From IMG/VR virus record IMGVR_UViG_3300015259_000001: a stretch of 64,000 nt of DNA; one strand, written 5' to 3'. The notes beneath the pieces were generated by a model. It had not been told where the DNA came from. It ran no database searches and saw only the letters and a list, made by a program, of their open reading frames with translations. This document shows positions 1-64,000 of this stretch, in pieces. The DNA is from a virus. How positions within the stretch are numbered: position 1 is the first letter of the stretch; each line of letters starts with the position of its first letter. The translations under genes and the position numbers were made by a program.

Positions 1-644
1 CGAGTTTGAGGAGCAGTGTATTGTTTAGATATATTGTAACTACCATGAACGAATAACTTAGGTCTAGTAGCAAAGGATACTTTATTGAGCCCTTCTGAAT
101 TAGACTTTATATTACCAAATTGAGCCCCGATAGGGCCTTGATGAGCTAGCACCAAATCCATTGGACCTTGAGAACAAGCTTTCTCGATCTCAGACCTAAG
201 ATACTTACCTTCAGTAAGTTTACAATCCATAGAATTATATACTGTAGGACTAAATACTTTGCCTACGCCTACTATAGTCATAGACTCTGAAGCGCCTCGT
301 AATAGAGTAGAATATCCATTAACTAACCAATGTAGGTTGGGTAGAAGCATCATTTCTTGTCTAGCTTTTTTTAAGTTTAACCAAGCATGATCTTCATGCT
401 TACCAGCTACGAATAGGGTAGGACGAATAAGAGGAGTACTATGCAGATAATATCGTTGAAAATCCCCGGCTCCACCGTGCTTTTTAACCGCTCTTCCGGC
501 TCTCATAGGATCGGGCCAAATACCGAAATTCCCAGTATTCAACACCCATTCAGCCTTAACACCTATCTTTTTTTCGGTAGATAGGATAGCTTCTTGGAAC
601 TTATCCAGTTGTCCAAAGATTGGACCAGTAAGAAAGATTATCAT
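1..644 (-). CDS. Partial (runs off window) calcineurin-like metallophosphoesterase-fold protein, Dbr1-like, with degenerate metal ligands
   Basis: Hand translation from ATG 644, no stop to the edge: MIIFLTGPIFGQLDKF...VLNTGNFG...GDFQRYY...PTLFVAGKHED...LVLAHQGP...LFVHGSY. Motif spacing matches MPE motifs I-V. Not in the ORF track. Confidence 0.7.
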   Translation of the reverse strand, partial: MIIFLTGPIFGQLDKFQEAILSTEKKIGVKAEWVLNTGNFGIWPDPMRAGRAVKKHGGAGDFQRYYLHSTPLIRPTLFVAGKHEDHAWLNLKKARQEMMLLPNLHWLVNGYSTLLRGASESMTIVGVGKVFSPTVYNSMDCKLTEGKYLRSEIEKACSQGPMDLVLAHQGPIGAQFGNIKSNSEGLNKVSFATRPKLFVHGSYNISKQYTAPQT

Positions 645-652
645 ACGTAGAC

Positions 653-1030
653 TTACTGTCCTATGCCTTTAAACATTTTATCTAATTTTTTAAGGTCTTC
701 TCGTAAATCCTCTGCGATCTTCTTAACCGCAGCTACCTGTAGTTCATACTTAGCAATGCGCTCTTCTACACTCTTGACTGTACTATCTACCTTCTTATCT
801 AAAGTGTCGATATCCTTTTCCATAGCCAAAAAGCTATTATGTACGCGTTTCTGTAGTCGCTCAAAGATCTCTATAGTAGCTTCATTAGCTACGTTTCTAA
901 CTCCTTTAGAGAACGTATCACCAATTCGTTTTAGTTGATCTAGCTTATTCATAGAGACACTTCCATGAATAACACGGAAAAGATCACTAACTATATCATA
1001 CATAATTTCATTAGCGGGTTTTTGGTTCAT
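653..1030 (-). CDS. Hypothetical protein, coiled-coil
   Basis: 125-aa ORF in a tightly packed minus-strand run; heptad-like C-terminal half. Confidence 0.6.
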   Translation of the reverse strand: MNQKPANEIMYDIVSDLFRVIHGSVSMNKLDQLKRIGDTFSKGVRNVANEATIEIFERLQKRVHNSFLAMEKDIDTLDKKVDSTVKSVEERIAKYELQVAAVKKIAEDLREDLKKLDKMFKGIGQ

Positions 1031-1385
1031 CGAATACCTCTCCTAATTGTTTGTCTGCGAATATTAAGTGATCTGCCATAGCTTTAGCTACTCGGGTACC
1101 TAAATCCCCTTGTGCAGCAGTTATAAACTCTCTAATTGCCTTCTTGCTTGTCGGGAACTGTCGTAATCGAGCAAGAGATTCTTTTACGGGGCAGGATTTA
1201 CCTGACGGAAAATAGATAGCGCCTTTACGAAGAGGGCTTATACCTCCCTCAAGATCGGCAATGATCTGAGAAATAAACTCAAGAGCCAGAGTAACATCCG
1301 GTACTATATCCGGATTTACTACAGGTTCAGGTTTCTGTATTCCACGTTCTGCGTTTATATCAATAGGATCGAAATATTTACTCAT
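1011..1385 (-). CDS. Hypothetical protein
   Basis: 124-aa ORF overlapping neighbours, operon context. Confidence 0.6.
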   Translation of the reverse strand: MSKYFDPIDINAERGIQKPEPVVNPDIVPDVTLALEFISQIIADLEGGISPLRKGAIYFPSGKSCPVKESLARLRQFPTSKKAIREFITAAQGDLGTRVAKAMADHLIFADKQLGEVFDEPKTR

Positions 1386-1660
1386 ATATTCCTCGGCAAT
1401 TCAGGGTCTAGTGATACCTCCTCAATAGAATATTCAGTCCCAGTATAGTCTATTACCATATAATAGTCATAAGGGTTGATCCCTATATGGCGCAAACGAC
1501 CTGCACGACCTGCACGACTCTTGAACAATTCGGACGCATACTTCTGAGCCCCTTCTTTCCACTCCTCGGCTCGTTTAAGATCTGTAAATGCCGCTACCAC
1601 CCATTCAGATCTGTCGGAGTACTCTCCGGTACTTCCATGTACTATAAAAATACTACTCAT
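1382..1660 (-). CDS. Hypothetical phage protein
   Basis: 92-aa ORF coupled to the recombinase stop. Confidence 0.6.
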   Translation of the reverse strand: MSSIFIVHGSTGEYSDRSEWVVAAFTDLKRAEEWKEGAQKYASELFKSRAGRAGRLRHIGINPYDYYMVIDYTGTEYSIEEVSLDPELPRNI

Positions 1661-2474
1661 AGAACTCTACCTCTAAATCATCATTGATTGCTTGCCAATA
1701 ATAATCAAGCGTTGTACTAACCTTATTGTGTCCCAATACTTTTGCGACATCTCTAGGACTCCAGCCACTCTCAAGTGCTAGTGTCGCAAACGTGTGTCGG
1801 AGTCCGTGGAACGTTAATACAGGTATTTTAGCACATCTACACAGAGTCTGCAATGCCTCATTTGGTACCTTCCCTTTGAACAAAAAGTCACCCTCTTTGC
1901 CGGGTTTGATATAGTTACTGATTACTGTTTCTACTTCAAGAGTCATCTTAACCGTGCGTGGTTTACCCGTCTTAGTATTAACTATACTAAGTTTTCTGTT
2001 TAAAAGATTAATATCCTTTCCCCGTAACCCGAAGATCTCTCCCGGCCTCATGCCCGTATGTAGTCCGATAAGCATCAAATCATATAGGTATCTGTTTGTC
2101 TCTAGGGCTGTTTTTAGCGCAGTTCTTGCTTGATCCTTGGTCCATGCCTTAACCGGCTCCTGATTGTGGTTCTGAAGCGATCTGGTGAGGCGAGGAGCTT
2201 TTATGTCTATTCCTCTATTTATTCTAACCCATCGTTTAAATATAGCTGCTAGTAACCTTATAGTGCCCGGTTTAAGATCATTTCCTTCCCATGTTTTAAC
2301 CATACCGATTAGAGCCGATTCATCCCACTGTTTAACACAGCATAGATACGGCTCGATATGATTTTTAAAAAGAGACCGCTGTGATCTTATTGTGGTTTTC
2401 CGACCGAAAAAGAGTTCTTCCGACATGTGAGGAAGTATAGCAAATATCTCGGCAGTTTTCAGGCCGGTTTTCAC
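1653..2474 (-). CDS. Tyrosine recombinase/integrase (short, Xer-sized, no arm-binding domain)
   Basis: TGMRPGEI (R), KTGKPR (K), FHGLRHTFAT (HxxR), LGHNKVSTTLDYY (H/Y). Confidence 0.92.
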   Translation of the reverse strand: MKTGLKTAEIFAILPHMSEELFFGRKTTIRSQRSLFKNHIEPYLCCVKQWDESALIGMVKTWEGNDLKPGTIRLLAAIFKRWVRINRGIDIKAPRLTRSLQNHNQEPVKAWTKDQARTALKTALETNRYLYDLMLIGLHTGMRPGEIFGLRGKDINLLNRKLSIVNTKTGKPRTVKMTLEVETVISNYIKPGKEGDFLFKGKVPNEALQTLCRCAKIPVLTFHGLRHTFATLALESGWSPRDVAKVLGHNKVSTTLDYYWQAINDDLEVEFYE

Positions 2475-2490
2475 TTTAGTAATTACAAAA

Positions 2491-2503
2491 TGGTATACTA
2501 TTA
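2491..2503 (+). promoter_or_regulatory. Recurrent extended -10-type promoter motif TGGTATACTATTA
   Basis: TGn-TATACT directly upstream of SD GAGGAG and the first plus-arm gene; motif recurs upstream of other plus-arm genes. Confidence 0.7.
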
Positions 2504-2516
2504 TTGAGGAGACTAT

Positions 2517-2771
2517 ATGTCTGAACCAATGATTCTAGTAGGCTTTGGTAAGCATGATTTAAAGGATCTTTGGGCAAATAGAAATACGCTTGAAGGTGAA
2601 GCATTACTATACGAAGCTATCACTGTAAAACATTGGCCTCCACGATATAGACGCCTTGCAATTTGCAATACAGAAGAGGTAACGGTATTCCAAGAATACC
2701 TAAGATGGATGCTTAATTCTATGTCTCAATCAGAGGAAAATTCAGAAGATGCTGACGACAATCGCTCCTAA
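2517..2771 (+). CDS. Hypothetical protein
   Basis: 84-aa ORF with GAGGAG SD. Confidence 0.6.
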   Translation: MSEPMILVGFGKHDLKDLWANRNTLEGEALLYEAITVKHWPPRYRRLAICNTEEVTVFQEYLRWMLNSMSQSEENSEDADDNRS

Positions 2772-3063
2772 TTACACACGCCTTACGCTAGCAGCTAATA
2801 GAACTATAACATCTGCTAGTATTGTTGTTTTTGGCTGGTCTGTAACTAGTTCAAGTGCTACCCAACGTACAGTAACGTTTCAAGACAAAGATGGTAATGT
2901 TTATCAGGATGTTGTTATTGGACCCGGTAATGCGGGTGTTAGTTCATTCGAAAAAAGCAATATACCATTTCTTGCTGCAAACGGATTAACTGTAGCTATC
3001 AGCGCAGCCGATGCAGATGTTAAATTCACTGTATTCCATACTAATATCGCCGGCGCGAGTTAA
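2749..3063 (+). CDS. Small beta-rich virion protein, paralog family A (with 14624 and 15530)
   Basis: Shared pattern (I/T)VFG...V..qD......v.p....F/W(L/I)A..GL.(V/I)...V.V.VF with the other two copies. Confidence 0.65.
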   Translation: MLTTIAPNYTRLTLAANRTITSASIVVFGWSVTSSSATQRTVTFQDKDGNVYQDVVIGPGNAGVSSFEKSNIPFLAANGLTVAISAADADVKFTVFHTNIAGAS

Positions 3064-3065
3064 TA

Positions 3066-3392
3066 TTGTCATGGACGGTCTTAGCCGAACCCACTATTAC
3101 CTCGTCCACATGGTATGTGGATGCCGATCTTAGTGGGTCCCTTGCTCTTTGGTACGTCAGAAGCAGTGCTCATGACCAAGCCAAAGGCGAGTGGTATGTT
3201 GCGGCTATAGACTTAGATGACAGCGAGCCGTGGAGAGCTTGGATTTCAAACCCGGATTTGCCGAATACAACGTTCTTAAGGAAGAGTGAAGCCCCGGAAG
3301 ACTTCCTAGTTAATCCTGAGGATGTAGGTACAACGCCTGAAAATACCCAAGCTGATTATGAGGACTGGACAATACTTCCTGACCCGGATTAA
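3066..3392 (+). CDS. Hypothetical acidic protein
   Basis: 108-aa ORF, start apparently TTG. Confidence 0.55.
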   Translation: MSWTVLAEPTITSSTWYVDADLSGSLALWYVRSSAHDQAKGEWYVAAIDLDDSEPWRAWISNPDLPNTTFLRKSEAPEDFLVNPEDVGTTPENTQADYEDWTILPDPD

Positions 3393-3394
3393 GT

Positions 3395-4093
3395 ATGAGC
3401 GTAGATACACTAACATTCTACCATCCTTTGCCTGTATTCGGGGTAGCATTAAGCCGACAATGGGATGAATTCCGGCACGACTTCCGACAACTATCCACGC
3501 TAGTTCGAGCCGCCTATGCGGACATTTCAAACACCCCGGGGGATCATGATCTGTCCGGTTGGGCCTTAGGCGAACTCGACTTTCATAACCGCTTCAGAAC
3601 ATTCTACGATAAAGTTAATAGACAATTTAAAATTCAGATAAACACCGGCACTGTAGCCGTTCCTATCTGGACTGACGCTCTACAGATCCGTAGGAGCGAC
3701 GGTCGTGTTATTGCAGCGGGTACTGGTGGATTCCAATCTTTACAGGGGTTCTATCAACTTGACCCACCGGATGTAACATTTAGGGAAACGGCTGGACCTG
3801 AATTTACCGGCAAGGACGTAATTGAATTCCTATCTAATGATTTCTACCTTACTGGAACTGCTCTAGGTAATCCTCAACTTGCACTAAATAATCCAAAAAT
3901 GAAGCAAGTTGTTCATTTTGATGGGGTAGTAGAGTTTAATGTTTCCCATTCATTCCCTGATGATAACTTTACATATGCTGTATATGATGACGATAAAAAG
4001 TCAATTATTCCAGATGCAGTATTCGCGTATAGGACAGGGGTGGATTTCTACTTGCCTAGACAAGCTAGTGGAAGAGCAGTGCTTATATGGTAA
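3395..4093 (+). CDS. Putative virion/tail-associated protein sharing a ~45-aa module with the 15820 fibre
   Basis: GFYQLDPPDVTFRETAGPEFTGKDVIEFLSNDFYLTGTALGNPQLAL resembles two segments of ORF 15820. Confidence 0.55.
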   Translation: MSVDTLTFYHPLPVFGVALSRQWDEFRHDFRQLSTLVRAAYADISNTPGDHDLSGWALGELDFHNRFRTFYDKVNRQFKIQINTGTVAVPIWTDALQIRRSDGRVIAAGTGGFQSLQGFYQLDPPDVTFRETAGPEFTGKDVIEFLSNDFYLTGTALGNPQLALNNPKMKQVVHFDGVVEFNVSHSFPDDNFTYAVYDDDKKSIIPDAVFAYRTGVDFYLPRQASGRAVLIW

Positions 4094-4097
4094 TGAA

Positions 4098-4110
4098 TGA
4101 TATACTATTA
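4098..4110 (+). promoter_or_regulatory. Promoter motif TGATATACTATTA
   Basis: Intergenic copy; downstream TAGGACTATA is shared with the copy at 30074. Confidence 0.7.
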
Positions 4111-4136
4111 CTAGGACTATACCTAAAGGAGAGGAT

Positions 4137-4460
4137 ATGAGTGACGAAAAAGATTACAGTAGAGAAGATCAGGCCGCAATAAGGTCAATAGAGAAACGAC
4201 TAAATAGACAAGAGCAGCTTGCTACCGCGTCTGCGGAAATGGTTAAGAAGCTGGCTAAAGAGGCGTTTAGAGATAAAGCAACCAGAAACTCTATTGCACG
4301 GGATTGTATCGAGGGAATTCAGGGTAGAATAAGAACAAGTGATGACCCTCGTAGGTTTGTTGGCAAAGATGGAGCTAGAGTCCCATCTAGCATGATCGAG
4401 GAACCATTACCTACAGGTTATGATAAGTTCCCATGGCAGGATGATAGCGAGGACGAATAA
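4137..4460 (+). CDS. Hypothetical protein
   Basis: 107-aa ORF, SD AAAGGAGAGG. Confidence 0.65.
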   Translation: MSDEKDYSREDQAAIRSIEKRLNRQEQLATASAEMVKKLAKEAFRDKATRNSIARDCIEGIQGRIRTSDDPRRFVGKDGARVPSSMIEEPLPTGYDKFPWQDDSEDE

Positions 4461-4798
4461 TGGCTTTATGGGGAAAGGACAAGGAGTTTATTTCTTTAAT
4501 AACTGCTCAAATAGATCAGTTAAAGGAAGAGAATAAGTATCTTCGAAAACAAGTAGAAAATCTACAAGAGGCTTTGATTGCTAAAGAATCACCTCTAGCT
4601 TATAGAGATCTTAAAGCAGATCAAGCTTCTATTAATACTCCTGATAAGGATAGAAACGTAGATAGTAGACTTCTTAACGAATTTATAGCTGCTAGAGAGA
4701 AAGACCTATTTGTCGATGTAGATGAATTAATTTCAGCATTAGGACAATTAGGCGGTGTTCCGCAAGCAGCGCCTATCGGTGATGGAGAAGAAGGTTAA
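4460..4798 (+). CDS. Hypothetical coiled-coil protein upstream of the portal
   Basis: TAATG coupling; heptad N-terminus. Confidence 0.65.
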   Translation: MALWGKDKEFISLITAQIDQLKEENKYLRKQVENLQEALIAKESPLAYRDLKADQASINTPDKDRNVDSRLLNEFIAAREKDLFVDVDELISALGQLGGVPQAAPIGDGEEG

Positions 4799-5181
4799 TG
4801 GCTAAGAAACTACCTAAAGGTGCTCAATCTCTTAGTGATATCGCTAAAATGCGAGGTAGAGGAGGGCAAATACTTAGCAGAGAACGAGTTAGAAGTAATG
4901 TATTATTTTCGGGTAATCTCCCTGAAGAAACTAGAAAAGGTGTAAAAGCATGGGGGGTTAGTAAGACTGCTAAGAAAGTTGTTGGAGATCCTGAGGTTCT
5001 TAAAGCTATAACTAGGTCTGTATATCAAAGATCCCATATGGCAGAACAACTTGCTAGGAAAGCAAGTAAACTTGGAGCTATAGGACAAATAGCTACTCTA
5101 CCATCTCAACTAGAAGAGTATAAAGAACGCATGAAGCCTCTTCATAAGAAAGAGCAAGAACGAAGTGCTAGAGGTATTTAA
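4798..5181 (+). CDS. Basic hypothetical protein
   Basis: K/R-rich 127 aa, TAATG coupled on both sides. Confidence 0.6.
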   Translation: MAKKLPKGAQSLSDIAKMRGRGGQILSRERVRSNVLFSGNLPEETRKGVKAWGVSKTAKKVVGDPEVLKAITRSVYQRSHMAEQLARKASKLGAIGQIATLPSQLEEYKERMKPLHKKEQERSARGI

Positions 5182-7385
5182 TGGCTAATCAGCAGCTAAA
5201 CGAGAAATTTAAACAGGGTCAGTTATACCTAGCTGATCATCTTAAATGGATGGATCCCGCAGCCGCAGCAGCTATTTCTAGTTATGCTAATGCTGTAGAT
5301 ATTAATCGCCAGAGTCGAATGTGGCGTAGATCTTTAGGTTGGGTAGAAAATATATTCTTCGGTGCAGGTAAGCACTATGTAGATGATATTCTCATATCTC
5401 GATTGTCTAGAGACGGTAATACAGGTGAAATATCTAGCTTACGCGATTCTGCACGTAATATGCCTAGACCAGTAAATGATTTACTTGGTCGGTATATTGA
5501 GACTAATGTTGCCCTTTTAACAGAAAATAGACCTCGTCCCCGTGTAACAGCTAAGAGTGATCGGCGCGACGATATGAAATCGGCAGAGCTTTCAGAGTTA
5601 ACCATGGAGTATCTATGGGAAGCTCTAACTATGCCAGAAAAACATCGTGAACTAGCTCGAATGATACTTTATTGTGGAACGGCGTGGCTTGAGGTCTTTT
5701 ATGACGAACTGGCTGTAAGACATCCAGTAGGGGGACAAACTGAAGAAGAAAGTTCCTTCGCTGTTCCTAGCGAAGAGGGGGAACCTGTAAATATAAATTT
5801 CAGTAGAACAGTAACCTCTCGAAGAGGTCAAAAGTCTAAGATTGAATTCGGAGAGGTTGTTGCTAATGTTATCTCTCCTTTTGAAATGCACTTACCTATG
5901 GTTCATTACTGGAACGGTGAAGATATGGGATGGGTGCTTAGGGAGTATTATACTCCTATTTCAGCTTTACAAGATAAGTATGGTTCTTCTGGAACTACAG
6001 GAGTTCTAACTAAAAAGAATGGTTGGAATATTGATGCTCTTAAGGAATTACGAGATGGAGTAGGAGGTAAAGGTAGTGTCTCTCCGCAGAATTTGCCCTT
6101 ATGGTGGTATGAACGGCTTACTGATCTCGTTGAAGGTCCGGGGCCTTCTCTTTACGTTGGTACTCCTGAAACTTGGTCGGGCTATACTGTAGTTAGAGTA
6201 TTCGATAGAAAGCCTTCTCCAATGTGGCCTAATGGTAGAACTATTATAGTAGCTGGAGATCAACTTCTATATGACTCACCTAAAGATAAAGGTGCTAGAG
6301 CTTTTGACCCCCGCTGGCCTAATCGTTGGCATCCTTATATAAGATATCATTGGGAATCAATGATCGGTAGTATATATGCTAGATCTCTAGTATCTAAATT
6401 GCTACCCAAGATTAAAAGAGTTAACAATATAGATACAACAGCAATAATGTATCGAAGAACAGTACCCATTGCATCATGGATTGTACCTAAAGGTACTGTT
6501 GTTGTTGAAGACTTCTTTACAGGTGGGCAGGGTGGGCAGATACTCGAATACGATCCTAGACGAACCAATAATCAGGCTCCCGAACCAATATTTCCTGCAG
6601 CTTTTCCTGATGCTATTCTCAATGAAAGAGCAACTCAGATCGCAGAAATGGAAGCAATTGCAGGTACAGAAGGAGTTCTTCGTGGAGAACGTCCTGAAGG
6701 CGTTAACTCTGCTACTATGTTAGAGGTACTACGAAAGCAAGCTTTGGCTTCTAGATCTGCTATTCTTCAGGCATGGGATGAATCCTTACAGGATACCGGA
6801 ACTGCTCTACTTCAGGAAACTGTTAAGCACGTTAAGAAAGACAAACGTTATGCTGAGCGTATTCGTTTGCTTGCGCGCGAAAAGGGCATTAGCCGTATGA
6901 CTATACAGGATTTTAGCGGCTCTGATCTACAAGATAACGTTATTGTTCGAGTAGATACTGCCAGTATGGCTCTTGTATCTAAGGAAGCTAGACAACAAAG
7001 AGTACTCGAAGTTCTACAATATCTACCTAATCTAATGAATGTACCGCTAGGACTTCAGCAAAATATGTTCGACGAACTACAGATTAAGGGAGATCTAAAC
7101 CCCGCTGGACCTGATGTTGATAGAGCTAAGGCAATGATCGTCTGGATTAAGAACGGCACATTTGAAAGAGTTATACCGTTCCCAGAGGATAACCCCTATG
7201 TATTCCACGAATTGCTTGTAGCTGAAATGAAGGACGAGTCTTTCTATGATTGGCCCGAACAGTCACAGATGATGCTATTCGAGATGGTAGGACTATACCA
7301 GCAACAGATTGAGCTAATCGAGAAACAGCAACTAGACATGCAGAAGAAGATGATGCAAGAGGGTGGCGGTGGACAGCCAGCTTAG
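5181..7385 (+). CDS. Portal protein (P22/podovirus-like)
   Basis: 734 aa upstream of scaffold/MCP; ENRPRPRV, ISPFEM, GERPEGVNSA, helical barrel-like C-terminus. Confidence 0.85.
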   Translation: MANQQLNEKFKQGQLYLADHLKWMDPAAAAAISSYANAVDINRQSRMWRRSLGWVENIFFGAGKHYVDDILISRLSRDGNTGEISSLRDSARNMPRPVNDLLGRYIETNVALLTENRPRPRVTAKSDRRDDMKSAELSELTMEYLWEALTMPEKHRELARMILYCGTAWLEVFYDELAVRHPVGGQTEEESSFAVPSEEGEPVNINFSRTVTSRRGQKSKIEFGEVVANVISPFEMHLPMVHYWNGEDMGWVLREYYTPISALQDKYGSSGTTGVLTKKNGWNIDALKELRDGVGGKGSVSPQNLPLWWYERLTDLVEGPGPSLYVGTPETWSGYTVVRVFDRKPSPMWPNGRTIIVAGDQLLYDSPKDKGARAFDPRWPNRWHPYIRYHWESMIGSIYARSLVSKLLPKIKRVNNIDTTAIMYRRTVPIASWIVPKGTVVVEDFFTGGQGGQILEYDPRRTNNQAPEPIFPAAFPDAILNERATQIAEMEAIAGTEGVLRGERPEGVNSATMLEVLRKQALASRSAILQAWDESLQDTGTALLQETVKHVKKDKRYAERIRLLAREKGISRMTIQDFSGSDLQDNVIVRVDTASMALVSKEARQQRVLEVLQYLPNLMNVPLGLQQNMFDELQIKGDLNPAGPDVDRAKAMIVWIKNGTFERVIPFPEDNPYVFHELLVAEMKDESFYDWPEQSQMMLFEMVGLYQQQIELIEKQQLDMQKKMMQEGGGGQPA

Positions 7386-7407
7386 CATGGAAAAGGGAAG
7401 ATAGATA

Positions 7408-7602
7408 ATGAAATCTATAGGACATTCTTTTGGTATCCTAAAAGGTTATAAATCAGGAAATCCTGAAGAAGCTAAGCAATTTATTGGAAATATGCATCCT
7501 GCTGAAGTACGAGAACGAAGTAGGCAGGAGTCACAGAATAAGAATAAACTTAGAAAAAAAGCTTTAAGGGTAGGTACAATGCCTAGAAGATGGGATAAAT
7601 AA
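7408..7602 (+). CDS. Small basic hypothetical protein
   Basis: 64 aa, coupled to next ORF. Confidence 0.55.
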   Translation: MKSIGHSFGILKGYKSGNPEEAKQFIGNMHPAEVRERSRQESQNKNKLRKKALRVGTMPRRWDK

Positions 7603-7862
7603 TGGCGATTAAAGATAAAGTAAAAAGTAAATCCAAGTCTAATGGTTCTCTAGCATCTAAGGCTAAGGCCCGCGCTAATGAACCTGTTACTGTCGGTGCA
7701 GAACAAACGGTAAAAGAAGCTGCAACAGGTAATTTATCGGCTCCTGCTCCATTACCTACACAGGTAAAAGAACCTCTTCCTGATTATCCTTATATAAAGT
7801 CGTATGCTATGATTCCCGCACTACGTAAGGGTGGTGGTCTACAAGGCGGCGGAGCCTCGTAA
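7602..7862 (+). CDS. Small basic hypothetical protein
   Basis: 86 aa, K/A-rich. Confidence 0.55.
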   Translation: MAIKDKVKSKSKSNGSLASKAKARANEPVTVGAEQTVKEAATGNLSAPAPLPTQVKEPLPDYPYIKSYAMIPALRKGGGLQGGGAS

Positions 7863-8474
7863 ATGATCTTAATTACGGGTGAGGGCCGTTCTGGAACAAC
7901 CTTAATGTGGGAGATATTTACTCTGTTAGGGTTTGATGGCGGAGGCCACATAGAATACTTAAGAGAAGTTAAAGTAAATAATACTACTAAATTTCCAGAG
8001 GTTATTAAGCATGGTGGTTTCTCAGAGAACTTGAAAAAATGGATAGATGAATATCACTGGAAAGTGGATTATTTATTCTATATGGCTAATGATATGGAAA
8101 CATGTGTAGCTAAACGATTATATGGTAATAAAGAAGTAGCACAAACTTCCCCATGGTATAAAGCCCCTATTATTTCTCCTAAAACTCTTAATGTGAGTTC
8201 AGAAGAGTTTAATTCTTGGTCGCAAAAAGAACAAGAAAAAGCGGTCTCTAGTTTATACTACAGAAGATTAGGTCATGCAGCTTATAATGCTATTGAATGC
8301 GAAATACCGTTTACAGCAGTTCATTATCAACGATTCTGTAAAGATTTCCAATACGCTTGTTCTATAATCGAGCCACTATTAAAGCTTAATAAATTTACTA
8401 TGGATCAATTTAAAAAAGTGCATAATGAACATATCGACCTCAAACAAGTAAGACCTTGGGCTAGACATGACTAA
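7863..8474 (+). CDS. Sulfotransferase-like P-loop protein
   Basis: N-terminal ILITGEGRSGTTLM matches the 5'-PSB loop; VHYQRF resembles the (V/I)xYEDL motif; the 3'-PB motif is degenerate. Confidence 0.55.
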   Translation: MILITGEGRSGTTLMWEIFTLLGFDGGGHIEYLREVKVNNTTKFPEVIKHGGFSENLKKWIDEYHWKVDYLFYMANDMETCVAKRLYGNKEVAQTSPWYKAPIISPKTLNVSSEEFNSWSQKEQEKAVSSLYYRRLGHAAYNAIECEIPFTAVHYQRFCKDFQYACSIIEPLLKLNKFTMDQFKKVHNEHIDLKQVRPWARHD

Positions 8475-8499
8475 CTATTCTACGTTAGGAGATAACCTT

Positions 8500-8622
8500 A
8501 TGAGAAAGTACCCACAAGGCGTACCTGCCAAAGGTAGACCGGATTTATGGACTTTAGGTTTGCTTAAAAGTAATAAACGTTTACTCGATCTTAAAGGACG
8601 AGCAAAGCAAAGGATAAGATAA
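8500..8622 (+). CDS. 40-aa basic microprotein
   Basis: Hand translation MRKYPQGVPAKGRPDLWTLGLLKSNKRLLDLKGRAKQRIR; SD TAGGAG; TAATG coupling. Confidence 0.5.
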   Translation: MRKYPQGVPAKGRPDLWTLGLLKSNKRLLDLKGRAKQRIR

Positions 8623-8771
8623 TGCCACTAGGAGAATACTTTAAAGGAAAAGGACGTAAAGTCTTAGAATCTATGAAAAAGAAATACGGAGAAAAGAAGG
8701 GAAAATCCGTATTTTATGCCACAGCCAAAACAAAAAAAATGGAACCTAAGGATAAAAAGAAAGAAGACTAA
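8622..8771 (+). CDS. 49-aa lysine-rich microprotein
   Basis: Hand translation MPLGEYFKGKGRKVLESMKKKYGEKKGKSVFYATAKTKKMEPKDKKKED; coupled at both ends. Confidence 0.6.
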   Translation: MPLGEYFKGKGRKVLESMKKKYGEKKGKSVFYATAKTKKMEPKDKKKED

Positions 8772-9172
8772 TGCGTTGTCGCATTCTATTCCTAGATGAT
8801 GACCCAAATAGAGCAGCTATCGCATATCAACGATGGCCTAAGGATAAGTGCGATAATACTATTTGGTGCTCTACTGCTAGAGATGCTATATTTATATTGA
8901 AAGATTACGGTCAAGATATGGCTGAAGCTCATCTAGACCACGATCTAGGAGGCGAAACATACGTTAATAGCGAACGTGAAGATTGCGGTATGGAGGTTGT
9001 TCGCTGGTTAGAGTCACTATCTAACGAAGATATTAAAGTATTTGAATCAACATTATTCATATGTCATTCACACAATACTAGAGCAGGTAAGAATATGGCT
9101 AAGAGAATTAGAACTCTTGGCCTTAAATCTAAACAGGTACCGTTTGGGGAGAGTGAGGTTTTTTATGATTAA
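8771..9172 (+). CDS. Stand-alone receiver-fold protein, cyclic-phosphate-processing REC (cREC) type
   Basis: ILFLDDD, HLDHDLG, GMEVVRWL, CHSHN motif set. Confidence 0.7.
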   Translation: MRCRILFLDDDPNRAAIAYQRWPKDKCDNTIWCSTARDAIFILKDYGQDMAEAHLDHDLGGETYVNSEREDCGMEVVRWLESLSNEDIKVFESTLFICHSHNTRAGKNMAKRIRTLGLKSKQVPFGESEVFYD

Positions 9173-9503
9173 ACTTAAGGCAGGGGTAGATATGTGCGGC
9201 ATTAGGCCGGAACTATCACTAGCTCTAGTAATATGTGATCAGGTGTATGAGAATAAGGGTGTTTATGAAATGGTAATAACATCACTAAAGGATGGTACTC
9301 ATAAACCCGGAAGTTGGCATTATTATGGTTGGGCAGCGGATATAAGATCAAAGAATGTCGGTACACTAGAGAATAAAAACATCATATTAGAAACTTTAAG
9401 ATCTACCCTTGGAGCACAATGGGAGGTATTCTTAGAGAATACAGGTAAACCACAAGAGCATTTCCATTTGGAGCCCAGCCCTTTAATGAAAGCGAAGAAG
9501 TAA
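9165..9503 (+). CDS. Peptidase M15-family endolysin (start reassigned to ATG 9165)
   Basis: ITSLKDGTH...SWHYYGWAADIR...HFHLE Zn-peptidase signature; SD GAGG before 9165. Confidence 0.8.
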   Translation: MIKLKAGVDMCGIRPELSLALVICDQVYENKGVYEMVITSLKDGTHKPGSWHYYGWAADIRSKNVGTLENKNIILETLRSTLGAQWEVFLENTGKPQEHFHLEPSPLMKAKK

Positions 9504-9505
9504 TT

Positions 9506-9518
9506 TGATATACTATAA
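9506..9518 (+). promoter_or_regulatory. Promoter motif TGATATACTATAA
   Basis: Intergenic copy upstream of SD AGGAG. Confidence 0.7.
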
Positions 9519-9532
9519 CTAGGAGATAACTA

Positions 9533-10357
9533 GTGGCTGAAGATATCTATTCAAAAGTGCTAGGGCAAACTAAAGCCTATGCAGAACACAAGAAAAGAGT
9601 GACTGATCAATTGGCTAAAAAGACAGCCGAACGTGCTAGAGCTACAGCAGCCCAAGCAGTATCTCAAGTAGTAGCAGAAGCTCCTAAGGCTCCAGTAAAA
9701 GCCGCAGAAGAACCTATAGAATTGGCAGCTCATATGCGGGGGCGAGGTAGAACTCTTACTCCAAAACCTATTCATGAGTTAGGGATGGAAGTAGAGCGTA
9801 GAGCCGTTTCTGATATGGCGGCTCATGTACAGGGGCGGGGTAGAACGCTTACTCCGCAAACTGTTCATGAACGAGGTATAACTCTTCAGGAAAGAGCCGC
9901 AGTTAAACGCGAGAGTATGAAGGTTGCGGGTGAACAAGTTACACGCGCTACCAAGAGCGTTTCTAAAGTAATAAAGGCTTTACCGCTAGGAAAGTTTGCT
10001 AAGGCTGCTTCTTTAACAGTAAGACCCGGTGGAGTTGCCGGTAAGGTAGCTGCGGCAACAGTAAAAGCTATACCTCTTGTAGGTAGAACAGTAAAGCCAA
10101 TGACTAGTTTTGTAGGTAAAAGGGTATTAGGCCCTGCCGCTATAGTCTCAGATGTAGCTACTACAGGATATGCTGGACATCGAGGGATTCAAGCATACAA
10201 AGAGTATTCAGCATTGAGAACAAGAGCCGAAAAGCTTAAAGTTCCAATGAAAAGACGAGGGTTTGGCGGCATAGCTATTGAAGCTATAACCAAACCAAAT
10301 GCAGATATGGACCCCGAAGTAAAAGTTTGGAATCCTAAGACGAAAAAATGGGATTAA
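9533..10357 (+). CDS. Basic Ala/Lys/Arg-rich protein with a 31-aa internal duplication
   Basis: AAHMRGRGRTLTPKPIHELG / AAHVQGRGRTLTPQTVHERG; GTG start. Confidence 0.65.
   Translation: MAEDIYSKVLGQTKAYAEHKKRVTDQLAKKTAERARATAAQAVSQVVAEAPKAPVKAAEEPIELAAHMRGRGRTLTPKPIHELGMEVERRAVSDMAAHVQGRGRTLTPQTVHERGITLQERAAVKRESMKVAGEQVTRATKSVSKVIKALPLGKFAKAASLTVRPGGVAGKVAAATVKAIPLVGRTVKPMTSFVGKRVLGPAAIVSDVATTGYAGHRGIQAYKEYSALRTRAEKLKVPMKRRGFGGIAIEAITKPNADMDPEVKVWNPKTKKWD
9724..9909 (+). repeat. Imperfect 93-bp tandem duplication (9724-9816, 9817-9909)
   Basis: ggcagctcatatgcgggggcgaggtagaactcttactcc vs ggcggctcatgtacaggggcggggtagaacgcttactcc. Confidence 0.85.
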
Positions 10358-10367
10358 GGAGATATAA

Positions 10368-10667
10368 ATGGCAGCAGCAATAGTTGAGTTTCAGCTATAC
10401 CATCAGGTCAAGGTAACTAACCAGACCTTCGGTATTCATAAGGTTAAATTACTAACCTCATCGGATCACGTTGGCGTACCAGCATTGGCAAATGCTGCCA
10501 ATCCGAATTTGTCTATTGGGCGTCTCGATGACGGTAATAATGGGACATTATCTACATTTTATGCGGCTAATAAGTTCCAAGTAGACCTTGAGGGGGGTAC
10601 AGCAGGCGATAGCGTCTGGTTCGTTACTAGACACGTTGGTCGTCTAAACTATAGACCGGAGGTATAA
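10368..10667 (+). CDS. Small virion (decoration-like) protein, paralog family B copy 1
   Basis: FGIHKV...LDDGNN...GGTAGDSVWFVTRHVGRLNY. Confidence 0.7.
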   Translation: MAAAIVEFQLYHQVKVTNQTFGIHKVKLLTSSDHVGVPALANAANPNLSIGRLDDGNNGTLSTFYAANKFQVDLEGGTAGDSVWFVTRHVGRLNYRPEV

Positions 10668-11249
10668 GGATAAATCATGGCAGCACTAATCCCTACATTT
10701 CAGGAATTTGAGCACGTTAAAGTCGGAGGCAATAGCTTCGGAATTCATAAGGTAATTCTAGTTAGTGCAAGTGACACTCTAACCGTGCCAACTCTAGCAC
10801 ATGCAACTCCTGCTAACGCGGTAGTTGAACTAGATGACGGTAATAATGATACCGGAGTAGCAGTTTCTGCTTCGGGCGCTAACACCGTAACACTCATCGG
10901 CGGGACTGCTGGTGGAGTGGTTTGGTTTATGACTCGGCATAGAGGCCGAATCAATTACGTTCCAGAAGCATAATAACAAGGAGATATAATGGCAACTTTC
11001 ATCCCTCTTAAACAACAGCAAATTGATGACAAGGCAGGTAATGTATTTTTCCTACATTGGCTAACCTTGGATAACAGTACTGAGACTGTTATCGCTACGC
11101 CTCCGGGTCTAGTAGATGCAGCCGTACTTTACGGTTCAACTGATCAGTCCAAGCCAACCGTAACCGTTTCACAGTCTAATAAGACTGTAACTCTTACAGT
11201 AGGTACTGGTACTAACGGAGAAATCTGCATCGTTACTAGACACGTTGGT
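10621..11249 (+). repeat. Exact 20-bp direct repeat TCGTTACTAGACACGTTGGT at 10621-10640 and 11230-11249
   Basis: Read directly from the sequence. Confidence 0.9.
10677..10973 (+). CDS. Paralog family B copy 2
   Basis: FGIHKV...LDDGNN...GGTAGGVVWFMTRHRGRINY. Confidence 0.7.
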   Translation: MAALIPTFQEFEHVKVGGNSFGIHKVILVSASDTLTVPTLAHATPANAVVELDDGNNDTGVAVSASGANTVTLIGGTAGGVVWFMTRHRGRINYVPEA

Positions 11250-11264
11250 TCCTCAGCAGCTTAA
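10989..11264 (+). CDS. Paralog family B copy 3 (divergent)
   Basis: Same N-terminus style and C-terminal IVTRHVG. Confidence 0.65.
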   Translation: MATFIPLKQQQIDDKAGNVFFLHWLTLDNSTETVIATPPGLVDAAVLYGSTDQSKPTVTVSQSNKTVTLTVGTGTNGEICIVTRHVGSSAA

Positions 11265-11266
11265 TT

Positions 11267-11458
11267 ATGCCTAAGGAAGCTCCCGTAATCGACCAGATTC
11301 GGGCACATAGGAAGTTCCTTCAAAGGAGCGATCTAGCGGCTGAATCTGAATTAGAGTATCCCCGCACTAGAAAAGCTAGTGCTATTCTATCTGCTAAAGA
11401 ACCACCTACATTAGCCGGTGCTCTACGTAAAAAAGCTAGAGATCGCTATAGTAATTAA
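11267..11458 (+). CDS. Small basic hypothetical protein
   Basis: 63 aa, K/R-rich. Confidence 0.5.
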   Translation: MPKEAPVIDQIRAHRKFLQRSDLAAESELEYPRTRKASAILSAKEPPTLAGALRKKARDRYSN

Positions 11459-11460
11459 AT

Positions 11461-11745
11461 ATGGCTAATGAATACAGTGCCGAAGATGATGTTACTCAGT
11501 ACCCCATAGGGGTATTGGGTAAGATTATGGGTCCAGAGCTTCTTAAAAAGAAGAAGCCACCTAAGGGTTCTCCGGTTCCAGATAGTCCTCTATCAGCTAA
11601 AGCCAAGGAAATTGGCTCCTTAGGAATGCCTGAACAAAGATTTGCTAATGTAGCAGATCCCGGTACTATGCCCGGTAACGCACCAACTTCGCTAGGATTA
11701 GCGGCTCAGGCAGGTAAAAAGTTAGGTAAAAAGCCAAGAGTATAG
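11461..11745 (+). CDS. Small Pro/Lys-rich hypothetical protein
   Basis: 94 aa in operon. Confidence 0.55.
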   Translation: MANEYSAEDDVTQYPIGVLGKIMGPELLKKKKPPKGSPVPDSPLSAKAKEIGSLGMPEQRFANVADPGTMPGNAPTSLGLAAQAGKKLGKKPRV

Positions 11746-11759
11746 GAAGAGGATAAAAG

Positions 11760-12020
11760 ATGCCACACAATAATATACCACCGCCTAGAGACTTAGAAGG
11801 TCTTAGAAAATGGCGGGCTGAGAGATACGCAGAGAAGAAGACTGAAGAATATGAACGACATATTGATCAGCTTGTTAATCGTCCTGTAACTCCTAGGAAA
11901 AGAGTGGCTCCTACCCTAAAGAAGAAAGCTGTAGAACCCGGACGATTCCCTTTAATTGGTTCTAGGGCTAAAGGTAAAAAAGGTCAGACTCAAGAAGGCG
12001 AAAAAGGTTACGTAGAATAA
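11760..12020 (+). CDS. Small basic hypothetical protein
   Basis: 86 aa, SD GAGGA. Confidence 0.6.
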   Translation: MPHNNIPPPRDLEGLRKWRAERYAEKKTEEYERHIDQLVNRPVTPRKRVAPTLKKKAVEPGRFPLIGSRAKGKKGQTQEGEKGYVE

Positions 12021-12052
12021 AGTCCTTCGCCGTTACGTACGCGCGGAGGCCC

Positions 12053-12094
12053 GAGGTCACCATGTCCCTCCCCCATGGTGACCTCATTTTTTTT
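12053..12094 (+). terminator. Intrinsic terminator
   Basis: Perfect 12-bp stem GAGGTCACCATG/CATGGTGACCTC, loop TCCCTCCCC, then A and T8. Confidence 0.85.
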
Positions 12095-12100
12095 ATAAAG

Positions 12101-12127
12101 TTGCAAACCTTATAAATATATGATAAT
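12101..12127 (+). promoter_or_regulatory. Possible sigma70-like promoter for scaffold/MCP
   Basis: TTGCAA then GATAAT with a short 15-nt spacer; resembles the 19011 promoter. Confidence 0.35.
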
Positions 12128-12143
12128 CTAAATATAGGAAGTA

Positions 12144-12243
12144 AACTTAATCTATCGCTTTATGCGTTGCCATAAACCTTCCTTGGCGTAAAGATAAGTT
12201 AGATTCGGCAAGATCTCCAATTGCCGTAAACTAGGAGATAACA
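12144..12243 (+). promoter_or_regulatory. Structured 5' leader of the scaffold gene with an SD-sequestering pseudoknot
   Basis: Stem CGGCAA(12206-11)/TTGCCG(12221-26); loop ATCTCC(12213-18) complementary to GGAGAT(12234-39); upstream stems CTTTATGC/GCGTAAAG and AATCTA/TAGATT. Confidence 0.6.
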
Positions 12244-13188
12244 ATGGCGAGTAATACAGATGATCTAACAAAGGCTTTAGAGGCAGTAGCCGAAGAAGCT
12301 GAAGTAAAAGATGATCAATCAGAATCCGCCTCTGATGAAGGTAGTGACGAAAAGGAAGCTTCAGCGGAAGCATCCAAAGGCAAGGGCAAGTCTCAGGCAG
12401 TTCCCTATAGTCGTTTCAAAGAAGTAAACGAGAAATATAGTGATTCTGCTAAAGCAGTTGAAGAACTGAATCAGAAACTTGTTCAGCGCGACGAAGAGTT
12501 ATCAAAGTTAGTCCATCTGCTCTCAGAGCGTGAAAGCGCTAATAAGACCGTAGAAAAGATTAACGAACTCTACACCACGAAACCAGAACTTCGAGAACTT
12601 ATTGATACGCTGGATGCAGCGGTAAAAGGTCAAGAAGTCGCTATTTCAAAGGCTGAAGATAAGAAAACCGAGGCAGAAGCCAAGGGTGACTTTAAAGCAG
12701 TCAAAGAGATAGAAAAGGTTACCAAGCAACTTGAGGCCACGAAGAGTGAACTTGAGCAGAGCTTGGCCGAAACTCAGGCTGATCTAATCTTAGATAAGGC
12801 TGACCGGATACTGGAAGGGTACTTTGGTAATCTCCCAGAGCAGTATGGAGATGACGACAAGCGGGTCCTATCGGATCGCCTAGTTGACAAGATCAATTGG
12901 GATGAAATCGAGAAAGATCCTAGTAAGTTAGTTTCTGTACTCGCCAGAGACTTCAAGTCAACGGTTGAATGGTATGGCGCACCCCGAGGGGCTAGTAAAG
13001 CTGAAGTAAATGATGAAACAACTAAAGAGGCTACCAAAGAGCCTACGGTCGATGACCTTAGAAAAGCTAATTGGGGCAAGTTGAAGGTTGTAGAAGACGC
13101 AAAAGGTAGAAAAGTTCTCCCTGCTGTATCTGATGATGACTTCACTAAGGCCCTAGCTAGAGCTATAAGGCAAGACAATAAGCGATAA
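12244..13188 (+). CDS. Capsid scaffolding protein
   Basis: Acidic disordered N-terminus, VPYSRFKEVN motif, long coiled coil, directly upstream of MCP. Confidence 0.8.
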   Translation: MASNTDDLTKALEAVAEEAEVKDDQSESASDEGSDEKEASAEASKGKGKSQAVPYSRFKEVNEKYSDSAKAVEELNQKLVQRDEELSKLVHLLSERESANKTVEKINELYTTKPELRELIDTLDAAVKGQEVAISKAEDKKTEAEAKGDFKAVKEIEKVTKQLEATKSELEQSLAETQADLILDKADRILEGYFGNLPEQYGDDDKRVLSDRLVDKINWDEIEKDPSKLVSVLARDFKSTVEWYGAPRGASKAEVNDETTKEATKEPTVDDLRKANWGKLKVVEDAKGRKVLPAVSDDDFTKALARAIRQDNKR

Positions 13189-13219
13189 GGTTGCCTCCCT
13201 TTACTAGAGGATAACTTAA

Positions 13220-14431
13220 ATGACTAATTTCCAGACATTGGGCGATATGCTTCTACGACGTTATGTCGTAGACTTCATCGCTCAGGCACAGCAGCTATCG
13301 ACGCCGATTTATTCGATGCTGCGGGAAAACACGCGCTTCCAGCCTTCGGGTGATGGTGCGTACTTCCCAATCCGCATCGACGGTAATGAGGCCGGTGGCG
13401 GATGGCGCGGGACTGATGATAACGCGCTTCCTACTAGCTCAAATGAACGCATCAAGCAGCACAGAGTACGCCCAAAGAAGTACTACCATGTAGTAGAATT
13501 CTCGGGTCTCGCTGAGGCTGTATCCGCTCGTGGCGGCGAAGATGCATTCGCAGCCGGTATTACTGACGCACTTTCTGCGGCAGTAAAGCGTGCCGGTGCT
13601 AACTTCGAGGTTACGTTCCTTCGTGGTGATGGTACTGGCCGTCTAACTAACGTTAACGGCACTCAGGCCAGCGTAAGCACTCTTGACGTAGATGATGCTA
13701 GACCTTTCCGCGTAGGTCAGGTTGTTGTTTTCCTAAGCAACAGCACTGGTTTAAAGCAGGCTGGTCCAGTTACCGTAACATCTAGATCGGTTGCAAACGG
13801 TACCATTTCGGTATCGAGTGCAGTATCCGTAACGGATAATGACGGTATCTACATTTCCGGTGAGCAGAGCGAGTCTGCACCTCCGACCGAGGTAACGGCT
13901 CTTGGTCTACCAGCCATTGTAAACAATACTGGTACGATCTATAACCTCAGCCGAACAACTTACCCAATCCTTCAGTCGAAGGTTATTGCGGCAAGCTCAA
14001 CGGCTTTGGATGAGTCGCTCCTTAGACGGCTCCGCAAGCAGCTATTGACTGAAACCGATGTTGGTTCAATGGACGGGTTCGCCCTCATTTCCAACTGGGA
14101 TCAGTTTGATCGCTACACGGAAATCGCTCTTCCATTCAGACGCTTCAATGATATGAAGCTAGAACTTGGTGCCGAGCAGTCGGTAACTACGTTTGAGGGT
14201 CGCCCTTGGTACATTTCTTGGGCTGCTCTACCTGATGAGGTCTTCATGATCCGAATGGACGCAATCGAGCGCGGCGTCGTAAGGCCCCTTTCGATTGATG
14301 AGCGCGTAAACATGGCATGGGTACCCGGTACTGACTCATTCACCGTACTCCTCAAGATGTACGCTGAGAACGTAGCCAGAATCGTTAACCAGACGGCTAA
14401 GATTACGGGCCTAACGACTCCTACGTACTAA
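13220..14431 (+). CDS. Major capsid protein (HK97 fold inferred)
   Basis: 403 aa after scaffold, followed by a strong terminator; more C-ending codons than neighbours; FLRGDGTGRL. Confidence 0.85.
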   Translation: MTNFQTLGDMLLRRYVVDFIAQAQQLSTPIYSMLRENTRFQPSGDGAYFPIRIDGNEAGGGWRGTDDNALPTSSNERIKQHRVRPKKYYHVVEFSGLAEAVSARGGEDAFAAGITDALSAAVKRAGANFEVTFLRGDGTGRLTNVNGTQASVSTLDVDDARPFRVGQVVVFLSNSTGLKQAGPVTVTSRSVANGTISVSSAVSVTDNDGIYISGEQSESAPPTEVTALGLPAIVNNTGTIYNLSRTTYPILQSKVIAASSTALDESLLRRLRKQLLTETDVGSMDGFALISNWDQFDRYTEIALPFRRFNDMKLELGAEQSVTTFEGRPWYISWAALPDEVFMIRMDAIERGVVRPLSIDERVNMAWVPGTDSFTVLLKMYAENVARIVNQTAKITGLTTPTY

Positions 14432-14454
14432 TAGTTAGCTAAGCTTTAATTAGC

Positions 14455-14492
14455 AAAGAAGGCTAGGATTTCGGTCCTAGCCTTCTTTTTTT
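14455..14492 (+). terminator. Intrinsic terminator after MCP
   Basis: AAAGAAGGCTAGGA-TTTCGG-TCCTAGCCTTCTTT then T-run. Confidence 0.9.
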
Positions 14493-14504
14493 GGTATACT
14501 ATAA
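14492..14504 (+). promoter_or_regulatory. Promoter motif TGGTATACTATAA
   Basis: Abuts the terminator T-run, upstream of SD AAAGGAG. Confidence 0.7.
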
Positions 14505-14521
14505 ATGAAAGGAGAAATAGT

Positions 14522-14608
14522 ATGTTCTATTTAACTTTAATTAAGGTAATAACAGTATTCGTATTTCTAGCTCAGTTTCCCGGTAATATGGGGTGCCGAG
14601 GTCAGTAA
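14522..14608 (+). CDS. 28-aa hydrophobic peptide
   Basis: MFYLTLIKVITVFVFLAQFPGNMGCRGQ; SD AAAGGAGA plus own promoter motif. Confidence 0.5.
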   Translation: MFYLTLIKVITVFVFLAQFPGNMGCRGQ

Positions 14609-14623
14609 TACTTAGGAGACAAT

Positions 14624-14962
14624 ATGTCTAGATTCTTAGAAGGGGTTAGCGAACAGGTTAACGTCGGTAGTGCCGAAGAAATATATCATGCAGATTTGAC
14701 TACTAATAGAATTATTCTTGATGATAATGAAATAGCTACTGTATTTGGTATGGAATTCGCTAATAGTTCTGGATCAGCCGCTGAAGTAACGGTAACAGAC
14801 GGTGTTGGTAGTGTAAAGTTTACTGCTACCATGCCTCCCCGACAGAGCGTTCCTTGGCCGGTAAAATTCTTAGCAGAAGATGGTCTTATTGTAGAGGGAC
14901 TTACCGGCGGGCAAGCTGATGATGTTTTCGTATCTGTTTTTTATACTGCCGGAATTGTTTAG
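14624..14962 (+). CDS. Paralog family A virion protein
   Basis: IATVFGMEFAN...FLAEDGLIV...VFVSVF. Confidence 0.65.
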   Translation: MSRFLEGVSEQVNVGSAEEIYHADLTTNRIILDDNEIATVFGMEFANSSGSAAEVTVTDGVGSVKFTATMPPRQSVPWPVKFLAEDGLIVEGLTGGQADDVFVSVFYTAGIV

Positions 14963-14970
14963 ATACCACG

Positions 14971-15363
14971 ATGAAAATTTGTGCGAAATGTAATACAGAG
15001 AAACCTCTATCTTCGTTTGTGAGAAACAAAAATGGGAAGAATGGATTACATTGTTATTGCAAATATTGCATGAATCTATTATCGAAGACATGGCGTGATA
15101 AAAATAAAGAATATCAAAGGAACTATAATTATACTTTATTGTATGGTATTACCTTAGAAGAGTATAATAGAATGTATAGTTTACAGAATGGTTCCTGTGG
15201 TATTTGTTTTAACAAGACAAAGAAATTGTACGTGGATCACTGTCATAGTACCGGAAAAGTTAGAAAACTTTTATGTAATAGGTGTAATGTCGCTGTGGGT
15301 TTCATGGAAGATAAAAATATAGTTAAAGCTATAAATGATTATTTAGAGGAGACTTTATGTTAG
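14971..15363 (+). CDS. Endonuclease VII-type HNH (free-standing homing endonuclease-like)
   Basis: N-terminal CxxC...CxxC; YGITLEEY...QNGSCGIC...VDHCHSTGKVRKLLCNRCN. Confidence 0.9.
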   Translation: MKICAKCNTEKPLSSFVRNKNGKNGLHCYCKYCMNLLSKTWRDKNKEYQRNYNYTLLYGITLEEYNRMYSLQNGSCGICFNKTKKLYVDHCHSTGKVRKLLCNRCNVAVGFMEDKNIVKAINDYLEETLC

Positions 15364-15521
15364 AATATGGCGCATTGTCACTTTTTGTAGTTTATGCTGT
15401 GGCTGTAAATGTACAACTTTTTCTATTAAAAAGATCAATTAACTCTCTATCTCAGCCGGTGGTATCAACCCCACCTAAGCAGAAAGTATTAGTTAGTTCA
15501 AAGCGGGTCCTTAATTACTAG
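15357..15521 (+). CDS. 54-aa single-TM protein
   Basis: Hand translation MLEYGALSLFVVYAVAVNVQLFLLKRSINS...; SD GAGGAG. Confidence 0.5.
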   Translation: MLEYGALSLFVVYAVAVNVQLFLLKRSINSLSQPVVSTPPKQKVLVSSKRVLNY

Positions 15522-15529
15522 GAGGACAG

Positions 15530-15820
15530 ATGAATTATCGGGCAAGTATATTAACCCGAGTTGAGTTAGACCAAGATAGAACCATTGGTAATGGGAAAAC
15601 TATAACTATCTTTGGTATTACTATAGCCAATGCTGAAGATGTTCCCGCTCTTGTAGATATACAAGATGCTGCTGGAACCAACAAACTTACTATTGTGGTA
15701 CCTTGTAAAGAGACTCATAGCATCCCCTATGAGTGGATCGCTGATGGTGGTCTTCAAATCGACGGAATAGGGTCTGCAAACGTTATAGTTACAGTGGCTC
15801 ATAGTCAGGCAGGATCATAA
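15530..15820 (+). CDS. Paralog family A virion protein
   Basis: ITIFGITIAN...WIADGGLQI...VIVTV. Confidence 0.65.
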   Translation: MNYRASILTRVELDQDRTIGNGKTITIFGITIANAEDVPALVDIQDAAGTNKLTIVVPCKETHSIPYEWIADGGLQIDGIGSANVIVTVAHSQAGS

Positions 15821-17598
15821 TGTCTGAGCTTCTCACATCCTGTCCTTCGACCGGAGGTGGAGGGTTCTACGGACTTCTGGTTAAAGAATCCGAATCTGGA
15901 GGTTTCTCCCAATCTTCAGATGAGATAGTATTTGATTCGTCCTATTTCTATGTTTCCTCTTCTGGTAATAGTAAACCTCTCGTATCTCTAATAGATGGAG
16001 CATTAGATTCTAGATATGTAAATATAGATGGAGATACAATGACCGGCAACCTACTCCTTCCAGACGGAAGTATTTCAGCTCCCGCTCTGGCCTTCTCGGG
16101 GGATACCGGGATGGGGATTCGGAGGAGTGGCGGCGGATTTATATTTACGAATGATGGTGTGGATATCTTAACCATATCTGGATCTCCCACGTTTCTTGCA
16201 TCCGTCAACAATTTCAATGTTGGCGGGACTCTAACTGCCGGGGGGGTAATAACCGCTAATGGAGGCATCATTACTGGTGCCGGAGACACTATTACATTAG
16301 GATTAGGATCCCAGATATTGGGAGACTCTCCGGCTGTCGGTAATATTAATCCTACTTACGCCTTTGTTGACGATACCACTAGCGGAGTGTATTTAGATGA
16401 AGACCACGATGGAATAGGAATAGCTATCAGATCTGAGACAGAACTGGTAGTCAAAAGAGATGCTGTGTTAGTTAGGGGAGGATTTTATGCTGTTACCGTA
16501 GAAGTTCCTTCTAATGGTAGAATATACACGGGTGATGGTTCGGCAACTTTACCCAGTTATGCCTTTGCTTCTGACCCAACTTCAGGATTATGGAAAATAG
16601 GAAATAGTTTATTCTTTGGTACTCAAGGTGGAACTAATTTCGCATCTGTAGGTACTACAGGATTAACAGGTAGTGCCCTACAAGTAAGTGGTGCTTCTGG
16701 GGCCTCGGCAATAGTAGGCGGGTTAACTCTATCTACCGTCGGTGGTGGAAATTTAGTAATAGGAAGCTTTCTAGATTCTGATAGCCGTGTACAGATCAAT
16801 GATGGTACGGCTGCATCACCCGGTATTCAATTTAGAAATGATACCGATAATGGTATGTTCCGAATTGGAACTAATAAATTAGGGTTCTCTGCCGGTGGGG
16901 CTAAACAGGTTACTGTAACTAGACAAGCAGTAACCGTAGCAGGAGGGTTTTATTCTGCGACATTTGGAGAACCTCTATATGAACTAACGGTTCAGGAGAC
17001 TAATGGTGGAGACTCTTACGATGGTTTAGACTCTATAGAGTTTGAAGGTGCATTCTTTTATGTAACACCAAGTTCTTCATCTAAGAGAGCTATAGTAAAT
17101 TTCATACCTCCAGTAGTTAGAAAAGTCAATCCAGTTAGTGTTGCTAGCACAGCTACTAATATAGAGGTATTTAGACATACACTACCTGCTAATTTTCTTG
17201 AGTCCACAGGTGCCGTACGTACAAGGTTACTATGTAATTATCTCAATAATAGCGGTTCTAATAGAAATCTTACTGTAAGAATAACATTTGGATCAACAGT
17301 AATATTTGAAGACTTACTTGCAATTACAACTGGAGCAGCTACTAGAGCATTAATATTAGAGTTTACATTAGGCAATAGAGGAATCTCAAACTCACAAATA
17401 CTTGGTGGAACGATGTTATTATCTGGGGTAACTGCTCCGACAACTGGTATAGGTGGATTTGCCATAGGTGCTGGTGGTGCATTTACTGGAACCGCCAGTG
17501 AGGATACTACTCTATCTAAAGATATAATAATAGGTATAAGTAATAGTAGTACTGGTACTTTGTTTACTCTATTACACTCTACTGTAGAGAGGATTTAA
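15820..17598 (+). CDS. Tail fibre/spike protein
   Basis: G/S/T-rich; four copies of a DG(S/T)xxxPxxxFxxDxxxG repeat typical of phage fibres. Confidence 0.75.
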   Translation: MSELLTSCPSTGGGGFYGLLVKESESGGFSQSSDEIVFDSSYFYVSSSGNSKPLVSLIDGALDSRYVNIDGDTMTGNLLLPDGSISAPALAFSGDTGMGIRRSGGGFIFTNDGVDILTISGSPTFLASVNNFNVGGTLTAGGVITANGGIITGAGDTITLGLGSQILGDSPAVGNINPTYAFVDDTTSGVYLDEDHDGIGIAIRSETELVVKRDAVLVRGGFYAVTVEVPSNGRIYTGDGSATLPSYAFASDPTSGLWKIGNSLFFGTQGGTNFASVGTTGLTGSALQVSGASGASAIVGGLTLSTVGGGNLVIGSFLDSDSRVQINDGTAASPGIQFRNDTDNGMFRIGTNKLGFSAGGAKQVTVTRQAVTVAGGFYSATFGEPLYELTVQETNGGDSYDGLDSIEFEGAFFYVTPSSSSKRAIVNFIPPVVRKVNPVSVASTATNIEVFRHTLPANFLESTGAVRTRLLCNYLNNSGSNRNLTVRITFGSTVIFEDLLAITTGAATRALILEFTLGNRGISNSQILGGTMLLSGVTAPTTGIGGFAIGAGGAFTGTASEDTTLSKDIIIGISNSSTGTLFTLLHSTVERI

Positions 17599-17599
17599 T

Positions 17600-17863
17600 A
17601 TGCCTTTTTCTATAAGAATAAATGCTACGTTTGATAATGGATTTAATCCAGATACAAAGGCATGGACAATAAGTATCTCTAGTATAAGAGAAATATTAGA
17701 TAATGGTAATATAGTCGGTATTGTCAATCTAGCTAAAGCTACAGATAGTTTATCATTTAATGAACTATTAAATGTACTTCAATCAGAATTGATGGAATTT
17801 TCTAATAGATTAGAAAAAATTCCTGTCGATTTAAGTCGAACATCTTCATTGTCTTCCAAGTAA
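17600..17863 (+). CDS. Hypothetical protein (possible fibre chaperone)
   Basis: 87 aa directly after the fibre gene. Confidence 0.5.
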   Translation: MPFSIRINATFDNGFNPDTKAWTISISSIREILDNGNIVGIVNLAKATDSLSFNELLNVLQSELMEFSNRLEKIPVDLSRTSSLSSK

Positions 17864-17867
17864 AATT

Positions 17868-17876
17868 TGCTATAAT
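17868..17876 (+). promoter_or_regulatory. Extended -10 promoter TGCTATAAT for tRNA-Asn
   Basis: Consensus TGn-TATAAT 13 nt upstream of the tRNA. Confidence 0.7.
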
Positions 17877-17889
17877 ATCAACAGTTTAT

Positions 17890-17964
17890 TCCGTAGTAGC
17901 TCAATGGCGGAGCAGTGCTCTGTTAAAGCACGGGTTGTTGGTTCAAGTCCAGCCTACGGAGCCA
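17890..17964 (+). tRNA. tRNA-Asn (GTT), CCA encoded
   Basis: TCCGTAG/CTACGGA acceptor, GCTC/GAGC D-stem, GTGCT-CTGTTAA-AGCAC anticodon arm, TTCAAGT T-loop. Confidence 0.95.
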
Positions 17965-17980
17965 TTTAGAAAGGGAGAAA

Positions 17981-19009
17981 ATGGATATTCTAGTAACAGG
18001 GGCAGCCGGACTAGTAGGTTTTAACGCTTGTAAGTATTTCCAGCAGCAAGGTCATAACGTTTTAGGGATAGATAATCTAGAGAGATCTTCTCTTCTTGGA
18101 CACAAAGTATCTGAGGATAGGAAGCTATTTAATGTCCACGCTCTAGAACGCCTTGGGATCTCTTGTTTACGCTGGGACGTGTCGAATGCTGACATATGGG
18201 AAGATCTTCCGGCTATGGACGCTGTAGTGCATCTAGCAGGGCAATGCGGAGTACCTACCTCTATTGCTAACCCCCGCCGAGATTTCGAAATAAACACTAT
18301 TGGTACATTTAATGCTTTAGAGTTCGCTAGGACCTTTGGTGCTAGATTTGTATATGCCTCTACAAATAAGGTTTATCCGATCCATGGAGGATGGCATCTA
18401 GAGGATAGACGATGGCGGTGGACCAATCCCGGTAGGCATCAATCTGGCTTTCCTGTTATGGCTATGGATCAAAGCGGCAGAACGCCCTATGGAGCGTCCA
18501 AATACGCCGGGGACGTACTTGTACAGGAGTACGGTGATATCTTTGGCCTACGGACAGCCTGCTTCCGAATGAGTTGTATTTATGGTCAGAACCAGATGGG
18601 GTTCGAGGAACAAGGGTGGTTGACCCACTTTATTATATCTACCCTTAAGGGAGAACCTATTACAATATACGGAGACGGGATGCAAGTACGAGACTGTCTC
18701 TACGTAGATGATTTAATCAAAGCTTACGAAGCATTTTTAATCAATGATAAGATTAAATCTAATGTTTTTAATATCGGAGGTGGACCAGAATATACATTAT
18801 CTCTTCTAGAATGTATTGATCTTATCGAGAAGTATACGGGTAAGAAAAGTCCCATTAACTTTCAGGATTGGCGACCATCGGATCAAAGGGTATATACTTC
18901 ATCATTTTTTAAAGCAAAATTAGAATTAGGATGGCAACCGACAGTATCTCCAGAGGAAGGAATTAAAAAGGTTCTGGAATGGGTAGAGCCTAATATTAAC
19001 ATATTTTAG
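17981..19009 (+). CDS. NAD-dependent nucleotide-sugar epimerase, CDP-paratose/tyvelose 2-epimerase-like
   Basis: TGAAGLVG, HLAGQ, STNKVY, YGASK, FRMSCIYG, EEQGW. Confidence 0.85.
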   Translation: MDILVTGAAGLVGFNACKYFQQQGHNVLGIDNLERSSLLGHKVSEDRKLFNVHALERLGISCLRWDVSNADIWEDLPAMDAVVHLAGQCGVPTSIANPRRDFEINTIGTFNALEFARTFGARFVYASTNKVYPIHGGWHLEDRRWRWTNPGRHQSGFPVMAMDQSGRTPYGASKYAGDVLVQEYGDIFGLRTACFRMSCIYGQNQMGFEEQGWLTHFIISTLKGEPITIYGDGMQVRDCLYVDDLIKAYEAFLINDKIKSNVFNIGGGPEYTLSLLECIDLIEKYTGKKSPINFQDWRPSDQRVYTSSFFKAKLELGWQPTVSPEEGIKKVLEWVEPNINIF

Positions 19010-19010
19010 G

Positions 19011-19038
19011 TTGCAATCAGTTTGAAATATGCTATAAT
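19011..19038 (+). promoter_or_regulatory. Sigma70-like promoter TTGCAA-16-TATAAT with TG extension
   Basis: Read directly; no SD/ORF follows immediately. Confidence 0.7.
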
Positions 19039-19048
19039 TTATTTACTA

Positions 19049-19197
19049 GGTTCCTCCGGCAACGTCACTTTAAGACCGACGCCAAGACCCGTTAGTTGCC
19101 TATGTGCAGCTAATGGCGAGCAGGACGGCTAGCGCGCAAGTGACGTGGAGAACGGCCCTGAAGGGTGGCAAAGCTTCCCCCTTTGGGGCCGACTTTT
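19049..19197 (+). ncRNA. Candidate structured non-coding RNA (unassigned family)
   Basis: GC-rich island after a promoter; ACGTCACTT/AAGTGACGT perfect 9 bp, CCGTTAGTTGC/GCAGCTAATGG 11 bp, 3' GGCCC...GGGCC hairpin then TTTT. Confidence 0.6.
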
Positions 19198-19386
19198 ATG
19201 TATGAAATAACAAAACATAAACATAGATATCCTGAAAACTGCCGACATTGTCAGATTGGTTGGTGTAATCATACTTTTCATGGTTTTATATACGATGAAC
19301 ATGGATGTATAAGATGTATGAAAAAAACTAAAAAATGGTATACTATGAATAGAGGTATGAGATATGACAACAGAAATAATCACTAA
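19198..19386 (+). CDS. Possible small Cys/His-rich protein
   Basis: CRHCQIGWCNH...HGCIRC; no clear SD; overlaps the next promoter motif. Confidence 0.35.
   Translation: MYEITKHKHRYPENCRHCQIGWCNHTFHGFIYDEHGCIRCMKKTKKWYTMNRGMRYDNRNNH
19336..19346 (+). promoter_or_regulatory. Promoter motif TGGTATACTAT
   Basis: Upstream of SD AGAGGT and ORF 19364. Confidence 0.6.
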
Positions 19387-19552
19387 AGATGAACCCTGTC
19401 ATGATAGGAATTGGACTAGGGATGTTGAACCTTGGGATCAAGTAAATTGTCCTGAGATGGCAGCACATAAGGAGATGGAAGAGAGAACTGGAAATGGTTA
19501 TCATACCGTCCCCGCACCGGGCGAGCCGATTAATTACGATTACGAAAATTAA
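19364..19552 (+). CDS. Small acidic hypothetical protein
   Basis: 62 aa. Confidence 0.55.
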   Translation: MTTEIITKDEPCHDRNWTRDVEPWDQVNCPEMAAHKEMEERTGNGYHTVPAPGEPINYDYEN

Positions 19553-19563
19553 GGAGTACAGTA

Positions 19564-19755
19564 ATGTTTAATAGAATTTGGTTAGCTTTAGCTAGAAGTG
19601 TTGTTTTAACGGCTCTCAATATTGCTGCACAGAGCGTGTTAGAGTCTATTGATCACACAAACAAGATCTCTGAGGCTGAGAAAATAGCGGCTAGAGGGGC
19701 AGTTCTTCAGCTAGTACAAGAACTTGGTAAGGAATTAGGGATTCCAACCGCGTAA
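19564..19755 (+). CDS. Small helical protein with hydrophobic N-terminus
   Basis: 63 aa, SD AAGGAG. Confidence 0.6.
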   Translation: MFNRIWLALARSVVLTALNIAAQSVLESIDHTNKISEAEKIAARGAVLQLVQELGKELGIPTA

Positions 19756-19758
19756 ATT

Positions 19759-19771
19759 TGCTATACTATTA
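19759..19771 (+). promoter_or_regulatory. Promoter motif TGCTATACTATTA
   Basis: Intergenic; followed by a ~95-nt leader. Confidence 0.7.
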
Positions 19772-19867
19772 ATGGAAGCGGACTCTGATAAAGAGCCCGT
19801 ATAACACACCATAGCAGGATTATACCTCATTCCAGCGTGAACGGGGCATCCGATAAGGAAACAAAAA

Positions 19868-20245
19868 ATGTCTACTTCTGTAAGAGTAAGACGGCGCTGT
19901 TCGCTCCCGGGCGCTGGTTTTGATAGTGCTGGTAATGCCAGTCAGAGTAAGGAGCAGGTAGTTGGTAAACTCGTGGTTACTAACTATAATCGTGGTGGTG
20001 AGACTCTACGCCCTGTTGATTTAGGGCTAACGTCTCTTGACTACCTGTCGCTTCAGCTAGAGGAAGGTCTAGCCGAGGCAGCACACGGCGTTAGAAGCGT
20101 AGTATATTCGGTTTCTGCACAGCAATTCTACGTTTTCGTAGAGACAGGTGCAACCGAGCAGCAAGACGAAGTAGCAGCTACTTCAGACCCGGTTGTAAGC
20201 TTCCTCGCTGAGGGCGATGCAGTCCGAAGACCTGAGCTTCTCTAA
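19868..20245 (+). CDS. Putative capsid decoration/minor virion protein
   Basis: 125 aa beta-rich, YNRGGETLRPVDLGL; own promoter and terminator. Confidence 0.55.
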   Translation: MSTSVRVRRRCSLPGAGFDSAGNASQSKEQVVGKLVVTNYNRGGETLRPVDLGLTSLDYLSLQLEEGLAEAAHGVRSVVYSVSAQQFYVFVETGATEQQDEVAATSDPVVSFLAEGDAVRRPELL

Positions 20246-20309
20246 TATCACCCCCTAACCCTAACAGGTTAGGCCCCCTATAAGTTACGATTTATAGGAC
20301 AACTGAATA

Positions 20310-20352
20310 AAGACCCGGTAGAGGATCTCACGCCTCTACCGGGTTTTCTTTT
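20310..20352 (+). terminator. Intrinsic terminator
   Basis: CCCGGTAGAGG/CCTCTACCGGG 11-bp stem followed by TTTTCTTTT. Confidence 0.85.
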
Positions 20353-20356
20353 GAAT

Positions 20357-20491
20357 ATGACTTATACGTGTTCAGACTGTTTTCGCAAGTTCAATAAAGA
20401 CTTTGGTAAAGGAAGAAAACCAAAGCGTTGCGAAAATTGTCGTGAAAAGATTAAAGACAAGTGGCGTAAAAGCCACACTAAGGAGAAATAA
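20357..20491 (+). CDS. 44-aa zinc-ribbon basic microprotein
   Basis: Hand translation MTYTCSDCFRKFNKDFGKGRKPKRCENCREKIKDKWRKSHTKEK. Confidence 0.5.
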   Translation: MTYTCSDCFRKFNKDFGKGRKPKRCENCREKIKDKWRKSHTKEK

Positions 20492-20755
20492 ATGGCGGCA
20501 GTAACAACTTCAAATGGTCCTTTCGTACTAGCTCTCGGTCCAATCAAGCTAGAAGTAGCTCAGATTGCATCAGTAGATGACGCAGATACCTATTCCAGCA
20601 GAATTCAGAGACCTGTATTCGGTTGCTTTGTACCGAATAATGACTCGAACGCGGCAATTGAATCTGTAAACCTAGGGATAAGCGGTAAGACGATTACGTT
20701 TAATAACGACGCTCTTTCTGCACACGCTGGCGTATTGTTCCTATTCGGTTTCTAA
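20492..20755 (+). CDS. Small beta-rich virion protein
   Basis: 87 aa, SD AAGGAG. Confidence 0.6.
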   Translation: MAAVTTSNGPFVLALGPIKLEVAQIASVDDADTYSSRIQRPVFGCFVPNNDSNAAIESVNLGISGKTITFNNDALSAHAGVLFLFGF

Positions 20756-20777
20756 TCAATTAGGGGAGGAGATAGAA

Positions 20778-21470
20778 ATGGGATATCTACCACAGACGTT
20801 CCGTCCTAACGGACTACCTCATAAAGAATTTCGTCCCGGTGACGATCTTCCTGAAATGTTTCATTACCATCTCAAGGCACTAGACTACGATCTTTACTGT
20901 GTATGGCATCCATATAGGTGCCTTTGGGATGATGTAATGAATAAGTATTATGGCTCTCTTGAAGATCCACGATATCAAATTCAGGAATCATTCGGGCAAG
21001 AAGTATGGGGTTGGGCTGTAACTGATGGTAAAGGCGCACCAATTCTCGATGAGACTTGGCATGTTTGGCGTCTAAGTCAAGTAGGCTGGCATCATATTAT
21101 CCAGATAAAATCAAAGGAACCTCAATATTTAAATAGGGTTTTGGAGTCAATCTGGGAGCAAAAGCTAGTTGAAAAGTATGGTCGCAAAGCAATAATTCGC
21201 ATGAAAGAGGAACAGGCTGAAGCGGCTATGGAAAAGACAAACCAGCAAAAGACTCAAGCTTTCGAAGATCTCCAAAAGGAAAATAAATCTGCATTTCGAA
21301 AAGCAATGGAGAACTACGAAAGAGGATATATTGAAGCTACCGATCAAACTGTTGATATAATCACTAGTTATAGCGGGCAAGGTAATAGGTCAAGAATTAC
21401 TAGACCTAGTACCGATGAAGATGGCGGTATTGTAGGTTGGGACGGAAAAGCAATAAGTAAGGTTAAGTAA
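20778..21470 (+). CDS. Hypothetical protein upstream of the adaptor
   Basis: 230 aa, Trp-rich N-domain plus coiled coil. Confidence 0.65.
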   Translation: MGYLPQTFRPNGLPHKEFRPGDDLPEMFHYHLKALDYDLYCVWHPYRCLWDDVMNKYYGSLEDPRYQIQESFGQEVWGWAVTDGKGAPILDETWHVWRLSQVGWHHIIQIKSKEPQYLNRVLESIWEQKLVEKYGRKAIIRMKEEQAEAAMEKTNQQKTQAFEDLQKENKSAFRKAMENYERGYIEATDQTVDIITSYSGQGNRSRITRPSTDEDGGIVGWDGKAISKVK

Positions 21471-22150
21471 TGCCTAGAACATTTCAAAATCTAAAAGCTG
21501 GAGTAAGACGGTACACTAGAGAAGTAAACGCTGCCACATCTTATTGGTCTGATGCTTTCGTTAATCAATTATTTAATGCTTCGTACCGTAGACGATGTGC
21601 TCAGCTTATCATGGCATATGAAGGCTGGTTCGTATCTATTGCAACAAGAAATCTAGTTACGGATACGGCACAATATGCTTTCCCATCTGGTTTCCTAAGG
21701 TTGCAAAAGATTGAGCTTGTTAGATCCAACGGTAATACTGTTCCTCTCAAGCGATGGGAACGACATGAAGGTGTTAATCCTAATAATTCTTCTCTTGGTG
21801 ATCAGTATCACCCCTGTTATCGCCCACTTGGTAATGGGTTCATTTTAGAACCAACTCCTAAAGAATCGGTAACTGGCGGTATAAGAATAGAGTTTGCTGG
21901 TGTACCCGCAGAGCTTAGCGCAGATGGGGACACAATGCATACCAGTTTTCCAGAGATCTTTGAAGAGCTTATAGTTCTTGATACGGTTATTGCGTGCTTC
22001 GATGCGGAAGGTCAACAAGAATCAGGTCAGGTTCGATCTATTCTCCGGCTTAGGGCAGAGATGGAAGAGGATTGGACTAGATTCATTGACGCAAGAGTAA
22101 TAGCTAAACAGGAAATCCAACCCTTCAAGGGACACTACGAAGACGCCTAA
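21470..22150 (+). CDS. Head-tail adaptor (P22 gp4/T7 gp11-like)
   Basis: N-helix WSDAFVNQLFN, central beta-domain YAFPSGFLRL, ILEPTP, C-terminal helices; position. Confidence 0.7.
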   Translation: MPRTFQNLKAGVRRYTREVNAATSYWSDAFVNQLFNASYRRRCAQLIMAYEGWFVSIATRNLVTDTAQYAFPSGFLRLQKIELVRSNGNTVPLKRWERHEGVNPNNSSLGDQYHPCYRPLGNGFILEPTPKESVTGGIRIEFAGVPAELSADGDTMHTSFPEIFEELIVLDTVIACFDAEGQQESGQVRSILRLRAEMEEDWTRFIDARVIAKQEIQPFKGHYEDA

Positions 22151-22162
22151 TCAGGAGGCGTA

Positions 22163-23881
22163 ATGGCAGAATATAAAAGGGGATTTCCTAGCCAAGATAT
22201 TAGGTTACGAAATTGGCCTGCTGGACGGGTTGCTGCAATGCGGCTCATGGTTAGCAGGCTAGAGACCACCCTAAATGATACATTAGCGGCTCAGGTTCAC
22301 CAGAGCGCCGCTAGAATACTAAATACTGAAATACCCTTTATACTTGATCTAACGATTACAGCAGGGTTTAAGCAGTTTAAGGTAGACTTTACAGTCCCAC
22401 CCGGACTAGGAGGTACGTCGCGCGGCGCCTCTAAGCATCCGGATCGTCAACTTCTCTTCTATGAAATTCAACACTCCTCTACTAATGCATTTAGTGATCC
22501 TGTTATTCTTCAAACACCTCAAACAAGTACTCTAGTTTCAGGAGTTGCAGTCGGTCAAGTTCGGTTCTTCCGAGCACGGGTGATTAATACAAAGAATGAA
22601 GCTAGTCCATGGTCTGCTACGGTTAGAAGCCGAGCAGCCAGAGGACGGATTAGCGTCAATGCTATGGAAGTAGGAGATAAGTCTACTAGACTTGTAGCTG
22701 GAACAGGTCAATGGCAAACTATATTCTCTGAAGAATACGAAGCTGCCGAATCAGCTATAAGCGCTATGACCCATATAGCGGTAGGCGCTGTGCAGGAAGA
22801 TGTGGGATTTTATGCAGGTGGTCCTGCTCATGTACAATTTCGTTGGCTCATAGATATAAATAATACTACAGAATTTCGAGAGATTGAAGGCGGCAGCCGG
22901 TGTGTTATGTCCGCAGTTCCCGGCAGTACTATAACTAAAAGGGGTAAAGCCCCGATGGCTTTTGGTAGTTTTATGACCCCATTCCTTAATGCACCCGGTA
23001 CAGGCGTGGTAGGAATAAGACTTCAGGCAGCTAAACGTCCCGGTACCGAATGGAGTCCCGGAGGCGCGGTAGATACATCACTTGATCTTTCTATAGATAG
23101 CGGAAACTATGCTTCTTCTAGTTCTCTAACCCACTGGTGGAGATTAGGAAGTAATAGTTCCGATATAGGTAAAGATTATATTGGTTCTATTGATATGGAT
23201 CAAAATGCGCAGAATATAGGTGCGGGAGATATATTTACTACACCGCCTATAGATGGACCGTATGTAGATTTTGATGGTATTTCTGAATTTTTAGCCAATA
23301 CATCAGATAATATTTATGGGCTAGGTGCTTCTGGGTCTATCTCGTTATGGTGTAGAGTAGATGGTGGACTTGGACTAACTACAGTTATAGTGGACTTTAA
23401 TGTTGGTACTACTCAAAGTAATAGATGGTTAATCTTTAAGCCTGCTACTGATTTGTTATCCTTTAGATCCGCAAACGCTGCCGGGACGGCTAATGAGACC
23501 GCTAGCGGTACTACTGTAGTAGCTGGTGATTTAGGTAAAACATGGTTTCATATAGCGGTAACTAAGACTGGTACAACGTCTCAAACTATATATATTAATG
23601 GGGTAGCTACCGCAGATGCAGTAGGTGGAGTAGTAACTTCTGATGCATCTAGAAGAGCAGTATTTGCAGCTAATACTACTAACTTAACAGCAAATAGGTT
23701 TAATGGAGCTATTCATTCAGTTGCAACATGGAGTACAGTATTAACTGCTGCTGAGGTTACTGAGATATTTAATGCCGGTCATGGAGCAACAATAACAGTA
23801 CAAGAGGCTGATCCTATTATCTTTATTAGAAATAATAAAGTATTAGAAGTAATACAGGACTTCGATAGCAATGCCGTATAA
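22163..23881 (+). CDS. Tail protein with FN3-like domain and inserted LamG/concanavalin domain
   Basis: FYEIQHS...FFRARVIN...SPWS; WFHIAVT...IYING...FNGAIHSVATWSTVLTAAEV. Confidence 0.7.
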   Translation: MAEYKRGFPSQDIRLRNWPAGRVAAMRLMVSRLETTLNDTLAAQVHQSAARILNTEIPFILDLTITAGFKQFKVDFTVPPGLGGTSRGASKHPDRQLLFYEIQHSSTNAFSDPVILQTPQTSTLVSGVAVGQVRFFRARVINTKNEASPWSATVRSRAARGRISVNAMEVGDKSTRLVAGTGQWQTIFSEEYEAAESAISAMTHIAVGAVQEDVGFYAGGPAHVQFRWLIDINNTTEFREIEGGSRCVMSAVPGSTITKRGKAPMAFGSFMTPFLNAPGTGVVGIRLQAAKRPGTEWSPGGAVDTSLDLSIDSGNYASSSSLTHWWRLGSNSSDIGKDYIGSIDMDQNAQNIGAGDIFTTPPIDGPYVDFDGISEFLANTSDNIYGLGASGSISLWCRVDGGLGLTTVIVDFNVGTTQSNRWLIFKPATDLLSFRSANAAGTANETASGTTVVAGDLGKTWFHIAVTKTGTTSQTIYINGVATADAVGGVVTSDASRRAVFAANTTNLTANRFNGAIHSVATWSTVLTAAEVTEIFNAGHGATITVQEADPIIFIRNNKVLEVIQDFDSNAV

Positions 23882-26321
23882 GAAAGGCCAATTTCAAGGA
23901 GGTCATCCTAGAGTTCCTCTACGAGGATTTGCTAATCTTTTTAGAGAATTAGATCCTGCCGTTGCAGATAATCTTCGTAATATATTTGCCGAAGCAGAAG
24001 ATCTAATGGATTATCATGCTCGAAGTGTACCTCAAAGACAGACTAGAAGAAAACTTAGCGGACTTGTAGATTCTCCCACTATAGTTGCAGAAGCATCTTT
24101 TATTGGAGCATCAATACGATGGAATAGGTTAGATGATAACCGTATTACCATGTATGAGGTACAAATTTCAGATACAGATTCATTCGGTAACCCAGAGACA
24201 CTACCAGTTTTCGAGACATTCTTTGCTATTGAAAACCTTACTGGGCCGAAATGGATACGAGTTAGAGGCGTTCGATATGACGCATTGACGGGTAATTGGT
24301 CAAATACTGTTAGAGTGGATCCGGAAGTAACTGCTCCACAAGTATATACATCTGTATTCTATCAAAATTATAGTTCTCATTCAGAACCTAATCTTACTAG
24401 TAAAGTTAGATTTGCTGGATCGAAACTTCCAGATTTCTATACCTTACATTCTAAGACTTTTATTCCTACTGAAGATGTAGGAGGTATGTTACTATTTGGA
24501 CAGGTATCAAATAGATTAACCAAACCAACTAGTAGTGCAAATAGAATATGGGATAGAGTACGTTGGAGAGTTAATGGTCTCACTCGCATGGAGCAAATGT
24601 TTGCTCACTCAACAGATCCAGCCTATAACGACCCAGATACACCTGTAATTCTACCCGGAGATGTTCCTGCATCCTTTTACGGCGGAGGTGGATATACCGC
24701 AGCATTCGGTCCTATAATGGTAACTTTCCCTCCAGTACTAAGAGGACAAGGACCGCAAGATCCTAGAACAGTACAAAATCTTTATGTATCTCCATTCGGA
24801 CTAACATGGTCACAACCAAAAAGTGTATTTAGACCTTCTAGATATGATCTTACCCCATTAGATATTCTCAAAAGATCAGGCGCTAAAGCGAATGAATCTG
24901 ATGTCTTTATATCTCCCGGAGCAGCAAGTCAATACCTTAGGACTTATAATTATGGATTTGAAGTACCATCAAATGCTACAGTTACAGGATTGGAGGCTCA
25001 AGTTAAGCGTCGAATGGAGATTGTTCGAGGGGATAGGATAACTATTGATCTAGGAAAAGCTGAAGAGAATAGACCTCTATTAAGTAAAGCTAATAACGTT
25101 GTTTCTAACGATATATTTACTGATAGTTCTTATGGCACCATGATTAACTTAAGTCCAGATTCCACTACGGATGGATTATTATGGAGTTTAGAAGATGATG
25201 TACCCGGCGATGCAAAAGTTGGAATATTCAATGAATGGACTCTTTCAATATGGTTTAGATATTCTAATACTGAAGGTTTAATAATAGGCGCTGCCGGAGC
25301 AGGACAGGCATCTAGAGGTGTATTTAAGGTAGGGGAAACGGATGAAAGTAGTACAATAACTATTCTATTTAATACCTATGATGTCGATGCTGGAGCCGGT
25401 ACAGATAATAGATATTTATTTAGTTTTACTGTAAATGATGAAACAACTCCAACTAGAGAAACAGCTTATGTATTTAATGATGTACTTAGTAATCTAATTA
25501 TAGATGGTAATTTACATCATATAGTTATACGTAGAGATGATGTTACTGGTGCAGGAGCAACAACATTAACGCTAGATGACGTAGAAAGAACTCCTACTAT
25601 AGTTATAAATCTAAATGGAGGAATTTTATCTACTGGAGATGGAACTAGAAGAGGTATAGGTATAGCTTCGGGTGAGAGCGGCGCTAGTGGACTTGATGGA
25701 GCTTACGCTTCCGCTGCTATATGGAATCACTTTCTTCGTGACGATGAAATACATGAACTATTTGAAGCAAAAAGTAGTATAGATTACCGATTTAATTACG
25801 GTGAATATTCCTCTGCTCAGTTCCTACAACACTGGTATTTAGCGTTTCCTACGGATACAGATATACGTGATGAATCGGTATTACTCGTCACTAGACAAGG
25901 AGGGTCAGCTATACTTCGAGATGATCTTCCTGATAAGGCATCTCCGGAGATCTGGCCCTTCTTGTCTCAGTTTAATTCGGATGGTACTGCACCGGGGATA
26001 CCTCATGATAACGTTAATGCTATAGGATATCAAACATACGGTGGACCCGGAGATTTATGGGGTTTTTATCCTTCGCCTTCTACTGTTAATGACTTTTACT
26101 TTGGGTTTGCCGTTGCTGCAGGAAACTTTAACGTTACATTCGGCGGTTATGGATTCATAGATCACGTTAGAATGACCGTATATTATGACGATCCAGATAA
26201 AGATAATGAAATGGAGTTATCTATAGAGGCGGAGACAGTTAACTTTTACGAACTGAAAAGAGAAGTATTTGGAGGACTATTTAACGGCCTCCAAGTTGCT
26301 GAATCTTTCTACTTAATATAA
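23871..26321 (+). CDS. Tail protein with FN3-like domain and nested LamG domain
   Basis: MYEVQISD...IRVRGV...GNWS; WTLSIWF, LHHIVIR, SAAIWNHFLRDDEI. Confidence 0.7.
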   Translation: MPYKKGQFQGGHPRVPLRGFANLFRELDPAVADNLRNIFAEAEDLMDYHARSVPQRQTRRKLSGLVDSPTIVAEASFIGASIRWNRLDDNRITMYEVQISDTDSFGNPETLPVFETFFAIENLTGPKWIRVRGVRYDALTGNWSNTVRVDPEVTAPQVYTSVFYQNYSSHSEPNLTSKVRFAGSKLPDFYTLHSKTFIPTEDVGGMLLFGQVSNRLTKPTSSANRIWDRVRWRVNGLTRMEQMFAHSTDPAYNDPDTPVILPGDVPASFYGGGGYTAAFGPIMVTFPPVLRGQGPQDPRTVQNLYVSPFGLTWSQPKSVFRPSRYDLTPLDILKRSGAKANESDVFISPGAASQYLRTYNYGFEVPSNATVTGLEAQVKRRMEIVRGDRITIDLGKAEENRPLLSKANNVVSNDIFTDSSYGTMINLSPDSTTDGLLWSLEDDVPGDAKVGIFNEWTLSIWFRYSNTEGLIIGAAGAGQASRGVFKVGETDESSTITILFNTYDVDAGAGTDNRYLFSFTVNDETTPTRETAYVFNDVLSNLIIDGNLHHIVIRRDDVTGAGATTLTLDDVERTPTIVINLNGGILSTGDGTRRGIGIASGESGASGLDGAYASAAIWNHFLRDDEIHELFEAKSSIDYRFNYGEYSSAQFLQHWYLAFPTDTDIRDESVLLVTRQGGSAILRDDLPDKASPEIWPFLSQFNSDGTAPGIPHDNVNAIGYQTYGGPGDLWGFYPSPSTVNDFYFGFAVAAGNFNVTFGGYGFIDHVRMTVYYDDPDKDNEMELSIEAETVNFYELKREVFGGLFNGLQVAESFYLI

Positions 26322-27265
26322 TGCCACCGCGTAACCCAAATAAGCAATTTAGACTGCCAAGTATAGCAGCTAAGATGTCCACTATTACGGGACTTGATGG
26401 GTCTGAAAAGGCGCTGATGGTCCGTATAGGTAATCTTATTGATGCTTTCACAGTACAGCAAAGAAACGTCAATAATCCCGGTATAGTAGGTCCCCGAGTA
26501 TTATCTAATAGAATACCTAAGGTTAGTAATTTAACTTTAACAATAATAGGTGGAGGTGTCGATGCTGTATGGGATGCGGTTGAACAACACTTTAGTAACT
26601 TTGAAACTTACGAAGTAGAGTATGCTGAGAATACTACATATGTAGATTCTACCGTATTAATTGCACCTACCAATAAGATATCTATTAAAGGTTTACCTAG
26701 TGGTTCTTCAGTAGCAGTTAGAGTACGAGTTGTAGATAGAGTAGGAAGAGTAGGATTATGGACTAGTTCAGAGACTACTCCTATCGGTACGTTACCTCTA
26801 TTCTCTGTAGATGGGGATTCTGCTGATTTTGAGAATAGAACAGTAGTCTTTCCTGCTCCTGAACTTTTTGGAGGAGCATCTTCCGCCTCATCTCTAGTAA
26901 CATCTATAACCGGAGTAGGGGGTGCAGTCGGACCTAGCCCTACAACATTCTACGATGCGTCGGATGGCGGCCGACCCGGAAAGATTAATCAGATATCTTA
27001 TAGTCTAATAGAGAATGAATCTATTATTTCTCAGGTAGGAGTAATGGGTCTACCTACTCTTTTTTATGAGTTGGGCGATACTTTATCCGATGCCAATGGG
27101 AGGCATTATATGTCTTTCCCCGGGTCATTCGTAGACTTTTTCGAGCCTGAAGAGGCTGATTTTGACCCTAGCGTTATGGGGATAGTATTCTTACTATACA
27201 CTGAAACACCACACGAACAAATGGGTACTATACATAATGCAACTATGGGAACAATCAAGCTATAA
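26321..27265 (+). CDS. Tail protein with FN3-like domain
   Basis: AVWDAV...YEVEYAEN...VRVRVVDRVGRVGLWT. Confidence 0.65.
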   Translation: MPPRNPNKQFRLPSIAAKMSTITGLDGSEKALMVRIGNLIDAFTVQQRNVNNPGIVGPRVLSNRIPKVSNLTLTIIGGGVDAVWDAVEQHFSNFETYEVEYAENTTYVDSTVLIAPTNKISIKGLPSGSSVAVRVRVVDRVGRVGLWTSSETTPIGTLPLFSVDGDSADFENRTVVFPAPELFGGASSASSLVTSITGVGGAVGPSPTTFYDASDGGRPGKINQISYSLIENESIISQVGVMGLPTLFYELGDTLSDANGRHYMSFPGSFVDFFEPEEADFDPSVMGIVFLLYTETPHEQMGTIHNATMGTIKL

Positions 27266-27278
27266 TGATATACTATAG
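27266..27278 (+). promoter_or_regulatory. Promoter motif TGATATACTATAG
   Basis: Immediately after a stop, 8 nt before ATG 27287 (leaderless-like). Confidence 0.6.
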
Positions 27279-27286
27279 TTAGAACC

Positions 27287-27586
27287 ATGCTTAAGTACGA
27301 CCCATACGCGCATAAAGCTAAAGTTGAAAGGACACGATTAGACCGTGAATCTACCCTTACTAGTCTCGCTGATGAATTCTCTACTGGTACGCTCAAACAG
27401 TCAGCAGCTAACCGACGACGGGATTATAGTCAGCAACTTCGGGATGAGACTCCTACTGGGAAATTCAGAACAATAGCTAAAGAGAAAAAGAAAGTCGCAT
27501 ATCAAGCTCCTCAGTTAAAGAAAAAGGTTAAGTTCTCAAGTATGATGGATAGATATGCTCAGCTTGGGCATATCAAGAGGTTCTAA
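27287..27586 (+). CDS. Small basic hypothetical protein
   Basis: 99 aa, TAATG coupled to the nozzle gene. Confidence 0.55.
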   Translation: MLKYDPYAHKAKVERTRLDRESTLTSLADEFSTGTLKQSAANRRRDYSQQLRDETPTGKFRTIAKEKKKVAYQAPQLKKKVKFSSMMDRYAQLGHIKRF

Positions 27587-30069
27587 TGGCTGATCGTGGA
27601 AAGCTGCCCTACATAGACATAAAAACATTAACTGGGCTAGTCACTAAGGGGTCTGAAGAGGCTGTCCTAGACGTAAGTCTTAGAACAGCTAAGAATGTAG
27701 ATTTCTTTACCCATTATGGCGCGATAGGTAAATGTCCCGGTACTACTAACGTATTAAGTGAAGTATATACTGAATCTAGCGTAGCTAAACCTATTAGTTG
27801 GATTGGTTTTTATAAGGCGGCGGATCTGAATGGTGAGATCCTTCGCCACATTCTAGTCGCTGCAGGAACCAAACTGCACAAGTTAACTGGAACACAACCT
27901 ACAGCTTCTTTAACTGCTCTAACTGGAGTAGGTTTTCCCATCACCGAAACTAGACTTTCTGGGTTATTTCATAGTCATGCCATGTTCGATGACTTCATGC
28001 TTATCTCTAACCGAGATCCTTATCTTATCGGTAAGGGTAATCTTATGGTTAAATACGATGGTGCTCAGGTTCAAAGATGGGGAGTTTTAGCTCCCGGTAC
28101 TGTTGAAACTGAAATTGAAACTTTTGCTGATTCTACTGTATTCACGGCAGATGGAGGTACAGCATCTAATGAGACGACTACAACCAAAGATGGTAGTTCG
28201 GTTAAGTTCTCTAAGACTAGCACCTCACAACAGAATGGCGATCTTAGTAAAGCATATAGTGCCTTTAGTGTTAGTGCTCTAATACCCAATAGAGGTCAAA
28301 TATCTCTTTATATCCCGAGAGGTGAGATAGCTAACTTTGACCAAACTGCTGCGGTACAGATCTTTGTAGGTTCAAATGGCGATCTAACTAATCATTACTA
28401 TACCTTTACATTTGGAATTGGTGAACTGGTAGAAGGATGGAATGATCTTGCTTTAGACTTTAGTTCTCCTACAGCTACTACTGGTACACCTGACTCTTCA
28501 GCACTTAACTTTGCTAGATTCCGTATTAACTCGGATGCTAATTCCGACCTTATTTCAAACGTCCGATGGGATAATTTCGTAACCTTTGATACTGGGGCTC
28601 CTACAACAGCGGTTGGAACGGCAGCTACGACAAGTGCTGAAACAGTGTTTGCCGACGCTGGAACTTACTCATATCGTATAACATATGGTACTAAGTATGG
28701 CCACGAAAGTAATGCATCTCCAGAATCGGTTGAATTAACTATTACTTCAGGAGTAAGTACATTCGGCAGAACTAACATTCTTTTGACTAATATCCCGGTA
28801 TCTGATGATCCTCAGGTAACATCTAGAACTATATATCGGACAGTTAATGGCGGCGTAATACATCTATTTGTAGCTACTATTAACGATAATGAGACTACTA
28901 CCTATACTGATACTACTTCGGATACGGCTCTTGGTCAAGTCAGTCCTCCTATTGCTGGAGACCTGAATGACGATAACAGTCCTCCCCCACTTGGAGGCAT
29001 CGTCAAGACATGGAAAAGAACAGTATTCATTTCTGGCGATCCCGCTCAACCTAATTCGATTTATTTCTCAGAGGATAGCGAACCAGAAAGCTTCCCTCTC
29101 CTTAATACTATAACATTCGATGATCGTGTTACTGGTATGTATGAAACATACTCTGGTTTTGTTATTGAAACAGAAACAGGTAAATGGCAGGCAACTGGTG
29201 AGAATCCTGACTTTGCATTTAATAAGATTCTAAATAAGTTAGGCAATGTTGGTAGACGAGCAGTAGGCGAAACAAAGATTATGGGTTGGTCCGTAGATAG
29301 AGACGGTATGCGTTTGTACGATCTAAATACACCACAAAAGATTTCTGAGCAGATTAGAGATAAGTTCGATAGTGAATTTAGTCAAGTTAATCTAGAATTC
29401 TTATTTACTTTTCATTCTAAACGCTTCAACTCTATCGGGTTATTTGCTCAGAATAGCGGTGGAGATTACACTCATACTTATGTATACCAATATCCAGTAG
29501 ATGATATTCTAAATGGTCAATGGTGGCAATTAGATCTACCTGATTCTTTCAACCCTCAATGTGCCGAAGAAGTAGAAGACTCAGATGGAGATAATCATAT
29601 CTATATTGGAGACGAAAATGGTATGATGTATGAGTTATTCGATCTGGACGTAGATCGGTTTCAACTTGCAGCTAGCGGCACTTATGAGGCTATTACTACT
29701 GTATTTACAACTAAGTATTTCCGACTCGGTGATGCTGGGCAGGAAGCTGAAGGAGTTACCGGAAGAGCCGCACCCAGATTTATTGAGATAAGACACGATG
29801 GGGATGCTACGACTTGGGACGTATTGATCGAGACCGCTCATGGTCCTAATCAAAGTACTCCTACATCTAGTGCCACGGTAAGTGTTGTTTTCGCCTCTGG
29901 AGAAGATTGCCGCAGGTATCCAATACCACATACACTTCAGCCCGGAGATTATGTTAGACTAACCTTTACCAATGACGATGAAGGAGTTAATACCTATATT
30001 ACCGGAATAAGGTTATATTTCCACGTTCAACCCGGTCAGTCCGTAAGAGAAACAGGACAAGCTGGATAA
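27586..30069 (+). CDS. Tail nozzle/stabilisation protein (P22 gp10/T7 gp12-like)
   Basis: 827 aa beta-propeller-like blades (NSIYFSEDSEPESFP, WSVDRDGMRLYD); podovirus position between adaptor and ejection proteins. Confidence 0.7.
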   Translation: MADRGKLPYIDIKTLTGLVTKGSEEAVLDVSLRTAKNVDFFTHYGAIGKCPGTTNVLSEVYTESSVAKPISWIGFYKAADLNGEILRHILVAAGTKLHKLTGTQPTASLTALTGVGFPITETRLSGLFHSHAMFDDFMLISNRDPYLIGKGNLMVKYDGAQVQRWGVLAPGTVETEIETFADSTVFTADGGTASNETTTTKDGSSVKFSKTSTSQQNGDLSKAYSAFSVSALIPNRGQISLYIPRGEIANFDQTAAVQIFVGSNGDLTNHYYTFTFGIGELVEGWNDLALDFSSPTATTGTPDSSALNFARFRINSDANSDLISNVRWDNFVTFDTGAPTTAVGTAATTSAETVFADAGTYSYRITYGTKYGHESNASPESVELTITSGVSTFGRTNILLTNIPVSDDPQVTSRTIYRTVNGGVIHLFVATINDNETTTYTDTTSDTALGQVSPPIAGDLNDDNSPPPLGGIVKTWKRTVFISGDPAQPNSIYFSEDSEPESFPLLNTITFDDRVTGMYETYSGFVIETETGKWQATGENPDFAFNKILNKLGNVGRRAVGETKIMGWSVDRDGMRLYDLNTPQKISEQIRDKFDSEFSQVNLEFLFTFHSKRFNSIGLFAQNSGGDYTHTYVYQYPVDDILNGQWWQLDLPDSFNPQCAEEVEDSDGDNHIYIGDENGMMYELFDLDVDRFQLAASGTYEAITTVFTTKYFRLGDAGQEAEGVTGRAAPRFIEIRHDGDATTWDVLIETAHGPNQSTPTSSATVSVVFASGEDCRRYPIPHTLQPGDYVRLTFTNDDEGVNTYITGIRLYFHVQPGQSVRETGQAG

Positions 30070-30073
30070 GATT

Positions 30074-30086
30074 TGATACACTATTA
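30074..30086 (+). promoter_or_regulatory. Promoter motif variant TGATACACTATTA
   Basis: One mismatch to the motif; followed by TAGGACTATA as at 4098. Confidence 0.6.
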
Positions 30087-30109
30087 TTAGGACTATATAG
30101 AGGAATATT

Positions 30110-31201
30110 ATGCCCTCTCAGAAACGTTATGCTGCCCAATATAAACAATTAAGCGCTTTAGCGGCGCATCAGCCTCGGGAGATTCGGGAGCGTCGAACAG
30201 CCGCAGAAGAGGCTTATGGAGCGGTACGGGCTCGTCTAGGTGCGGCTGGTACCTATGATGTTCCCGGTTCGACTGCCGGAGGCGGAGGCGGCGGAGCGGC
30301 GCCTACAGAAGAGACTCCCGGTATTATTAAGAGTAAATCTTTAACTACCTCAGAAATAGGCATGGGCATCGACGCTAGATATTCTGGGTGGGGAGAACAA
30401 AAAGGTTTCGAGATAACTAAGGTCGATAAAAACGCTTTACTAGGCCAACTTGAAGGATCTGCCGAATTCCGAATTGCCTCTCGCCTTACTGCTGAAGCTG
30501 AACAATTAGTAGCCAGAGAGGGTCCTCTTTGGAATGAAATGATTAAGAATACCCAGCTTCCTATTATTGAAGGGCTTGGTGCGGCTTCTAGAGAGAACGC
30601 CGAAGCTATCCGTAAAGCAGTTCAGAAAGGCGGATCAGCTAGACGCGAAGCTATGAGTGCTATGGTCAAGATGCAGGAGCAAAGTAAGATCAACTCTATG
30701 CGGGTAAAACAGATCTCTGAGAGCCGCGTAGCCCTAGATAAGTGGGCCAGAGAAAACGCCAGAACGCAACTTGAATTCAATGAAAATTGGGCTAGTAACG
30801 TTGCTGGTGTTCGTGAATCATATAATAGCGCAATGGATAGGGCTTCTGAGTTAATGCTAAATTCGGCTCTTCCTGTAATGATGGAAGCTACAGCAAATGC
30901 TATCCAGTACCGTGAAGCAGCACATGCTAAGCAGCGAGCTAAGGTTAATAATTGGATTCAAGGAGCTATCGGAGTAGCTAGTATAGCGGCCGGTGGACTT
31001 GGCATGATGGCTGCAACCGGCGTAGGCATGGGCGCTCTTGGGGCTATGGGTAAGATAGGACAAGTTGCTGCTGGTATTGGTAAGGCAGTTGCTGGACCTG
31101 TTGATCAATATGGAAATAGAGATCCATCTACCGCTGGTGGTTTGATTAGTAGAGGTCTTGGAACTCTAGGCATAGGCGGTGGCGGAATGGAGAGAGGCTA
31201 A
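30110..31201 (+). CDS. Internal virion/ejection (DNA pilot-like) protein
   Basis: Helical; C-terminal glycine-zipper hydrophobic stretch GAIGVASIAAGGLGMMAATGVGMGALG. Confidence 0.65.
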   Translation: MPSQKRYAAQYKQLSALAAHQPREIRERRTAAEEAYGAVRARLGAAGTYDVPGSTAGGGGGGAAPTEETPGIIKSKSLTTSEIGMGIDARYSGWGEQKGFEITKVDKNALLGQLEGSAEFRIASRLTAEAEQLVAREGPLWNEMIKNTQLPIIEGLGAASRENAEAIRKAVQKGGSARREAMSAMVKMQEQSKINSMRVKQISESRVALDKWARENARTQLEFNENWASNVAGVRESYNSAMDRASELMLNSALPVMMEATANAIQYREAAHAKQRAKVNNWIQGAIGVASIAAGGLGMMAATGVGMGALGAMGKIGQVAAGIGKAVAGPVDQYGNRDPSTAGGLISRGLGTLGIGGGGMERG

Positions 31202-32877
31202 TGCCGTTACCCGAAGTTAGAACAGATGTACCTAGTTTAATTACTGATACGATTCGTGACAGGTTCTATAAGAACCAATTCGAGCAGTTTATGCAGAATG
31301 ATTATGCATCCTATCAGCAAGAGTTAAATAACCTTTCTGGTGCGTTAGCGGATCCGTCTGATCCGGATATGGCTTCAAAGATTCTTAAGTCATATAGTGC
31401 GGCTACTAGCAAAATGATCACAAATGCTACCCGATTTAAGAGCAATCCATATATTACTCAGCTAGCACAGGCTCATTTCCAGCACGATATGAAGCAATTC
31501 GATAACATTACTCAACTTGCTACAGCTAGTATGGAAGCTCAAGGTGAAGGATCTGCAGACGCCGCTAAGAGAGAAGCAGATGAGGCTCTAGCTGGAAAAA
31601 GAGTAGCTGAAACAGAAGAGATTCAAGAACGAACCAGACAACTTCGAGAAAAGCCTGAGATTGCCAAAAATATTTTCCATAATTGGGATATTAGTAATCC
31701 TACCATGGCGGTCGGTGCCCTAAACCGAAATGATAGTCCAGAAATTGTTAAGGCTAGAGACCGAGAGAAGCTAGAGATCCAAAGATCAATTGGTGAGCAG
31801 CTTATTCGAGAACGGGCCAGAACGAAACAAGTTAATCCCAATACAGGTATGGTATGGGGTTCTGGTGGTGAGGACGAGTTGACTAGTGTAGTAGCTACTG
31901 AAGTTAATCCAACTCAGATTAATGAAATATGGGAGATGCAAAAGCTTAAGAGTGATTTCGTTAGACAGACCGGCGCTACTTCGGAGCAGGTTGAATCAAT
32001 GTTCCCGCAGTATAATTGGCCTAAGCAGGTTGATCCTAATACTATTCCAAAAGGTAATCTAACGCCAGAACTTACTGGTAGACTTATTCTTGGGGATACT
32101 GGATTTGCTAACGTTGCAGGCGATCAAGCAGTGTTTAAGAGTGTCAAAGATATTACCGATAAACTACCAAATGATATTAATTCGCTTGGACCTAACGTTG
32201 TTACGGCTACATTCAATGCTATCTATTCGGAGAATGGTGGAAATCCTCATACCCACGAACCCTTTCAAAACTATTCAGAGTATAAGAGTTGGCTACAGAG
32301 AAGCCTACGAGGTTGGGTTAATGAGCGAATTGGAGGGATAGCCGTATCTGATGCTGAGTTAGATAACGAGACTAGAGGGTCACGTCAAAGAGCTAGAGCG
32401 TTTATGGATGCAGTTGTTGAGAAATACGGACCTCATGTGGCTAGAGAGTTACGCATACCAAAGACTCCTGAGGCACCCGGATTCTTTGGTAGATTGGTAT
32501 CTCCCGAGACTAGAGCCGGTATAGCTAAGACGGTAGGGGGGTTCTTCGGTGAAGAAGTAGTAGGTGCTCCTATTACAGAAACCCAACCCGGCGTTATTGG
32601 TCCCAGACAAAAGGCTGTTAGTAAACCAGTTGCCCCGCTAGTAAATACAGCAAAAGTAATGATTCAATCTTTGGATAATGTAAAACAGAATAAATATTTT
32701 CGAGTACAGCAAGCATTTATGGGGTCGTCTGGATTCGAGGACTGGGAACCTATTGGTCCCAATAAAGATGGGGATCTAATTATCAAGAACTCAAAGACAG
32801 GTAAGATGTCCCTCGCAACATGGGACGGGCAGATAAAGCCAGTAGCTGGGTTAAAGAAACAACCCAAGAAGAAGTAA
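31201..32877 (+). CDS. Internal virion/ejection protein
   Basis: 558 aa helical; position. Confidence 0.6.
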   Translation: MPLPEVRTDVPSLITDTIRDRFYKNQFEQFMQNDYASYQQELNNLSGALADPSDPDMASKILKSYSAATSKMITNATRFKSNPYITQLAQAHFQHDMKQFDNITQLATASMEAQGEGSADAAKREADEALAGKRVAETEEIQERTRQLREKPEIAKNIFHNWDISNPTMAVGALNRNDSPEIVKARDREKLEIQRSIGEQLIRERARTKQVNPNTGMVWGSGGEDELTSVVATEVNPTQINEIWEMQKLKSDFVRQTGATSEQVESMFPQYNWPKQVDPNTIPKGNLTPELTGRLILGDTGFANVAGDQAVFKSVKDITDKLPNDINSLGPNVVTATFNAIYSENGGNPHTHEPFQNYSEYKSWLQRSLRGWVNERIGGIAVSDAELDNETRGSRQRARAFMDAVVEKYGPHVARELRIPKTPEAPGFFGRLVSPETRAGIAKTVGGFFGEEVVGAPITETQPGVIGPRQKAVSKPVAPLVNTAKVMIQSLDNVKQNKYFRVQQAFMGSSGFEDWEPIGPNKDGDLIIKNSKTGKMSLATWDGQIKPVAGLKKQPKKK

Positions 32878-32880
32878 TAA

Positions 32881-35800
32881 ATGGCTGAGCCTGAAGTTTC
32901 ATTATCTGAGTTACTAGCGAGGAGAGGATTTGATACCGGACCAAAGACTCCCGGTATTATACCTGAAGGTGAAGATCACGTTTCTTCTGTAATAAAAAAT
33001 ATTACTCAAAACTACCAAACCTCTCAAGCTCAAAGCTATAACAGATTAGATTTCCTTCCTCCTATTCAAGAGAGAAAGAACATTTTCGTTGATGTACCGA
33101 ACATGTTGTTCGGCGATGAGATGAACTCAGTCGGTATATCTCTCGATGAGACTGGGTTTAAATGGGATCTAGAAACAGCTAAAGATGCATGGACTGAGCA
33201 TCCTGTTAGAACGGGGATTGCTGTAGGACTAACTACACTACCTATTTTAGGAGCAATTCATAAAGGTATTCGAGCTACTAAACTTGCTAATATTCCTGCC
33301 TTTGAGTTGAAGCCTTTCGTAGAAGAAGGTATAGACTTTGCTCAATTAACTAATCGAGAACAAGAAACTATCCGAATAAATGCTTGGTCTCATATCCGAA
33401 AGCGCGATATGGAGGCTAAGATTTCTTCTGGTCAAGCCTCCCCATGGGATTCTTTTAAATATAGATTCGAACAACGATTCTCGAACCAATACCTTGATCT
33501 AATGGATCCTAATAAGCCCATTGCTGCTAGAGCCCAGCATTATAATAAGATGCAAGAAGCGATTAAAGGTGCTGAGATCAATAAGCATATGGCGGATCTT
33601 CCTCCTGAAGAGATGGGTCCTTCTATTACTCGTTACTTCAAAGACGAAAATATGCTTTCTAAGATTCCAGAAGCCCATAGACCATGGGCAATCCGAATGA
33701 AGAATCAGGGTCGAAAGCTTATGGATAATATGGAATCAGAAGGATTCGTTACTGCTGAAGAAAGAGCTAAGGTTGGCGATGTATGGTTCTCACTAGTACG
33801 TCGTGGCACTCCTATGCGTCATGAAGGAGCAGAAGTAGGACTAGTTACGGCGGTTAAAGACAAAGGAGGAGAAGTTCAGCTTATTAATATTCCAAGAACT
33901 GAGAGCGTCCACCTACTAAAGAGAAAAACAGAGTTAAAAGATGCCGGGCGAATGATCAACCGAACAGAAGCCCTTGATCTTCTTAAAGCCGGAAAAGATG
34001 AGAAAGCATTAGAACTTCTAACCCATTCCGATGATGCTGATATCTCTAGTCTGATTAAACAGGGAGCAAGAGAGCAGGCTAAAGTTGCTCTTATAGAAAC
34101 GAAGGAAATATTAGACATTTCTTCTTCGGATCTAACAATAAAGAATTTGCTTCAACAGCACTTGCTGTTCGAGAACTTCAGGTATATCCGCGATATTGCT
34201 ATGAACCCGAAACTAACCAAGAATGCAGATGAATATTATGCTCTAACCCCTGCGGCTAGAGCTGATTACGTCAATCTAGATGCTGTACCAAATGCTCATA
34301 TCATCCGCAGAATGATAGGTAAAAAGGTAGGTAAAGAGTATAGTGATGAGGGACTTGGATGGATTCGTGGTGAGCTATTCAAAGAGTTAACTAATTCCAA
34401 GACCGGACAGCCTGCCATGATTCATGGTGCGGTTAATATGATCGAGTTTCTTACCGTTCTGCATAAGACTGGTAGAACTGCTCTTAACGTCCCTACTCAA
34501 CTACAAAATGTAGGCGGTAACGTTATTAACATGATGTGGGCAGGAATGAATCCTTTTAGTAAGGAGAACTTCGATCTTCTCAAGACATCTGTAAACGCTT
34601 CATGGAAGCGAATGAAGGCAAATAAGAAAAATGTAACTCTAGGTAAAGTTGGGACCATAAAGTCTCATATCCCCGGAGCAAAGGATATCGACATTGCCGA
34701 AGAATTCAACTCTGGTAACCTAGCTGAACTTCTTGACGAGTCAACCTTTAATAAAGCAGAAGGACTTGAATCACTACAGAGAATGTTGGATAACACTAGT
34801 GATACTCAAATGTTTCTTAAAGGATTACTTGAGTATACTCAAAAGGCCGCTAAAGCTAGAATAGGACCACTTTCGATTGAGAATGCTGCAGATATGTATA
34901 CAAACGTAGACTCTGCATTCAAATTGGCTTACTATCTTAATCTTCGCCAGAGAGGACTATCGAAAGCTGGTGCTGTTCTTGAAGTTTCTAGACGATTTCC
35001 TATCTATCATACGGTAGCCCCAGTAGCTAGAAGCGTAAGAAGACATCTACTACCGTGGATCTCGTTTCCTGTAGAGACTATGCGAATTGTTAAGAATAAC
35101 ATTATTGATCATCCTCTACGAATGGCTCCTTGGTTACATGCTACCCAATTTATGCAGTCTTTAATGTATCCTTTTATGGATGAAAGTGCTGAGGGTACGA
35201 AGGATGCTCAACGGAATCTGCCTACATGGGCGCAAAAGCCTAATACAGTAATGACTCCGTTCCGAGATAAGAATGATGATATGAGAGCAATGGTCATTGA
35301 CTGGCTGCCTCATGCTTCATTCCTCCCTCAGACTATAGCACCAGAAGCTCCTATTATGCAGAAGTTTCCTTTAGGGTTAGGTGAACCTATACCGATTCTA
35401 CAAGGTATTATGAATGCTTGGACAGGTAAGGATCAATTCGGTAATGATATTCCTTACGATCCTTCTAATCCGGCACAGCTAATGCAAGCACAGACGATGA
35501 ATCTGATAGCGGCTATAACACCTCCAATAGTAGGAAAATATCTATTCAATGCTACGACCCCAGATCCTACTTATAAATTAAGACAAGAATTCGGAGAAGC
35601 GGTCATGCCTACAACCGGGAAGCCGGGAGATCCCATATGGGATTTCTTCATGAATAATATAGGTATGCCGGGTAAGTTCTATCCTGCCTCTGGCGAGCAG
35701 TATCTTGCAAATCAATCCCTAACACAGAGAGGCATTGAAGCTTATCGTGGTAGTTTATCCAAGAAATGGGGGGCATACGTTAAGAATGGTGACTGGCAAC

Positions 35801-36135
35801 GGGCTCTAGAAGTTGCAACAGAAGTACAGGAAACCTTTGTACAAGAGTGGAAAGATCCCGGTCCTGCTACTCAGAAGTTCAGGGAATGGTTAGAGCGCAA
35901 CAAAAAAGGTATAGAAAAACATCCTCAATTACGGGGATACTCGGCAGAGCAATTAAAGCGCATGATGAATCAGGCGGCTAATGATAGCGCCATAAAGCGT
36001 AGTAATGCTGCCCGAGCAAGATTAGCAGCTATGAGACACGAATCCGCTGGGCGAGGATTCTCAAGCAATAATGGATCTGTTAACCCTATGTTAGGTGACA
36101 TGGGCATAAAGATTAAAATACAAGGAAATCAATAA
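32881..36135 (+). CDS. Large internal virion/ejection protein (T7 gp16-like position)
   Basis: 1084 aa, last large gene of the morphogenesis arm. Confidence 0.65.
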   Translation: MAEPEVSLSELLARRGFDTGPKTPGIIPEGEDHVSSVIKNITQNYQTSQAQSYNRLDFLPPIQERKNIFVDVPNMLFGDEMNSVGISLDETGFKWDLETAKDAWTEHPVRTGIAVGLTTLPILGAIHKGIRATKLANIPAFELKPFVEEGIDFAQLTNREQETIRINAWSHIRKRDMEAKISSGQASPWDSFKYRFEQRFSNQYLDLMDPNKPIAARAQHYNKMQEAIKGAEINKHMADLPPEEMGPSITRYFKDENMLSKIPEAHRPWAIRMKNQGRKLMDNMESEGFVTAEERAKVGDVWFSLVRRGTPMRHEGAEVGLVTAVKDKGGEVQLINIPRTESVHLLKRKTELKDAGRMINRTEALDLLKAGKDEKALELLTHSDDADISSLIKQGAREQAKVALIETKEILDISSSDLTIKNLLQQHLLFENFRYIRDIAMNPKLTKNADEYYALTPAARADYVNLDAVPNAHIIRRMIGKKVGKEYSDEGLGWIRGELFKELTNSKTGQPAMIHGAVNMIEFLTVLHKTGRTALNVPTQLQNVGGNVINMMWAGMNPFSKENFDLLKTSVNASWKRMKANKKNVTLGKVGTIKSHIPGAKDIDIAEEFNSGNLAELLDESTFNKAEGLESLQRMLDNTSDTQMFLKGLLEYTQKAAKARIGPLSIENAADMYTNVDSAFKLAYYLNLRQRGLSKAGAVLEVSRRFPIYHTVAPVARSVRRHLLPWISFPVETMRIVKNNIIDHPLRMAPWLHATQFMQSLMYPFMDESAEGTKDAQRNLPTWAQKPNTVMTPFRDKNDDMRAMVIDWLPHASFLPQTIAPEAPIMQKFPLGLGEPIPILQGIMNAWTGKDQFGNDIPYDPSNPAQLMQAQTMNLIAAITPPIVGKYLFNATTPDPTYKLRQEFGEAVMPTTGKPGDPIWDFFMNNIGMPGKFYPASGEQYLANQSLTQRGIEAYRGSLSKKWGAYVKNGDWQRALEVATEVQETFVQEWKDPGPATQKFREWLERNKKGIEKHPQLRGYSAEQLKRMMNQAANDSAIKRSNAARARLAAMRHESAGRGFSSNNGSVNPMLGDMGIKIKIQGNQ

Positions 36136-36401
36136 TGAAGAAACTAATATTGGTAGCAGTAGCTGTAATGCTGCTAAGTGGGACCGCTTCCGGACAGAAC
36201 GACACTCCACCTGTAACGTGCGAGTACGCAAGAGAAGTCAAGCAGCTATCAGCATACCAGCTTAATAAGCTGGATATGGCAATCGGAAAAACGGCCCCGT
36301 TCTCTGCTCCTAGAGAAGTTCTATCGGCTCAAGCTCTTGGTATTCTACAATTGTTGGATGTCGTTGAGAGTTGGGAAGAGAGGAACTGCCGAAAGCACTA
36401 A
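36135..36401 (+). CDS. Secreted/periplasmic protein with signal peptide
   Basis: MKKLILVAVAVMLLSGTASG signal; two Cys. Confidence 0.6.
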   Translation: MKKLILVAVAVMLLSGTASGQNDTPPVTCEYAREVKQLSAYQLNKLDMAIGKTAPFSAPREVLSAQALGILQLLDVVESWEERNCRKH

Positions 36402-37174
36402 GGTAGAGGTCGATCAAACGCTATACCGTGCCCACGAACCTCTGGCCTATCGAAGATATGCCAGTCTAAGCCTTCATTTGTAAGATGTTGTCGCAGTGTT
36501 TTATGGGGATCCAACCATTTATACCATGCTTGCTTATGTGTCTCTTCGGTGATATCCCACTGTTCCATCTGTAAACAGATATTAACTATATTAGGATAAA
36601 TATTAGAATATTTATCCATATCTTCTGAAGAACCATAAGCAAACCAGTCCGATAAATCATACTTTAAATTATGTAGAAAGATTGTATTATTTTTCTGTCG
36701 TAATGGAGAATGATTAATTTCCCACCCTCTATCTATGCGAGCCCGAATAACTATATCGTATATTTGACCTATTCGCCTCTCATGTACTTTCTTTAATTCA
36801 TTGCATTTCCAGATCATGTAGAATAAATTCAACATATTCTGGCGACCCCAACTTGTTTTAAACTTTTTCTCCTCTGGATATCCTTTACGAAAGTTCTCCC
36901 ACCTTGTCTTACGCGGGTATTCGTCCATAAACTTATCCGTAAGTTCTGTTCGTGGGGGATCGCCTACAAGTTTCTGGTATTCGGTATAGTATAGAATTGG
37001 GTTATATACGCTTATAGCGCGCTTGTGCTCTGATTCCCAACATGTAGTATAATCATTTTCCCAACAAGCCACAAATACATCAGGCTGAAATTTATCTAAG
37101 ATTCCAACCTTTGTTGTATTATAGTACTGATCAAGATTATGACTAAGGCCGCTCAGACAAAGCGCAACTCGCAT
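36398..37174 (-). CDS. Glycosyltransferase-like protein (MRVALCLSG family)
   Basis: VALCLSG, DVFVACW, YDIVIRARID, SDWFAYGS. Confidence 0.55.
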   Translation of the reverse strand: MRVALCLSGLSHNLDQYYNTTKVGILDKFQPDVFVACWENDYTTCWESEHKRAISVYNPILYYTEYQKLVGDPPRTELTDKFMDEYPRKTRWENFRKGYPEEKKFKTSWGRQNMLNLFYMIWKCNELKKVHERRIGQIYDIVIRARIDRGWEINHSPLRQKNNTIFLHNLKYDLSDWFAYGSSEDMDKYSNIYPNIVNICLQMEQWDITEETHKQAWYKWLDPHKTLRQHLTNEGLDWHIFDRPEVRGHGIAFDRPLP

Positions 37175-37347
37175 TACTCTTCTTCTTCATCTAGTTGATT
37201 TTCTTCAGGTTCATTAGCGTCCTCCTCTGGGGGGACAGGCTCAAAGGTTTCTTCATCTGAAGAAAAGGGGATAGAGGACCGGCAGCTAGTACAGGCCAAT
37301 CCGTAGGTAGTCCATCGTCCACATCGACATCGCATTAACTGATTCAT
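37174..37347 (-). CDS. 57-aa zinc-finger microprotein with acidic tail
   Basis: Hand translation MNQLMRCRCGRWTTYGLACTSCRSSIPFSSDEETFEPVPPEEDANEPEENQLDEEEE. Confidence 0.6.
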   Translation of the reverse strand: MNQLMRCRCGRWTTYGLACTSCRSSIPFSSDEETFEPVPPEEDANEPEENQLDEEEE

Positions 37348-38102
37348 AGTGTGCCATTCTTATGCCAATCCTCTAGTACCGGGTTAACCGGATAAGATTT
37401 AATTCTTGTTTTTAAAATTGGCAATTCGTCTAGTAGGTTTATTTCTGTTTCTTCTCCCCTAAGATAAGTTGGCTTTTTCTTCCGGTCTAATCGACCATGA
37501 GTTTTAGCGTCCATAGGTGATCTCAAGGCTCCATGTAAATGCCAGCAGATGGCACCCTTTGGTAGCCACATCTGATTGCCCGGTCTGCCTTCATATATCT
37601 GATATTCATTAGGATGAGGGCCACCGAAAATTGCAGTTCTATGATAAAGTCTATGATGAGGTACCCTATCGTGTACCCCATATGCAGTCTTTAGGTTTGC
37701 TTGAACCTCTATTCTAGGTACCATTCCGTATAATAGTCCAGTTTCTTCGTAATACTGATAAAGATTATCGGCATATCCTACAATAGTATTAAGGGATTCA
37801 TTGGTGTAGATCTCGTCCCCATCCACCATAAAGTACCATTCGCTTCGAGCCTCAGCAATCATGGAGTTACGGAAAGCACCCTGTACAACAGGTGGACAAT
37901 CTGGCATCATTCGGACAAAGAACTCTGAATCTTTTCTTTCGCTCTGAACGAAGTTGTCTATAATCTCTCTTGTTCCGTCCGTACTGCCTACATCATAGAT
38001 AACATATCTAGAAAAATGATCACGAAGACTTTCAAGAACATAGGGTAACCAATACGCTTCATTCTTGACTAGTATCGTAGGAACTAGTTTATCCGTTTTC
38101 AT
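37344..38102 (-). CDS. GT2 family glycosyltransferase
   Basis: ILVKNEAYWL, IYDVGSTDGT, FMVDGDE (DxD). Confidence 0.85.
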   Translation of the reverse strand: MKTDKLVPTILVKNEAYWLPYVLESLRDHFSRYVIYDVGSTDGTREIIDNFVQSERKDSEFFVRMMPDCPPVVQGAFRNSMIAEARSEWYFMVDGDEIYTNESLNTIVGYADNLYQYYEETGLLYGMVPRIEVQANLKTAYGVHDRVPHHRLYHRTAIFGGPHPNEYQIYEGRPGNQMWLPKGAICWHLHGALRSPMDAKTHGRLDRKKKPTYLRGEETEINLLDELPILKTRIKSYPVNPVLEDWHKNGTL

Positions 38103-38725
38103 TATAGATATCTCTGCACGAAGTTTAGATTAACCTCATTAACATCATCAACTTTTATGACATTCGCCCCTGTAGCATGTGCGGCTACGATACCATTTTC
38201 ATTATCCTCTAGAATTAACGTTTCCTCTGGATAAGATCTAATATTGATCATAGCTTTAATATAACCTTCAGGATGAGGCTTATTAAATCTCACGCTATCG
38301 TTAGTAATAATAGTAGAGAAAAAATGGCTTGGAGATTCAGATAACGTCAACTTACGAAGCATCTCCATTGCAGTTCCTTTACTGCAATTGGTTACTACCC
38401 CCAAGATATACTTTTTCTTTAGTTCCATAACCATTCTAATCTTATCTGAGTTATAGAGATTAGCAGTAATTATTTCATCAAAAGTATATCTCTGCTTAAC
38501 TTGATAAATCTTATCTAATTGGTTATCTAATACGCGCTTCTGTTTTATTAAGAGCGATAATTTAGTCTTCGTAGGAAGACCATTGAACTTCAAATCGTGC
38601 TCTGAGTGGTCTATCTCAAACCCACAAGTCTCTCTAAGAGCACGGTTAAGAGCCCGGTAATGAATCTCCGTAGCATCTACCAACACTCCATCCAAATCAA
38701 ATAGAATTGCACGTATTGAGGACAT
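38102..38725 (-). CDS. HAD-superfamily phosphatase (beta-PGM-like); start reassigned to ATG 38725
   Basis: ILFDLDGVLVD, KPHPEGY, ILEDNENG. Confidence 0.9.
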   Translation of the reverse strand: MSSIRAILFDLDGVLVDATEIHYRALNRALRETCGFEIDHSEHDLKFNGLPTKTKLSLLIKQKRVLDNQLDKIYQVKQRYTFDEIITANLYNSDKIRMVMELKKKYILGVVTNCSKGTAMEMLRKLTLSESPSHFFSTIITNDSVRFNKPHPEGYIKAMINIRSYPEETLILEDNENGIVAAHATGANVIKVDDVNEVNLNFVQRYL

Positions 38726-38726
38726 T

Positions 38727-39746
38727 TTACTTCCGTACTGCCATTTCATCATGATAAGATCTAGTAACCTCTACGAACTCAGCTTTTCGCTGTAGCTCTG
38801 TAATGTTTCTCGCGCCTCCGTACGTAAATCCGGATCTAATTCCACCACATAAGGTATCAATTAGTTTCTTCGCAGATCCGCTTATAGGAGCCCAAAATGA
38901 TTCACCTTCAGGAACAGTACCTGACTTTAATTCTCCAAAATAATCTTTTTGAAAGTCCTCACTAGCCTGTCCACGATATTTAGCTTCAAATAAAAGACCA
39001 TTATCTAAGACAGTCGTCCCTACAATCTGACGTTTTTCTGCTGCAGATTCGGCGGTCAGAGCAAACAGCTTGCCGATCATAACCGTAGAAGCGCCTGCAG
39101 CTAACGCTAGGACGATATCTCGGCTATCCCTGATACCACCATCGGCTATGATAGGAATACGTAGCTTCTGGCCCATCCTAGCGCATTCCTGTATAGCTGT
39201 GAACTGTGGTACTCCGAAGCCTGTGACTGATCTAGTCGTGCAGGCTGCTCCGGGACCTATACCAACTTTTACCGCATCAGCACCAGCATTGTAAAGATCC
39301 ATTACTGCTTGTGCTGTGCAAACATTACCTGCAATAACTTGAGAATCAGGGTTCATAATCTTAAACTGACGGATAGCGTATACCATCTTTTCGCAGTGTC
39401 CGTGAGCCACATCAAAACAAACATTCACTACTTTGCCAAAAGAGTTAGCTTTTTCTAAATCATCGTATCCTAGTCCAAAGGATAGAAAACATTGAGAATA
39501 TTCTGTAGCCCAAAACTCTTGCTGTTTAATATCGCAAAACCGATGAAATATAGGTAGAGATCCATAACTAACCATTACGTCTGCAAGTTTATCCCCAATT
39601 ACAGTATCCATATTGGCAGCTACAATAGGTATACTTATTTTAATCTTTTTAGTTAACCAAGAGTCTAGAGTAGGCTCAGTTCTTGATTCGATGTTGTTAT
39701 ATTGAGGTACTAAGGCTACATCATCGAATGTTAGTGCGCGATTCAT
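38727..39746 (-). CDS. IMPDH/GMP reductase family (no CBS domain)
   Basis: [43 protein letters not shown]. Confidence 0.9.
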
Positions 39747-39973
39747 TATTCATCACTCTCATACTGTATAGCATCTTGTATGCTGTCTATTATAGCAAAT
39801 TCCCGTTTAACGAGAACACCTGTTAAACATTCTCTACATGGAGATTCCTCATAGGAAGCATGTTTATAATGTGGGCACATAAGTATATCTTCACCTTTCA
39901 CAGGAAAAGGATACTTTTTCCGCCATTCTCTATCGAACTCATGTATAACATCTCTAAGGTGTTTGATCTTCAT
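39746..39973 (-). CDS. Small hypothetical protein
   Basis: 75 aa, CPH...CxxC. Confidence 0.5.
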   Translation of the reverse strand: MKIKHLRDVIHEFDREWRKKYPFPVKGEDILMCPHYKHASYEESPCRECLTGVLVKREFAIIDSIQDAIQYESDE

Positions 39974-40896
39974 GATACAACCTCTAGTATCTGTTGAACT
40001 CTGTGTTTTATTAGATGTTTATTTATAACTTCTTCGTACGCTAGCTTTGCCATAAGTATAGCATCTGTTGGCTTATTTACAACCCATTTCATTGCTTCCT
40101 CAAGATCACTATAGTCTACATTATAAGGAACATAATGTTTTTCTGCCTCGAATAATAAATCCATACCAGAGTCTACATCTCTATCGCAAACTAATGGGGC
40201 TCCGTTAGCCATACTTTCAAAAATCCGTAAATTAATATCGTGCTTCTGACCTTTATTGAAAAGGTTACGACAGCGGCTCATAGCTATACCAGTCATAGGC
40301 CACTTAGGTTTATAAGTTTTAGCTAGTTGACGAACATCGTAAGTCCAGCTATGCTTTTTGCATATCTCTATCATAGGGTGTGCTCTATCCAGACCGAACT
40401 TACTACCGAAAAAGCCGAAGTCGAATTCAAATTCGGTAGACATAGCTTTGGACCTATCACTTCCAAACCATTCAAGGTCGGTCGCATTAGGGGACCAGTG
40501 GGCAGATTTATGTTTAGCGAATATATCTCTACGACTGTACACTGCAAAGAATACATGGCTATAGTAAGGTGCTAACCTATGGTGAAGACTTGCTTGTCCA
40601 TGACTGTCAGTAAAAATCACAGCCGTAGGAATAGCCCACTTTGGGCCTTTAGTTACAAAGCAATGTCCAATGAAGGGTAAATTACCATCGGGATTTCGAC
40701 CATTGTCTATATCAAGTACCAGATCCCATTGATTAAGATTAATAGTATGTAGCTGATCTAGTGATACATCTTGGTTCTCGCCTAGCGTAAGGACATCATG
40801 GCCCAGTGCTTTAAACTCTCTAACATAACTATTAGCATAGCAGGGAACCTCTATACCGTTATGCAGATCTTTTCTGTATGAGACTATAAGTTTCAT
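39970..40896 (-). CDS. GT-B glycosyltransferase (CgeB/Glyco_trans_1_2-like)
   Basis: INLRIFESMANGAPLV, HYVPY, KHLIKHRVQQIL. Confidence 0.8.
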   Translation of the reverse strand: MKLIVSYRKDLHNGIEVPCYANSYVREFKALGHDVLTLGENQDVSLDQLHTINLNQWDLVLDIDNGRNPDGNLPFIGHCFVTKGPKWAIPTAVIFTDSHGQASLHHRLAPYYSHVFFAVYSRRDIFAKHKSAHWSPNATDLEWFGSDRSKAMSTEFEFDFGFFGSKFGLDRAHPMIEICKKHSWTYDVRQLAKTYKPKWPMTGIAMSRCRNLFNKGQKHDINLRIFESMANGAPLVCDRDVDSGMDLLFEAEKHYVPYNVDYSDLEEAMKWVVNKPTDAILMAKLAYEEVINKHLIKHRVQQILEVVS

Positions 40897-41051
40897 TAAT
40901 TACATCGAGGTTTTTTAGAGCACTTTTTGTCTTCTAACTCCAACAGTCTTCTATCAAATTCTACTAAAATCTGCTGTAGCATCGCTACACCTTCCGATCT
41001 TGTAGCAGTTGGCCATAGATCTATTAACTCTTGAAGCTCTTCTCTAGTCAT
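40896..41051 (-). CDS. 51-aa hypothetical protein
   Basis: Hand translation; fills the gap with overlaps at both ends. Confidence 0.5.
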   Translation of the reverse strand: MTREELQELIDLWPTATRSEGVAMLQQILVEFDRRLLELEDKKCSKKPRCN

Positions 41052-41791
41052 GGCATCTCCAAAGGAATATATATCTGACCACTAGCATTTACTTTCTTCA
41101 ATACATTTCTATTTCGCTTTAGTTCTTCCTTGGTGCGAGACTTCTCGAAGTTCCAACGCCCGCCCTCAGTATCCCCCTTCTGGATAAACATATCTCGGGC
41201 TTCTTTAATATCTACATATTTAAGAGGATGACCGATTAATCCTGCCCTATTAATTCTATCCGTCCATTGTCCATGAGCGTATCCCATTCCTACGAATTCA
41301 GGATGTAACGCGCCCACCTGTCTAATAACTTCGGCGGTTATAAAGGTTAGATCTCCTCTAGGAGAAGAAGCATATACTGGTGTAAGTTTAAGGTTTTCCT
41401 GCATCCAAATAGTAAATTCATTATGAGATTCAGTGATCTCTTTGTCTTGAACCCGGCAGAAATGATTAATACCGGAGTGAATAGCTGCTCGTTCATAAGT
41501 TTCAAACCATCCTTTAGATGTCGGGAAAAGATCATCTTCAAGAAGACAGATGAAATGACAGTCCTGTAAAAGGTATAGGGCTCTATTCTTATTGGCAGCT
41601 ACTCCAAGATTAGGACCACGTACATAAGTTATATCGAATTTCCTAGCTACTTCAGCCGTAAAATCAGTGCTACCATCATCACATAGTATAATTTTTGCGT
41701 CCTTGGGAGCGGTATCTATAACGGATTGAATAAACTCCCGTAGGTAATTACTACGATTGTAGGTTAGAAGTCCTATTCCTCTAGCTATCAC
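41048..41791 (-). CDS. GT2 family glycosyltransferase
   Basis: LLTYNR, CDDGSTD, NLGVAANKN, LLEDD, GMGYAH. Confidence 0.85.
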   Translation of the reverse strand: MIARGIGLLTYNRSNYLREFIQSVIDTAPKDAKIILCDDGSTDFTAEVARKFDITYVRGPNLGVAANKNRALYLLQDCHFICLLEDDLFPTSKGWFETYERAAIHSGINHFCRVQDKEITESHNEFTIWMQENLKLTPVYASSPRGDLTFITAEVIRQVGALHPEFVGMGYAHGQWTDRINRAGLIGHPLKYVDIKEARDMFIQKGDTEGGRWNFEKSRTKEELKRNRNVLKKVNASGQIYIPLEMP

Positions 41792-41918
41792 GAAACGTAT
41801 CCTTAATGCTATTAATATTTTCTACTATTAGTTCAAATATAAAAGATAATAAACAAAATCCGAATGCCATCCCAACTGCCCAAGCCATTATTACTGCAGT
41901 TGTCTCTAAGATCCACAT
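41781..41918 (-). CDS. 45-aa membrane microprotein
   Basis: Hand translation MWILETTAVIMAWAVGMAFGFCLLSFIFELIV... Confidence 0.45.
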   Translation of the reverse strand: MWILETTAVIMAWAVGMAFGFCLLSFIFELIVENINSIKDTFRDS

Positions 41919-44900
41919 AATTCCTCCACAACTCGCTCAAGCGAGTCTATACATTCTGTGGAATCTACGTATCTTTCTGCGGTGCGATAACCTTCGAAAC
42001 CTAGTCTAACCATCTTAGATGGCTCAATAATAAGACTATCAATCGACGAAAAGATCATATCAGGTCTAGATATAGGTACTAATAAGCAATTCTTTTCATG
42101 CTCTGTAAATTCAGTATGAACGTCAGTTAGTACACAAGCAACACAAGCACTCATTGCTTCTAGTGCCATTCTTCCTAAACCTTCAGTATGGCTTACGCCA
42201 ACCCAGATATCTGTGTTCTTAAATAGATCTGCCATGTGTTGTCTAGATAGGGACTCATGGTATTTAATCCATGGAGGCATAAGTAGTTTATCTTTAGGAT
42301 ATTCTCCTACCCCCTCGATCTTGACCATATCTCCAAACTTTTCCTTAATCTTAGTTAAAGCTTGGATAGCATCACCGCTACCCTTTAATGGGTACTGGTG
42401 AATGAGAGTACATATTCTAACTGGTCCGTCTACTCTCCCAGTTCGATAAACTTTCTGTGATGGGATAGTCTGAAATACCTCATGTCCGTAATGAAACCAA
42501 CCAATCCGAGTAGCATCTGATGGTTTATTGTTCCATGTCGGAAGAGGATTTCGACATACATTAGCTAACCATTCTGTACTAGTAATGATCTTATCCCACT
42601 TAATATTTAGACTCTTCTCCTCATACTCCTTAAACCTTTCATTGTGAGAAAGCTTGAGCATGATTTTCTTCTTCGCTTGGGGCAGTTCGGAGAAGTAATC
42701 ATTAAGTGGGTTATCAGAGTTGACAATTAGAACATCGCACTCGGGTATATCCTTATGCTCTAAGCTAATTGGCAGATCTGTAAATCCTAGTACTTCAGGA
42801 GTGACATCAGCGTATACAGATGTAATAGATACATCATGTCCGCGATCTGCCAGACCATTTGCTAAAGTTAAGATAGTAGTAGGGCCACCATGTTTTCTCA
42901 TATGGGGGGTAACAAATACGATACGGCGCTTAGTCTGGCGAAGGTGAAGATTCTTCTCTAGCGCTTCAATAAAAGTATTTACCGAATTATCTCTATCGTG
43001 TTCCTCAAGACTTTCTAAAGCGGATTTTTGTAATTTAGCTCGCTGTTCAGGATTCTGCAATAGAGCTATAACTGAATCAGCAACCTCAATAGGAGGCATA
43101 CTATTCGGTAGTTTTAACCCATTCTTACCGTGTCTAACATACTCTCCAATACCCTTATTATCCCAACAAATTACTGGGACACCAGAAGCCATAGCCTCAA
43201 GACAAGGCATTCCGTATGAGTGAATATAGGAGGGGTCAATAAATACATCGACTTCATTCCTTAGGAGGTTAGCAAGACGGGTCTGAGATATTGGTCCTAA
43301 AGCGATAGCTGTACCGCAAACTTCAGGAATAGAGTCAACACCATAAGTCATTATTCTGGTATTAAGCCCTGCTTTGACGCTCTTATTGTACAAGTATTGA
43401 ATAAGCTGGATAGCTCTGTCATATCCTTTGAAAGGATAAGAAGCGGAAATAGGAACCATAACTGTAACCCGATCATCTCCTGATTCTCTATTCCCGGGAT
43501 AAAATAGTTTCCTATCTACGCCCGGAGCAACGGTTGATACGACATTAACTCCATCCTCGATTAGCTTCTTAGTAATCCAATGCGAGCTAGATATAACTTG
43601 AGGAGCCAGTTTAAAGAATCGTTTAAATTCCTCAGCAGTCGTAGAATCAGCGCCGACTAGATCAGGCTCATAAGACTGTGTGTGTAGGACGTGTTTGAGC
43701 TTTTTCTCTACTTCACACAAACTGCTTACAAGAGGAGCTAATTCAGAAGTTGAAGAAATGATTACTCCATTTTTAAACACCTTAGAAGTAAAGGTTTTTA
43801 AGAACTCTTCTTCGCTGGCGAAGTTAATAACACCAGTCCGTAGTTCACCAAGTGGTTCTGGTAGCTTAGCTCTGATATCTCTAGCTACAACCGCTACTCT
43901 AGCGTCACCGCCACGTTCATTAATCTCGTTAACAATATCTGTAATAAACTTCATTCCACCACAGAAGGCTGCGGATCTAACTACCCAACATACTCTGTAG
44001 GGTACCTTTCGACTGGAATTTAGGATAGAAGAAGAAATATCATTCTTTATGTGTCCTAAACTTTTATCAATATGAAATGTTTTTTTCCACTGGGTAAATT
44101 GAGGCCATATTCGGTTAAACCGATTAGCAGCGTGCTTTCGGAAACCCATATGTTTTTCTTCTCCAAGGCTGGAGAACGAGCTACCTCTCTCATGAAATAC
44201 GTAAGTATCATCTGCCATTACCGCTCTGTATCCCTTTACCGTAGGACCACGACGATAGGTAATCGTCTTCATCCAATGGTCACTCTCTTCTCCAAAGTTC
44301 GGGTATGACTCATCGAAGGGACCAATTTCGGACAGAAGAGATCGTCTGAACATATAGCAAAATCCGGTAGGCATTATCTCGGGATACTTAACATCACCCC
44401 TATTCTGTAGTATCCTATTCATATCTAGATATGAAGCTCCGGGAGACATATTTACGTTAATTACTGCCGTATTATTAGTAACGGGATTAACTATCTGATT
44501 CCTAGAATTAGCTTCAAGAGCAAATACCAGTTTTGTTAACCAGTCTTGAGTAACTAATACGTCTGAATTAAGAAGACATACATACTTACCGCGCCCGATA
44601 GTAATGCCCCTATTAACAGAGGCAGCAAACCCTTTATTCTTAGCATTCGTAACGAGTATAATCTTATCGGGATGTTTTTCGTATAAGTCTTTTAATACTT
44701 CTTTAGTTTTATAGTCTGATGCATCATCTACGATAATTAACTTATAAGGCCATCGGGTCCTAGATAGAACTGTTTTGATAGCTTTATCTGCAATATGAAT
44801 AGAATTATATACAGGCATAACTATATCAACTGGATATCGTTCTTTAGATGCGACATTTATAGCCGCGTTGTATAGTGTCTCTTTGCTATTTTGAAAGAAA

Positions 44901-45082
44901 TTATCTTTAGGTAATAAGGTAGATATTGCAGAGGCAAGTTGCCCCTGTAATTCTCCGGTCATTGGAACTTCTACTTCATCAGTAGATTTGGGATTGATTA
45001 AGTCATCAACCCTTCTAGCTACCTCGTCAGAAGTGGGGGCTACCCATACATAGGTATTATCAGACTGACGATGGAATGACAC
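41906..45082 (-). CDS. Three-module glycosyltransferase GT2-GT4-GT4
   Basis: VDIVMPVYN/VDDAS/LLNSD; GGMKFI...YGMPCLEAMASG; GGPTTI...EGLGRMALEAMS. Confidence 0.9.
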   Translation of the reverse strand: MSFHRQSDNTYVWVAPTSDEVARRVDDLINPKSTDEVEVPMTGELQGQLASAISTLLPKDNFFQNSKETLYNAAINVASKERYPVDIVMPVYNSIHIADKAIKTVLSRTRWPYKLIIVDDASDYKTKEVLKDLYEKHPDKIILVTNAKNKGFAASVNRGITIGRGKYVCLLNSDVLVTQDWLTKLVFALEANSRNQIVNPVTNNTAVINVNMSPGASYLDMNRILQNRGDVKYPEIMPTGFCYMFRRSLLSEIGPFDESYPNFGEESDHWMKTITYRRGPTVKGYRAVMADDTYVFHERGSSFSSLGEEKHMGFRKHAANRFNRIWPQFTQWKKTFHIDKSLGHIKNDISSSILNSSRKVPYRVCWVVRSAAFCGGMKFITDIVNEINERGGDARVAVVARDIRAKLPEPLGELRTGVINFASEEEFLKTFTSKVFKNGVIISSTSELAPLVSSLCEVEKKLKHVLHTQSYEPDLVGADSTTAEEFKRFFKLAPQVISSSHWITKKLIEDGVNVVSTVAPGVDRKLFYPGNRESGDDRVTVMVPISASYPFKGYDRAIQLIQYLYNKSVKAGLNTRIMTYGVDSIPEVCGTAIALGPISQTRLANLLRNEVDVFIDPSYIHSYGMPCLEAMASGVPVICWDNKGIGEYVRHGKNGLKLPNSMPPIEVADSVIALLQNPEQRAKLQKSALESLEEHDRDNSVNTFIEALEKNLHLRQTKRRIVFVTPHMRKHGGPTTILTLANGLADRGHDVSITSVYADVTPEVLGFTDLPISLEHKDIPECDVLIVNSDNPLNDYFSELPQAKKKIMLKLSHNERFKEYEEKSLNIKWDKIITSTEWLANVCRNPLPTWNNKPSDATRIGWFHYGHEVFQTIPSQKVYRTGRVDGPVRICTLIHQYPLKGSGDAIQALTKIKEKFGDMVKIEGVGEYPKDKLLMPPWIKYHESLSRQHMADLFKNTDIWVGVSHTEGLGRMALEAMSACVACVLTDVHTEFTEHEKNCLLVPISRPDMIFSSIDSLIIEPSKMVRLGFEGYRTAERYVDSTECIDSLERVVEELCGS

Positions 45083-45623
45083 TGGAATTCTTTCCCAAGA
45101 TAATAGAATCTATTACCAAGAATACAGAAGGTAATTCTCCTGTTTTAGCTATAATATCGTATTCAAACGAATAGTTATCTAGTGAGCTTTCGCTGCTATG
45201 CGTATCCGCAGATACCATATCTGATCTTTTCATCCTAATTATTTTACCACCTAGACTTTCAATAGCTTTTACTTCGTTAGGAAATCTGGTATCACTAATA
45301 ACTACATTATTACCTTTAGCTATCTCTTCTTTAATGGTTTCAAACCCTATACGAACCCAAAAATCATCCATAAAGTTTGTTCGAAAAAGATCAGTACCTA
45401 CCACCTGTAGAACTTCTCTAGGGGACATTTCCCATCTAGGATCTACTATTTCTTTCTCAATAGGATCATACATTTGTGCATGTGTAAAACGAAATAGTAG
45501 TTTACCTATTATTTCTTTAAGTGGGTATGCCCAAGATACCTCTACGAATCCGTGCTTCTCAACTAAGTAGGTCGCTACACTGGACTTACCAGAGAGCTTC
45601 TTACCTGACAATGATATAATCAT
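45060..45623 (-). CDS. Deoxynucleoside monophosphate kinase
   Basis: ISLSGKKLSGKS, SPREVLQVVGTD, ISDTRFPNE, HSSE. Confidence 0.9.
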   Translation of the reverse strand: MIISLSGKKLSGKSSVATYLVEKHGFVEVSWAYPLKEIIGKLLFRFTHAQMYDPIEKEIVDPRWEMSPREVLQVVGTDLFRTNFMDDFWVRIGFETIKEEIAKGNNVVISDTRFPNEVKAIESLGGKIIRMKRSDMVSADTHSSESSLDNYSFEYDIIAKTGELPSVFLVIDSIILGKNSSVIPSSV

Positions 45624-45973
45624 TATATCTTACCATCAAGAACATTCAATGCCGTATTAGCATCCTTTCGGTGACCCTCATCACATGCATAATCGAAATT
45701 ACAAACAAAGTTGGAAGCCCATTCTGGAAGAGTCCTTACTGCCTTATAAAGTGTACTAGAGAAGTGGGAGATATCTAATAGTTCTGGGTAGTGCGAATAA
45801 GAACTCCCGTCTACAGCGTACCCTGTAGCATCCGCTAGAGGACAGTTAATAGAATCACACTTATACGTTTTTCCACCGTTCCAAATCGTTTTGACCAGAT
45901 AGGCACGAAACTCAGACTTCTTAATAAATGGTCCCGGTTTTTCTATATTTAACTTTTTCATGGTGTCTCCCAT
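45623..45973 (-). CDS. Hypothetical protein, tandem paralog 2
   Basis: NCPLADATGYAVDGSSYSHY...TLPEWA. Confidence 0.7.
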   Translation of the reverse strand: MGDTMKKLNIEKPGPFIKKSEFRAYLVKTIWNGGKTYKCDSINCPLADATGYAVDGSSYSHYPELLDISHFSSTLYKAVRTLPEWASNFVCNFDYACDEGHRKDANTALNVLDGKI

Positions 45974-46350
45974 TCTCCTGTTTCGTCATTACGTCTAATT
46001 TTATTATCTATAATAAGCAATGCAGTCTTCGCATTCTTTGGAAATACTTTACCACTATAGAAAGCATCTCCAGTTACTGCATCAAATACGGTAACAAACT
46101 TTTGAGCCCAGTCCGGAAGTGTTTTAACTATTCCTTTTAAATAAATACTATGATGATTTTCTAGTAGCTCAGAATAATGAGAATATGAGATTCCATCTGT
46201 AGCGTAACCTGTAGCTATAGCTAATGGACAGTTTTCAAGTGTACATTTATATGTTTCGTTTGTCTTAATAGCCTTCAATAGAAATTGTCTAAACATATAT
46301 TTAGAAATAAACTTACCAACTGGTGAAATATCATTCTTAAGTCTTCTCAC
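45958..46350 (-). CDS. Hypothetical protein, tandem paralog 1
   Basis: NCPLAIATGYATDGISYSHY...TLPDWA. Confidence 0.7.
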   Translation of the reverse strand: MRRLKNDISPVGKFISKYMFRQFLLKAIKTNETYKCTLENCPLAIATGYATDGISYSHYSELLENHHSIYLKGIVKTLPDWAQKFVTVFDAVTGDAFYSGKVFPKNAKTALLIIDNKIRRNDETGEWETP

Positions 46351-47689
46351 GATACTGCTCCGTGTTTAAGTGAAATTTTAAGTCTGGGTACTTATACGAC
46401 AATAACAGTATAGCATATTTTCGCAATTTTTCCGCTTCTTCCTTAGAGTCACACACAGGTAAATAGATTGTAGGACGCCATTTACCTGATTCTTTATGGA
46501 CGCCAGATTTAGTAGAATTTCTTACATTTTGTATAATAGTACATGCTCGCAAATTATTCAAGTTGTTATTTAACTTATCATGATCAATATGATCTACAAC
46601 ATAACCAGATTTAATTGGTCCATTAAATGCTTCCCATACAACTCTAGATACTTGCTTCCAATAGTATCTACCTGAATTAGATAACCCCACCTGATAATAT
46701 CCACTATTAGATAGTTTAAACTTAATAGACTGTCCGGGGATAGTCCTTCCTTTATTGTCTTTTCTAGTTAAAGACCGTATTCGTCCAAAAGAACTAGCTT
46801 CATATTGCTCTTCGAACCCTAATACCGGACCCCACATTTCAACATCATTTAGTCCACTTACTGCCCGTCCTTTTAATAGTAACCAATCCATTTCGGGTCT
46901 TACTTCTAGATTTTTAATCCATGACCCAACACTAGTAGCTGGATATACACCATTATGGACAGAAAAGTCTAAGTAGGCAGATAAGTCTTTCGGAAAACAC
47001 GACCCAGAAAAACCATATTTACCGTCCGTACCGGGGACTAAAAAGTGCGAACGTCCTATTCTCCCATCATTCAAGATTTCAGCTATAACTCGTTTAGAAT
47101 TAACTCCAATAGCTTCGCAGATCTGGTGTAGCTCATTAAAGTAAGCTAACTTATTGCAAAAAAAAACATTAGTCCCATATTTAACTAAAGCAGCTTCATC
47201 CCATGTCATCCATACTATAGGAACAGCAGGAAATCTAGTATTGAATAAATCTTCTAAAATTCTATGGCTAGAAAAGTTATCGGATGTACCAAGAATTATC
47301 CGACTTTGTTGAATAAAATCAAGATCAGCAGTTTTTTCTGTTAGGAACTCCGGCGAATGTATTACTATTAGATTTCTGTGTTTTGCATTCAACTTTCTCG
47401 CGCTTCCGGGAGGTATAGTGCTTTTTATGATAACAATCTTTACATCATCCTCCGGCAAGGTACGTGATAAATCACTTAAAGCGCTATCTAAAATAGATAG
47501 ATCTACTGATCCGTCAGCCTTCATTGGGGTAGGTAAACAAATAAATAGTATATCTTGATTAACTACGTCAGCGTATTTAAACCCCATATCCTTGAATTTG
47601 TCATAGATCTTTACATTTGTATAGGTATGGAATGCTTTGCATACGGCGGTCCCTACGAAACCCGCGCCGATTATACCTACTGAGTACAT
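46337..47689 (-). CDS. ugd: UDP-glucose/GDP-mannose dehydrogenase fused in frame to a NUMOD4-HNH endonuclease; start reassigned to ATG 47689
   Basis: GAGFVG, ICLPTP, IKSTIPPG, SPEFL, GFSGSCFPKD; then YEASSFGRIRS...VVDHIDHDKLNNNLNNL after about 46855. Confidence 0.85.
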   Translation of the reverse strand: MYSVGIIGAGFVGTAVCKAFHTYTNVKIYDKFKDMGFKYADVVNQDILFICLPTPMKADGSVDLSILDSALSDLSRTLPEDDVKIVIIKSTIPPGSARKLNAKHRNLIVIHSPEFLTEKTADLDFIQQSRIILGTSDNFSSHRILEDLFNTRFPAVPIVWMTWDEAALVKYGTNVFFCNKLAYFNELHQICEAIGVNSKRVIAEILNDGRIGRSHFLVPGTDGKYGFSGSCFPKDLSAYLDFSVHNGVYPATSVGSWIKNLEVRPEMDWLLLKGRAVSGLNDVEMWGPVLGFEEQYEASSFGRIRSLTRKDNKGRTIPGQSIKFKLSNSGYYQVGLSNSGRYYWKQVSRVVWEAFNGPIKSGYVVDHIDHDKLNNNLNNLRACTIIQNVRNSTKSGVHKESGKWRPTIYLPVCDSKEEAEKLRKYAILLLSYKYPDLKFHLNTEQYREKT

Positions 47690-48321
47690 ATACTTCTCCA
47701 TTCCAATGCATCCGATATAGTTGGAAACTCCTCAGTAAAGATATTTTTTATCTCTAAGGCTATTTCTCTATGTTCTTTTTGGGTGTGGGGGTCAGTACGA
47801 AGCTCTATATAATGAATCCAAGATCTTAAACTACCTTTCATGTATATCGTAGTTTGAGTAGTTAATGGCAGTACCATTCTTGCTGTCTCTTTGGATACAC
47901 CATTAGCGATTAGCTGGTCATAGGTATATCGGGCAAGAGATACCGTAATAGCAATCATTTTATTTAGAGTATCATCTTTAAGTACAGCCTCGGAAGACTG
48001 TCTATTATTTTTAGCCTGTCTACGAAGCTCTACTGGTTCAAAATTCGTAGGAGAACTATAGCGTTGTGAGAACTCTTGGAATGAAAAGCTTCTATGACGT
48101 AGAATCTGGGCTGCTATAGCTCTACTAGTTTGGATCTCTACGGTCATATCGACCATTTCAAACGGCGACCAATGCTTATTTTTGATCAAGTATTTTAATA
48201 GTTTAGGTGCCGTTTCAGTATTCATCTGATTATCTGGATTGCTTACCCGAGCAATATAAGCCACCAGATCCTCAGTCCGTGAAAGAAAAGATTTAGTGGT
48301 GGATATGATTCTGACGTTCAC
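47677..48321 (-). CDS. thyX: Flavin-dependent thymidylate synthase
   Basis: HWSPFE, RHRSFSFQEFSQRY, ARMVLP, QKEHR. Confidence 0.95.
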   Translation of the reverse strand: MNVRIISTTKSFLSRTEDLVAYIARVSNPDNQMNTETAPKLLKYLIKNKHWSPFEMVDMTVEIQTSRAIAAQILRHRSFSFQEFSQRYSSPTNFEPVELRRQAKNNRQSSEAVLKDDTLNKMIAITVSLARYTYDQLIANGVSKETARMVLPLTTQTTIYMKGSLRSWIHYIELRTDPHTQKEHREIALEIKNIFTEEFPTISDALEWRSICTQ

Positions 48322-48761
48322 TTCTTATCCGCCTCTAAATGTGCTCTAAGAAACCATGCCATCTTCTCATGTTTAGCTGCCCACTCTAGAAGAATATTAG
48401 CGGTTACAGAATCCTGAGTGTTTACAGCAGCAGAAGTTCTCCTAATATCCTTAATTAAATCTTCATGATCCATCACTAAATGATTTATCATATCAGTATA
48501 GTTAAATGGTACAGTAGTATCTTCATATAGCGTACCTGTAGATATAAATTGCTGCATAGACCCGAACGGTTGACCTTTAAGCTGTCTAATTCTCTCAGCT
48601 ATGGTATCGGTTAGAGAGTTCAATTGATTGTACTGATCACCGAATAGTTCATGCAGTGGACCAAAGAATGGTCCTGTTACGTTCCAATGGAACCCACGGG
48701 TCTTTACTAATACTTTGTACTCATCTGCTAATAGTATATTTAGTGCTCTATTTATATCCAT
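48318..48761 (-). CDS. dps: Dps/ferritin-like DNA protection protein
   Basis: FHWNVTGPFFGPLHELF, DTIAERI, HEKMAWFL. Confidence 0.92.
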   Translation of the reverse strand: MDINRALNILLADEYKVLVKTRGFHWNVTGPFFGPLHELFGDQYNQLNSLTDTIAERIRQLKGQPFGSMQQFISTGTLYEDTTVPFNYTDMINHLVMDHEDLIKDIRRTSAAVNTQDSVTANILLEWAAKHEKMAWFLRAHLEADKK

Positions 48762-48874
48762 AATTTATCCTATATTAATATGTTTGAATCTACTTCACAA
48801 TGATAGTTTTATTATGCATAGCTACAAAAATAAATAAAGCTATAGCCACAATAAATGATAGTATAAGAAGAGGT

Positions 48875-49207
48875 CTATCTAACACAAGAATATCCCGCCC
48901 AATTACATAGAATTGATGACCAATTAGGTCTAGGACGTAAAGCATTAATAGCGAGTATTGTTTTTTTCAGATTACGCCAATTAATCTTTGCCCCACAGAA
49001 TGGGCAAAAATTATACTTTGTTGCCATACCAGAACGACCATCGAGAAGCGATCTCATATCTTTATGAGATCTAGTATCCCCTATTAGCTCCTCGATGCAC
49101 CATGACTTTCCGTCACCCTCTAATACAGTATGGTCACAGTCAGAATTGGTAGCGGGGGCGGGACTCGAACCCGCGTTCTGAAGCTTATGAGACTTCCGAC
49201 TTACCAC
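48875..49207 (-). CDS. Possible Zn-ribbon protein whose 5' end overlaps the tRNA
   Basis: CDH...WC...FCPFCGAKINW; GTG start lies inside the tRNA; same frame as RNR. Confidence 0.4.
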   Translation of the reverse strand: MVSRKSHKLQNAGSSPAPATNSDCDHTVLEGDGKSWCIEELIGDTRSHKDMRSLLDGRSGMATKYNFCPFCGAKINWRNLKKTILAINALRPRPNWSSILCNWAGYSCVR

Positions 49208-49221
49208 TTGTCCACCCCGCT
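49147..49221 (-). tRNA. tRNA with CAT anticodon (Met; initiator-like acceptor, non-initiator anticodon stem), CCA encoded
   Basis: AGCGGGG/CCCCGCT acceptor, GAAGT-CTCATAA-GCTTC, GCGGG-TTCGAGT-CCCGC, ACCA. Confidence 0.92.
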
Positions 49222-50809
49222 AGGATCCACACACGCCACCTTTACAGGACTCGTCATTTTCCTCGTATATGACGTCTTTATGTTTTTTCGCTGTTTCATA
49301 GTTTATAGGTACTATAGGCTGGCCCGGTCTTGCTCCATCCGGATACACCGTGATACCTCGTAGCTTCGGAAGATATTGTAGCAAAGTTTCAGCAAATTTC
49401 TTGGCATTGTTGTTACCGGGTTCGCCCCATTCCGGCAAGTTAATAGTAGAAGAGATCGCTTGATCTACGAAACCCTGAACAAAAGCCTGCATTGCTATTC
49501 GCTTCTCAACATCTAAGGATAAGGTCTTCGAGTCTTCAATATCCTCTGGTTTTATTCCTTCCTGAATTAGACGCTCTGCTGTTGGGTCTATAACATAACT
49601 AAACTTCCACTTTCCATCCTTATCAAGAAAGCGTCTCTTATAAGATACACAAAAAATGGGTTCAATCCCTGTAGTAGTCTCGCCAATGATACCTATCGTC
49701 CCTGTAGGAGCTATAGCTCTAACCGCAACAGGACGAATGTCTTTGCTAGCAGTGGCGTACGTATTGGCCTCGGTATCTGAAGCATACATCCATGCTGATA
49801 ACCATTTTTCAAGCTTATTACTGGGGGCGTAAGGATGATTATTCTTTAAGCACCACTCATGCAGTCCCATTAACCCCAATCCTATACGGCGGTTATTAGA
49901 ACGCACCCTAGAGAAAGCAGGATCAGGAGCCCAACTACAATAGGTTCCATTATATAGGAACTGGACACCTAACTCTGTAACCTTAACCAATTCATCTATA
50001 TCTTTAATGTTAGCAAGGTTAACACTACCAAGATTACAAGAATCACTGTCAGTATTGGATACAACCTCACAGCAAGGATTTCTAAGATCCTCTTTCCATT
50101 TAGACCCTACATTAACAGAAAATCCCGGCTCACCTGTCTTGCACATGCTCTTACAAATTCTATAGTAAAGGTCCCAAACATGTTTTTCAGTATTAACTGT
50201 GGCAAAGAAAGCATCATCTAACCCTACTGAAATATTTGTCATATCCAGATCAGCCGGGAAATTGAAGTCTGCCTCTTTTGCTGCTTTAACAGCAGTGGCC
50301 CAATTCTTAACTAATAAGAATTCTTCTATATCGGAATGCATCCAATTTAGACCCGCCCACAGGGCAGAACGTCTTTTGCCTCCAGCCATTACCTGACGGG
50401 CCACTTCATTGACCATTTTCATCAGGGAGATAGGACCACTGGCGACACCTCCAAATCTTTTAATCGGAGTGCCTCGTCCACGGATTAGGCTATACTCAGT
50501 ACCTACCCCGCCGCCAGTGGATAATGCCATTATATGTTTCCCTACTAGGTCTTTCCAACCCTCTCTTGAGTCTTCGGCTCTAAGTAGAAAACAATTATAG
50601 TATTGAGGTATATCTCTACCGGCGGAATAAAGATACCGTCCACCGGGTATGAACTTCCTGTCTCTAATGATCTCAAAAAATGCCTGTTCTTGTTCAGGAT
50701 TTCTAGCAATAGTCTTAGCTACTCTAGCAGCGCATCCTTCCCAATCTTCAGACTCGTTTATCGCATATGTGCGTTTAAATATTGTATTAGCGAATGGACC
50801 AAGCATCAT
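49220..50809 (-). CDS. nrdJ: Ribonucleotide reductase, class II (B12) type inferred
   Basis: PGGR, YNCF, GGGVG, RRSA, NPCCE, CNLGS, APTGT, C-terminal CKGGVC; no ATP cone, no YY dyad and no nrdB in window. Confidence 0.85.
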   Translation of the reverse strand: MMLGPFANTIFKRTYAINESEDWEGCAARVAKTIARNPEQEQAFFEIIRDRKFIPGGRYLYSAGRDIPQYYNCFLLRAEDSREGWKDLVGKHIMALSTGGGVGTEYSLIRGRGTPIKRFGGVASGPISLMKMVNEVARQVMAGGKRRSALWAGLNWMHSDIEEFLLVKNWATAVKAAKEADFNFPADLDMTNISVGLDDAFFATVNTEKHVWDLYYRICKSMCKTGEPGFSVNVGSKWKEDLRNPCCEVVSNTDSDSCNLGSVNLANIKDIDELVKVTELGVQFLYNGTYCSWAPDPAFSRVRSNNRRIGLGLMGLHEWCLKNNHPYAPSNKLEKWLSAWMYASDTEANTYATASKDIRPVAVRAIAPTGTIGIIGETTTGIEPIFCVSYKRRFLDKDGKWKFSYVIDPTAERLIQEGIKPEDIEDSKTLSLDVEKRIAMQAFVQGFVDQAISSTINLPEWGEPGNNNAKKFAETLLQYLPKLRGITVYPDGARPGQPIVPINYETAKKHKDVIYEENDESCKGGVCGS

Positions 50810-50834
50810 GTAACTTTCTTTATTCTATTTTACC

Positions 50835-51518
50835 TTAGTCACGGAAAAACTCTGGTTCTATATCCATAGCTTTTGCCCAAGAACCATGCTTAACTGCTAC
50901 TATTACTCGCTTTAACCTTATTCCCCTACTCCACCAATGGGTTGAAATTTCCTTATGTCCACCCTCAATATTTCGGGAATTAGATATAGCATCTAAAGAA
51001 CGGCCATCCATGAGATGTCTACAAATACCGTCTCTGCCTTCCATTTTATTATCAAATTCAGAAACAACTTCTAAACCTAATCGCGCAGCCGCCTCTCTCA
51101 TACGATCAGCCTGTGCTGTTAGCTCATTAAACTTTTCTTCGATGTGATACTCTCTCAAAGGATATCGACCGGCACCCTTAGGAGTATACCAAATATTCGG
51201 TCGAGATTCAAGATGTTTTACCATCCAATTAATCGCCTTATCAAGATCAGAGAAACAATCGTTAACAGATCGCCGCTGATAATCAATCTCGTGATGGAAA
51301 CCATGAAGTTCGGCGATCATTCTACCGGCCTTAACTTCTTCCTTGACGTACTCAATACACTGAGGAAACTGTTGAATCTCCTCCGTGAGAATAGCTGGAA
51401 CATGTACGAAGTGCTCCGGCACTTCTGCGATCCAACGGTGTATCTGTCTAAATCGTTTAAACGGATCAGGCCATTCTCTAGAAGGAACTAGAATATCATC
51501 GTCTCTAACTCTTATCAT
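50835..51518 (-). CDS. Polysaccharide deacetylase-like (CE4/NodB fold) protein
   Basis: IRVRDDD, HVPAI, ELHGFHH, YTP. Confidence 0.6.
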   Translation of the reverse strand: MIRVRDDDILVPSREWPDPFKRFRQIHRWIAEVPEHFVHVPAILTEEIQQFPQCIEYVKEEVKAGRMIAELHGFHHEIDYQRRSVNDCFSDLDKAINWMVKHLESRPNIWYTPKGAGRYPLREYHIEEKFNELTAQADRMREAAARLGLEVVSEFDNKMEGRDGICRHLMDGRSLDAISNSRNIEGGHKEISTHWWSRGIRLKRVIVAVKHGSWAKAMDIEPEFFRD

Positions 51519-51756
51519 TATCTACTGCCTTCTCAACACAACTTATATGAGCATAAGTACATAATTCCATTATAATCATATACATCTGCATCGTATCAAT
51601 AGCTTCCCTACAAAAACAACACTTATGATCCTCAGGAAGCATACCTGAACCGCCGTATATCGGATCAAAAGGATTGAAGCCGTAATAGGCAGCAAACTCT
51701 ATGTACTCAGAATTAATCATTAGTATAGATAACGTTAGGTTCTGAGTACGGGACAA
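51505..51756 (-). CDS. Small Cys/His-rich hypothetical protein
   Basis: CCFC...AHISC. Confidence 0.45.
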   Translation of the reverse strand: MSRTQNLTLSILMINSEYIEFAAYYGFNPFDPIYGGSGMLPEDHKCCFCREAIDTMQMYMIIMELCTYAHISCVEKAVDNDKS

Positions 51757-51807
51757 AAATAAATAATGCTGCTATCCAGACTAATACCAATGCTAGATTA
51801 ATATATC

Positions 51808-52614
51808 TCATGGCATAACTTCGCACTTAATAGTACCGTCCTTATTCAATCGTAAAACGGACCAACCAGTTCTTTGTATACTCATTACACCTTTTCTAGC
51901 ATAATTAGAGTATCTTAGAGAACTGCCGCCGCGTACAAACCATTGAATTCTTAGGTGCTCTCCATGACCATCGAAAGATAACGAATCAACTGGCTTAGTG
52001 TATAGTTGGTGGTTATGACCTAAGAAGAATACATCTGCTTGAGAATATACTTCTTTTAACTTATATAATTCTAGATCTCCATTCTTAGCTGAAGATACAC
52101 CATGACCAGAGGCTAAAAGCATATTATTCTTTTTATGCTTGTTCTTATTAGCTACGATATTAGCATAGCAGGGACCGTCAACAAAAGGTACATCTAGCGT
52201 TCTAGCTAATATCTTAATAACATCAAAGTCACAAAGTCTAGCTGAACGGTCAGAGTCATGATTTCCGCCCCGCATGAATAAGCATTTATCTGCGATAGGT
52301 AGTAGTAATTCCGCTGCTTCAATAAACTGATCATCAGGGTAATTATACTGTTCTCTTTGAGTAATCCCCTTGTATGCGGGAGGTATAAACTCTAATAGAT
52401 CTCCATTACCGAACCAGTAAGCATTAGGGGTATTTTTAACTGTTTCGATCTTTGCAGCGAACATAGATCTATCGTGTTCATTGGCCCCAACGTGATCGTC
52501 TGTGAACCCATGGATCTCAAAAGAATCATGAGGTAAACTTATCTTCAACCCGTTAGATGGAGTTACCATAGTAAATTTATTCTTTATCATTTGTTTTCTC
52601 TTTCCATAGTGCAA
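51808..52614 (-). CDS. Calcineurin-like metallophosphoesterase
   Basis: FTDDHVG, GNGDL, GGNHD, ASGHG, GHNH. Confidence 0.85.
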   Translation of the reverse strand: MHYGKRKQMIKNKFTMVTPSNGLKISLPHDSFEIHGFTDDHVGANEHDRSMFAAKIETVKNTPNAYWFGNGDLLEFIPPAYKGITQREQYNYPDDQFIEAAELLLPIADKCLFMRGGNHDSDRSARLCDFDVIKILARTLDVPFVDGPCYANIVANKNKHKKNNMLLASGHGVSSAKNGDLELYKLKEVYSQADVFFLGHNHQLYTKPVDSLSFDGHGEHLRIQWFVRGGSSLRYSNYARKGVMSIQRTGWSVLRLNKDGTIKCEVMP

Positions 52615-52939
52615 GGAACTCTTGAAAGTTCATTGTTATCATAGTACAGTCTGTGCCTTTACCGTGAGGCTGCCATACTACAGCAGGCGTAGTATCTTTT
52701 TTTGCGTTTGCTTTAGCTTGCTTATACTCTGCATGACCCGGATGTTTTCTAGTATGCTTACATTCAACAGAAAATGGAAACTTACGTTTAGCGGCCGGTG
52801 ATAGCATGATATCTACACCACCAGAACCCATAGGTCTACTCTCTACGTCTCCCTCTTCAAGCTCAAAAATACGACCTAACTCACTAGCAACAAATTTCTG
52901 AGTAGAACGACCTTTAGCTTTTGCACTAGCGGTTTTCAT
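52577..52939 (-). CDS. PD-(D/E)xK Holliday-junction resolvase-like nuclease
   Basis: AKAKGR, SRPMGSGGVDI, SVECK. Confidence 0.75.
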   Translation of the reverse strand: MKTASAKAKGRSTQKFVASELGRIFELEEGDVESRPMGSGGVDIMLSPAAKRKFPFSVECKHTRKHPGHAEYKQAKANAKKDTTPAVVWQPHGKGTDCTMITMNFQEFLALWKEKTNDKE

Positions 52940-53150
52940 CTGTAGCCCACCTATATGCTCCTACTAAGTCTATAGCTATAAAGAGCAATCCCCAAACAAC
53001 GATAGAAGATAGACCCAAAACGAACCCTAGTCCTACCCAACCTAATTCTCCGATTACTCTTAACCACCATCCTACTCTCAATCCGAAAGCAATACATATC
53101 ATACCGGCTAACAGGAAAGCATAGAAGATATGACCGTATACATCAATCAT
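52926..53150 (-). CDS. Small 3-TM protein, PnuC-like half
   Basis: Three hydrophobic segments, GWWL..GELGW, GAYRW. Confidence 0.5.
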   Translation of the reverse strand: MIDVYGHIFYAFLLAGMICIAFGLRVGWWLRVIGELGWVGLGFVLGLSSIVVWGLLFIAIDLVGAYRWATDENR

Positions 53151-53446
53151 ACACGCTTAGAAGATTTCTTAGACTTCTTCTTTGCCTGTACAGCGCGATC
53201 AAGTCTAATATGAGCTTGATCTGCTACTGCAGCGATATCGTCTAGTTTAACATTAATACCGCTAACTTCAGAATCAAGACCTAGGATATGGGTATCGAGT
53301 ACTTTTAGATCAGCAAGTATGTTTACACGAAATTTTTCTAAATAAACAGACTCTGCATCTACTTGAGCTATTAACTCATTTACGGTGCTATAAAAGAACA
53401 AAATAGCAATAACAAATACAATTAGAATCATAACAAGTGTCATCAT
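53147..53446 (-). CDS. N-terminal TM plus coiled-coil protein
   Basis: 99 aa. Confidence 0.55.
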   Translation of the reverse strand: MMTLVMILIVFVIAILFFYSTVNELIAQVDAESVYLEKFRVNILADLKVLDTHILGLDSEVSGINVKLDDIAAVADQAHIRLDRAVQAKKKSKKSSKRV

Positions 53447-54102
53447 ATCCTCCTTAGTATATCATCTGCCAAGCCTTCTGCCACAATCGCTTCACCACCA
53501 AGAACCCAATATTCTGCTTTCTTATCGGTAATCTTTCTCCAGTAGGAAGCATCCTTATCCCCCTTGCGTTTAGAGGTACACTTACCTAACAGGACTATAA
53601 ATCTTTCCCCTATCCAGTCTTCCCACTTTCGTCGATCCTTAGCTTCTGAATGACGAAGGGCTACTTCCCCGGAGAAAGTTGATTCGTGATTCATCATAGT
53701 ACAGTTTTCAGTAACATATACTTTATGCCCGCAAGCTAGCATAAGAACACCCGCTGAAGCTACTCCACCTGTACCTATAATAGTTATCGGGGCTGGAGAA
53801 TTGATAACCAAATCATAGAACATAAAGGCTGCCTCAACATCACCGCCCGGTGTACTAAGCCAAATAGTTATAGGTTCATGGCTTTGGTTAAGTAGATGTC
53901 TAAAGGTCGCCAAGAACTGATTGGCGAAGTCTCCATCTATTTCTCCTACGATATAGATCTCTCTCTTATCGAGGTCTACCCAAAACTCATGGATCCAATA
54001 GAGAGCAGGAGCATTAATCGGAGGATTATTAGCTCCTATATAAACATTACCTCCTGTGGTGTTGTTATTTGATCGTGGTGATACCATTATTCTTCTCCAC
54101 AT
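53443..54102 (-). CDS. clpP: ClpP-family peptidase
   Basis: REIYIVGEI, STPGG, VASAG (Ser), MNHE (His), GLAD. Confidence 0.85.
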   Translation of the reverse strand: MWRRIMVSPRSNNNTTGGNVYIGANNPPINAPALYWIHEFWVDLDKREIYIVGEIDGDFANQFLATFRHLLNQSHEPITIWLSTPGGDVEAAFMFYDLVINSPAPITIIGTGGVASAGVLMLACGHKVYVTENCTMMNHESTFSGEVALRHSEAKDRRKWEDWIGERFIVLLGKCTSKRKGDKDASYWRKITDKKAEYWVLGGEAIVAEGLADDILRRI

Positions 54103-55921
54103 GTATATTCGTCGGAATTAATGTTTTTAGAGATTCTTCGTTAGAAATGAGCAAAATAGTCTCTCGTCTGCTCGATATTCCTGTCAGGTAGTTTATCAAA
54201 TTTTCAGCATTCCGTTGGTCTAAAGATACGAAAGGTTCATCAAGAATAAGGATTTTACTTATACCCACAGCTTGACTCTCAGCCAAATCTGCAAGGGCTA
54301 GACCTACAGCAAATGAGACTATCTGTTGCTCTCCGCCGCTGAGAGAATCGTAACCCTTGCCTCCACTATTAGAACTTACTTCACAAGTAAATTCATCCCT
54401 ATCTTCTCCTGACTTAAGTTGTTTGGTAGTACTGAATGTAACCTTTAATTGAGAGTTACCAAGCCCTTCCAAATGTTTATTAACTCTTTCCGTTAAGAAA
54501 GGACAAACTCTATCTAGCATGAATATCTTTAAATCCTTACCAAATGCCCCTTGCCAGAACACTAGTTTATCCCGCTCCTGAATAAGAAGGGATAGAGAAG
54601 TTTGCTTAGCCTTTAATTTGTCTTCCTCCAATGATAATTCCTGCTCTAGTTGTCGGACAGAAGACACGAAAGGATTTAGATCAGCATTAAGACGATCTAG
54701 TTCTGCCTTCCATACGGGTCGAGAATCTTCTCCTAATTGCTCTTTGGTCTTGAGAATGCTAGATTGTATATTTGCCCGTTTCGTAATTATGTTATGTTTA
54801 TGGACTGAATTTTCAAGTAGTTTATTGTATTCGGCAAAAGCTGTAATGTGTTTATTGTTCCAATACTCTTTAGCAGTTTCAGCTTTATTAAGGTTTACTT
54901 TTGCTGTATCTAATTTATCCTTAGATCTACAAAGGTTAACTTCATAGGAAGTATAGACAGCATCAGGAAACTTTTGACCACAAAGGTTACAGGTATTAGG
55001 AGGTTGTTCCATTATGACACGATTATGTAGTCTTATCTCTTCATTCCACTGATTATGTGAAGTTACAGCTTTATCATAATTAGCTTTATATTCCTTTACC
55101 CTCGCTATAACAGACTCTATATCTACATCATCATAACTAGGTATAACTAATTCTTTTAAACTAACTTCAAGATTATCAATAGTATCTAAAATACTCTTAT
55201 GGCATTGTTCGTAATTTAGAATGTTTCTTTTAATGCTGCTAATCTTTAATTGGTTTTCTGCTTCCCACGTAGATATCTTCCTAGTTTGTACCTCGTAGTT
55301 TGTCTTAATCCTATTGATGCCTCCCTCAAGGAACGATATAGACTTCTCTTCAGCTTGAATATTCAGGTTAATCGTAGCCTTAAATGTGGCGGATAACACT
55401 TCCCATTTGCTTACTTGAGAAATTGGCAATATTCGTTCTAGTATTGCCTTCTGATCCTTAGGATTGAGGGATAGGAAATTATCGTCTCTGCCTTGTCCAA
55501 AGAAATCCGAATAAACAAATGTCTCATAATTTCGACCTAATGCCCGATTGATTAGCTCTTGAGTCTCTTTCTCATTACGCTGTGTTAATCTTTCCGTACC
55601 GCAATGAAGTTCTAAAGAGGACGGTTTTCTACTGCGTTTAACAATATAATCTTTTCCATCAGAACCTTGAAATGTAATCTCTACAAAGCAAGGTGGAGCG
55701 GTATGGCGATTAACTACTTCATCTGCCCTAAGTCCTCCTGCGGTCTGACCAAATAAACACCACAGTATAGCTTTATTAGCGAGCGAACTTTTCCCTGCTC
55801 CGTTAGCCCCACCTTCATCGGCAGAATACCCGGTAACAAGAACAAGTCCTCTATTATGCAAAGGTACCTGTACCTCTCCCAGAGAGAAAACATTGCTTGC
55901 GCTGAGATTTAAAATTCTCAA
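54065..55921 (-). CDS. sbcC: SbcC/Rad50/gp46-like ATPase
   Basis: GANGAGKSS, central coiled coil with CxxC hook, LSGGEQQ, LDEPF. Confidence 0.9.
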   Translation of the reverse strand: MRILNLSASNVFSLGEVQVPLHNRGLVLVTGYSADEGGANGAGKSSLANKAILWCLFGQTAGGLRADEVVNRHTAPPCFVEITFQGSDGKDYIVKRSRKPSSLELHCGTERLTQRNEKETQELINRALGRNYETFVYSDFFGQGRDDNFLSLNPKDQKAILERILPISQVSKWEVLSATFKATINLNIQAEEKSISFLEGGINRIKTNYEVQTRKISTWEAENQLKISSIKRNILNYEQCHKSILDTIDNLEVSLKELVIPSYDDVDIESVIARVKEYKANYDKAVTSHNQWNEEIRLHNRVIMEQPPNTCNLCGQKFPDAVYTSYEVNLCRSKDKLDTAKVNLNKAETAKEYWNNKHITAFAEYNKLLENSVHKHNIITKRANIQSSILKTKEQLGEDSRPVWKAELDRLNADLNPFVSSVRQLEQELSLEEDKLKAKQTSLSLLIQERDKLVFWQGAFGKDLKIFMLDRVCPFLTERVNKHLEGLGNSQLKVTFSTTKQLKSGEDRDEFTCEVSSNSGGKGYDSLSGGEQQIVSFAVGLALADLAESQAVGISKILILDEPFVSLDQRNAENLINYLTGISSRRETILLISNEESLKTLIPTNIHVEKNNGITTIK

Positions 55922-56973
55922 ATGTCTTTACCTTCGTAGCTATATGTACCTTCCATTATTTGTTCGCCTACTTTACGAGTGCCCATATCAAGACGTTTAA
56001 TATCCATATAAGCACCCACGATACTAGACAGAGAATCGAAACTGCCAGAGTTAGCTGTAGAAAGCTCTCCGCTTCGCTCAACTGAGCTACGAACCATTTC
56101 ACAGCTTCTCGCACCATAACTCATTACCTTCTCTTTGATGTTAGTTATATCCATATTATCCGAAATCTCGATCTTAATAAAGTTACCTTCGCAATTATCT
56201 AAGGTAATATCTTTCTCTGTTAGACTAACAAATCTTGGAGACGAGATATTAATTGGGACTACTTCGAGGGGCTTATCTGAATGCCATATTACATCCAGTA
56301 ATCCCCTATCCTCTCCTGAATCTGTCCATGTTAATTGCAATGGAGAACCGGGACTCCATATTTTTTTGTTATGAACTTGAAACCTAGAGTGATAATGCCC
56401 GACGAATGCTCCTGCGACATGATCCGGTACCATAGAAGGATGTAGAATTTCGTTAATCGTAAACCCTTTGGAGTTTACCGGCATACCGTTAAGCCCCTGA
56501 TGCATTAATACAATAGAGTTTACTGGAGACTCGTCCAAAAACTTCATGAGTTTTTTCTGATCTTCGGTGTAGCTCATGGCCCAAAAAAGATCCCCATATC
56601 GACCGGGCTTGTCTACTACATCTCCGAATTCTTTCAGAAAATCAATAGAGTGAAGGTCACCTTCTTTGTCTGAGTAGTCATGATTTCCTATAATAAAGGT
56701 TGATTTGATCCCTTCACGTTTAAGCGCACTCAAGAAGTTATGGGCAGCCCATAAAACTTCTGAGCGAATAGATGAATGGGTATGGAAAAAGTCTCCGGTA
56801 AAAACTATATCCTTAATGTCATGTTGGACCGCATGCATCAGTACGGCCCCAAGAACCTGCACCTGATCTAGTAGTCTACTGTTCCGTCTATTGACGGTAG
56901 AAGCACCATAGCTCCACAGGTGCAAGTGAAGATCACTAAATACTATTATTCGTTTCCCTGTCGTCATTCCCAA
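55918..56973 (-). CDS. sbcD: SbcD/Mre11/gp47-like nuclease
   Basis: SDLH, TGDFFH, GNHD, GHYH. Confidence 0.9.
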   Translation of the reverse strand: MGMTTGKRIIVFSDLHLHLWSYGASTVNRRNSRLLDQVQVLGAVLMHAVQHDIKDIVFTGDFFHTHSSIRSEVLWAAHNFLSALKREGIKSTFIIGNHDYSDKEGDLHSIDFLKEFGDVVDKPGRYGDLFWAMSYTEDQKKLMKFLDESPVNSIVLMHQGLNGMPVNSKGFTINEILHPSMVPDHVAGAFVGHYHSRFQVHNKKIWSPGSPLQLTWTDSGEDRGLLDVIWHSDKPLEVVPINISSPRFVSLTEKDITLDNCEGNFIKIEISDNMDITNIKEKVMSYGARSCEMVRSSVERSGELSTANSGSFDSLSSIVGAYMDIKRLDMGTRKVGEQIMEGTYSYEGKDI

Positions 56974-57125
56974 GTCTTATATAATGTTAGGCTAAGTTGA
57001 AATAGAATAAACTGCAGGAATAAACCAATACAAGGTATACCGGGACCTTCGTTTACCTCAGGGTATCCAAACCATAATTTCCAATTTCTAGGATGAAAAA
57101 CTAAGGCAAACGATAATTCGATCAT
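56964..57125 (-). CDS. 53-aa hypothetical protein
   Basis: Hand translation MIELSFALVFHPRNWKLWFGYPE...; ATGA overlap with the recA stop. Confidence 0.45.
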   Translation of the reverse strand: MIELSFALVFHPRNWKLWFGYPEVNEGPGIPCIGLFLQFILFQLSLTLYKTWE

Positions 57126-58234
57126 TCCTCTTCTTCTTCCTGAATCGAAATTACTGTATCAGTATCCGATCCATAAGGAGTAATCTTTCCAACCTTTTCT
57201 GCTTCTTGTAGAAAGAAATCGTACACCTTAGAAGGACCGCCCATTCCATCAACGAGCGCTTTCCATTCTTTCTTCATGAATGTAGTCCCGGTGGGAACAT
57301 AATGCCAAGACTGCTGGTTGACTGACTCTATTAGTCCTATCGCAATCAATCCATCCATTATGCCCTCATAAATATCGAATCCGGTAACCCCGTTCTTTAC
57401 ATCGAACTCAGGGCTATCAGTTGAGTTAATCTTATTCTTTCGAATAGCGATTTTAATGCTTTGACCTTTATAGTGTCTATCATCCTTTTGACCATCAACA
57501 AGTTGGCTAAGGAATGTAAAATCTATCCGCAAAGAAGCGAAAAACTTCAAGGCATGTCCACCTGCGGAAGTCTTAGGATTACCAAATCCGATATTTGCAA
57601 TAGCATGGTTAATGAATATCGCACAAGTTTTTCTAGTCGAAATCCGACTAGTAAGTCTACGCATAGCTTTTCGAATGATTCTAGCATCCTGTCCTACTCG
57701 TGCTTCCTCGCGTATTTCTTTAACGCTGCTACCTTCAGACTCCACACCAGTAATAGAATCTACTACGATCATACTTGGGAATCGCCAGTCTTCTTTCTCA
57801 AGTTTATCTAAGAAAGCGTCAATAGTATCAAATACCTTCTCAATACTATCGGCCTCTGCTAAAAGCAAGTTATCTACATCTACCCCAATCTTCTTGGCTC
57901 TAGGTCTAGTTAGATCGAACGTATATTCTGTATCAATATAGATTACTTGACCTCCTAGACGTTGACATTCAGCAATAGCATGAAGGGCGGCAGTAGTCTT
58001 ACCGGAAGATTCAAATCCAAAAAACTCTAAAACTCTACCGGCAGGATAACCGGGCTTACCAATTGAAAGCTCAAGTAACGGCAATCCTGAAGGGATGGCA
58101 AAGGGAACATGAGATGCGATATTAAGATCGCCTCCTGTAGTGATATTAATTCCACCTACTTTAGTAAGTCCCTTATTTTTCCCTAGCTCTTTGTTCATCT
58201 CTTTAATAAATTCTTTTGTAATATCATTAGGCAC
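57122..58234 (-). CDS. recA: RecA/UvsX recombinase
   Basis: GFESSGKTT, IDTE, IVVDS, SAGGHALKFFASLRI. Confidence 0.95.
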   Translation of the reverse strand: MPNDITKEFIKEMNKELGKNKGLTKVGGINITTGGDLNIASHVPFAIPSGLPLLELSIGKPGYPAGRVLEFFGFESSGKTTAALHAIAECQRLGGQVIYIDTEYTFDLTRPRAKKIGVDVDNLLLAEADSIEKVFDTIDAFLDKLEKEDWRFPSMIVVDSITGVESEGSSVKEIREEARVGQDARIIRKAMRRLTSRISTRKTCAIFINHAIANIGFGNPKTSAGGHALKFFASLRIDFTFLSQLVDGQKDDRHYKGQSIKIAIRKNKINSTDSPEFDVKNGVTGFDIYEGIMDGLIAIGLIESVNQQSWHYVPTGTTFMKKEWKALVDGMGGPSKVYDFFLQEAEKVGKITPYGSDTDTVISIQEEEEE

Positions 58235-58250
58235 TTAATACCTCTTTAAC

Positions 58251-58481
58251 TTACTGTCGCCATATCATTAGTCCACGTATAGACAGACAAAAGTAGATTA
58301 TATTGTTCAAGAATGACATAGGAGAACCTATCAAGCATGAGAATATTGTCCAGAATGCCCCACCGATAAGTGCCCAATACCACCCTCTATGGTCCATATT
58401 CCCAAGCTTCCACTTAGCTACCACACCACAAAGTATGGCAATAGCACCTACAGATTCCCGAGCTAGGGTATAGTAGTCCAT
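58251..58481 (-). CDS. Small 3-TM protein, PnuC-like half
   Basis: GWYWALIG, NIIYFCLSIRGLMIW. Confidence 0.55.
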   Translation of the reverse strand: MDYYTLARESVGAIAILCGVVAKWKLGNMDHRGWYWALIGGAFWTIFSCLIGSPMSFLNNIIYFCLSIRGLMIWRQ

Positions 58482-58490
58482 ACAAATGTT

Positions 58491-58512
58491 GCTAGCCGAT
58501 TACTCGGCTAGC
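58491..58512 (-). terminator. Intergenic 9-bp hairpin with GUAA (GNRA) loop, weak U-tract
   Basis: GCTAGCCGA-GTAA-TCGGCTAGC on the minus strand. Confidence 0.45.
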
Positions 58513-58522
58513 GTATGGGTGG

Positions 58523-58786
58523 TTAGAACGATACTACGCGCTGCGGTGAAACCACTTCGTCAGTAGTAACGGAACCATCTGTAGGGAATAGAGTGTTGCT
58601 TACTACGGCCTTTTCGCTAGTGCGAGGTCGGCCACGAGGGCGTACTACTACTCCTGTACTTGCGATCAAACGTCGAACCGTCTGAGAATTAGCACCAAAC
58701 TTAACTCCAATACTCTTTAGCGATTCCCCTGCCTCATATAGAGATACCATTTCATTTACTTGCCCATCAAACTTCGACTGTCGCAT
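58523..58786 (-). CDS. HTH DNA-binding protein with AT-hook-like motif
   Basis: LYEAGESLKSIGVKFGANSQTVRRLI; RPRGRPR. Confidence 0.7.
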   Translation of the reverse strand: MRQSKFDGQVNEMVSLYEAGESLKSIGVKFGANSQTVRRLIASTGVVVRPRGRPRTSEKAVVSNTLFPTDGSVTTDEVVSPQRVVSF

Positions 58787-59381
58787 GATTATACTCCTTA
58801 GTTATTGTTAATTTACCAATTCTTCGTTCTGTTTCTATTACTTCAAACTCAAAACCTTTTGAATTCTTACTTGTCAATCTGCCCCAAAATTTACGGGGAC
58901 CTTTCTCATTCAGATCATGAAATATCACACAATCCCCCGGTATCAAAAAAGTCTTAATCGCATTCCAATCATTGATGACCGATTCCCTCTTATGATCACC
59001 GTCGATAAAGAATATAGCATTTTTTCGAGAGATTGCAAATTTTTCGAGTTGAGCTATAACTCCCACATTAAACGGCTGTATATGTATATTAATTTTATCA
59101 GGAAGAGGAGACATATCTATATGCTCCCAAATCTTGGGGCGACAAACAATATCAAAGGTATAAACTTCTGCTCCTGCTGCGGACAAAATACAACCACTAA
59201 AACCATGAGCCGTCCCGCTCTCGAAAGCTAGGGAGAACCCCCTAGCGTTCGAGAACAGAACATCAGCTTCCTTATCTGTAATAAACCGAGCTACTTTAAA
59301 CTTATCCAAAGGAAGCTTAAGCCTACTTAATTTAACCTTATTAAGCACTAGGTGGCTCTGGAATCTCAGGAGCCGGAACAA
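58767..59381 (-). CDS. Class I SAM methyltransferase (Methyltransf_24-like)
   Basis: FESGTAHGFS, FFIDGDH, VIFHD. Confidence 0.75.
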   Translation of the reverse strand: MFRLLRFQSHLVLNKVKLSRLKLPLDKFKVARFITDKEADVLFSNARGFSLAFESGTAHGFSGCILSAAGAEVYTFDIVCRPKIWEHIDMSPLPDKINIHIQPFNVGVIAQLEKFAISRKNAIFFIDGDHKRESVINDWNAIKTFLIPGDCVIFHDLNEKGPRKFWGRLTSKNSKGFEFEVIETERRIGKLTITKEYNHATVEV

Positions 59382-60195
59382 TTGAGATCCCTGATACCTG
59401 AATAGGAGCAGCTACAGTAACAGGAGTAACTGCAGGAGTAGCTACATGAGCAACTTGGTCTGTTACGCCAACACCTACTGCTACGGCAGGGAAACCAAAT
59501 ACTCGGGCCTTACCTTCGATAGCTGCTAGCATCTCCTCAACAGGCCGAGGAGCAGGAATTGCATCCTTAAGGTTAAACTGGGTGAAGTTAGAAGGATCAA
59601 CATTCTGAGCCTTTAGTACCTCAACGAGGTTTGTGCGGTCACGGAAAGGCTTTACGCTATACCGTGTATCTTTAACCCCATCACCCGTTCGTTCTACCGC
59701 AAGCATGAATCCTTCGGTAATACTAGTAATATTACCATAACCCTCAGAGAAAGCACATTCCAATTCTAGGAATCCTTTCTTAACGGTTATACCAGACTTT
59801 AATACCTTTACACCTTCCTTAGCTGTAGTACCGGCACTATCAGATAGAACAATAACATTGAATAGATACGCTCTCTTAGGCTGGAAATCCTTGAACGAAG
59901 ACTCTCCTGCCTCAGATAGCTGTTCGCCTTTATCACAGATAACACAATTCCCACCGAAGGGTCTTGCACATGTGAAGTTAGCAGTTTTACCTCCAAGCTG
60001 TAGTCTATGCTCATGGTACTCTTTAAACCATACACCCTCAGCGTCGAATGGCGGAAGAACTCTAATAATAGTCTTACCCTTCTTGAGGTAGTAAAATGGT
60101 ACCTTTGCCGTCTCATCCTTGATCGCCTGTTTGCGATCTTTATTATACTCATTCTCCATTACTTTCGTATTAGTTTGATGCTGCACAAATGACAT
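59341..60195 (-). CDS. ssDNA-binding protein (gp32-like)
   Basis: IRVLPPF, EH...C...C..C Zn-type motif, YLFNVI, DTRYSV. Confidence 0.7.
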   Translation of the reverse strand: MSFVQHQTNTKVMENEYNKDRKQAIKDETAKVPFYYLKKGKTIIRVLPPFDAEGVWFKEYHEHRLQLGGKTANFTCARPFGGNCVICDKGEQLSEAGESSFKDFQPKRAYLFNVIVLSDSAGTTAKEGVKVLKSGITVKKGFLELECAFSEGYGNITSITEGFMLAVERTGDGVKDTRYSVKPFRDRTNLVEVLKAQNVDPSNFTQFNLKDAIPAPRPVEEMLAAIEGKARVFGFPAVAVGVGVTDQVAHVATPAVTPVTVAAPIQVSGISIVPAPEIPEPPSA

Positions 60196-60446
60196 TATTT
60201 TGCTCCTTTAGTGATTAATTTAACTGTCTTTAAAAATTCATTCTTACGCTTATTGTAGTTCTTTATAAAATCCTTATCTCCATGAAATGTCAGAGTCTCA
60301 TTAACACTCTTACCTGTTGGCGTCTCGTAATAGTATAAATGAGCGTTGATTAACTTTCTCTGTTCAGGATCAGGATGTGATAGGTTGCTGTGTATCTGAA
60401 ATGATACGCTAAGTTCGCCTGTTGGCTTTATAACAGATTTAGACAT
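60195..60446 (-). CDS. Hypothetical protein
   Basis: 83 aa, coupled. Confidence 0.5.
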   Translation of the reverse strand: MSKSVIKPTGELSVSFQIHSNLSHPDPEQRKLINAHLYYYETPTGKSVNETLTFHGDKDFIKNYNKRKNEFLKTVKLITKGAK

Positions 60447-60458
60447 TAATTTATTCCT

Positions 60459-60890
60459 TTATTTTTCCAGTTTAATCATTTTGGTTTCACGATAACTCAT
60501 ACTTAATAGGCAGTCCGCTTTCTTCTGTAAAGCGACCATGACCCACCGCATTATATTAGCATTTTTTGTGGACTCGTGCAACGACGCTATCGCTGCTGAA
60601 TAATCAGGGCTAGAAATGATCATATTCTTTACCCTGTTTTCGGTCATCTTGTCTCCTGAACTCTTGGCTCCCATTCTAATCTCTGAATCTTTATCTGCCT
60701 CTAACTTCTCAAGCGCAGCTTCCTTGCGTGCGACCTCAATCCGAAGCTCAGCTTCAATGGTTCCACACTCTACAAGATGGTTACCAATAATACACATAGC
60801 CCGATCTAGGTCAGCAGGATCTATGCTAAAAAGTTTATCGTCTAATAGAACCTTTTGTCTTCCGTTTGGTTTCTCTATGAATACTTCCAT
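60459..60890 (-). CDS. UvsY-like recombination mediator (tentative)
   Basis: Helical ~140 aa, KMTENRVKNMIISSPDY; near SSB and RecA. Confidence 0.5.
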   Translation of the reverse strand: MEVFIEKPNGRQKVLLDDKLFSIDPADLDRAMCIIGNHLVECGTIEAELRIEVARKEAALEKLEADKDSEIRMGAKSSGDKMTENRVKNMIISSPDYSAAIASLHESTKNANIMRWVMVALQKKADCLLSMSYRETKMIKLEK

Positions 60891-61100
60891 TTACTTTATC
60901 TCCAGTATTTCTCTTGCTGTTTGTTTAATCTGATTAATTATTTTCCACCCTGCTTCATCTACTCCTTTATCACCCCACGAATGCCATCTTTTATCCGCGT
61001 CTGTATGCCAAACATTCCACTCTTGAGCATCGTAGTTAAATGAGATGCTAATACCTAGATCAAATAATCTCTTTAGTTCTTCATGCAATTCTGGGTTCAT
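60891..61100 (-). CDS. Hypothetical protein
   Basis: 69 aa. Confidence 0.5.
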   Translation of the reverse strand: MNPELHEELKRLFDLGISISFNYDAQEWNVWHTDADKRWHSWGDKGVDEAGWKIINQIKQTAREILEIK

Positions 61101-61297
61101 ACCTTATTGTTCCTTATCCAGTATGCAATATCTGTTAATAGTTTTAACTGATCTATACCCTTAAACTCTTCTTCCCATTCGCCGTAAAATGCGTAGGCTA
61201 ATCTGTCATGTTCTATTCTTAGAAGAGTATCACCTATACCTTCAGGAACACCACTAGTACCATAGGTGAACATAGGTTTATCACACTTACAACTCAT
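61097..61297 (-). CDS. Hypothetical protein
   Basis: 66 aa. Confidence 0.5.
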   Translation of the reverse strand: MSCKCDKPMFTYGTSGVPEGIGDTLLRIEHDRLAYAFYGEWEEEFKGIDQLKLLTDIAYWIRNNKV

Positions 61298-61650
61298 TAA
61301 AATTTCCTCCCATGCTTATAGGGTCTACTCTTATTATACTCTATTTTGGCAAGAATTGCACCGGCCACATCGAGATTAAAGGCGGCTGAATAATCTAGGA
61401 TCCGGATAACGGTATCCGCCAATTCGACCTCTTCTGCAGTGTACTCTGGTACTTTAGGATCAGGGTTATTGCCGTCTCGAATAGCTTCAAGAACCTCGCT
61501 AAGTTCACTATGCATCAGGGCAATACATTCTCCTTTATTCTTTTTATCTCCTTCCTCCCAAAATCCTCTAGATTTATTGCCCTCGTGTACCCAATAGGCT
61601 AGGTTATCCCATTGTAGCGCGAAATCACTCATAGATTTACTGTGTAGCAT
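61297..61650 (-). CDS. MazG-like NTP pyrophosphohydrolase
   Basis: IALMHSELSEVLEAIR, EEVELADTVIRILD, KIEYNKSR. Confidence 0.85.
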   Translation of the reverse strand: MLHSKSMSDFALQWDNLAYWVHEGNKSRGFWEEGDKKNKGECIALMHSELSEVLEAIRDGNNPDPKVPEYTAEEVELADTVIRILDYSAAFNLDVAGAILAKIEYNKSRPYKHGRKF

Positions 61651-61661
61651 TTCTTACTCCT

Positions 61662-62261
61662 TTAGCTGATTACCAACTCAATATTATCAAAGGGTATAAG
61701 CCCTGTACCTGAATAATGACCATAATGTAATTCAACCTTAGTACGATTTTTTATATTTTTCCATGTATAATTAAGCTCAGGAAATCTCTTATAGTTTATA
61801 TCATCCATAATTAATAACCCAGAAAAGGACGACTCACAAATTCTGTCATAAATTTGTCTCTCATCTGCCCCATTGTGGCTGATATCTAACATAATAATAT
61901 CGTAGTTATCGTAGAATGAAGTAGCTAACTCTACTGCATCATCTATATTGAATGTTATATTACTAGGGAATTTAAAGTATAATTCTCCCCATACATCTAC
62001 ATGCTTATTATTTTTATCTACATCTAAAGATAATACTTTATTAGTAGGATTAGCAGCTAAACAAAAAGCACTAGCCCCATGAGAAGTACCTAAATCTAGA
62101 AAAGAAGCATTATTAAACTGTCTTGTTAAACTAATCAATAGTCTATAATGCTCTCTTGCCCTAGGTTCAAACCTATTTAAATAATCAAAATGAACATTAG
62201 ACAATAAGTCAGAAATATCCATTGATCTGACAGATGATTTAGTTAATTCTAGACGGATCAT
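61662..62261 (-). CDS. Class I SAM methyltransferase
   Basis: FLDLGTSHGAS, IIMLDISH, LIMDDI. Confidence 0.75.
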   Translation of the reverse strand: MIRLELTKSSVRSMDISDLLSNVHFDYLNRFEPRAREHYRLLISLTRQFNNASFLDLGTSHGASAFCLAANPTNKVLSLDVDKNNKHVDVWGELYFKFPSNITFNIDDAVELATSFYDNYDIIMLDISHNGADERQIYDRICESSFSGLLIMDDINYKRFPELNYTWKNIKNRTKVELHYGHYSGTGLIPFDNIELVIS

Positions 62262-62270
62262 ATCTTATTC

Positions 62271-62843
62271 CTATAGTTTTTTAGCCATTACTCTAATAGA
62301 TTTATCTTCATCGGAAAGTTCTATTATTTTCGGATCGAACCCTAATCTATGTAGATAAAATCTAATAATCTTTGGACTGTATAAACAATGCCGATTCCGA
62401 TTCTTTAGAGGACCGGGAGAATCACTAAATGCTTCCGCATTTCGACATGTAAAAGCTAATATACCATTTACTTTAAGTAGTCTGTACCAACAAGTGAATA
62501 GTTTAAACGGATCTGAAAATGTGTCTATGTAATTAGATATTATATAATCCATAGACTCATAAGATTCATCAGTTATTTCATCTCCAGAATAATGTTTATC
62601 TGCCGCTATCTTAGCTTCATTGGAATCTACCCCAATCGAATCCTCTCCTATAATAAAATCTCCGCAACATATATCCATTCCTGATCCTATGGCAAACTGT
62701 TCAAGCCATAAACGATCTTCCTCTCCTCCAGTCCATTTCTGCTCAAGGACGAGTCTTTTTAATTTCTCATAACGATGAAGAAGTTTAGTTACTCGTCTAT
62801 CTATTCTACTATAGGCAGATTGTATTTTTTCTTCTTCAGTCAT
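62271..62843 (-). CDS. Class I SAM methyltransferase (type 11-like); start reassigned to ATG 62843
   Basis: GMDICCG, IGVD, MDYIIS, WYRLLKVNGIL. Confidence 0.7.
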   Translation of the reverse strand: MTEEEKIQSAYSRIDRRVTKLLHRYEKLKRLVLEQKWTGGEEDRLWLEQFAIGSGMDICCGDFIIGEDSIGVDSNEAKIAADKHYSGDEITDESYESMDYIISNYIDTFSDPFKLFTCWYRLLKVNGILAFTCRNAEAFSDSPGPLKNRNRHCLYSPKIIRFYLHRLGFDPKIIELSDEDKSIRVMAKKL

Positions 62844-64000
62844 TACCCCTCCGCATGAGCCCAACTGATATCGCTCCATGCTGTTTCTACTTTAAACTGG
62901 TATCCACCGAACTCAGGGACAGGACGTTGTGCAACTGTTTTGAATACCATATCAAACCATTCAACGTGATCTTTTCGTACTCCGTAGGCTAGCGAATCGT
63001 GGACACTCGATAAGAAGCGAACTCTATCAGGACCCACCTTCTTGTCCATAAGTATAGCATCTATTGCGTTCGCTGTCCTAGTGGTTAAATCTCCCGCTGG
63101 TCCTTGGATTATACAGTTAACTGCTTCTCGTTCCGCCGCCTGTCTAGTCCCCATATCCGGATCATTAAGACCGGGGAACCGACGCTCTCTCCCAAATACA
63201 CTACGAAGAACACAGCCTTGGGATCTGGCTATATCAGGGGTTTCATCTAGGAATTGAGCTACTCTTGGGAATCGTTCTCGATAAGAATTAACCATGTCTT
63301 TCGCTCTCTCATATCCGATGACTAATTCTTTACCCGTAATAGGATCTTCATAGGTTACCTTGGCTAAGGCATGTCCTTGAGATCCGTAGATGATACCGAA
63401 ATTCATCTTCTTACCTACGTTAGTTCTATTCTTTTTGGATACCTTATCTGGAGTTATGTTTAGCATTGCCGCTGCAATCTCTCTATGCAAGTCGGCCCCG
63501 GGAGTATTTAAGATCTTAAGAATAGATTGCTCTTGAGTTAGTAGTCCGAATATATGAAGTTCGATCTGGCTGTAGTCGCCGAAATAATATACATATCCAT
63601 CGTCTTCTGTAAAGATATCACGAAGCTCAATATCGGTATAATCTGTTTCATCCCAGTCCGAATCCTTATTAGGAATCTGGTGTAATAATCGTGCGGATAA
63701 ACGACCATTAACCGTTCCTGAGAGATTGAAGGAATATCTGATCCTTCCATCGTCATCAATATCCTCCATGATTCGCTGGACGTAGGTGGTATGCACCTTT
63801 CTTGTTTTACGGTACTCCAATATATGAGGTATAACGGGATGTTTATCTTGTATGGGTACTAGTATATCTTTACTGGTAGAGTAACCCTTAGAGGCATCTT
63901 TCTTTAGTATTTCATTCCCTAATCCTAAACTCTGTAGAAGAGAAGCGACTTGATCTGTACTACCCGGGTTGAAGTCTGGAGTAGTATACTGACGGCAGTC
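62843..64000 (-). CDS. polA: Family A DNA polymerase, C-terminal part (continues beyond window)
   Basis: Frame stays open to 64000 (DCRQY...FNPGSTDQ); motif A DYSQIELH, motif B KKMNFGIIYG (Phe at the E. coli 762 position), motif C VHDS. Confidence 0.95.
   Translation of the reverse strand, partial: DCRQYTTPDFNPGSTDQVASLLQSLGLGNEILKKDASKGYSTSKDILVPIQDKHPVIPHILEYRKTRKVHTTYVQRIMEDIDDDGRIRYSFNLSGTVNGRLSARLLHQIPNKDSDWDETDYTDIELRDIFTEDDGYVYYFGDYSQIELHIFGLLTQEQSILKILNTPGADLHREIAAAMLNITPDKVSKKNRTNVGKKMNFGIIYGSQGHALAKVTYEDPITGKELVIGYERAKDMVNSYRERFPRVAQFLDETPDIARSQGCVLRSVFGRERRFPGLNDPDMGTRQAAEREAVNCIIQGPAGDLTTRTANAIDAILMDKKVGPDRVRFLSSVHDSLAYGVRKDHVEWFDMVFKTVAQRPVPEFGGYQFKVETAWSDISWAHAEG

Follow-up and report, generated by a model that had tools for sequence, protein, structure and literature searches.

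Several described leader RNAs share part of their architecture with the element considered here. In the class I preQ1 riboswitch (preQ1-I, RF00522), as in SAM-II and preQ1-II, a small hairpin loop pairs with the purine tract of the Shine-Dalgarno (SD) sequence across an A-rich tail, and the resulting H-type pseudoknot is expected to mask the SD. In E. coli, S15 regulates rpsO by stabilising an mRNA pseudoknot that takes in the initiation region and whose energy differs little from that of simple hairpins. Autoregulation of the phage P22 scaffolding protein, the product of gene 8, was inferred genetically; to our knowledge this control, which is post-transcriptional, has been known genetically since the 1970s-80s, with no RNA operator defined and no RNA site mapped. 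A phage leader pseudoknot near an mRNA 5′ end is described for T4 gene 32, where it serves autogenous translational control and is mentioned in PMC3014915 and PMC10690425. Structured candidate RNAs 5′ of phage structural genes are a known kind, with GP20-a and GP20-b (RF02991, RF03003) as examples and a further 8,495 unnamed IMG/VR candidates in PMC10690425.

The locus that we compare with these systems lies in a window of 64,000 nucleotides, the whole stretch of DNA that was analysed, from the IMG/VR record IMGVR_UViG_3300015259_000001; the virus record as a whole has 121,061 bases and is rated complete. Our main and best reading, at a probability of roughly 0.55 and argued from sequence, is that positions 12136-12246 form a conserved, structured leader at the 5′ end of a late mRNA with two genes, for a scaffold and then for the major capsid protein, and that this leader would act in cis on the scaffold cistron as a throttle or operator of its translation.

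Like preQ1-I, SAM-II and preQ1-II, the leader has a hairpin loop that can pair with the SD across an A-rich linker, but it has no match to their covariance models, and its pairing segment, at the 3′ end of the loop, abuts the stem (P4) and thus leaves no ligand pocket. It differs from preQ1-I also in that the gene downstream is structural and scaffold-like, not one for queuosine or preQ1, and in that a large junction domain precedes the hairpin. A reading made earlier from the letters of the window alone (the sequence-only reading) had seen the likeness to preQ1-I and had judged that the loop did not fit that consensus; in agreement with this, RF00522 gave no match at E up to 10 in the 136 nt searched or in 10 relatives. 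The rest of Rfam 15, which covers preQ1, SAM-II, GP20-a/b and ribozymes, likewise matched neither the 136 nt of the window, at E up to 10, nor ten diverse relatives. With respect to Rfam 15 the leader is new. The likeness to the rpsO operator is one of architecture, the sequences being unrelated. In T4 gene 32 a single-strand binding protein nucleates at the pseudoknot, which lies far from the ribosome-binding site (RBS), whereas here one pseudoknot involves the RBS. With GP20-a/b and the candidates of PMC10690425 the leader has in common that it is a candidate cis-regulatory RNA found by comparative genomics directly 5′ of a phage structural gene; it differs from GP20-a/b in that their models do not match it and the downstream protein has no Phage_GP20 domain. 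With P22 gene 8 it shares the kind of gene and a P22-like head module.

The scaffold-capsid mRNA would have its own promoter and a terminator on either side (Table 1). The downstream terminator was found by a terminator scan; the upstream one, whose 9-nt loop exceeds the 8-nt limit of that scan, was read from the sequence. From the promoter-like site, the transcript is predicted to start at about 12134-12137. We call the product of the first gene a putative scaffold on the basis of gene position, composition, a nearby P22-like portal and a weak lead in the Atlas to a scaffold cluster; the protein has no family match, and no GP20 domain was found in it at E up to 0.1. The portal is a 734-aa open reading frame at 5181-7385 of the P22-like portal family (PF16510, E 1.4e-8), and the head module is therefore P22-like, at least for the portal. 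The capsid reading frame also matches Pfam Phage_capsid, below the cut-off of that family.

Table 1. Positions of leader elements and neighbouring features in the window, and of endonuclease genes in relatives (locus handle before the colon)
Feature	Position	Strand	Details
Intrinsic terminator, upstream 86-aa gene	12053..12094	+	12-bp stem, C-rich 9-nt loop, 8-T run
Promoter-like site	12101..12129	+	TTGCAA, 17-nt spacer, TG, TAATCT (or GATAAT 12122-27)
PK1 5′ strand AGGAAG, predicted mRNA 5′ end	12136..12141	+	Pairs with CUUCCU 12178-83
P1 5′ strand AACUUA(A)UCU	12144..12153	+	A12150 bulged; all 10 P1 pairs changed on both sides
P2 hairpin CGC-uuuau-GCG	12156..12166	+	94.7% of cells paired; double changes in 4/5 pairs
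P3 hairpin UGCCA / UGGCG	12168..12188	+	Loop 12173-83 with PK1 3′ strand CUUCCU 12178-83; MAFFT and model-fitted alignments
P1 3′ strand AGAUAAGUU	12192..12200	+	Closes the three-way junction
P4 hairpin	12206..12226	+	CGGCAA 12206-12211 / UUGCCG 12221-12226; covariation, R1 model
PK2 5′ strand AUCUCC in P4 loop	12213-12218	+	Exact complement of GGAGAU
A-rich linker UAAACUA, pseudoknot L3	12227..12233	+	UAAA conserved among leaders
Shine-Dalgarno region GGAGAU, PK2 3′ strand	12234..12239	+	Read from sequence; duplex energy
Putative scaffolding protein gene	12244..13188	+	ATG at 12244; 314 aa, acidic, coiled-coil-like; directly 5′ of capsid gene
Major capsid protein gene	13220..14431	+	phrog_14242, E 1e-13
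Strong intrinsic terminator, end of scaffold-capsid unit	14455..14488	+	Terminator scan
LAGLIDADG (LAGLIDADG_2) endonuclease genes between scaffold and capsid	L085:1713-2432, L016:516-1190		
HNH endonuclease genes between scaffold and capsid	L037:1882-2475, L040:1070-1798		

The leader folds into P1-P4 and PK1 and stays with the scaffold gene

Among deposited phages, BLAST found no DNA relative, the sole match being the capsid of a Microbacterium phage at 32% identity, and 185,579 species genomes held no prophage relative. IMG/VR and JGI metagenomes from soil, groundwater and sediment supplied about 100 loci in which the capsid protein is 60-97% identical, and from these uncultured relatives we assembled 59 unique scaffold leaders. 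The CGGCAA/TTGCCG hairpin on which the sequence-only reading had centred is present, and it is conserved with compensatory changes; on this comparative evidence it is the 3′ module of a larger predicted fold of roughly 110 bases (12136-12246). The further stems that had been noticed upstream are P1, P2 and P3, which covary. Parsing all of the leaders gave a common fold in which P1, a long-range helix of 8-11 bp, encloses P2 and P3 with very short junctions, and in which the loop of P3 pairs with a purine tract just 5′ of P1, a pairing that we call PK1.

Support for P4 comes from alignments that were not fitted to any structure. In the unbiased MAFFT alignment A3 the stem is 87% paired, compared with 20-42% of cells when one partner is slid, and its covariation of 0.359 was reached by none of 500 column shuffles, which gave 0.108; alignment A4 agrees. 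The two variable pairs of the stem run through GC, CG, AU and UA with no unpaired cell (pair 7-27 in A3, for instance, is GC in 34 leaders, CG in 14, AU in 5 and UA in 2), while the two outer pairs, C-G and G-C at the base, are invariant. For the fold as a whole we used a full-leader model, R2, that was seeded on one clade (A6) and that retrieves 41 leaders from all clades, the window among them (E 3e-4). Within A7, the alignment of these 41, which is fitted to the model and hence biased toward the modelled structure, 92.5% of cells are paired, 22 of the 24 pairs show changes in both partners, and covariation reaches 0.672, where shuffled columns give 0.192 and slid ones 0.06-0.12.

PK1 changes in concert across clades, from UGGACG:CGUCCA through GAGAGUG:CGCUCUC and GAGACGA:UCGUCUC to CGGGCG:CGCCCG. 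Counted in fixed columns of A7, it is 71.8% paired with a covariation of 0.217 against 0.156, figures blurred by one-base register shifts, so that a permutation of partners free of register is the fair test. By that measure the strands bind their own partners at −7.44 kcal/mol and permuted partners at −4.57 ± 0.29, with none of 5000 permutations as low; with 8 divergent representatives the p value is 0.0008. In 31 of 40 relatives a -10-like hexamer precedes the first PK1 base by 3-12 nt, and PK1 thus involves the extreme 5′ terminus of the transcript as predicted.

When 15 leader segments were compared all against all, P1, P2, P3, P4 and PK1 alone were strongly sequence-specific (z −10 to −18), and no conserved, mutually exclusive pairing appeared in this test, contrary to the suggestion of the sequence-only reading that the leader is an alternative-fold switch. 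The TTGCC that it had proposed as a competitor for GGCAA does lie at 12167-71, but its role is another: it supplies the 5′ strand of P3, pairs with UGGCG at 12184-88 and covaries there, and the P3 and P4 5′ strands average −0.8 kcal/mol against each other across the family. Two candidate pairings of our own were also rejected: a 5′ hairpin, “A”, uses the same bases as the 5′ strand of P1, and the P3 loop, considered as a second anti-SD, is the partner of PK1.

RNAfold recovers P1-P4 from the window sequence alone when the SD is omitted, and the stability of the single leader sequence is unremarkable (z −0.39 and z −1.2). RNAalifold predicted no structure from the raw MAFFT alignment of 59 leaders, which is too ragged, and a blind scan of column pairs in the leaders was too noisy for use. 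Few unpaired positions, about 3-4, are at least 80% conserved, A12162, U12167 and A12190 among them; the U-G pair that closes P3 is conserved as well.

The element is also specific to its place. R1, a covariance model of the P4 module, has one match in the window (E 0.002), one in the 121-kb genome and one in each relative locus, where it invariably precedes the scaffold homologue. Endonuclease insertions before the capsid gene do not part the leader from the scaffold gene, and it is kept where scaffold identity is as low as 23-31%. Two other matches are spurious, a weak one of R1 at 5755-5784, inside the portal reading frame, and one in the record G003, inside a long reading frame. A scan of IMG/VR for the exact pattern of P4 plus UAAAAGGAG picked out 16 sites, all of them unrelated and lacking the full leader. 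Taken together, the comparisons establish the fold of P1-P4 with PK1 and its tie to the scaffold gene, and this fold is unusually well supported for a phage leader.

Probable pairing between the P4 loop and the ribosome-binding site

The sequence-only reading had given P4 a loop of six bases, ATCTCC, exactly complementary to GGAGAT over the scaffold SD across a UAAACUA linker. Complement and linker are both as described; ATCTCC is part of a loop that has 9 nt in all (GAUCUCCAA in the RNA, GATCTCCAA in the DNA, 12212-12220). We call the pairing of this loop with the RBS PK2. In the window the loop:RBS duplex, with six perfect pairs, has an energy of −9.3 kcal/mol, against −2.8 ± 1.5 for shuffles of the loop, none of 300 being as good. 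Every one of the 59 leaders has the hairpin at the same place, with the pattern U-U-C-G...C-G-U-A-A-A, and its SD 3-11 nt further 3′. By lenient criteria, complementarity between a hairpin loop and the RBS is found in 80% of the scaffold leaders and in 25% of 388 other SD-bearing gene starts from the same loci that served as controls (Mann-Whitney p 9e-16).

Across the family the mean loop:SD energy is −5.35 kcal/mol, compared with −3.59 for shuffled loops and −5.04 for the loops of other leaders; the difference between own and foreign loops is small, composition being enough for a pyrimidine-rich loop to pair with a purine-rich SD. Permutation of partners gave −5.28 against −4.78 kcal/mol (p 0.013, or 0.029 with representatives). 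Of the pairings whose covariation across scaffold leaders was followed, P1-P4 and PK1 are strong and PK2 is weak (segment test z −2.2), as SD sequences are nearly invariant. The loop classes nevertheless track their partners: CUCC occurs with GGAG, CCC with GGGG(G), and CUCUUCA with a GGAAGA SD. In one clade, with loops ACCCA and AUCCA, merely 2-5 pairs are feasible, with a bulge or mismatch.

A further class of 13 leaders has a CAUC loop and no anti-SD; here the SD abuts the hairpin, and a G stands at −1 before the AUG in 13 of 13, as against none of the 46 leaders that lack the CAUC loop. The CAUC can therefore pair with GAUG at the start codon. On the capsid tree the loop classes span deep lineages, and the CAUC class forms three groups on an unresolved backbone, so that one to three origins are possible.

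The lengths of the parts also suit an H-type pseudoknot. Stem 1 is a real, conserved hairpin (P4), and the lengths of loop and linker are sterically compatible with crossed stems. The hairpin-to-SD linker grows with the P4 stem (Spearman 0.51, p 3e-4, ignoring phylogeny), from a mean of 5.2 nt at 4-bp stems to 9.1 nt at 6-bp and 10 nt at 7-bp stems, and it is never shorter than the stem length minus 2. The anti-SD segment lies at the 3′ side of the loop, with an L2 of 0-3 nt in all leaders except one. The A-rich linker and the invariant outer pairs of P4 would fit minor-groove triples. Duplex energy, linker scaling and placement in the 3′ part of the loop thus bear out the H-type geometry that had been proposed, with a loop able to pair with the scaffold RBS. 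In the nested minimum-free-energy fold a loop:SD helix replaces P4; P4 and that helix are near-isoenergetic (−7.6 and −6.5 kcal/mol), so that one might form in place of the other and not together with it. The complementarity and the geometry of PK2 are established, sequence comparison gives PK2 overall moderate support, and we consider it likely that the pseudoknot forms in vivo.

What the leader may do

Scaffold and capsid are needed in a set ratio, yet they are encoded on one mRNA, and a leader that masks only the scaffold RBS would explain how this ratio is set or how it is subject to feedback. Under the throttle or operator reading, module 1 (12136-12200) would form the three-way junction of P1, P2 and P3, with the P3 loop pairing back to the first bases of the transcript, and the mRNA 5′ end would thus be buried. 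In module 2 (12206-12239), the 3′ part of the P4 loop would pair with the SD across the A-rich linker, or, in the CAUC subclass, with the start codon rather than the SD. Judging from these complementarities, P4 and PK2 probably mask the scaffold RBS; with the RBS occluded by module 2, initiation at the scaffold gene would be throttled, and might be controlled separately from the capsid cistron that shares its mRNA. We infer that PK2 would lower translation and that it may be stabilised or opened by an effector acting in trans, for example free scaffold protein. Switching by an alternative RNA fold is not indicated; with no conserved alternative fold and few conserved unpaired bases, the leaders give no direct sign of the mode of switching. 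Four helices and two pseudoknots have been kept while the scaffold has drifted to about 25% identity, and they offer a compact, testable model for RBS-masking pseudoknots, for bacterial mRNA folds that bury the 5′ end and possibly for scaffold autoregulation. If the leader is a plain constitutive attenuator and stabiliser, it would be a useful but ordinary addition to the catalogue of RNAs.

Alternatively, the pseudoknotted junction may serve to bury the 5′ end and so guard an abundant late mRNA from decay that depends on that end, P4 being just one more hairpin and the match of its loop to the SD incidental or a matter of fine-tuning translation. Structures at the 5′ terminus do stabilise bacterial mRNAs, as in the ompA leader, and in most relatives the 5′ strand of PK1 begins at the predicted start or a few bases from it; PK1 and P1-P3 are the strongest-covarying parts of the leader, and conserved unpaired bases are few. 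A simple 5′ hairpin would be sufficient for this purpose, however, and stabilisation leaves unexplained the scaling of the linker, the placement of the anti-SD in the 3′ part of the loop, the CAUC:GAUG subclass and the constant distance of P4 from the SD (3-11 nt). We regard this stabiliser reading as possible, if rather unlikely. By analogy, a junction and pseudoknot that bury the 5′ end might also make the leader an alternative kind of element, a bacterial-phage counterpart of exonuclease-resistant RNAs.

A narrower form of the operator reading is autogenous: unassembled scaffold protein would bind the leader, stabilise PK2 and repress its own translation, as in P22 gene 8. The position of the element agrees with this, for it is tied to the scaffold gene rather than the capsid gene, it overlaps the scaffold SD or AUG, and it is always directly 5′ of a scaffold homologue. 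The head module has a P22-like portal, and autoregulation in P22 is on record as an entry (Wyckoff & Casjens 1985) in the reference list of PMC2115188. Recognition by shape is suggested by the conserved U-G that closes P3 and by the two basal pairs of P4, C-G and G-C, which are invariant, but the P4 pairs are equally well explained by A-minor contacts of the UAAA linker. The RNA fold is constant while the scaffold proteins diverge to 23-31% identity, and the scaffold is acidic, both of which argue against binding by the scaffold. We also know of no dedicated leader in P22 itself that is comparable to 12136-12246. We hold the autogenous operator only tentatively, and with the same reserve its extension to assembly sensing, in which free scaffold or another procapsid component would recognise the junction and P4 and lock PK2 over the RBS; if true, scaffold autoregulation would for the first time have a defined RNA operator.

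That the junction and PK1 form a small-molecule aptamer, with P4 and PK2 as its expression platform, is improbable. A junction and pseudoknot beside an SD-masking pseudoknot do resemble translational riboswitches, and the fold is kept over wide sequence divergence. In a riboswitch one would expect numerous invariant bases outside the helices, together with an alternative pairing to the platform that is conserved; the leaders have about 3-4 unpaired positions conserved at 80% or more, which argues against a small-molecule pocket, and have no conserved, mutually exclusive pairing of aptamer and platform. There is no Rfam match, and a structural gene downstream suggests no ligand. Least probable is an element that acts on transcription, such as a put-like processive antiterminator working on RNA polymerase just past the promoter: the leader is structured and immediately 3′ of the promoter, but the unit contains no internal terminator, the next one standing behind the capsid gene, at a point where transcription is expected to end, and the pairing with the RBS would go unexplained.

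Surroundings of the leader in relatives

In five relatives (L023, L096, L097, L111 and L010) the promoter of the leader fits a TGnTATACTAT late-promoter motif (TGCTATACTAT, TGATATACTAA), and 12121-12129 of the window is a degenerate copy of it (TGATAATCTAA), with the -35-like hexamer TTGCAA 17 nt upstream. Three distant, AT-rich phages (L002, L003 and L006) have a scaffold-like gene with 34-38% identity over the N-terminus, and about 60 nt upstream of position 3001 a CGUGG...CCACG hairpin, with UUAAAA between it and the SD. This P4-like hairpin lacks the anti-SD loop and the upstream junction domain, and the R1 and R2 models give no match there. Free-standing homing-endonuclease genes stand between scaffold and capsid in several relatives (Table 1) and are absent from that position in the window. 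In some relatives tRNA genes lie shortly 3′ of the capsid gene, as at L031:5962-6037 and, in a four-gene cluster, at L055:4018-4383.

Follow-up and report, generated by a model that had tools for sequence, protein, structure and literature searches.

The window, that is, the whole stretch of 64,000 nucleotides analyzed here, corresponds to bases 29356-93355 of the 121,061-base IMG/VR virus record IMGVR_UViG_3300015259_000001, which originates from freshwater sediment and has a GC content of 40%. The phage is uncultured, with a genome of 121 kb, and no close cultured relative of it was found; the only cultured relative for its capsid protein is a Microbacterium phage, with 32% identity. The first and last 60 bases of the record, both outside the window, are situated inside tandem repeats of about 21 nt (AGCTTATCGCCCTCAGC...), and the record therefore probably breaks in a repeat array rather than at a true genome end.

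A gene for a CDP-paratose-2-epimerase-like protein, whose homologs are named CDP-paratose 2-epimerase in their sources, is followed on the same strand by a candidate structured RNA and three small ORFs (Table 1), and a glycosyltransferase block is present in the same phage. The comparison of window positions 14432-19867 with L003, L005, and L128-L145 showed that insertions concentrate in the interval from the major capsid gene to the homolog of ORF 19868, which is thus an insertion hot spot. Among the 22 relatives that were reached via the capsid protein, the gap at this site ranges from about 0.2 to 5 kb and differs in content, with tRNA-Asn and tRNA-Thr located at the hot spot in L132 and L143. 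The epimerase gene, the RNA, and the three small ORFs are absent from all 22 of these relatives, and the island with the RNA is also missing in five larger records.

Table 1. Coordinates in the window of the features at and around the RNA unit.
Feature	Position	Strand	Description
CDP-paratose-2-epimerase-like gene	17981..19009	+	Pfam Epimerase, E = 8e-47; 342 aa, NAD-dependent
-35 hexamer TTGCAA	19011..19016	+	starts 2 nt past the epimerase stop codon (19009)
Extended -10 TGcTATAAT	19030..19038	+	16-nt spacer after TTGCAA
Rod domain	19050..19153	+	predicted fold; closed; model matches in four other lineages
P1	19050-19057 with 19147-19153	+	GUUC/GAAC and UCC/GGA, one bulged C
GGCA bulge	19058-19061	+	4 nt, from the fold
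P2	19062-19070 with 19138-19146	+	perfect 9-bp helix, ACGUCACUU/AAGUGACGU
P3	19089-19099 with 19106-19116	+	11 bp, two G-U pairs; loop at 19100-19105
Bubble, 3' side	19117..19137	+	palindromes GCUAGC (19128-19133) and GCGCGC (19132-19137)
3' hairpin domain	19154..19190	+	14 bp; 8-nt loop CAAAGCUU at 19169-19176
U tract UUUU	19194..19197	+	terminator-like in scan
Zinc-ribbon ORF (ORF 19198)	19198..19386	+	62 aa; CxxC..GWC..HGCxxC; starts right after the U tract
Extended -10-like TGGTATACT	19336..19344	+	inside ORF 19198; serves ORF 19364-19552
ORF 19564	19564-19755	+	63 aa; follows ORF 19364

The sequence-only reading had placed a consensus promoter in front of a GC-rich non-coding island, and both features were recovered. 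An extended -10 promoter of the sigma-70 type (TTGCAA-16-TGcTATAAT) is found at 19011-19038, and no other non-coding stretch of the genome is as rich in GC as the island. The GC content of the RNA unit is 58-66%, compared to 40% genome-wide, and its 80-nt GC peak is the highest among 53 genome stretches of at least 90 nt located outside ORFs of at least 90 aa. Transcription is predicted from the promoter spacing to start near position 19045. An identical copy of TGCTATAAT is located upstream of tRNA-Asn at 17868. A near-identical promoter, TTGCAATC..AAATATGCTATAATTT, is found at genome bases 19051-19082, about 10.3 kb before the start of the window and ahead of an ORF of 127 aa, which suggests that the phage contains host-type promoters of a shared class.

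The predicted transcript contains two domains, a rod and a 3' hairpin. The rod fold that had been described, with a closing stem, a perfect stem, an internal bubble of 18/21 nt, and an apical stem of 11 bp with two G-U pairs, was reproduced, with the bubble placed between P2 and P3, and most pairs in P2 and P3 have a probability above 0.98. The terminator-like GGCCC...GGGCC hairpin that had been noticed downstream is also present and is followed by GAC-UUUU, the hairpin and the U tract together spanning 19154-19197. By folding energy, the rod is unremarkable given its composition; taken alone, it has a minimum free energy with a z-score of -1.45, and 81 of 1000 shuffled sequences fold equally well. 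For the whole unit the z-score is -2.8, to which the hairpin (z = -3.2) is the main contributor. The architecture of the rod is exceptional, and none of 5000 dinucleotide shuffles contained a Watson-Crick helix of 9 bp or more without interruption around an inner helix of 11 bp or more in which G-U pairs were allowed. A chance origin of the fold is excluded by the covariation in four homologs that is described below.

Homologs of the RNA were reached via the closest proteins of the upstream epimerase gene, which are encoded on contigs L147 (77% identity), L148 (72%), L149 and L150 (61%), and L152 and L153 (58%). The RNA unit is located directly 3' of the epimerase gene in four other metagenomic phage lineages, represented by L148, L147, L149, and L152. 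With a single-sequence covariance model derived from the window copy, the four lineages scored 127, 59, 51, and 36 bits, each match being placed right after the epimerase gene. A family model gave scores of 64-112 bits for all five members, including the window, and no further matches in 418 kb of sequence. The RNA is lacking at the more distant epimerase homologs P0006, P0036, P0051, and P0010, which are situated in other contexts. tRNA genes are located upstream of the epimerase-RNA unit in the window, in L148, which has five tRNAs, and in L149.

A search of the window against Rfam at the gathering threshold returned two tRNAs alone, and the matches obtained with an E-value threshold in the window region and in L147, L148, L149, and L152 were at chance level. 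The earlier statement that no family could be assigned is thus in agreement with an Rfam search that gave no match in any member. BLAST of the region against cultured phages and a tblastn search with ORF 19364 found nothing, and initial searches of viral contigs revealed no relatives of the epimerase, ORF 19198, ORF 19364, or ORF 19564. Exact words from the rod were absent from viral and metagenome contigs, and an 18-mer from the rod gave chance matches without extension in prokaryote genomes. The RNA appears to be a member of a new, previously undescribed family of phage small RNAs, which is based on five members, all of them reached through one neighboring gene.

Covariation was among the checks proposed for the fold, and an alignment of the homologs revealed compensatory changes. 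In the alignment fitted to the family model, which is biased towards the structure, 95.8% of the cells pair and 25 of the 41 pairs have changes on both sides, compared to a mean of 10.8 such pairs in shuffled alignments, none of which reached 25 in 500 trials, and to 2-5 in controls where the structure was slid along the alignment. The changes on both sides include eight of the nine pairs in P2 and 10 of the 14 pairs in the hairpin, where 100% of the cells pair. In an alignment inferred with MAFFT from the sequences only, there are 11 pairs with changes on both sides, compared to 5.7 in shuffles and 0-3 in the slid controls; in the hairpin, eight of the 14 pairs have such changes, again with 100% pairing. 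G-U pairs are found in 18 of the 168 paired cells, and the folded molecule is therefore the RNA of the + strand. The RNA region is non-coding; there are stops in every frame, and the length differences among the members are not multiples of three. Between the window and L148, the identity is 78% for the rod and 86% for both the hairpin and the promoter, versus 72% for the epimerase gene, 76% for ORF 19364, and 59% for ORF 19198; conservation of the RNA unit thus equals or exceeds that of the flanking genes.

Conservation across the family extends to P1 (CCUCC/GGAG-like) and P2 with the 4-nt bulge, to the hairpin, and to the 3' side of the bubble, where the palindromes are located. The length of the rod, which is 104 nt in the window, is about 62-66 nt in L147, L149, and L152. 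The bubble is the least conserved part, and its 5' side is not conserved; its size is 18/21 nt in the window and L148, about 2/9 nt in L147, and 3/7-10 nt in L149. The apical stem is also variable, with 11 bp in the window, about 10 bp in L148, and 4-8 bp elsewhere. The hairpin is common to all five members, and covariation is seen in its lower stem, whereas the sequence of its top (GG-N-AAAGCU-N-CC) hardly varies. In three members, the consensus fold is also that of minimum energy; in L148 it differs from the minimum by no more than 0.1 kcal/mol, and in L147 it lies 4.1 kcal/mol higher. In the latter, at positions 5096-5162, the minimum-energy fold pairs CCAUCUGCG with CGCAGAUGG in competition with the consensus P2 and is more stable by 4 kcal/mol. 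This alternative pairing may represent a switch, or it may be coincidental and due to the repetition of CCAUC.

The predicted promoter signals are also conserved in position across the members. The -35 and -10 hexamers are TTGCAC..TATAAT in L148, TTGCAA..TATAAT in L147, TTGACA..TATTAT in L149, and TTGCAG..TATACT in L152, and the distance from the end of the predicted -10 hexamer to P1 is 5-13 nt in all five members. With the predicted promoter, the covariation, and no coding signal, the original description of a promoter-driven, structured RNA of about 150 nt is sustained.

The assignment of a function is a different matter. The sequence-only reading had compared the rod to a miniature 6S RNA, a promoter mimic that would sequester the host RNA polymerase, and a phage would gain from control of the host polymerase. 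Similar to 6S RNA (RF00013 and related), the RNA is a non-coding rod with paired 5' and 3' ends, and in the window copy it has a large bubble. However, no 6S model was matched in covariance searches, which covered the window at the gathering threshold, 18900-19400 at E <= 10, and the four other members at E <= 1. 6S RNA, which binds the sigma-70 holoenzyme and templates a product RNA, has a length of about 150-200 nt, and long helices flank its bubble on either side; the RNA described here is about half as long, with a rod of 62-104 nt. The central bubble is the defining feature of a promoter mimic, but neither its size nor its 5' sequence is conserved across this family, and the extra conserved hairpin at the 3' end has no counterpart in 6S RNA. 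A 6S-like role is highly improbable, and one sequence that folds into a bubbled rod does not suffice to call a 6S mimic.

The hairpin may double as the stem of a terminator. The U tract is UUCUUUU in L147, UUUCUUUUUUU in L149, and CCUUU in L148, and its quality ranges from good (L149 and L147) and moderate (the window) to weak (L148) and poor (L152). The hairpin also belongs to the functional RNA, because the sequence of its loop is conserved, which is not needed by a terminator.

The zinc-ribbon ORF that starts downstream of the hairpin is present in three of the five members. Its start codon is located 7 nt past the hairpin, and it has neither a promoter of its own nor a clear ribosome-binding site. 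The counterpart in L148 has 44% amino-acid identity with all cysteines kept, the first residues are seen in L147, and the ORF is absent from L149 and L152. ORF 19198 is not found in a collection of 5.8 billion proteins, although neighboring genes of the phage are, and it therefore appears never to have been called as a gene. Searches of a protein atlas and of representative sequences with HMMER gave only weak matches to cysteine-rich proteins, which are neutral as evidence, and no homologs beyond those in L148 and L147 were found. It is nonetheless a real gene, conserved in L148 and starting in L147. ORF 19364, which encodes the DEPC..NWTR..NGYH..YEN protein, is conserved in L148, L149, and L152, as checked in the alignment, and is followed in these three by gene calls of 63-65 aa that are probably the counterparts of ORF 19564. 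Neither ORF 19364 nor ORF 19564 has a match in Pfam or PHROG.

This arrangement gives rise to the main rival explanation, a cis role on the downstream small genes, according to which the RNA would be a 5' leader or attenuator. The rod would then sense a protein or a ligand, and the hairpin would serve as a terminator or as a platform that sequesters the start site, for the zinc-ribbon ORF and the DEPC..NWTR..NGYH protein. Consistently, in the three members with the zinc-ribbon ORF (the window, L148, and L147), its AUG directly follows the U tract, and the ORF lacks both a separate promoter and a clear ribosome-binding site. Small genes on the same strand follow the RNA in four members and begin after the RNA in L147, where the contig ends. 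In L152, where the U tract is poor, transcription probably runs on. However, the center of the rod, which would be the ligand pocket, is the most variable part, differing in both size and sequence, whereas a riboswitch has a conserved sensor core and a switching platform, and no conserved anti-terminator pairing was noticed in an unsystematic look. The conserved hairpin loop would not be needed by a pure expression platform. For the downstream gene, a separate -10-like element is present in the window, L148, and L149, and the RNA contigs described below begin there.

In L149, the hairpin is followed by about ten U/C residues, with which it makes a strong terminator, and then by a new promoter. 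The order is hairpin, UUUCUUUUUUU, TGGTACAAT (the equivalent of TGGTATACT), a ribosome-binding site, and the homolog of ORF 19364, without a zinc-ribbon ORF in between. It had been considered that the RNA might be merely the UTR of ORF 19198. Since the RNA in L149 ends in a long U tract without the ORF, and L152 also has the RNA without it, the RNA is not merely the 5' UTR of this gene. A cis-acting leader is on balance doubtful, although it deserves to be taken seriously.

Another explanation looks upstream rather than downstream. The unit could be the structured 3' end of the tRNA-epimerase transcript, serving as a module for stabilization and termination, in which case the promoter would be incidental. 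There is no terminator between the epimerase stop codon at 19009 and the hairpin, and transcripts from the promoter at 17849 would end at the hairpin. Furthermore, the linkage to the epimerase is invariant, the gene being the upstream neighbor of the RNA in all five members. However, a -35/-10 pair precedes P1 in five of five members, which is needless for a 3' UTR, and the conserved rod and unpaired motifs exceed what a terminator needs. No RNA contig was found that joins the epimerase gene to the rod, which is weak evidence. Such a module is unlikely.

Evidence for expression in nature comes from two metatranscriptomes that contain parts of the region, the contigs of which were placed on positions 17000-21000. 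The record of the rod, which consists of one chimeric contig from one sample rather than of raw reads, is a contig of 169 nt with a depth of 5 in run X4 that matches 19051-19153 perfectly and has foreign flanks; it is what a look for a discrete transcript returned. The 5' flank derives from the very 3' terminus of a bacterial 23S rRNA and matches L007, in which the large-subunit rRNA model ends at 2925 of 2925 and the 5S gene comes next. The 3' flank corresponds to window positions 3500-3529, inside ORF 3395-4093 and in the sense orientation. The contig thus consists of the 3' end of 23S rRNA, CC, the rod, and a fragment of phage mRNA. The two rod junctions are placed exactly at the foot of P1, and the two C residues between the 23S rRNA and the rod are extra. 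Chimeras made during library preparation are well known in bacterial RNA-seq (PMC4122791), and the three-part contig is most likely such an artifact. The rod is nevertheless present as RNA of + sense, given that the three pieces share the sense polarity and that one of the junctions coincides with the natural 3' end of an RNA. Its 5' end lies about 6 nt past the predicted start and its 3' end just before the hairpin; these ends could result from natural processing or from fragmentation at the unpaired linkers. Pairing of the rod with the mRNA near position 3500 was considered and rejected, as the site ranks 345th of 24,202 windows in a duplex scan, which is unremarkable.

The downstream unit is strongly covered, with RNA contigs that begin at 19389 in X4 and at 19366 in X5. 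No contig in X4 or X5 links the rod to this unit, which is a weak hint only, and the lack of contig coverage in 19154-19365 and of a rod contig in X5 is neutral as evidence.

The contig from X4 first seemed to represent a second context of the rod, as would be expected if the unit were not an RNA but an element that is mobile or functions as DNA, for instance a MITE, a recombination site, or a palindrome to which a protein binds. The terminal inverted repeats GTTCCTCC...GGAGAAC and the location in an insertion hot spot are also compatible with an element of this type. However, the second context is a chimera of 23S rRNA and phage mRNA and not DNA, and the idea of a mobile module was therefore removed. 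The unit is present as a single copy in the genome, with none in the 22 relatives or in five larger records, the many G-U pairs make the structure strand-specific, and a promoter is kept just upstream. There is very little left to recommend an explanation at the level of DNA.

Several known RNAs share some features with the unit. The rnaC and rnaD of phage T4 (species 1 and 2 RNAs) are small, stable RNAs of 119-139 nt with unknown function, which are located beside phage tRNA genes on the same strand, and tRNA genes likewise precede the units in the window, L148, and L149. However, they are cut from a tRNA precursor, whereas the RNA described here has its own predicted promoter, and rnaC folds with a tRNA-like T arm, unlike this RNA. 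Homology was rejected, as the family model scores at most 5.8 bits in the T4 region, with E = 0.5 or worse, even with the filters off. Descent from a degenerate tRNA was likewise rejected, since the unit does not resemble the tRNA-Asn or tRNA-Thr found at this hot spot.

Phage morons and the promoter-stem-loop cassettes of T4-type phages are self-contained promoter-terminator units in variable regions. Similar to these, the unit runs from a promoter to a terminator in a strain-specific island at a recombination hot spot, but its cargo is a conserved structured RNA, and it travels with the epimerase gene. Bacterial Y RNAs (YrlA), which act with Ro60/Rsr and some of which are phage-borne, are also about 100 nt with paired ends and an internal loop. 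They differ by a tRNA-like domain, which this RNA lacks. There was no Rfam match to a Y RNA, and a TROVE/Ro60 gene is absent from the 121-kb genome, although a host-encoded Ro60 is possible. The RtcB gene was not found in the genome either. A retron msr-msd or another RNA linked to a reverse transcriptase was rejected, as no reverse transcriptase (RVT_1) was identified in the 121-kb genome in a search that gave matches in control genomes.

The phi29 packaging RNA and the dimerization-initiation hairpin of HIV-1 associate with themselves via loop-loop pairing. The RNA resembles them in having paired 5' and 3' ends and self-complementary unpaired loops, through which it might likewise self-associate. 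It differs from them in that one of its palindromes is located in an internal loop rather than in a hairpin loop, and no member has an Rfam match to a phage packaging RNA. All members have a palindrome of at least 6 nt on the 3' side of the bubble, which is GCUAGC in L148 and L149, GCGCGC in L147, and GCGAUCGC in L152, and the self-complementary sequences in the hairpin loop are AAGCUU, AGCU, or AAAUUU. Both unpaired sites are thus palindromic in the members despite changes in sequence, and pairing between molecules is therefore possible; the RNA could assemble itself into dimers, chains, or rings via the hairpin-loop and bubble sites. However, the complete RNA shows no enrichment of palindromic hexamers, and the pattern was noted post hoc in few independent lineages. 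In the genome, GCGATCGC is not over-represented, and there is no avoidance of palindromes. Self-assembly is rather unlikely. If true, the RNA would be a small counterpart of the phi29 packaging RNA or of large phage-associated RNAs, perhaps a scaffold for the neighboring small proteins.

The explanation that we prefer, with a probability of roughly 0.55, is an independently transcribed small RNA with two domains that acts in trans on a protein or on itself. The host sigma-70 RNA polymerase would start at the extended -10 promoter abutting the epimerase stop codon and produce a transcript of about 150 nt. The first domain would be the closed rod, with P1, the 4-nt bulge, P2, and a variable apical hairpin, and the second the 14-bp hairpin with its sequence-conserved top, which together with the U tract would end most transcripts. 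The rod at 19051-19153 may be released, or persist, as a discrete piece of about 103 nt. In trans, the RNA would act via its conserved unpaired motifs, namely the GGCA bulge, the hairpin loop, and the 3' side of the bubble with the palindromes, and would probably offer a platform to which a protein or another copy of the RNA binds. We infer the transcription start, the termination, the processing, the action in trans, and the partner from the features described above.

Structured RNAs encoded by phages are few, and most have no known function. The RNA unit combines a conserved promoter, covariation in two domains, and evidence of expression in nature with an invariant link to a cassette of an epimerase gene and small proteins. 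As a compact and clonable element of about 190 bp, it offers a way to ask what a fully structured, non-antisense phage RNA does.

Follow-up and report, generated by a model that had tools for sequence, protein, structure and literature searches.

Autonomous capsid glycosylation is known from the chlorovirus PBCV-1, which uses multi-domain virus-encoded glycosyltransferases (GTs) together with its own sugar-nucleotide enzymes. Virion glycosylation has also been described for the mycobacteriophages Che8, Corndog, and Myrna, according to the papers citing that work (Freeman et al., 2023, cited in PMC12363180 and PMC12619734). Sugars are attached to phage DNA as glucosyl-5hmC in T-even phages, as arabinosyl-5hoC in RB69 and DLP3 (PMC13326640), and in MT/5mYOX-dependent clusters (bioRxiv 10.1101/2023.12.21.572611). 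The core orthogroups examined in moraphages include four of GTs (PMC12619734).

We analyzed a window of 64,000 nucleotides, the whole stretch of DNA under consideration, from an uncultured 121-kb freshwater-sediment phage. The window contains a GT block (Table 1) that probably builds a sugar chain, and the target is most likely a part of the phage, though probably not its DNA. Matches to Pfam and PHROG agreed with the original prediction of four or five GT genes, including two GT2 enzymes, a CgeB-like GT-B, and a 1058-aa GT2-GT4-GT4 protein. The core comprises four co-linear genes with six GT domains, namely those for the GT2-GT4-GT4 protein, GT2a, the compact GT-B, and GT2b.

Table 1. Features of the GT block and of putative sugar-related genes elsewhere in the genome.
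Feature	Coordinates	Strand	Matches	Status
Block under study (DUF7796 GT-A-like, two GT2, compact GT-B, GT2-GT4-GT4, HAD)	36398-47701	minus
DUF7796/phrog_13607, GT-A-like viral fold	36398..37174	minus	phrog_13607 3.3e-14	accessory
GT2b	37344..38102	minus	PF00535 39.8 bits (cut-off 23.3), PF13704 29.6 bits	core
HAD-IA hydrolase (beta-phosphoglucomutase/sugar-phosphatase-like)	38102..38752	minus	PF13419 94.8 bits	accessory
IMPDH/GMP-reductase-family protein, no CBS domain	38727..39746	minus	PF00478 284 bits	missed in the original prediction
Compact GT-B (GT4-like, "CgeB-like")	39970..40896	minus	PF13524 56.3 bits	core
GT2a	41048..41791	minus	PF00535 59.5 bits, phrog_2456 1.5e-30	core
Three-domain GT, 1058 aa	41906..45082	minus	PF00535, PF00534, PF13692, all above cut-off	core
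dNMP kinase	45060..45623	minus	PF21448 76.7 bits	neighbor; missed in the original prediction
Two small paralogs	45623-46350			overlooked in the original prediction
Short UDP-glucose/GDP-mannose-dehydrogenase-like protein + NUMOD4+HNH_3	46337..47701	minus	Pfam matches	accessory
NAD-dependent nucleotide-sugar epimerase/dehydratase (SDR)	17981..19009	plus	PF01370 160 bits, phrog_540
Possible CE4/DUF2334-like fold, 227 aa	50835..51518	minus	atlas lead	accessory
Methyltransf_24/CmcI-like SAM methyltransferase	58767..59381	minus	PF13578 41.1 bits, PF04989 28.3 bits, above cut-off	accessory
NTP_transferase, further GT2, two more small methyltransferases	outside the window			missed in the original prediction

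The three-domain GT consists of a GT2 domain (residues ~85-330) followed by two GT4 domains (~330-720 and ~720-1058). Its homologs formed at least 387 clusters, many of them represented on contigs of 110-130 kb, and the best 120 of these at least 387 clusters were full-length with 41-79% identity. Of the contigs that bear the MCP and are 100 kb or longer, the three other than the window's own all appeared in this homolog list as well. Motifs were invariant in all three domains among 28 sequences sharing 41-79% identity, and comparison with locus L002 gave a pN of 0.134 and a pS of 0.82. Five homologs carried intein-like inserts at the invariant GEE|SD motif, as is typical of conserved genes important to the phage. 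The search of 185,579 species genomes yielded no full-length cellular counterpart, the sole full-length match being a whole-phage contig binned into a MAG. For the compact GT-B, the AF2 model showed a complete GT-B (pLDDT 90.2), with MshA, BshA, PimA, HepE, and B. subtilis YkvP as Foldseek neighbors.

Co-occurrence in relatives was examined in 52 recovered viral loci, 24 of which had enough flank (at least 5 kb downstream). GT2a, the compact GT-B, GT2b, and a convergent late gene were each found in all 24. The block genes were intact, full-length ORFs in related loci, with synteny kept in L002-L005, L010, and L011. Synonymous change in the core GTs was saturated (pS ~0.8), against a pN of 0.13-0.30, and all six GT domains kept their family motifs with invariant catalytic residues, demonstrating strong purifying selection. 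Decay of captured host genes, which would have undermined the original prediction, was therefore ruled out by the complete co-occurrence of intact syntenic genes, the low pN relative to pS, and the lack of a full-length cellular counterpart. These comparisons support a functional, phage-borne, cytoplasmic multi-GT system, as judged from sequence.

The block belongs to a lineage of uncultured ~120-kb phages and is virus-specific. Its position was constant, at the 3' end of the replication/nucleotide-metabolism arm and convergent with a fast-evolving late gene of ~1100 aa, presumed to encode a fiber although it has no family match. All members shared the GT core despite a GC content ranging from 0.32 to 0.60, and fiber identity was just 22-41% where GT identity was 38-56%. 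Because the same GT core persists despite these differences in GC, fibers, and restriction sites, a phage-intrinsic acceptor is most likely, rather than a strain-specific host glycan or DNA. We tentatively propose that this virus-specific core of four genes encodes a cytoplasmic module for glycan assembly, with a virion protein as the best candidate for its conserved acceptor; we infer virion glycosylation indirectly, from the conservation of the GT core across divergent GC contents and fibers. Soluble GT2 (inverting) and GT4 (retaining) domains would act in turn on host-made NDP-sugars and assemble, on a single conserved acceptor, either a short polymer or an oligosaccharide with up to about six sugars. 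In most members, the SDR epimerase/dehydratase would add to the sugar supply, which in this phage might also be supplemented by the short UGDH-like enzyme, the HAD protein, and the nucleotidyltransferase.

The acceptors suggested originally, a Thr-rich MCP tail and small S/T-rich paralogs, had no supporting feature. The MCP tail was instead a conserved end of eight residues (TGLTTPTY), fixed in length among 116 homologs, in which the second T was often V, I, or L. The S+T content of the small paralogs was just 12-23%, and no conspicuously S/T-rich structural protein was found. An S/T-rich MCP extension of the mycobacteriophage kind is thus missing, which counts against virion glycosylation, as do the location of the block in the replication arm without late-gene TGNTATACTAT motifs and the weak RNA evidence.

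The same placement, and the same absence of a late motif, would suit remodeling of the host envelope, which we regard as a somewhat doubtful possibility. The GTs would extend a lipid-linked intermediate that is conserved among many hosts (e.g., undecaprenyl-PP-GlcNAc) at the inner membrane face, and a host ABC transporter or Wzx, acting with the host ligase, would export the product and alter the surface of the infected cell; this could block superinfection, prevent re-adsorption of progeny to debris, or tie up the host lipid carrier. It also counts against a virion acceptor that GT2 and GT4 enzymes of this soluble kind might just as well use undecaprenyl-linked host intermediates and host exporters. 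Below cut-off, the GT2 and GT4 domains matched mainly enzymes of EPS, LPS, and teichuronic-acid synthesis. PDB neighbors included K4 chondroitin polymerase, WaaG, and PimA, with chondroitin polymerase as the best PDB sequence match of the GT2 domain, and Swiss-Prot structural neighbors included O-antigen mannosyltransferase C and WclY. The closest cellular analog was a 1754-aa multi-GT protein (23% aligned identity) from a polysaccharide-like locus in a Desulfobacteraceae MAG, and the cyanophage literature reads similar GT sets in this way (PMC12801897). However, surface glycans are strain-specific, whereas the GT architecture was invariant over the whole GC range and alongside divergent fibers, and no cellular ortholog of the three-domain GT turned up in the species genomes. 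The whole genome encodes no multi-pass membrane protein and hence no flippase or polymerase, as originally noted, and no priming transferase; transporter and ligase are absent as well. In addition, two complete relatives have direct terminal repeats, which hint at a lytic lifestyle without proving it; serotype conversion is uncommon among phages of that kind.

It appears unlikely that the enzymes serve a different soluble product or target, whether by making an oligo- or polysaccharide that stays free in the cytoplasm, by glycosylating a small molecule, or by modifying a conserved host protein in the course of takeover or counter-defense. Among the GT4 neighbors are GTs that act on small molecules, namely MshA, BshA, sucrose-phosphate synthase, and tetrahydrobiopterin glucosyltransferase, and in L011 an Acb2/Tad1-hairpin gene adjoins the block. 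A faint match to PF20706 ("GT4 in conflict systems") points in the same direction, but it spans only the generic GT4 C-terminal motif. Likewise, the HAD gene adjoins the GTs in the closest relatives, recalling GT-plus-phosphatase solute pathways, but occurred in only one of the 24 loci. Six conserved GT domains are also many for modification of a small molecule or of a single protein site.

The original prediction had allowed for glycosylation of DNA as well as of the virion; of these options, DNA is disfavored. Decoration of a modified phage base for nuclease evasion, as in T-even phages, RB69/DLP3, and metavirome 5hmC-glycan clusters, is in our estimation improbable. RNR-ThyX-(dNMP kinase) immediately precedes the block, an order comparable to the kinase/thymidylate-synthase-homolog/GT/HAD layout seen in proven clusters (PMC13326640, Table 1), and multi-sugar DNA glycans exist (bioRxiv 10.1101/2023.12.21.572611). 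Inteins and homing endonucleases gather here, as in DNA-metabolism genes. The GT-B shares its fold neighbors with proven DNA arabinosyltransferases, so that its fold does not exclude DNA, a further observation weighing against a virion acceptor. Nevertheless, the genome lacks a ThyA-family gene, TET/JBP, and a C5 DNA methyltransferase, neither ThyA nor TET/JBP was present in five relatives, two of them complete and three partial, and ThyX is a canonical flavin-dependent dTMP synthase, leaving no known route to an acceptor base. Moreover, CCWGG was absent from the genome (~107-118 sites expected), nine 6-bp palindromes were wholly missing, and each relative shunned a different, member-specific set. 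Since this avoidance is both extreme and member-specific, it implies that the DNA of these phages is still exposed to Type II restriction; fully hypermodified DNA resists cleavage (PMC13326640).

The genes around this core were variable. The gene originally called GT-like belongs to the viral family DUF7796/phrog_13607 (atlas feature score 0.97-0.98 to DUF7796 clusters), with GT-A-like structural neighbors fused to Sulfotransfer_2, GT92, or GT32 domains, and occurred in none of the 24 loci. The predicted HAD phosphatase was corroborated by Pfam, although every NCBIfam match was below cut-off. The IMPDH-like protein, encoded by a variable neighbor (9/24 loci), keeps the Cys loop GPGAACTTR, has Asp in place of the Arg of the IMPDH Arg-Tyr dyad, and probably functions in nucleotide metabolism rather than sugar chemistry. 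By tblastn, the dNMP kinase was upstream of the GT in 6 of 33 loci. The supposed UDP-glucose dehydrogenase has the N-terminal and central domains (residues ~1-282, with GxGxxG and GSCFPKD), aligns only to residues 95-307 of 3vtf, and continues in frame into a NUMOD4+HNH homing endonuclease (~288-454); the UDP-sugar-binding C-domain (PF03720) is absent from the whole genome. Its gene was found in 3 of 33 loci, and L004, L048, and L055 have orthologs of 280-300 aa that lack the HNH part.

The SDR gene, in the late arm downstream of tRNA-Asn, was frequent in the lineage (4/5 related records, 52-55% identity). It encodes an NAD-dependent epimerase/dehydratase, with dTDP-glucose 4,6-dehydratase and GalE, rather than a CDP-sugar epimerase, as its best sub-threshold NCBIfam matches. 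Among three postulated SAM methyltransferases, only the Methyltransf_24/RMNT_CmcI protein, a candidate sugar O-methyltransferase with weak homologs in two of five relatives, exceeded Pfam cut-offs; ORFs 61662 and 62271 fell below them. The postulated CE4-like deacetylase remained a lead from the atlas (Polysacc_deac_1/DUF2334; feature score 0.94 to a viral cluster with Polysacc_deac_1), without a match in Pfam or PHROG and with a homolog in L004 only, and searches for the sulfotransferase with PF13469 and PF00685 returned nothing at E<=10. Family assignment therefore upheld the GTs and HAD, but not the complete UGDH, the sulfotransferase, two methyltransferases, or the deacetylase. The accessory genes for the UGDH-like, HAD, DUF7796, and nucleotidyltransferase proteins are rare, the last found in none of five relatives, which weakens the proposal that the phage itself provides and modifies the sugars; a glycan with uronic acid, methylation, or sulfation would depend on accessory or unconfirmed genes.

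Like bacterial polymerizing GTs such as WbdA-type enzymes and K4 chondroitin polymerase (2z86) of ABC-transporter-dependent polysaccharides, the three-domain GT fuses GT modules in one soluble polypeptide, but transporter, primer, and terminator genes are lacking and its GT2-GT4-GT4 arrangement has no cellular ortholog. DNA-glycan clusters resemble the locus in placing GT-A and GT-B enzymes with similar fold neighbors beside a nucleotide kinase, thymidylate synthase, HAD, and nucleotidyltransferase; they differ in possessing an enzyme that creates the acceptor (a ThyA homolog or 5mYOX, the latter alone or together with a methyltransferase), missing here, where restriction-site avoidance is strong. 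With chloroviruses, the locus shares virus-specific multi-domain GTs, cytoplasmic assembly, nucleotide-sugar enzymes, methyltransferases, and a closely related ThyX, whose top PDB match (2cfa) we take to be the PBCV-1 enzyme. The present virus, in contrast, is bacterial, and its sugar-supply genes are mostly accessory. Mycobacteriophages, as far as the citing papers describe them, likewise combine phage-borne soluble cytoplasmic GTs with no export machinery and a phage-intrinsic acceptor, as favored here. Their glycans are placed on C-terminal parts of capsid and tail-tube subunits, unlike the fixed MCP end of this phage, and no mycobacteriophage was among the matches when the 1058-aa GT was searched by tblastn against 50,697 phage records; the system predicted here has six GT domains, three of them in one virus-specific enzyme. 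Finally, cyanophages and moraphages are also large aquatic phages with several GTs and NDP-sugar epimerases (PMC12801897; PMC12619734), but they represent another lineage and genome size class, whereas the phages described here carry one fixed syntenic GT block with a three-domain enzyme.

The window spans bases 29356-93355 of a 121,061-bp IMG/VR virus record, which CheckV rated complete. The late arm of this genome runs rightward up to approximately 36.4 kb, and the replication and nucleotide-metabolism arm runs leftward. Gene calls for the minus-strand region 36398-47701 were made with Pfam, PHROGs, and NCBIfam. None of the matches reached a curated NCBIfam cut-off, so that superfamily-level names alone, and no specific enzyme names, are justified. 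Genes for ThyX, a ferritin-like protein, tRNA-Met, and ribonucleotide reductase lie upstream of the cluster. Beyond the window, the same genome encodes an NTP_transferase, a fifth glycosyltransferase (GT) gene of family GT2, and two further small methyltransferases. A short tyrosine recombinase gene, which may serve integration or dimer resolution, lies near the left end of the window, and complete relatives have direct terminal repeats.

Features of the GT cluster and other genes discussed in the text (window coordinates)
Feature	Position	Strand	Remark
Tyrosine recombinase/phage-integrase family	1653-2474		273 aa
Major capsid protein (MCP)	13220-14431		
SDR epimerase/dehydratase	17981-19009		
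DUF7796/phrog_13607 protein	36398-37174	-	virus-only family; GT-A-like structural neighbours (atlas)
GT2b	37344-38102	-	
HAD-IA hydrolase	38102-38752	-	
IMPDH/GMP-reductase-family protein	38727-39746	-	
75-aa ORF		-	upstream of IMPDH-like gene
CgeB-like Glyco_trans_1_2 protein (GT-B)	39970-40896	-	
GT2a	41048-41791	-	
GT2+GT4+GT4 protein (large GT)	41906-45082	-	1058 aa
dNMP kinase	45060-45623	-	
Two small paralogs	45623-46350	-	tandem; 116 and 130 aa
UDP-glucose/GDP-mannose-dehydrogenase-like (N-terminal and central domains) joined to NUMOD4 and HNH_3	46337-47701	-	NUMOD4-HNH at 46337-46860
CE4-like ORF	50835-51518		

Homologs of the large GT formed at least 387 clusters. The best 120 of these aligned over essentially full length at 41-79% identity and were mostly 1038-1076 aa long, with a few of approximately 1405-1466 aa owing to an insert. 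Many homologs lie on contigs of 110-130 kb, and the list of large-GT homologs also includes each of the three contigs that bear an MCP and reach 100 kb, the window's own not counted. A profile-guided scan yielded 52 viral loci, of which 24 with at least 5 kb of downstream sequence and 33 with at least 4 kb of upstream sequence were used for the respective counts. GT2a, GT-B, and GT2b accompanied the large GT at every one of the 24 loci, in line with the phage glycan assembly system of the original prediction, and a convergent late gene of approximately 1100 aa, the presumed fibre gene, was equally constant. The remaining genes were found far less regularly: IMPDH-like in 9/24, HAD in 1/24, DUF7796 in 0/24, and, on the upstream side, dNMP kinase in 6/33 and UDP-glucose dehydrogenase (UGDH)-like in 3/33. 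No useful relative was found among 50,697 phage records, whether the 12-kb cluster was compared by megablast or terminase, MCP, and the large GT by tblastn.

Other genes also occur in and around the block. Seven relatives (L048, L049, L051, L052, L053, L055, and L011) carry a peptide deformylase gene within it, and one relative carries an HpcH/HpaI aldolase there. The dNMP kinase of L011 is adjoined by an Acb2/Tad1-hairpin gene resembling anti-CBASS/Thoeris sponges (L011:9231-9443). The small tandem paralogs between the dehydrogenase-HNH ORF and the dNMP kinase are 47% identical, share the motif YKC...NCPLA.ATGYA.DG.SYSHY, have no family match, and are represented by one copy in the related locus L002. 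At least 10 small-protein paralogs (approximately 70-125 aa) are dispersed over the right arm (genome 101407-118601), and two copies lie in the left arm (6985-7573).

Membership of the enzymes in GT2 and GT4 was indicated by scores above the gathering thresholds (Pfam Glycos_transf_2 and Glycos_transf_1) and by conserved family motifs. Across 28 homologs of the large GT, D120/S122, N172-S173-D174, E629, and E967...E975 were invariant, so that the motifs of all three domains are retained. As GT2 enzymes are inverting and GT4 enzymes retaining, the six-domain core could form as many as three beta linkages and as many alpha linkages.

Five diverged homologs of the large GT (P0009, P0018, P0058, P0113, and P0124) contain an insert of approximately 390 aa at one shared point, between GEE and SD of an invariant motif in the GT2 domain (locus coordinates L004:7607-8772). 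Pfam recognises LAGLIDADG or Hom_end in four of the five, the insert of P0009 ends in KN followed by Ser, and these segments are read as putative inteins. An intein in a glycosyltransferase appears to be unusual. Homing elements are also found elsewhere: the short UGDH-like gene continues in frame at its 3' end into the NUMOD4-HNH homing endonuclease, nine of the related loci examined have separate HNH genes within the GT block, and an HNH gene directly follows the large GT in one relative. Insertions of approximately 1 kb interrupt the SDR epimerase in the related record G005 (C1:1973-4090) and the ribonucleotide reductase in the loci L005 (7082-8055) and L011 (5597-8560); those in G005 and L011 are in frame, with a faint LAGLIDADG match in L011. 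The lineage is rich in putative inteins and homing elements.

To search for cellular counterparts, we used one genome per species from 185,579 prokaryotic species. The sole full-length match of the large GT was a 119.6-kb contig that is phage throughout and had been binned into a Deltaproteobacteria MAG. The other matches almost all covered the GT2 domain only, at 22-38% identity, and a few extended further; the most extensive, a 1754-aa multi-GT protein of a Desulfobacteraceae MAG (L095), spans all three domains at 23% identity. Across these species, the large GT has no cellular ortholog. As to hosts, one member was binned with the Deltaproteobacteria MAG and another homolog is labelled Halobacteriota; such binning is unreliable. 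The ORFs of the core genes are all intact in relatives, with pN of 0.13-0.30 against saturated synonymous sites (pS 0.78-0.85). The distribution and co-occurrence of the block, its invariant motifs and selection, the lack of a cellular ortholog, and the inteins together indicate that these genes are not decaying host captures. Judged from sequence comparison, the GT block is a core, virus-specific trait.

The genes expected to supply and tailor sugars gave a less uniform result. The predicted UDP-glucose dehydrogenase retains its N-terminal and central domains (PF03721, 71.6 bits; PF00984, 55.8 bits), with the Rossmann GxGxxG (GAGFVG) and the catalytic-Cys motif GSCFPKD, and its alignment to solved UGDHs spans only their residues ~95-307. 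The UDP-sugar-binding C-domain (PF03720) was absent from this ORF and from the entire genome in a search that was positive in 14/14 control genomes, and we therefore do not file the protein as a UGDH. Orthologs in relatives are natively 280-300 aa and lack HNH, indicating that the shortness is original to the family and that HNH is a secondary in-frame insertion. Rfam gave no sign of a group I intron or of any other RNA family at this junction, its only matches being two tRNAs. The IMPDH-like protein keeps the Cys loop, but the Arg of the IMPDH Arg-Tyr dyad is replaced by Asp; it is read as a putative participant in GMP-reductase-like nucleotide metabolism. Among the three proposed SAM methyltransferases, the one at 58767 exceeded the Pfam threshold (Methyltransf_24, RMNT_CmcI) and the other two fell below. 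The CE4-like ORF had no Pfam or PHROG match, and its atlas feature score of 0.94 with 162 shared features lies under the usual same-family level. The sulfotransferase-like gene was not recovered, as Sulfotransfer_1 and Sulfotransfer_3 had no match in the genome at E≤10. The supposed CDP-sugar epimerase does belong to the NAD-dependent epimerase/dehydratases, with best matches to dTDP-glucose dehydratase and GalE types instead of CDP-sugar epimerases. Of five related records, among them two complete ones with direct terminal repeats, four have the SDR gene, none has the NTP-transferase, and two have a weak match to the CmcI-like methyltransferase.

We then considered the acceptor. DNA as the substrate of the GTs seems very improbable to us. 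The gene order of ribonucleotide reductase, ThyX, UGDH-like (where present), dNMP kinase, and GT block places the GTs beside a nucleotide kinase and nucleotide-metabolism genes, a neighbourhood shared with phage DNA glycosylation clusters; the acceptor-forming enzyme of those clusters was, however, not found, and site avoidance in the sequence indirectly suggests that their restriction protection is lacking too. The hydroxyl of known phage DNA glycans comes from a ThyA-family enzyme (5hmC, 5hmU, 5hoC) or a 5mYOX/TET dioxygenase (PMC13326640; bioRxiv 10.1101/2023.12.21.572611), the latter with or without a C5 methyltransferase (bioRxiv 10.1101/2023.12.21.572611). In the 121-kb genome, PF00303, PF12851, and PF00145 were all unmatched at E≤10, and the first two were also absent from five relatives, including two complete genomes; an enzyme forming the acceptor base, whether a ThyA-family hydroxymethylase or 5hoC synthase or a 5mYOX/TET-JBP dioxygenase (with or without a C5 methyltransferase), is thus missing from the genome. 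The ThyX is canonical, with an intact RHR motif and a match to 2cfa at 2e-60.

Fully hypermodified DNAs are restriction-resistant (PMC13326640). Here, CCAGG/CCTGG was absent from the genome against approximately 107 (Markov) or 118 (zero-order) expected occurrences, as were nine 6-bp palindromes with 3-24 expected copies each (AGGCCT, ATCGAT, CACGTG, CAGCTG, CCGCGG, CGATCG, CTCGAG, GGGCCC, and GTCGAC). In relatives, whose GC content ranges from 0.32 to 0.60, CCWGG counts are normal and the set of avoided palindromes differs member by member. These patterns point to Type II selection that is still under way and specific to the host, in a lineage whose members all have the GT core; they suggest that the core does not shield the DNA, which would not be broadly protected from Type II restriction. 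The fold of the CgeB-like protein is neutral on this point. Its model (pLDDT 90.2) is a compact but complete GT-B, whose neighbours are retaining GT4 enzymes (MshA, BshA, PimA, HepE, sucrose-phosphate synthase, and B. subtilis YkvP); the hit lists of the proven DNA arabinosyltransferases of RB69 and DLP3 are headed by the same PDB entries (PMC13326640 Table 1). Since these neighbours are generic GT4 enzymes common to DNA GTs, fold similarity cannot assign the acceptor. The pI of the GT domains, tried as a proxy for DNA binding, was uninformative.

A host envelope intermediate as the acceptor is somewhat unlikely. As originally predicted, the genome lacks a flippase and a polymerase: none of its ORFs has more than two hydrophobic segments, and a priming transferase and a membrane synthase are likewise absent. 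The GT proteins themselves have no hydrophobic segment. Gtr-type O-antigen conversion, in contrast, relies on the flippase GtrA, the membrane-anchored GtrB, and the multi-TM GtrC, and the GtrB-like phrog_841 matches found here are weak and confined to the N-terminal GT2 core. Expression is compatible with an envelope target and a virion target alike. Seven plus-strand copies of the late-unit motif TGNTATACTAT lie in the late arm (window 2491-27276) and one minus-strand copy lies far to the right, at genome 118522, with no copy in the GT cluster; the GT block is therefore probably expressed alongside the replication genes, a timing that fits pre-made enzymes for either virion decoration or early envelope remodelling. 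Extended -10 sites of the form TGCTATAAT precede tRNA-Asn (17868) and lie within the 75-aa ORF (39789), and the genome encodes two sigma-70-family proteins; a generic sigma-70 and terminator scan performed no better than shuffles. In RNA libraries from freshwater sediment, the source of the record, the cluster was represented only by small, low-depth, 100%-identical contigs, possibly DNA carry-over.

A virion protein or another phage-intrinsic acceptor is the likeliest of the options considered, which we place a little short of an even chance. The particular acceptors first proposed did not hold up. The MCP ends in ...NQTAKITGLTTPTY, and in 116 homologs (74-97% identity) its length is fixed at 402-405 aa and its terminus reads NQTAKITGLT[T/V]PTY, the second Thr often being V, I, or L; the Thr-rich tail is thus a terminus of conserved sequence and fixed length, not an S/T extension of low complexity. 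The three late-arm small paralogs, supposedly S/T-rich, contain only 12-23% S+T, and across all ORFs, structural proteins included, no outstanding S/T-rich acceptor was seen. Mycobacteriophage-type virion glycosylation differs in using a C-terminal acceptor segment on a capsid or tail-tube subunit, whereas the MCP end is fixed in length here and no tail-tube acceptor was found. Three MCP sequons were kept in 111-115 of the 116 homologs: N174-x-[T/S] (with T, S, A, G, or V in the middle), N242-[L/I]-S, and N390-Q-[T/S]. As column identity averages 0.85, this is a weak hint of functional Asn sequons; the ORFs scanned yielded no NGT- or OST-type enzyme.

Evolution offers the strongest discriminator of the acceptor. 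The genes of the GT core, their order, and their architecture do not vary, whereas the adjoining presumed fibre diverges to 22-41% identity, and the GC and restriction-avoidance profiles indicate that members differ in their hosts. A strain-specific host glycan is thus unlikely to be the common acceptor; better candidates are a phage protein and a host intermediate that is conserved universally, for example an undecaprenyl-linked primer. Some other soluble product or a host protein as the target is unlikely. Our tentative proposal is that this widespread, uncultured lineage of approximately 120-kb phages may glycosylate its own virion or another phage-made macromolecule with roughly a hexasaccharide, using entirely virus-specific cytoplasmic enzymes that include the GT2-GT4-GT4 "assembly-line" protein.

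The usual interpretations of phage GTs are DNA modification, serotype conversion by morons and, for mycobacteriophages, decoration of the virion. Sets of several GTs have already been described for large aquatic phages (PMC12801897; PMC12619734), as has virion glycosylation for mycobacteriophages (PMC12363180; PMC12619734). What is new is the combination of a fixed four-gene block, an intein-hosting, virus-specific three-domain GT, and the absence of every known DNA-glycosylation route. The four-gene, six-domain block is a core feature of a phage lineage that is uncultured and abundant. Were the acceptor a conserved host lipid intermediate, the block would represent a novel type of envelope takeover, by a phage that is probably lytic. 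Were it a virion protein, virion glycosylation would reach well beyond actinobacteriophages and would provide a glycan assembly line that is compact, soluble, and independent of the host, with possible uses in glyco-engineering. Self-glycosylation, if true, would constitute a bacterial-virus counterpart of the autonomous glycosylation of chloroviruses, core to the lineage rather than accessory.

Follow-up and report, generated by a model that had tools for sequence, protein, structure and literature searches.

A phage tRNA-Met gene as a possible translation start site for the downstream Zn-type gene

Introduction

How is a small protein gene translated when its reading frame emerges from a tRNA gene and no start codon lies between the tRNA and its first conserved cysteine? 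This question was raised by a locus of an uncultured phage (source record of 121,061 bp with seven tRNA genes), of which a stretch of 64,000 nucleotides, here called the window, was analysed. At this locus the stop codon of a class II RNR gene overlaps the 5' end of a tRNA-Met gene, and the tRNA in turn runs in frame into an ORF with a Zn-type cysteine motif.

Several known systems are comparable. Translational coupling relies on termination and reinitiation at overlapping or closely spaced stop and start codons. In mitochondrial tRNA punctuation, polyadenylation completes the stop codons. Compact mitochondrial genomes of animals contain tRNA genes that overlap with protein genes (cited in PMC8124441). 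In Alphaproteobacteria and others, selC (tRNA-Sec) is nested in or overlaps selB, which was described as the first example of a tRNA nested within a bacterial ORF (PMC8124441). The trait is conserved and has been lost in some relatives, and the evidence for it is bioinformatic only (PMC8124441, Mukai 2021); translational coupling was invoked in that case as well (PMC8124441). Among published cases it comes closest to the phage locus; it is the one published bacterial nesting case that we found, and its tRNA lies at the C-terminus of the protein gene. A search of the open papers for overlaps between phage tRNAs and ORFs gave no matching report.

Results

Organization of the locus

The features of the locus are as follows (window coordinates).

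47677-48321, thyX, next after dps
48318-48761, minus strand, Dps/ferritin-like gene (dps) with its own AGGA site, downstream of the Zn-type ORF
48875-49207, minus strand, 110-codon Zn-type ORF; codons 1-20 are tRNA sequence, followed by a phage domain of the pattern C-x-H ... DGR ... CPxCG ... W
49055-49057, minus strand, first in-frame ATG (M51); its product would be 60 aa without C24 and H26
49147-49221, minus strand, tRNA-Met(CAU), 75 nt, CCA encoded (ARAGORN and Rfam RF00005)
49205-49207, minus strand, GTG in the D loop (tRNA nt 15-17), putative start codon
49212-49218, minus strand, Shine-Dalgarno (SD)-like GGGGTGG, tRNA nt 4-10, of which nt 4-7 are paired in the acceptor stem
49220-49222, minus strand, RNR stop codon TAG, equal to tRNA positions -1, 1 and 2 (RNR end GGA TCC TAG)
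49220-50809, minus strand, class II (B12-dependent) RNR, 528-529 aa (Pfam PF02867, PF00317 and PF21995)
49375-49383, minus strand, candidate extended -10 promoter TGCTACAAT, within the RNR gene and 162 nt 5' of the tRNA

The minus-strand block contained a clpP-like gene, a 227-aa gene, the class II RNR gene, tRNA-Met, the Zn-type ORF, dps, thyX, a UDP-glucose dehydrogenase-HNH fusion and a dNMP kinase gene. Genes overlapped in 17 of the 25 pairs of the block, and the median gap was -4. The RNR had the barrel, the B12 insertion domains and the C-terminal cysteine pair of a class II (NrdJ-type) enzyme; its C-terminus, C-x4-C-G-x, was normal for the family, and the same terminus was present in six relatives.

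As the earlier note had described, the TAG of the RNR gene (49222-49220) supplied nucleotides 1 and 2 of the tRNA (49221-49147 by both ARAGORN and Rfam). The RNR frame then passed through the whole tRNA-Met without a stop until the TAG at 48875, so that the tRNA led directly into the ORF containing CDH...CPFCGAKINW. The only in-frame ATG, GTG or TTG located 5' of C24-D-H26 was the GTG at 49207, 4 nt past GGGGTGG. Three independent assemblies (L005, L009 and L010) were 100% identical at the locus, and an assembly error at the junction was thereby ruled out.

The TGCTACAAT nonamer was identical in the relatives L006 and L008 and was thus kept in the three tRNA-bearing RNR lineages, and it was changed in L001, L011, L100 and L102. 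The chance of a match of this type within 400 nt is about 10%, and a sigma-70 scan gave matches at the level of shuffled sequences. This candidate promoter could supply the tRNA separately.

Other features of the block were also observed. A 51-codon hydrophobic ORF without a family match (48790-48945, minus strand) overlapped the tail of the Zn-type ORF by 71 nt. The UDP-glucose dehydrogenase was fused to NUMOD4-HNH (46337-47701, minus strand) and stood alone as a protein of 279-285 aa in the relatives L001 and L028, indicating that the NUMOD4-HNH part is an insertion. Two tandem small paralogues (45623-45973 and 45958-46350, minus strand) were each 35-39% identical to the 137-aa protein encoded after the tRNA in L006. 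The Dps/ferritin-like gene was absent from the loci of the relatives fetched and was found in the window lineage only.

Features of the tRNA-Met

The tRNA-Met scored 66.7 bits against Rfam RF00005 (gathering cut-off 29), and the cloverleaf was its minimum-energy fold (-27.2 kcal/mol). When six related tRNA genes were aligned, 95.8% of the cells were paired and both sides had changed in 8 of the 20 pairs. Judged from its structure, the tRNA-Met is predicted to be functional.

In bacterial initiator tRNA-fMet, the middle G30-C40 pair is the crucial one (PMC5389676). The phage tRNA resembled this initiator in its CAU anticodon and in G2:C71, C3:G70, A11:U24 and G30-C40, but it differed at two sites (PMC5389676). 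Instead of the initiator-type mismatch at 1:72, A1-U72 was found in the window and in L006, U.U in the L084-type relatives described below and U-A in L008. Instead of three G-C pairs, the anticodon stem had A-U, G-C and U.G at 29:41, 30:40 and 31:39 in all six aligned tRNAs. A scan for the exact tRNA-Met sequence gave no match.

CAU initiator-like tRNAs with the A-U/G-C/U.G anticodon stem were seen on many phage and CPR contigs (L012-L026 and L029-L083; the CPR titles were Portnoybacteria, Paceibacterota and Saccharibacteria) and in a few other bacteria. This distribution is possibly a hint of the host or of evasion of an anticodon nuclease. The genome of the window phage carried a tRNA-Ile with a UAU anticodon, a type uncommon in bacteria (G000 C1 956-1031, minus strand). 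On an unrelated phage contig with 28 tRNAs, one tRNA (L024:2506-2580, minus strand) had a CUA anticodon (ARAGORN 'Pyl') and is a possible amber suppressor.

The open frame through the tRNA

Among unrelated homologous tRNA-Met genes, the same frame was open in 35 of 43, and some open frame was present in six of the seven tRNAs of the window genome. The baseline of 35 of 43 ruled out the open frame as a sign of design. Joining the tRNA in frame to both neighbours amounts to two 1-in-3 events. In the unrelated L047 a tRNA-Met of the same type ran in frame into a 410-codon gene having its own ATG, which shows that chance can produce such in-frame joins. An in-frame NTG at SD spacing was found in three of four clade lineages, which share ancestry, against 6 of the 43 unrelated homologues, and this enrichment is suggestive only. 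The SD-like run and the D-loop GTG are ordinary for this tRNA type, which weighs against reading them as a start site.

Two similar arrangements were noticed. In L006 (5751-5842, plus strand), whose tRNA carries one inserted nucleotide in its acceptor stem, an ATG at the same in-frame position of the D loop opened a 29-codon ORF, and the TAA of this ORF overlapped the ATG of the following gene (TAATG). In the window genome, U8-A9-G10 of tRNA-Thr formed the TAG of a 103-codon ORF located between tRNA-Lys and tRNA-Thr (L103:4517-4894; G000 C1 4816-5193, minus strand), a second case of a stop codon inside a tRNA. A family search with this ORF gave no match.

The Zn-type gene family

The earlier note had asked for homologues of the downstream ORF and where they start. 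An exhaustive search with the Zn-type ORF gave 28 matches at E<=0.001. In 24 aligned members, D, R, CP and G were invariant, C24, C71 and W77 were near-invariant, and the N-terminal Cys was kept in at least 90%. Free-standing members mostly began just before the first Cys, 1-13 residues ahead of it. At ten distant family loci, a start codon preceded the N-terminal Cys motif in nine, and a tRNA was located at the gene start in none. The downstream ORF is accordingly a real small phage gene family, and its codon adaptation in the window (0.72) was typical of the phage genes (0.59-0.81).

The earlier note had also placed two cysteines before any ATG. Of these, C24 makes up the conserved N-terminal pair together with H26; the Cys of the WC motif (C37) was unconserved in the alignment. 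M51 itself was shared by the window and the L084-type relatives and was absent from L008 and most family members. Residues C24, H26, C68 and C71 are putative Zn ligands on the basis of the motif.

In the structure model, pLDDT was 56 for the tRNA-derived residues 1-20 and 82-90 for residues 21-90. Against the Pfam zinc-ribbon families (PF13240 and related), the score was 14.8 bits at a cut-off of 25, with a match to the CPxCG knuckle alone; searches of Pfam, PDB and known folds gave no significant match (Foldseek E>0.1, VIA Z<=3.5), values that are no proof of a new fold. The ESM Atlas returned unnamed clusters only, and a tblastn search of cultured phages with the Zn domain gave no match.

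Corresponding loci in related phages

The interval that begins at RNR or the 227-aa gene and ends at thyX was compared among relatives. In L001 and L100, RNR was followed by thyX without a tRNA; L102 had RNR, an HNH gene, a small gene and thyX, and L011 had other genes in the interval. In L006 (RNR 87% identical), RNR was followed after 145 nt by tRNA-Met and then by an unrelated 137-aa gene. In L008 (RNR 81% identical), RNR was followed by three small genes, a tRNA-Met directly adjoining a TAA, and the Zn gene, with 980 nt between RNR and tRNA-Met. The Zn gene of L008 had its own ATG within 38 extra nt after CCA that are absent from the window; the D loop of its tRNA had ACG instead of GTG, and the tRNA frame was closed by a TAG. 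The Zn gene was absent from L001, L006, L011, L100 and L102.

A second group, L084-L090 (the L084-type; seven proteins on seven contigs), had a 227-aa gene 76% identical to that of the window and no RNR at the locus. The upstream gene here was a nucleoside deoxyribosyltransferase (PHROG E 4.5e-14), whose TAG is U8-A9-G10 of the tRNA, 4 nt before the GTG. This gene was in another frame, and an in-frame stop was located 9 nt ahead of the tRNA. The junction of the tRNA with the Zn gene was the same as that of the window to the base (CCA-AYT-CTGA), and the stretch from the tRNA to the first Cys contained no start. The Zn proteins were 52% identical. The in-frame starts of the L084-type were an ATG at tRNA positions -1 to +2 and the D-loop GTG; the window has TAG in place of that ATG. 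For L085, the SD energy was -6.6 kcal/mol for the GTG and -0.5 kcal/mol for the ATG (E. coli anti-SD).

Accordingly, the RNR overlap was unique to the window lineage and was found in none of the six other RNR-bearing relatives, whereas the ATG-less fusion of tRNA and Zn gene is common to two diverged lineages, the only two independent ones found. A scan for the junction pattern over viral contigs gave no match. The tRNA-Met of the window was 69/75 identical to that of L006, a relative without the Zn gene, and 58/75 to that of L084; because of these mosaic identities, the genes may have diverged before the junction arose.

Selection on the Zn-type ORF

Over the 71 codons after the tRNA, comparison of the window with L084 gave pS 0.72, pN 0.32 and pN/pS 0.45 (Fisher p=1.5e-6), and a maximum likelihood (ML) test on the same codons gave p=5e-10. 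Identity by codon position was 0.62, 0.77 and 0.37. For the 29 codons ahead of the first ATG, pS was about 0.67 and pN about 0.36 (p 0.007-0.04 by counting); by ML, omega was 0.26 with p=0.022, and p was 0.054 against L088. Downstream of M51 omega was 0.03, against 0.26 upstream. No protein-level constraint was found on the tRNA-derived codons, where the changes tracked the tRNA structure.

Hence, the divergence path between these two ATG-less Zn genes was mostly under purifying selection, weakly so before M51. Since neither gene has a start after the tRNA, at least one of them would have been translated from a start in the tRNA or at its edge. A test with three taxa did not reject omega=1 for the window branch (p=0.16) and allowed up to about 0.3 neutral substitutions per site at the tip; a branch-specific codon model came out saturated and uninformative. 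The signal may belong to the L084-type lineage, which has the extra ATG.

Discussion

We regard it as somewhat probable that the Zn-type gene, which is without its own start, is translated from the D-loop GUG of the tRNA-Met, with an SD in the acceptor stem and with ribosomes that terminate upstream. The gene's own start would have been lost or was never present in the clade, and GGGGUGG in the 5' strand of the acceptor stem would act as the SD for the GUG. Its predicted pairing energy was -9.8 kcal/mol against -0.1 to -9.2 kcal/mol for 25 same-strand genes, calculated with the anti-SD of E. coli, which may not be that of the host. The aligned spacing to the GTG was 6, and SD sites are widely used by the phage. 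The unpaired probability of tRNA nt 1-7 was 0.00-0.02; the stem is thus fully paired and the SD site needs opening. Buried in the folded tRNA, it would be opened by ribosomes finishing the upstream gene. A terminating ribosome on an overlapping stop codon covers the adjacent SD bases by the size of its footprint. The ribosomes would restart 12 nt past the upstream stop in the window, and 4 nt past it in the L084-type, by translational coupling as in most pairs of the operon.

When the cloverleaf folds first, RNase P would cut, giving the tRNA and a downstream piece that would still make Dps and ThyX. U(-1) is a favoured base for RNase P cleavage, and from the standard behaviour of this enzyme we infer a cut between the U and the AG of the RNR TAG. 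The RNR message would then end in ...UCC U, all sense codons with no stop. A ribosome at a non-stop end is subject to tmRNA tagging or is released intact by Arf-type rescue. Because the tRNA and the start of the ORF overlap, excision of the tRNA and translation exclude each other on one transcript, as the earlier note had proposed; most likely a given transcript can serve for the tRNA or for the Zn-type protein but not for both. The 2-nt overlap with RNR would be a lineage-specific loss of spacer in a hypervariable packed interval, tolerated and not selected as a switch.

Of the three routes offered in the earlier note, namely a GTG start in the tRNA, readthrough of the UAG and a remnant, the first was best supported by the family, by the selection and by the position of C24 and H26 upstream of the ATG. 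That the ORF is an intact-looking remnant is possible for the window lineage alone and on the whole rather unlikely. The start would once have been the ATG at tRNA positions -1 to +2, lost when RNR and an A1-type tRNA were joined, and the ORF would be silent and not yet interrupted by a stop. The TAG that replaces this ATG in the window, the window branch on which neutral evolution was not rejected, and the dispensability of the Zn gene in five relatives agree with this, as does its omission by some gene callers; moreover, a neutral frame of 71 codons stays open with a probability of 0.68, 0.48 and 0.27 at 0.05, 0.1 and 0.2 substitutions per site. Nevertheless, the family-conserved residues are all intact, the frame has suffered no shift and its codon usage is normal, and a ribosome terminating 12 nt upstream would find a strong SD with a GTG at aligned spacing 6. 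A remnant inferred from L008 alone was weakened by the ATG-less L084-type homologues. Initiation at 49057, perhaps on the downstream piece left by processing, with only the C-terminal 60 aa as product, seems very unlikely: the Met is common to the window and the L084-type and omega is far lower behind it, but the product would be without the near-invariant C24 and H26, the segment upstream is still under purifying selection, no canonical SD was found at 49057, and the Met is unconserved in the family. Readthrough of the RNR UAG, giving RNR joined through a tRNA-encoded linker to the Zn domain, hardly deserves credence. It would make use of the one frame common to the three parts; however, two 1-in-3 coincidences suffice for this frame, since the tRNA frame is open by default. 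The L084-type has a different upstream gene in another frame and an in-frame stop before the tRNA, the relatives show no in-frame stop between the same two domains, and RNR ends at the same residue, the family CxxxxC end, in all relatives with TAA, TAG or TGA. Recoding or suppression of TAG was ruled out, as TAG terminates 10 of 36 confident genes and none of the seven tRNAs has a CUA anticodon.

A further proposal, compatible with the start inside the tRNA but claiming more, is a selected switch in which the relative amounts of tRNA-Met, RNR and Zn protein are governed by competition between RNase P and translation, including tmRNA tagging or rescue of the non-stop RNR. Upstream stops lie in or against the 5' end of the tRNA in three lineages with three different upstream genes, and the cut would leave RNR sense codons plus a U, which A-tailing could complete to UAA. 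The RNR part of this proposal, made in the earlier note, did not hold across the relatives, in which the overlap was absent in six of six and the two genes were as far apart as stated above for L006 and L008. Moreover, overlaps are normal in this operon, tRNA-Thr also holds the stop of an upstream ORF, the completion of U by AA is not common to the L084-type, the candidate internal promoter could supply the tRNA and spare the RNR message, and the Zn protein is not known to be linked in function to tRNA-Met. The overlap of RNR and tRNA appears more like the usual close packing of genes than a conserved switch, and we consider the switch improbable. Similarly doubtful is the bolder idea that the tRNA-Met of the clade is a selected, ribosome-gated initiation element, with GGGGUG of the acceptor stem as the SD and an NUG of the D loop as the start, at which terminating ribosomes and RNase P, according to the translation load, would choose between the tRNA with a non-stop message for nucleotide metabolism and the downstream protein.

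A start inside the tRNA would resemble the selC-selB case in that a same-strand tRNA is read as codons and that translation and processing are proposed as alternatives (PMC8124441). There, in contrast, the tRNA codes for a C-terminal extension, and the tRNA and the protein share one pathway (PMC8124441); the phage tRNA would provide an unrelated small protein with its ribosome-binding site, start and N-terminus, and it also carries the stop of the upstream gene. The ORF of the window begins at nt 15 and covers 61 of the 75 nt rather than the whole tRNA, which would be nested in the L084-type if the ATG at -1 were used. As in the nesting of selC in selB, the layout was kept in two lineages, at 52% protein identity, with both the tRNA and the ORF under selection. 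With mitochondrial punctuation the locus shares a tRNA that punctuates a polycistron, with an in-frame terminal U left by the 5' cut; here, however, it belongs to a bacterial phage, and the mitochondrial model has no start inside the tRNA. Completion to UAA by a cut and poly(A) fits the sequence of the window only: the L084-type would end in AA, and L008 keeps a full TAA. The likeness to translational coupling lies in the short distance from stop to GTG and in an occluded SD opened by an upstream ribosome, and the difference is that here the SD would be occluded by a functional tRNA, which is excised from the message.

Should the GTG be used, one working tRNA gene would also supply a protein gene with its ribosome-binding site and N-terminus. 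The element spans 75 nt, and competition of translation with RNase P on it is readily testable with a reporter. The non-stop RNR outcome is real on paper and lineage-specific, and matters mainly as a test of how far a phage tolerates such cuts. ORFs overlapping tRNAs are usually discarded in annotation and such genes would therefore be missed; gene callers skipped the Zn-type ORF on L009 and L010.
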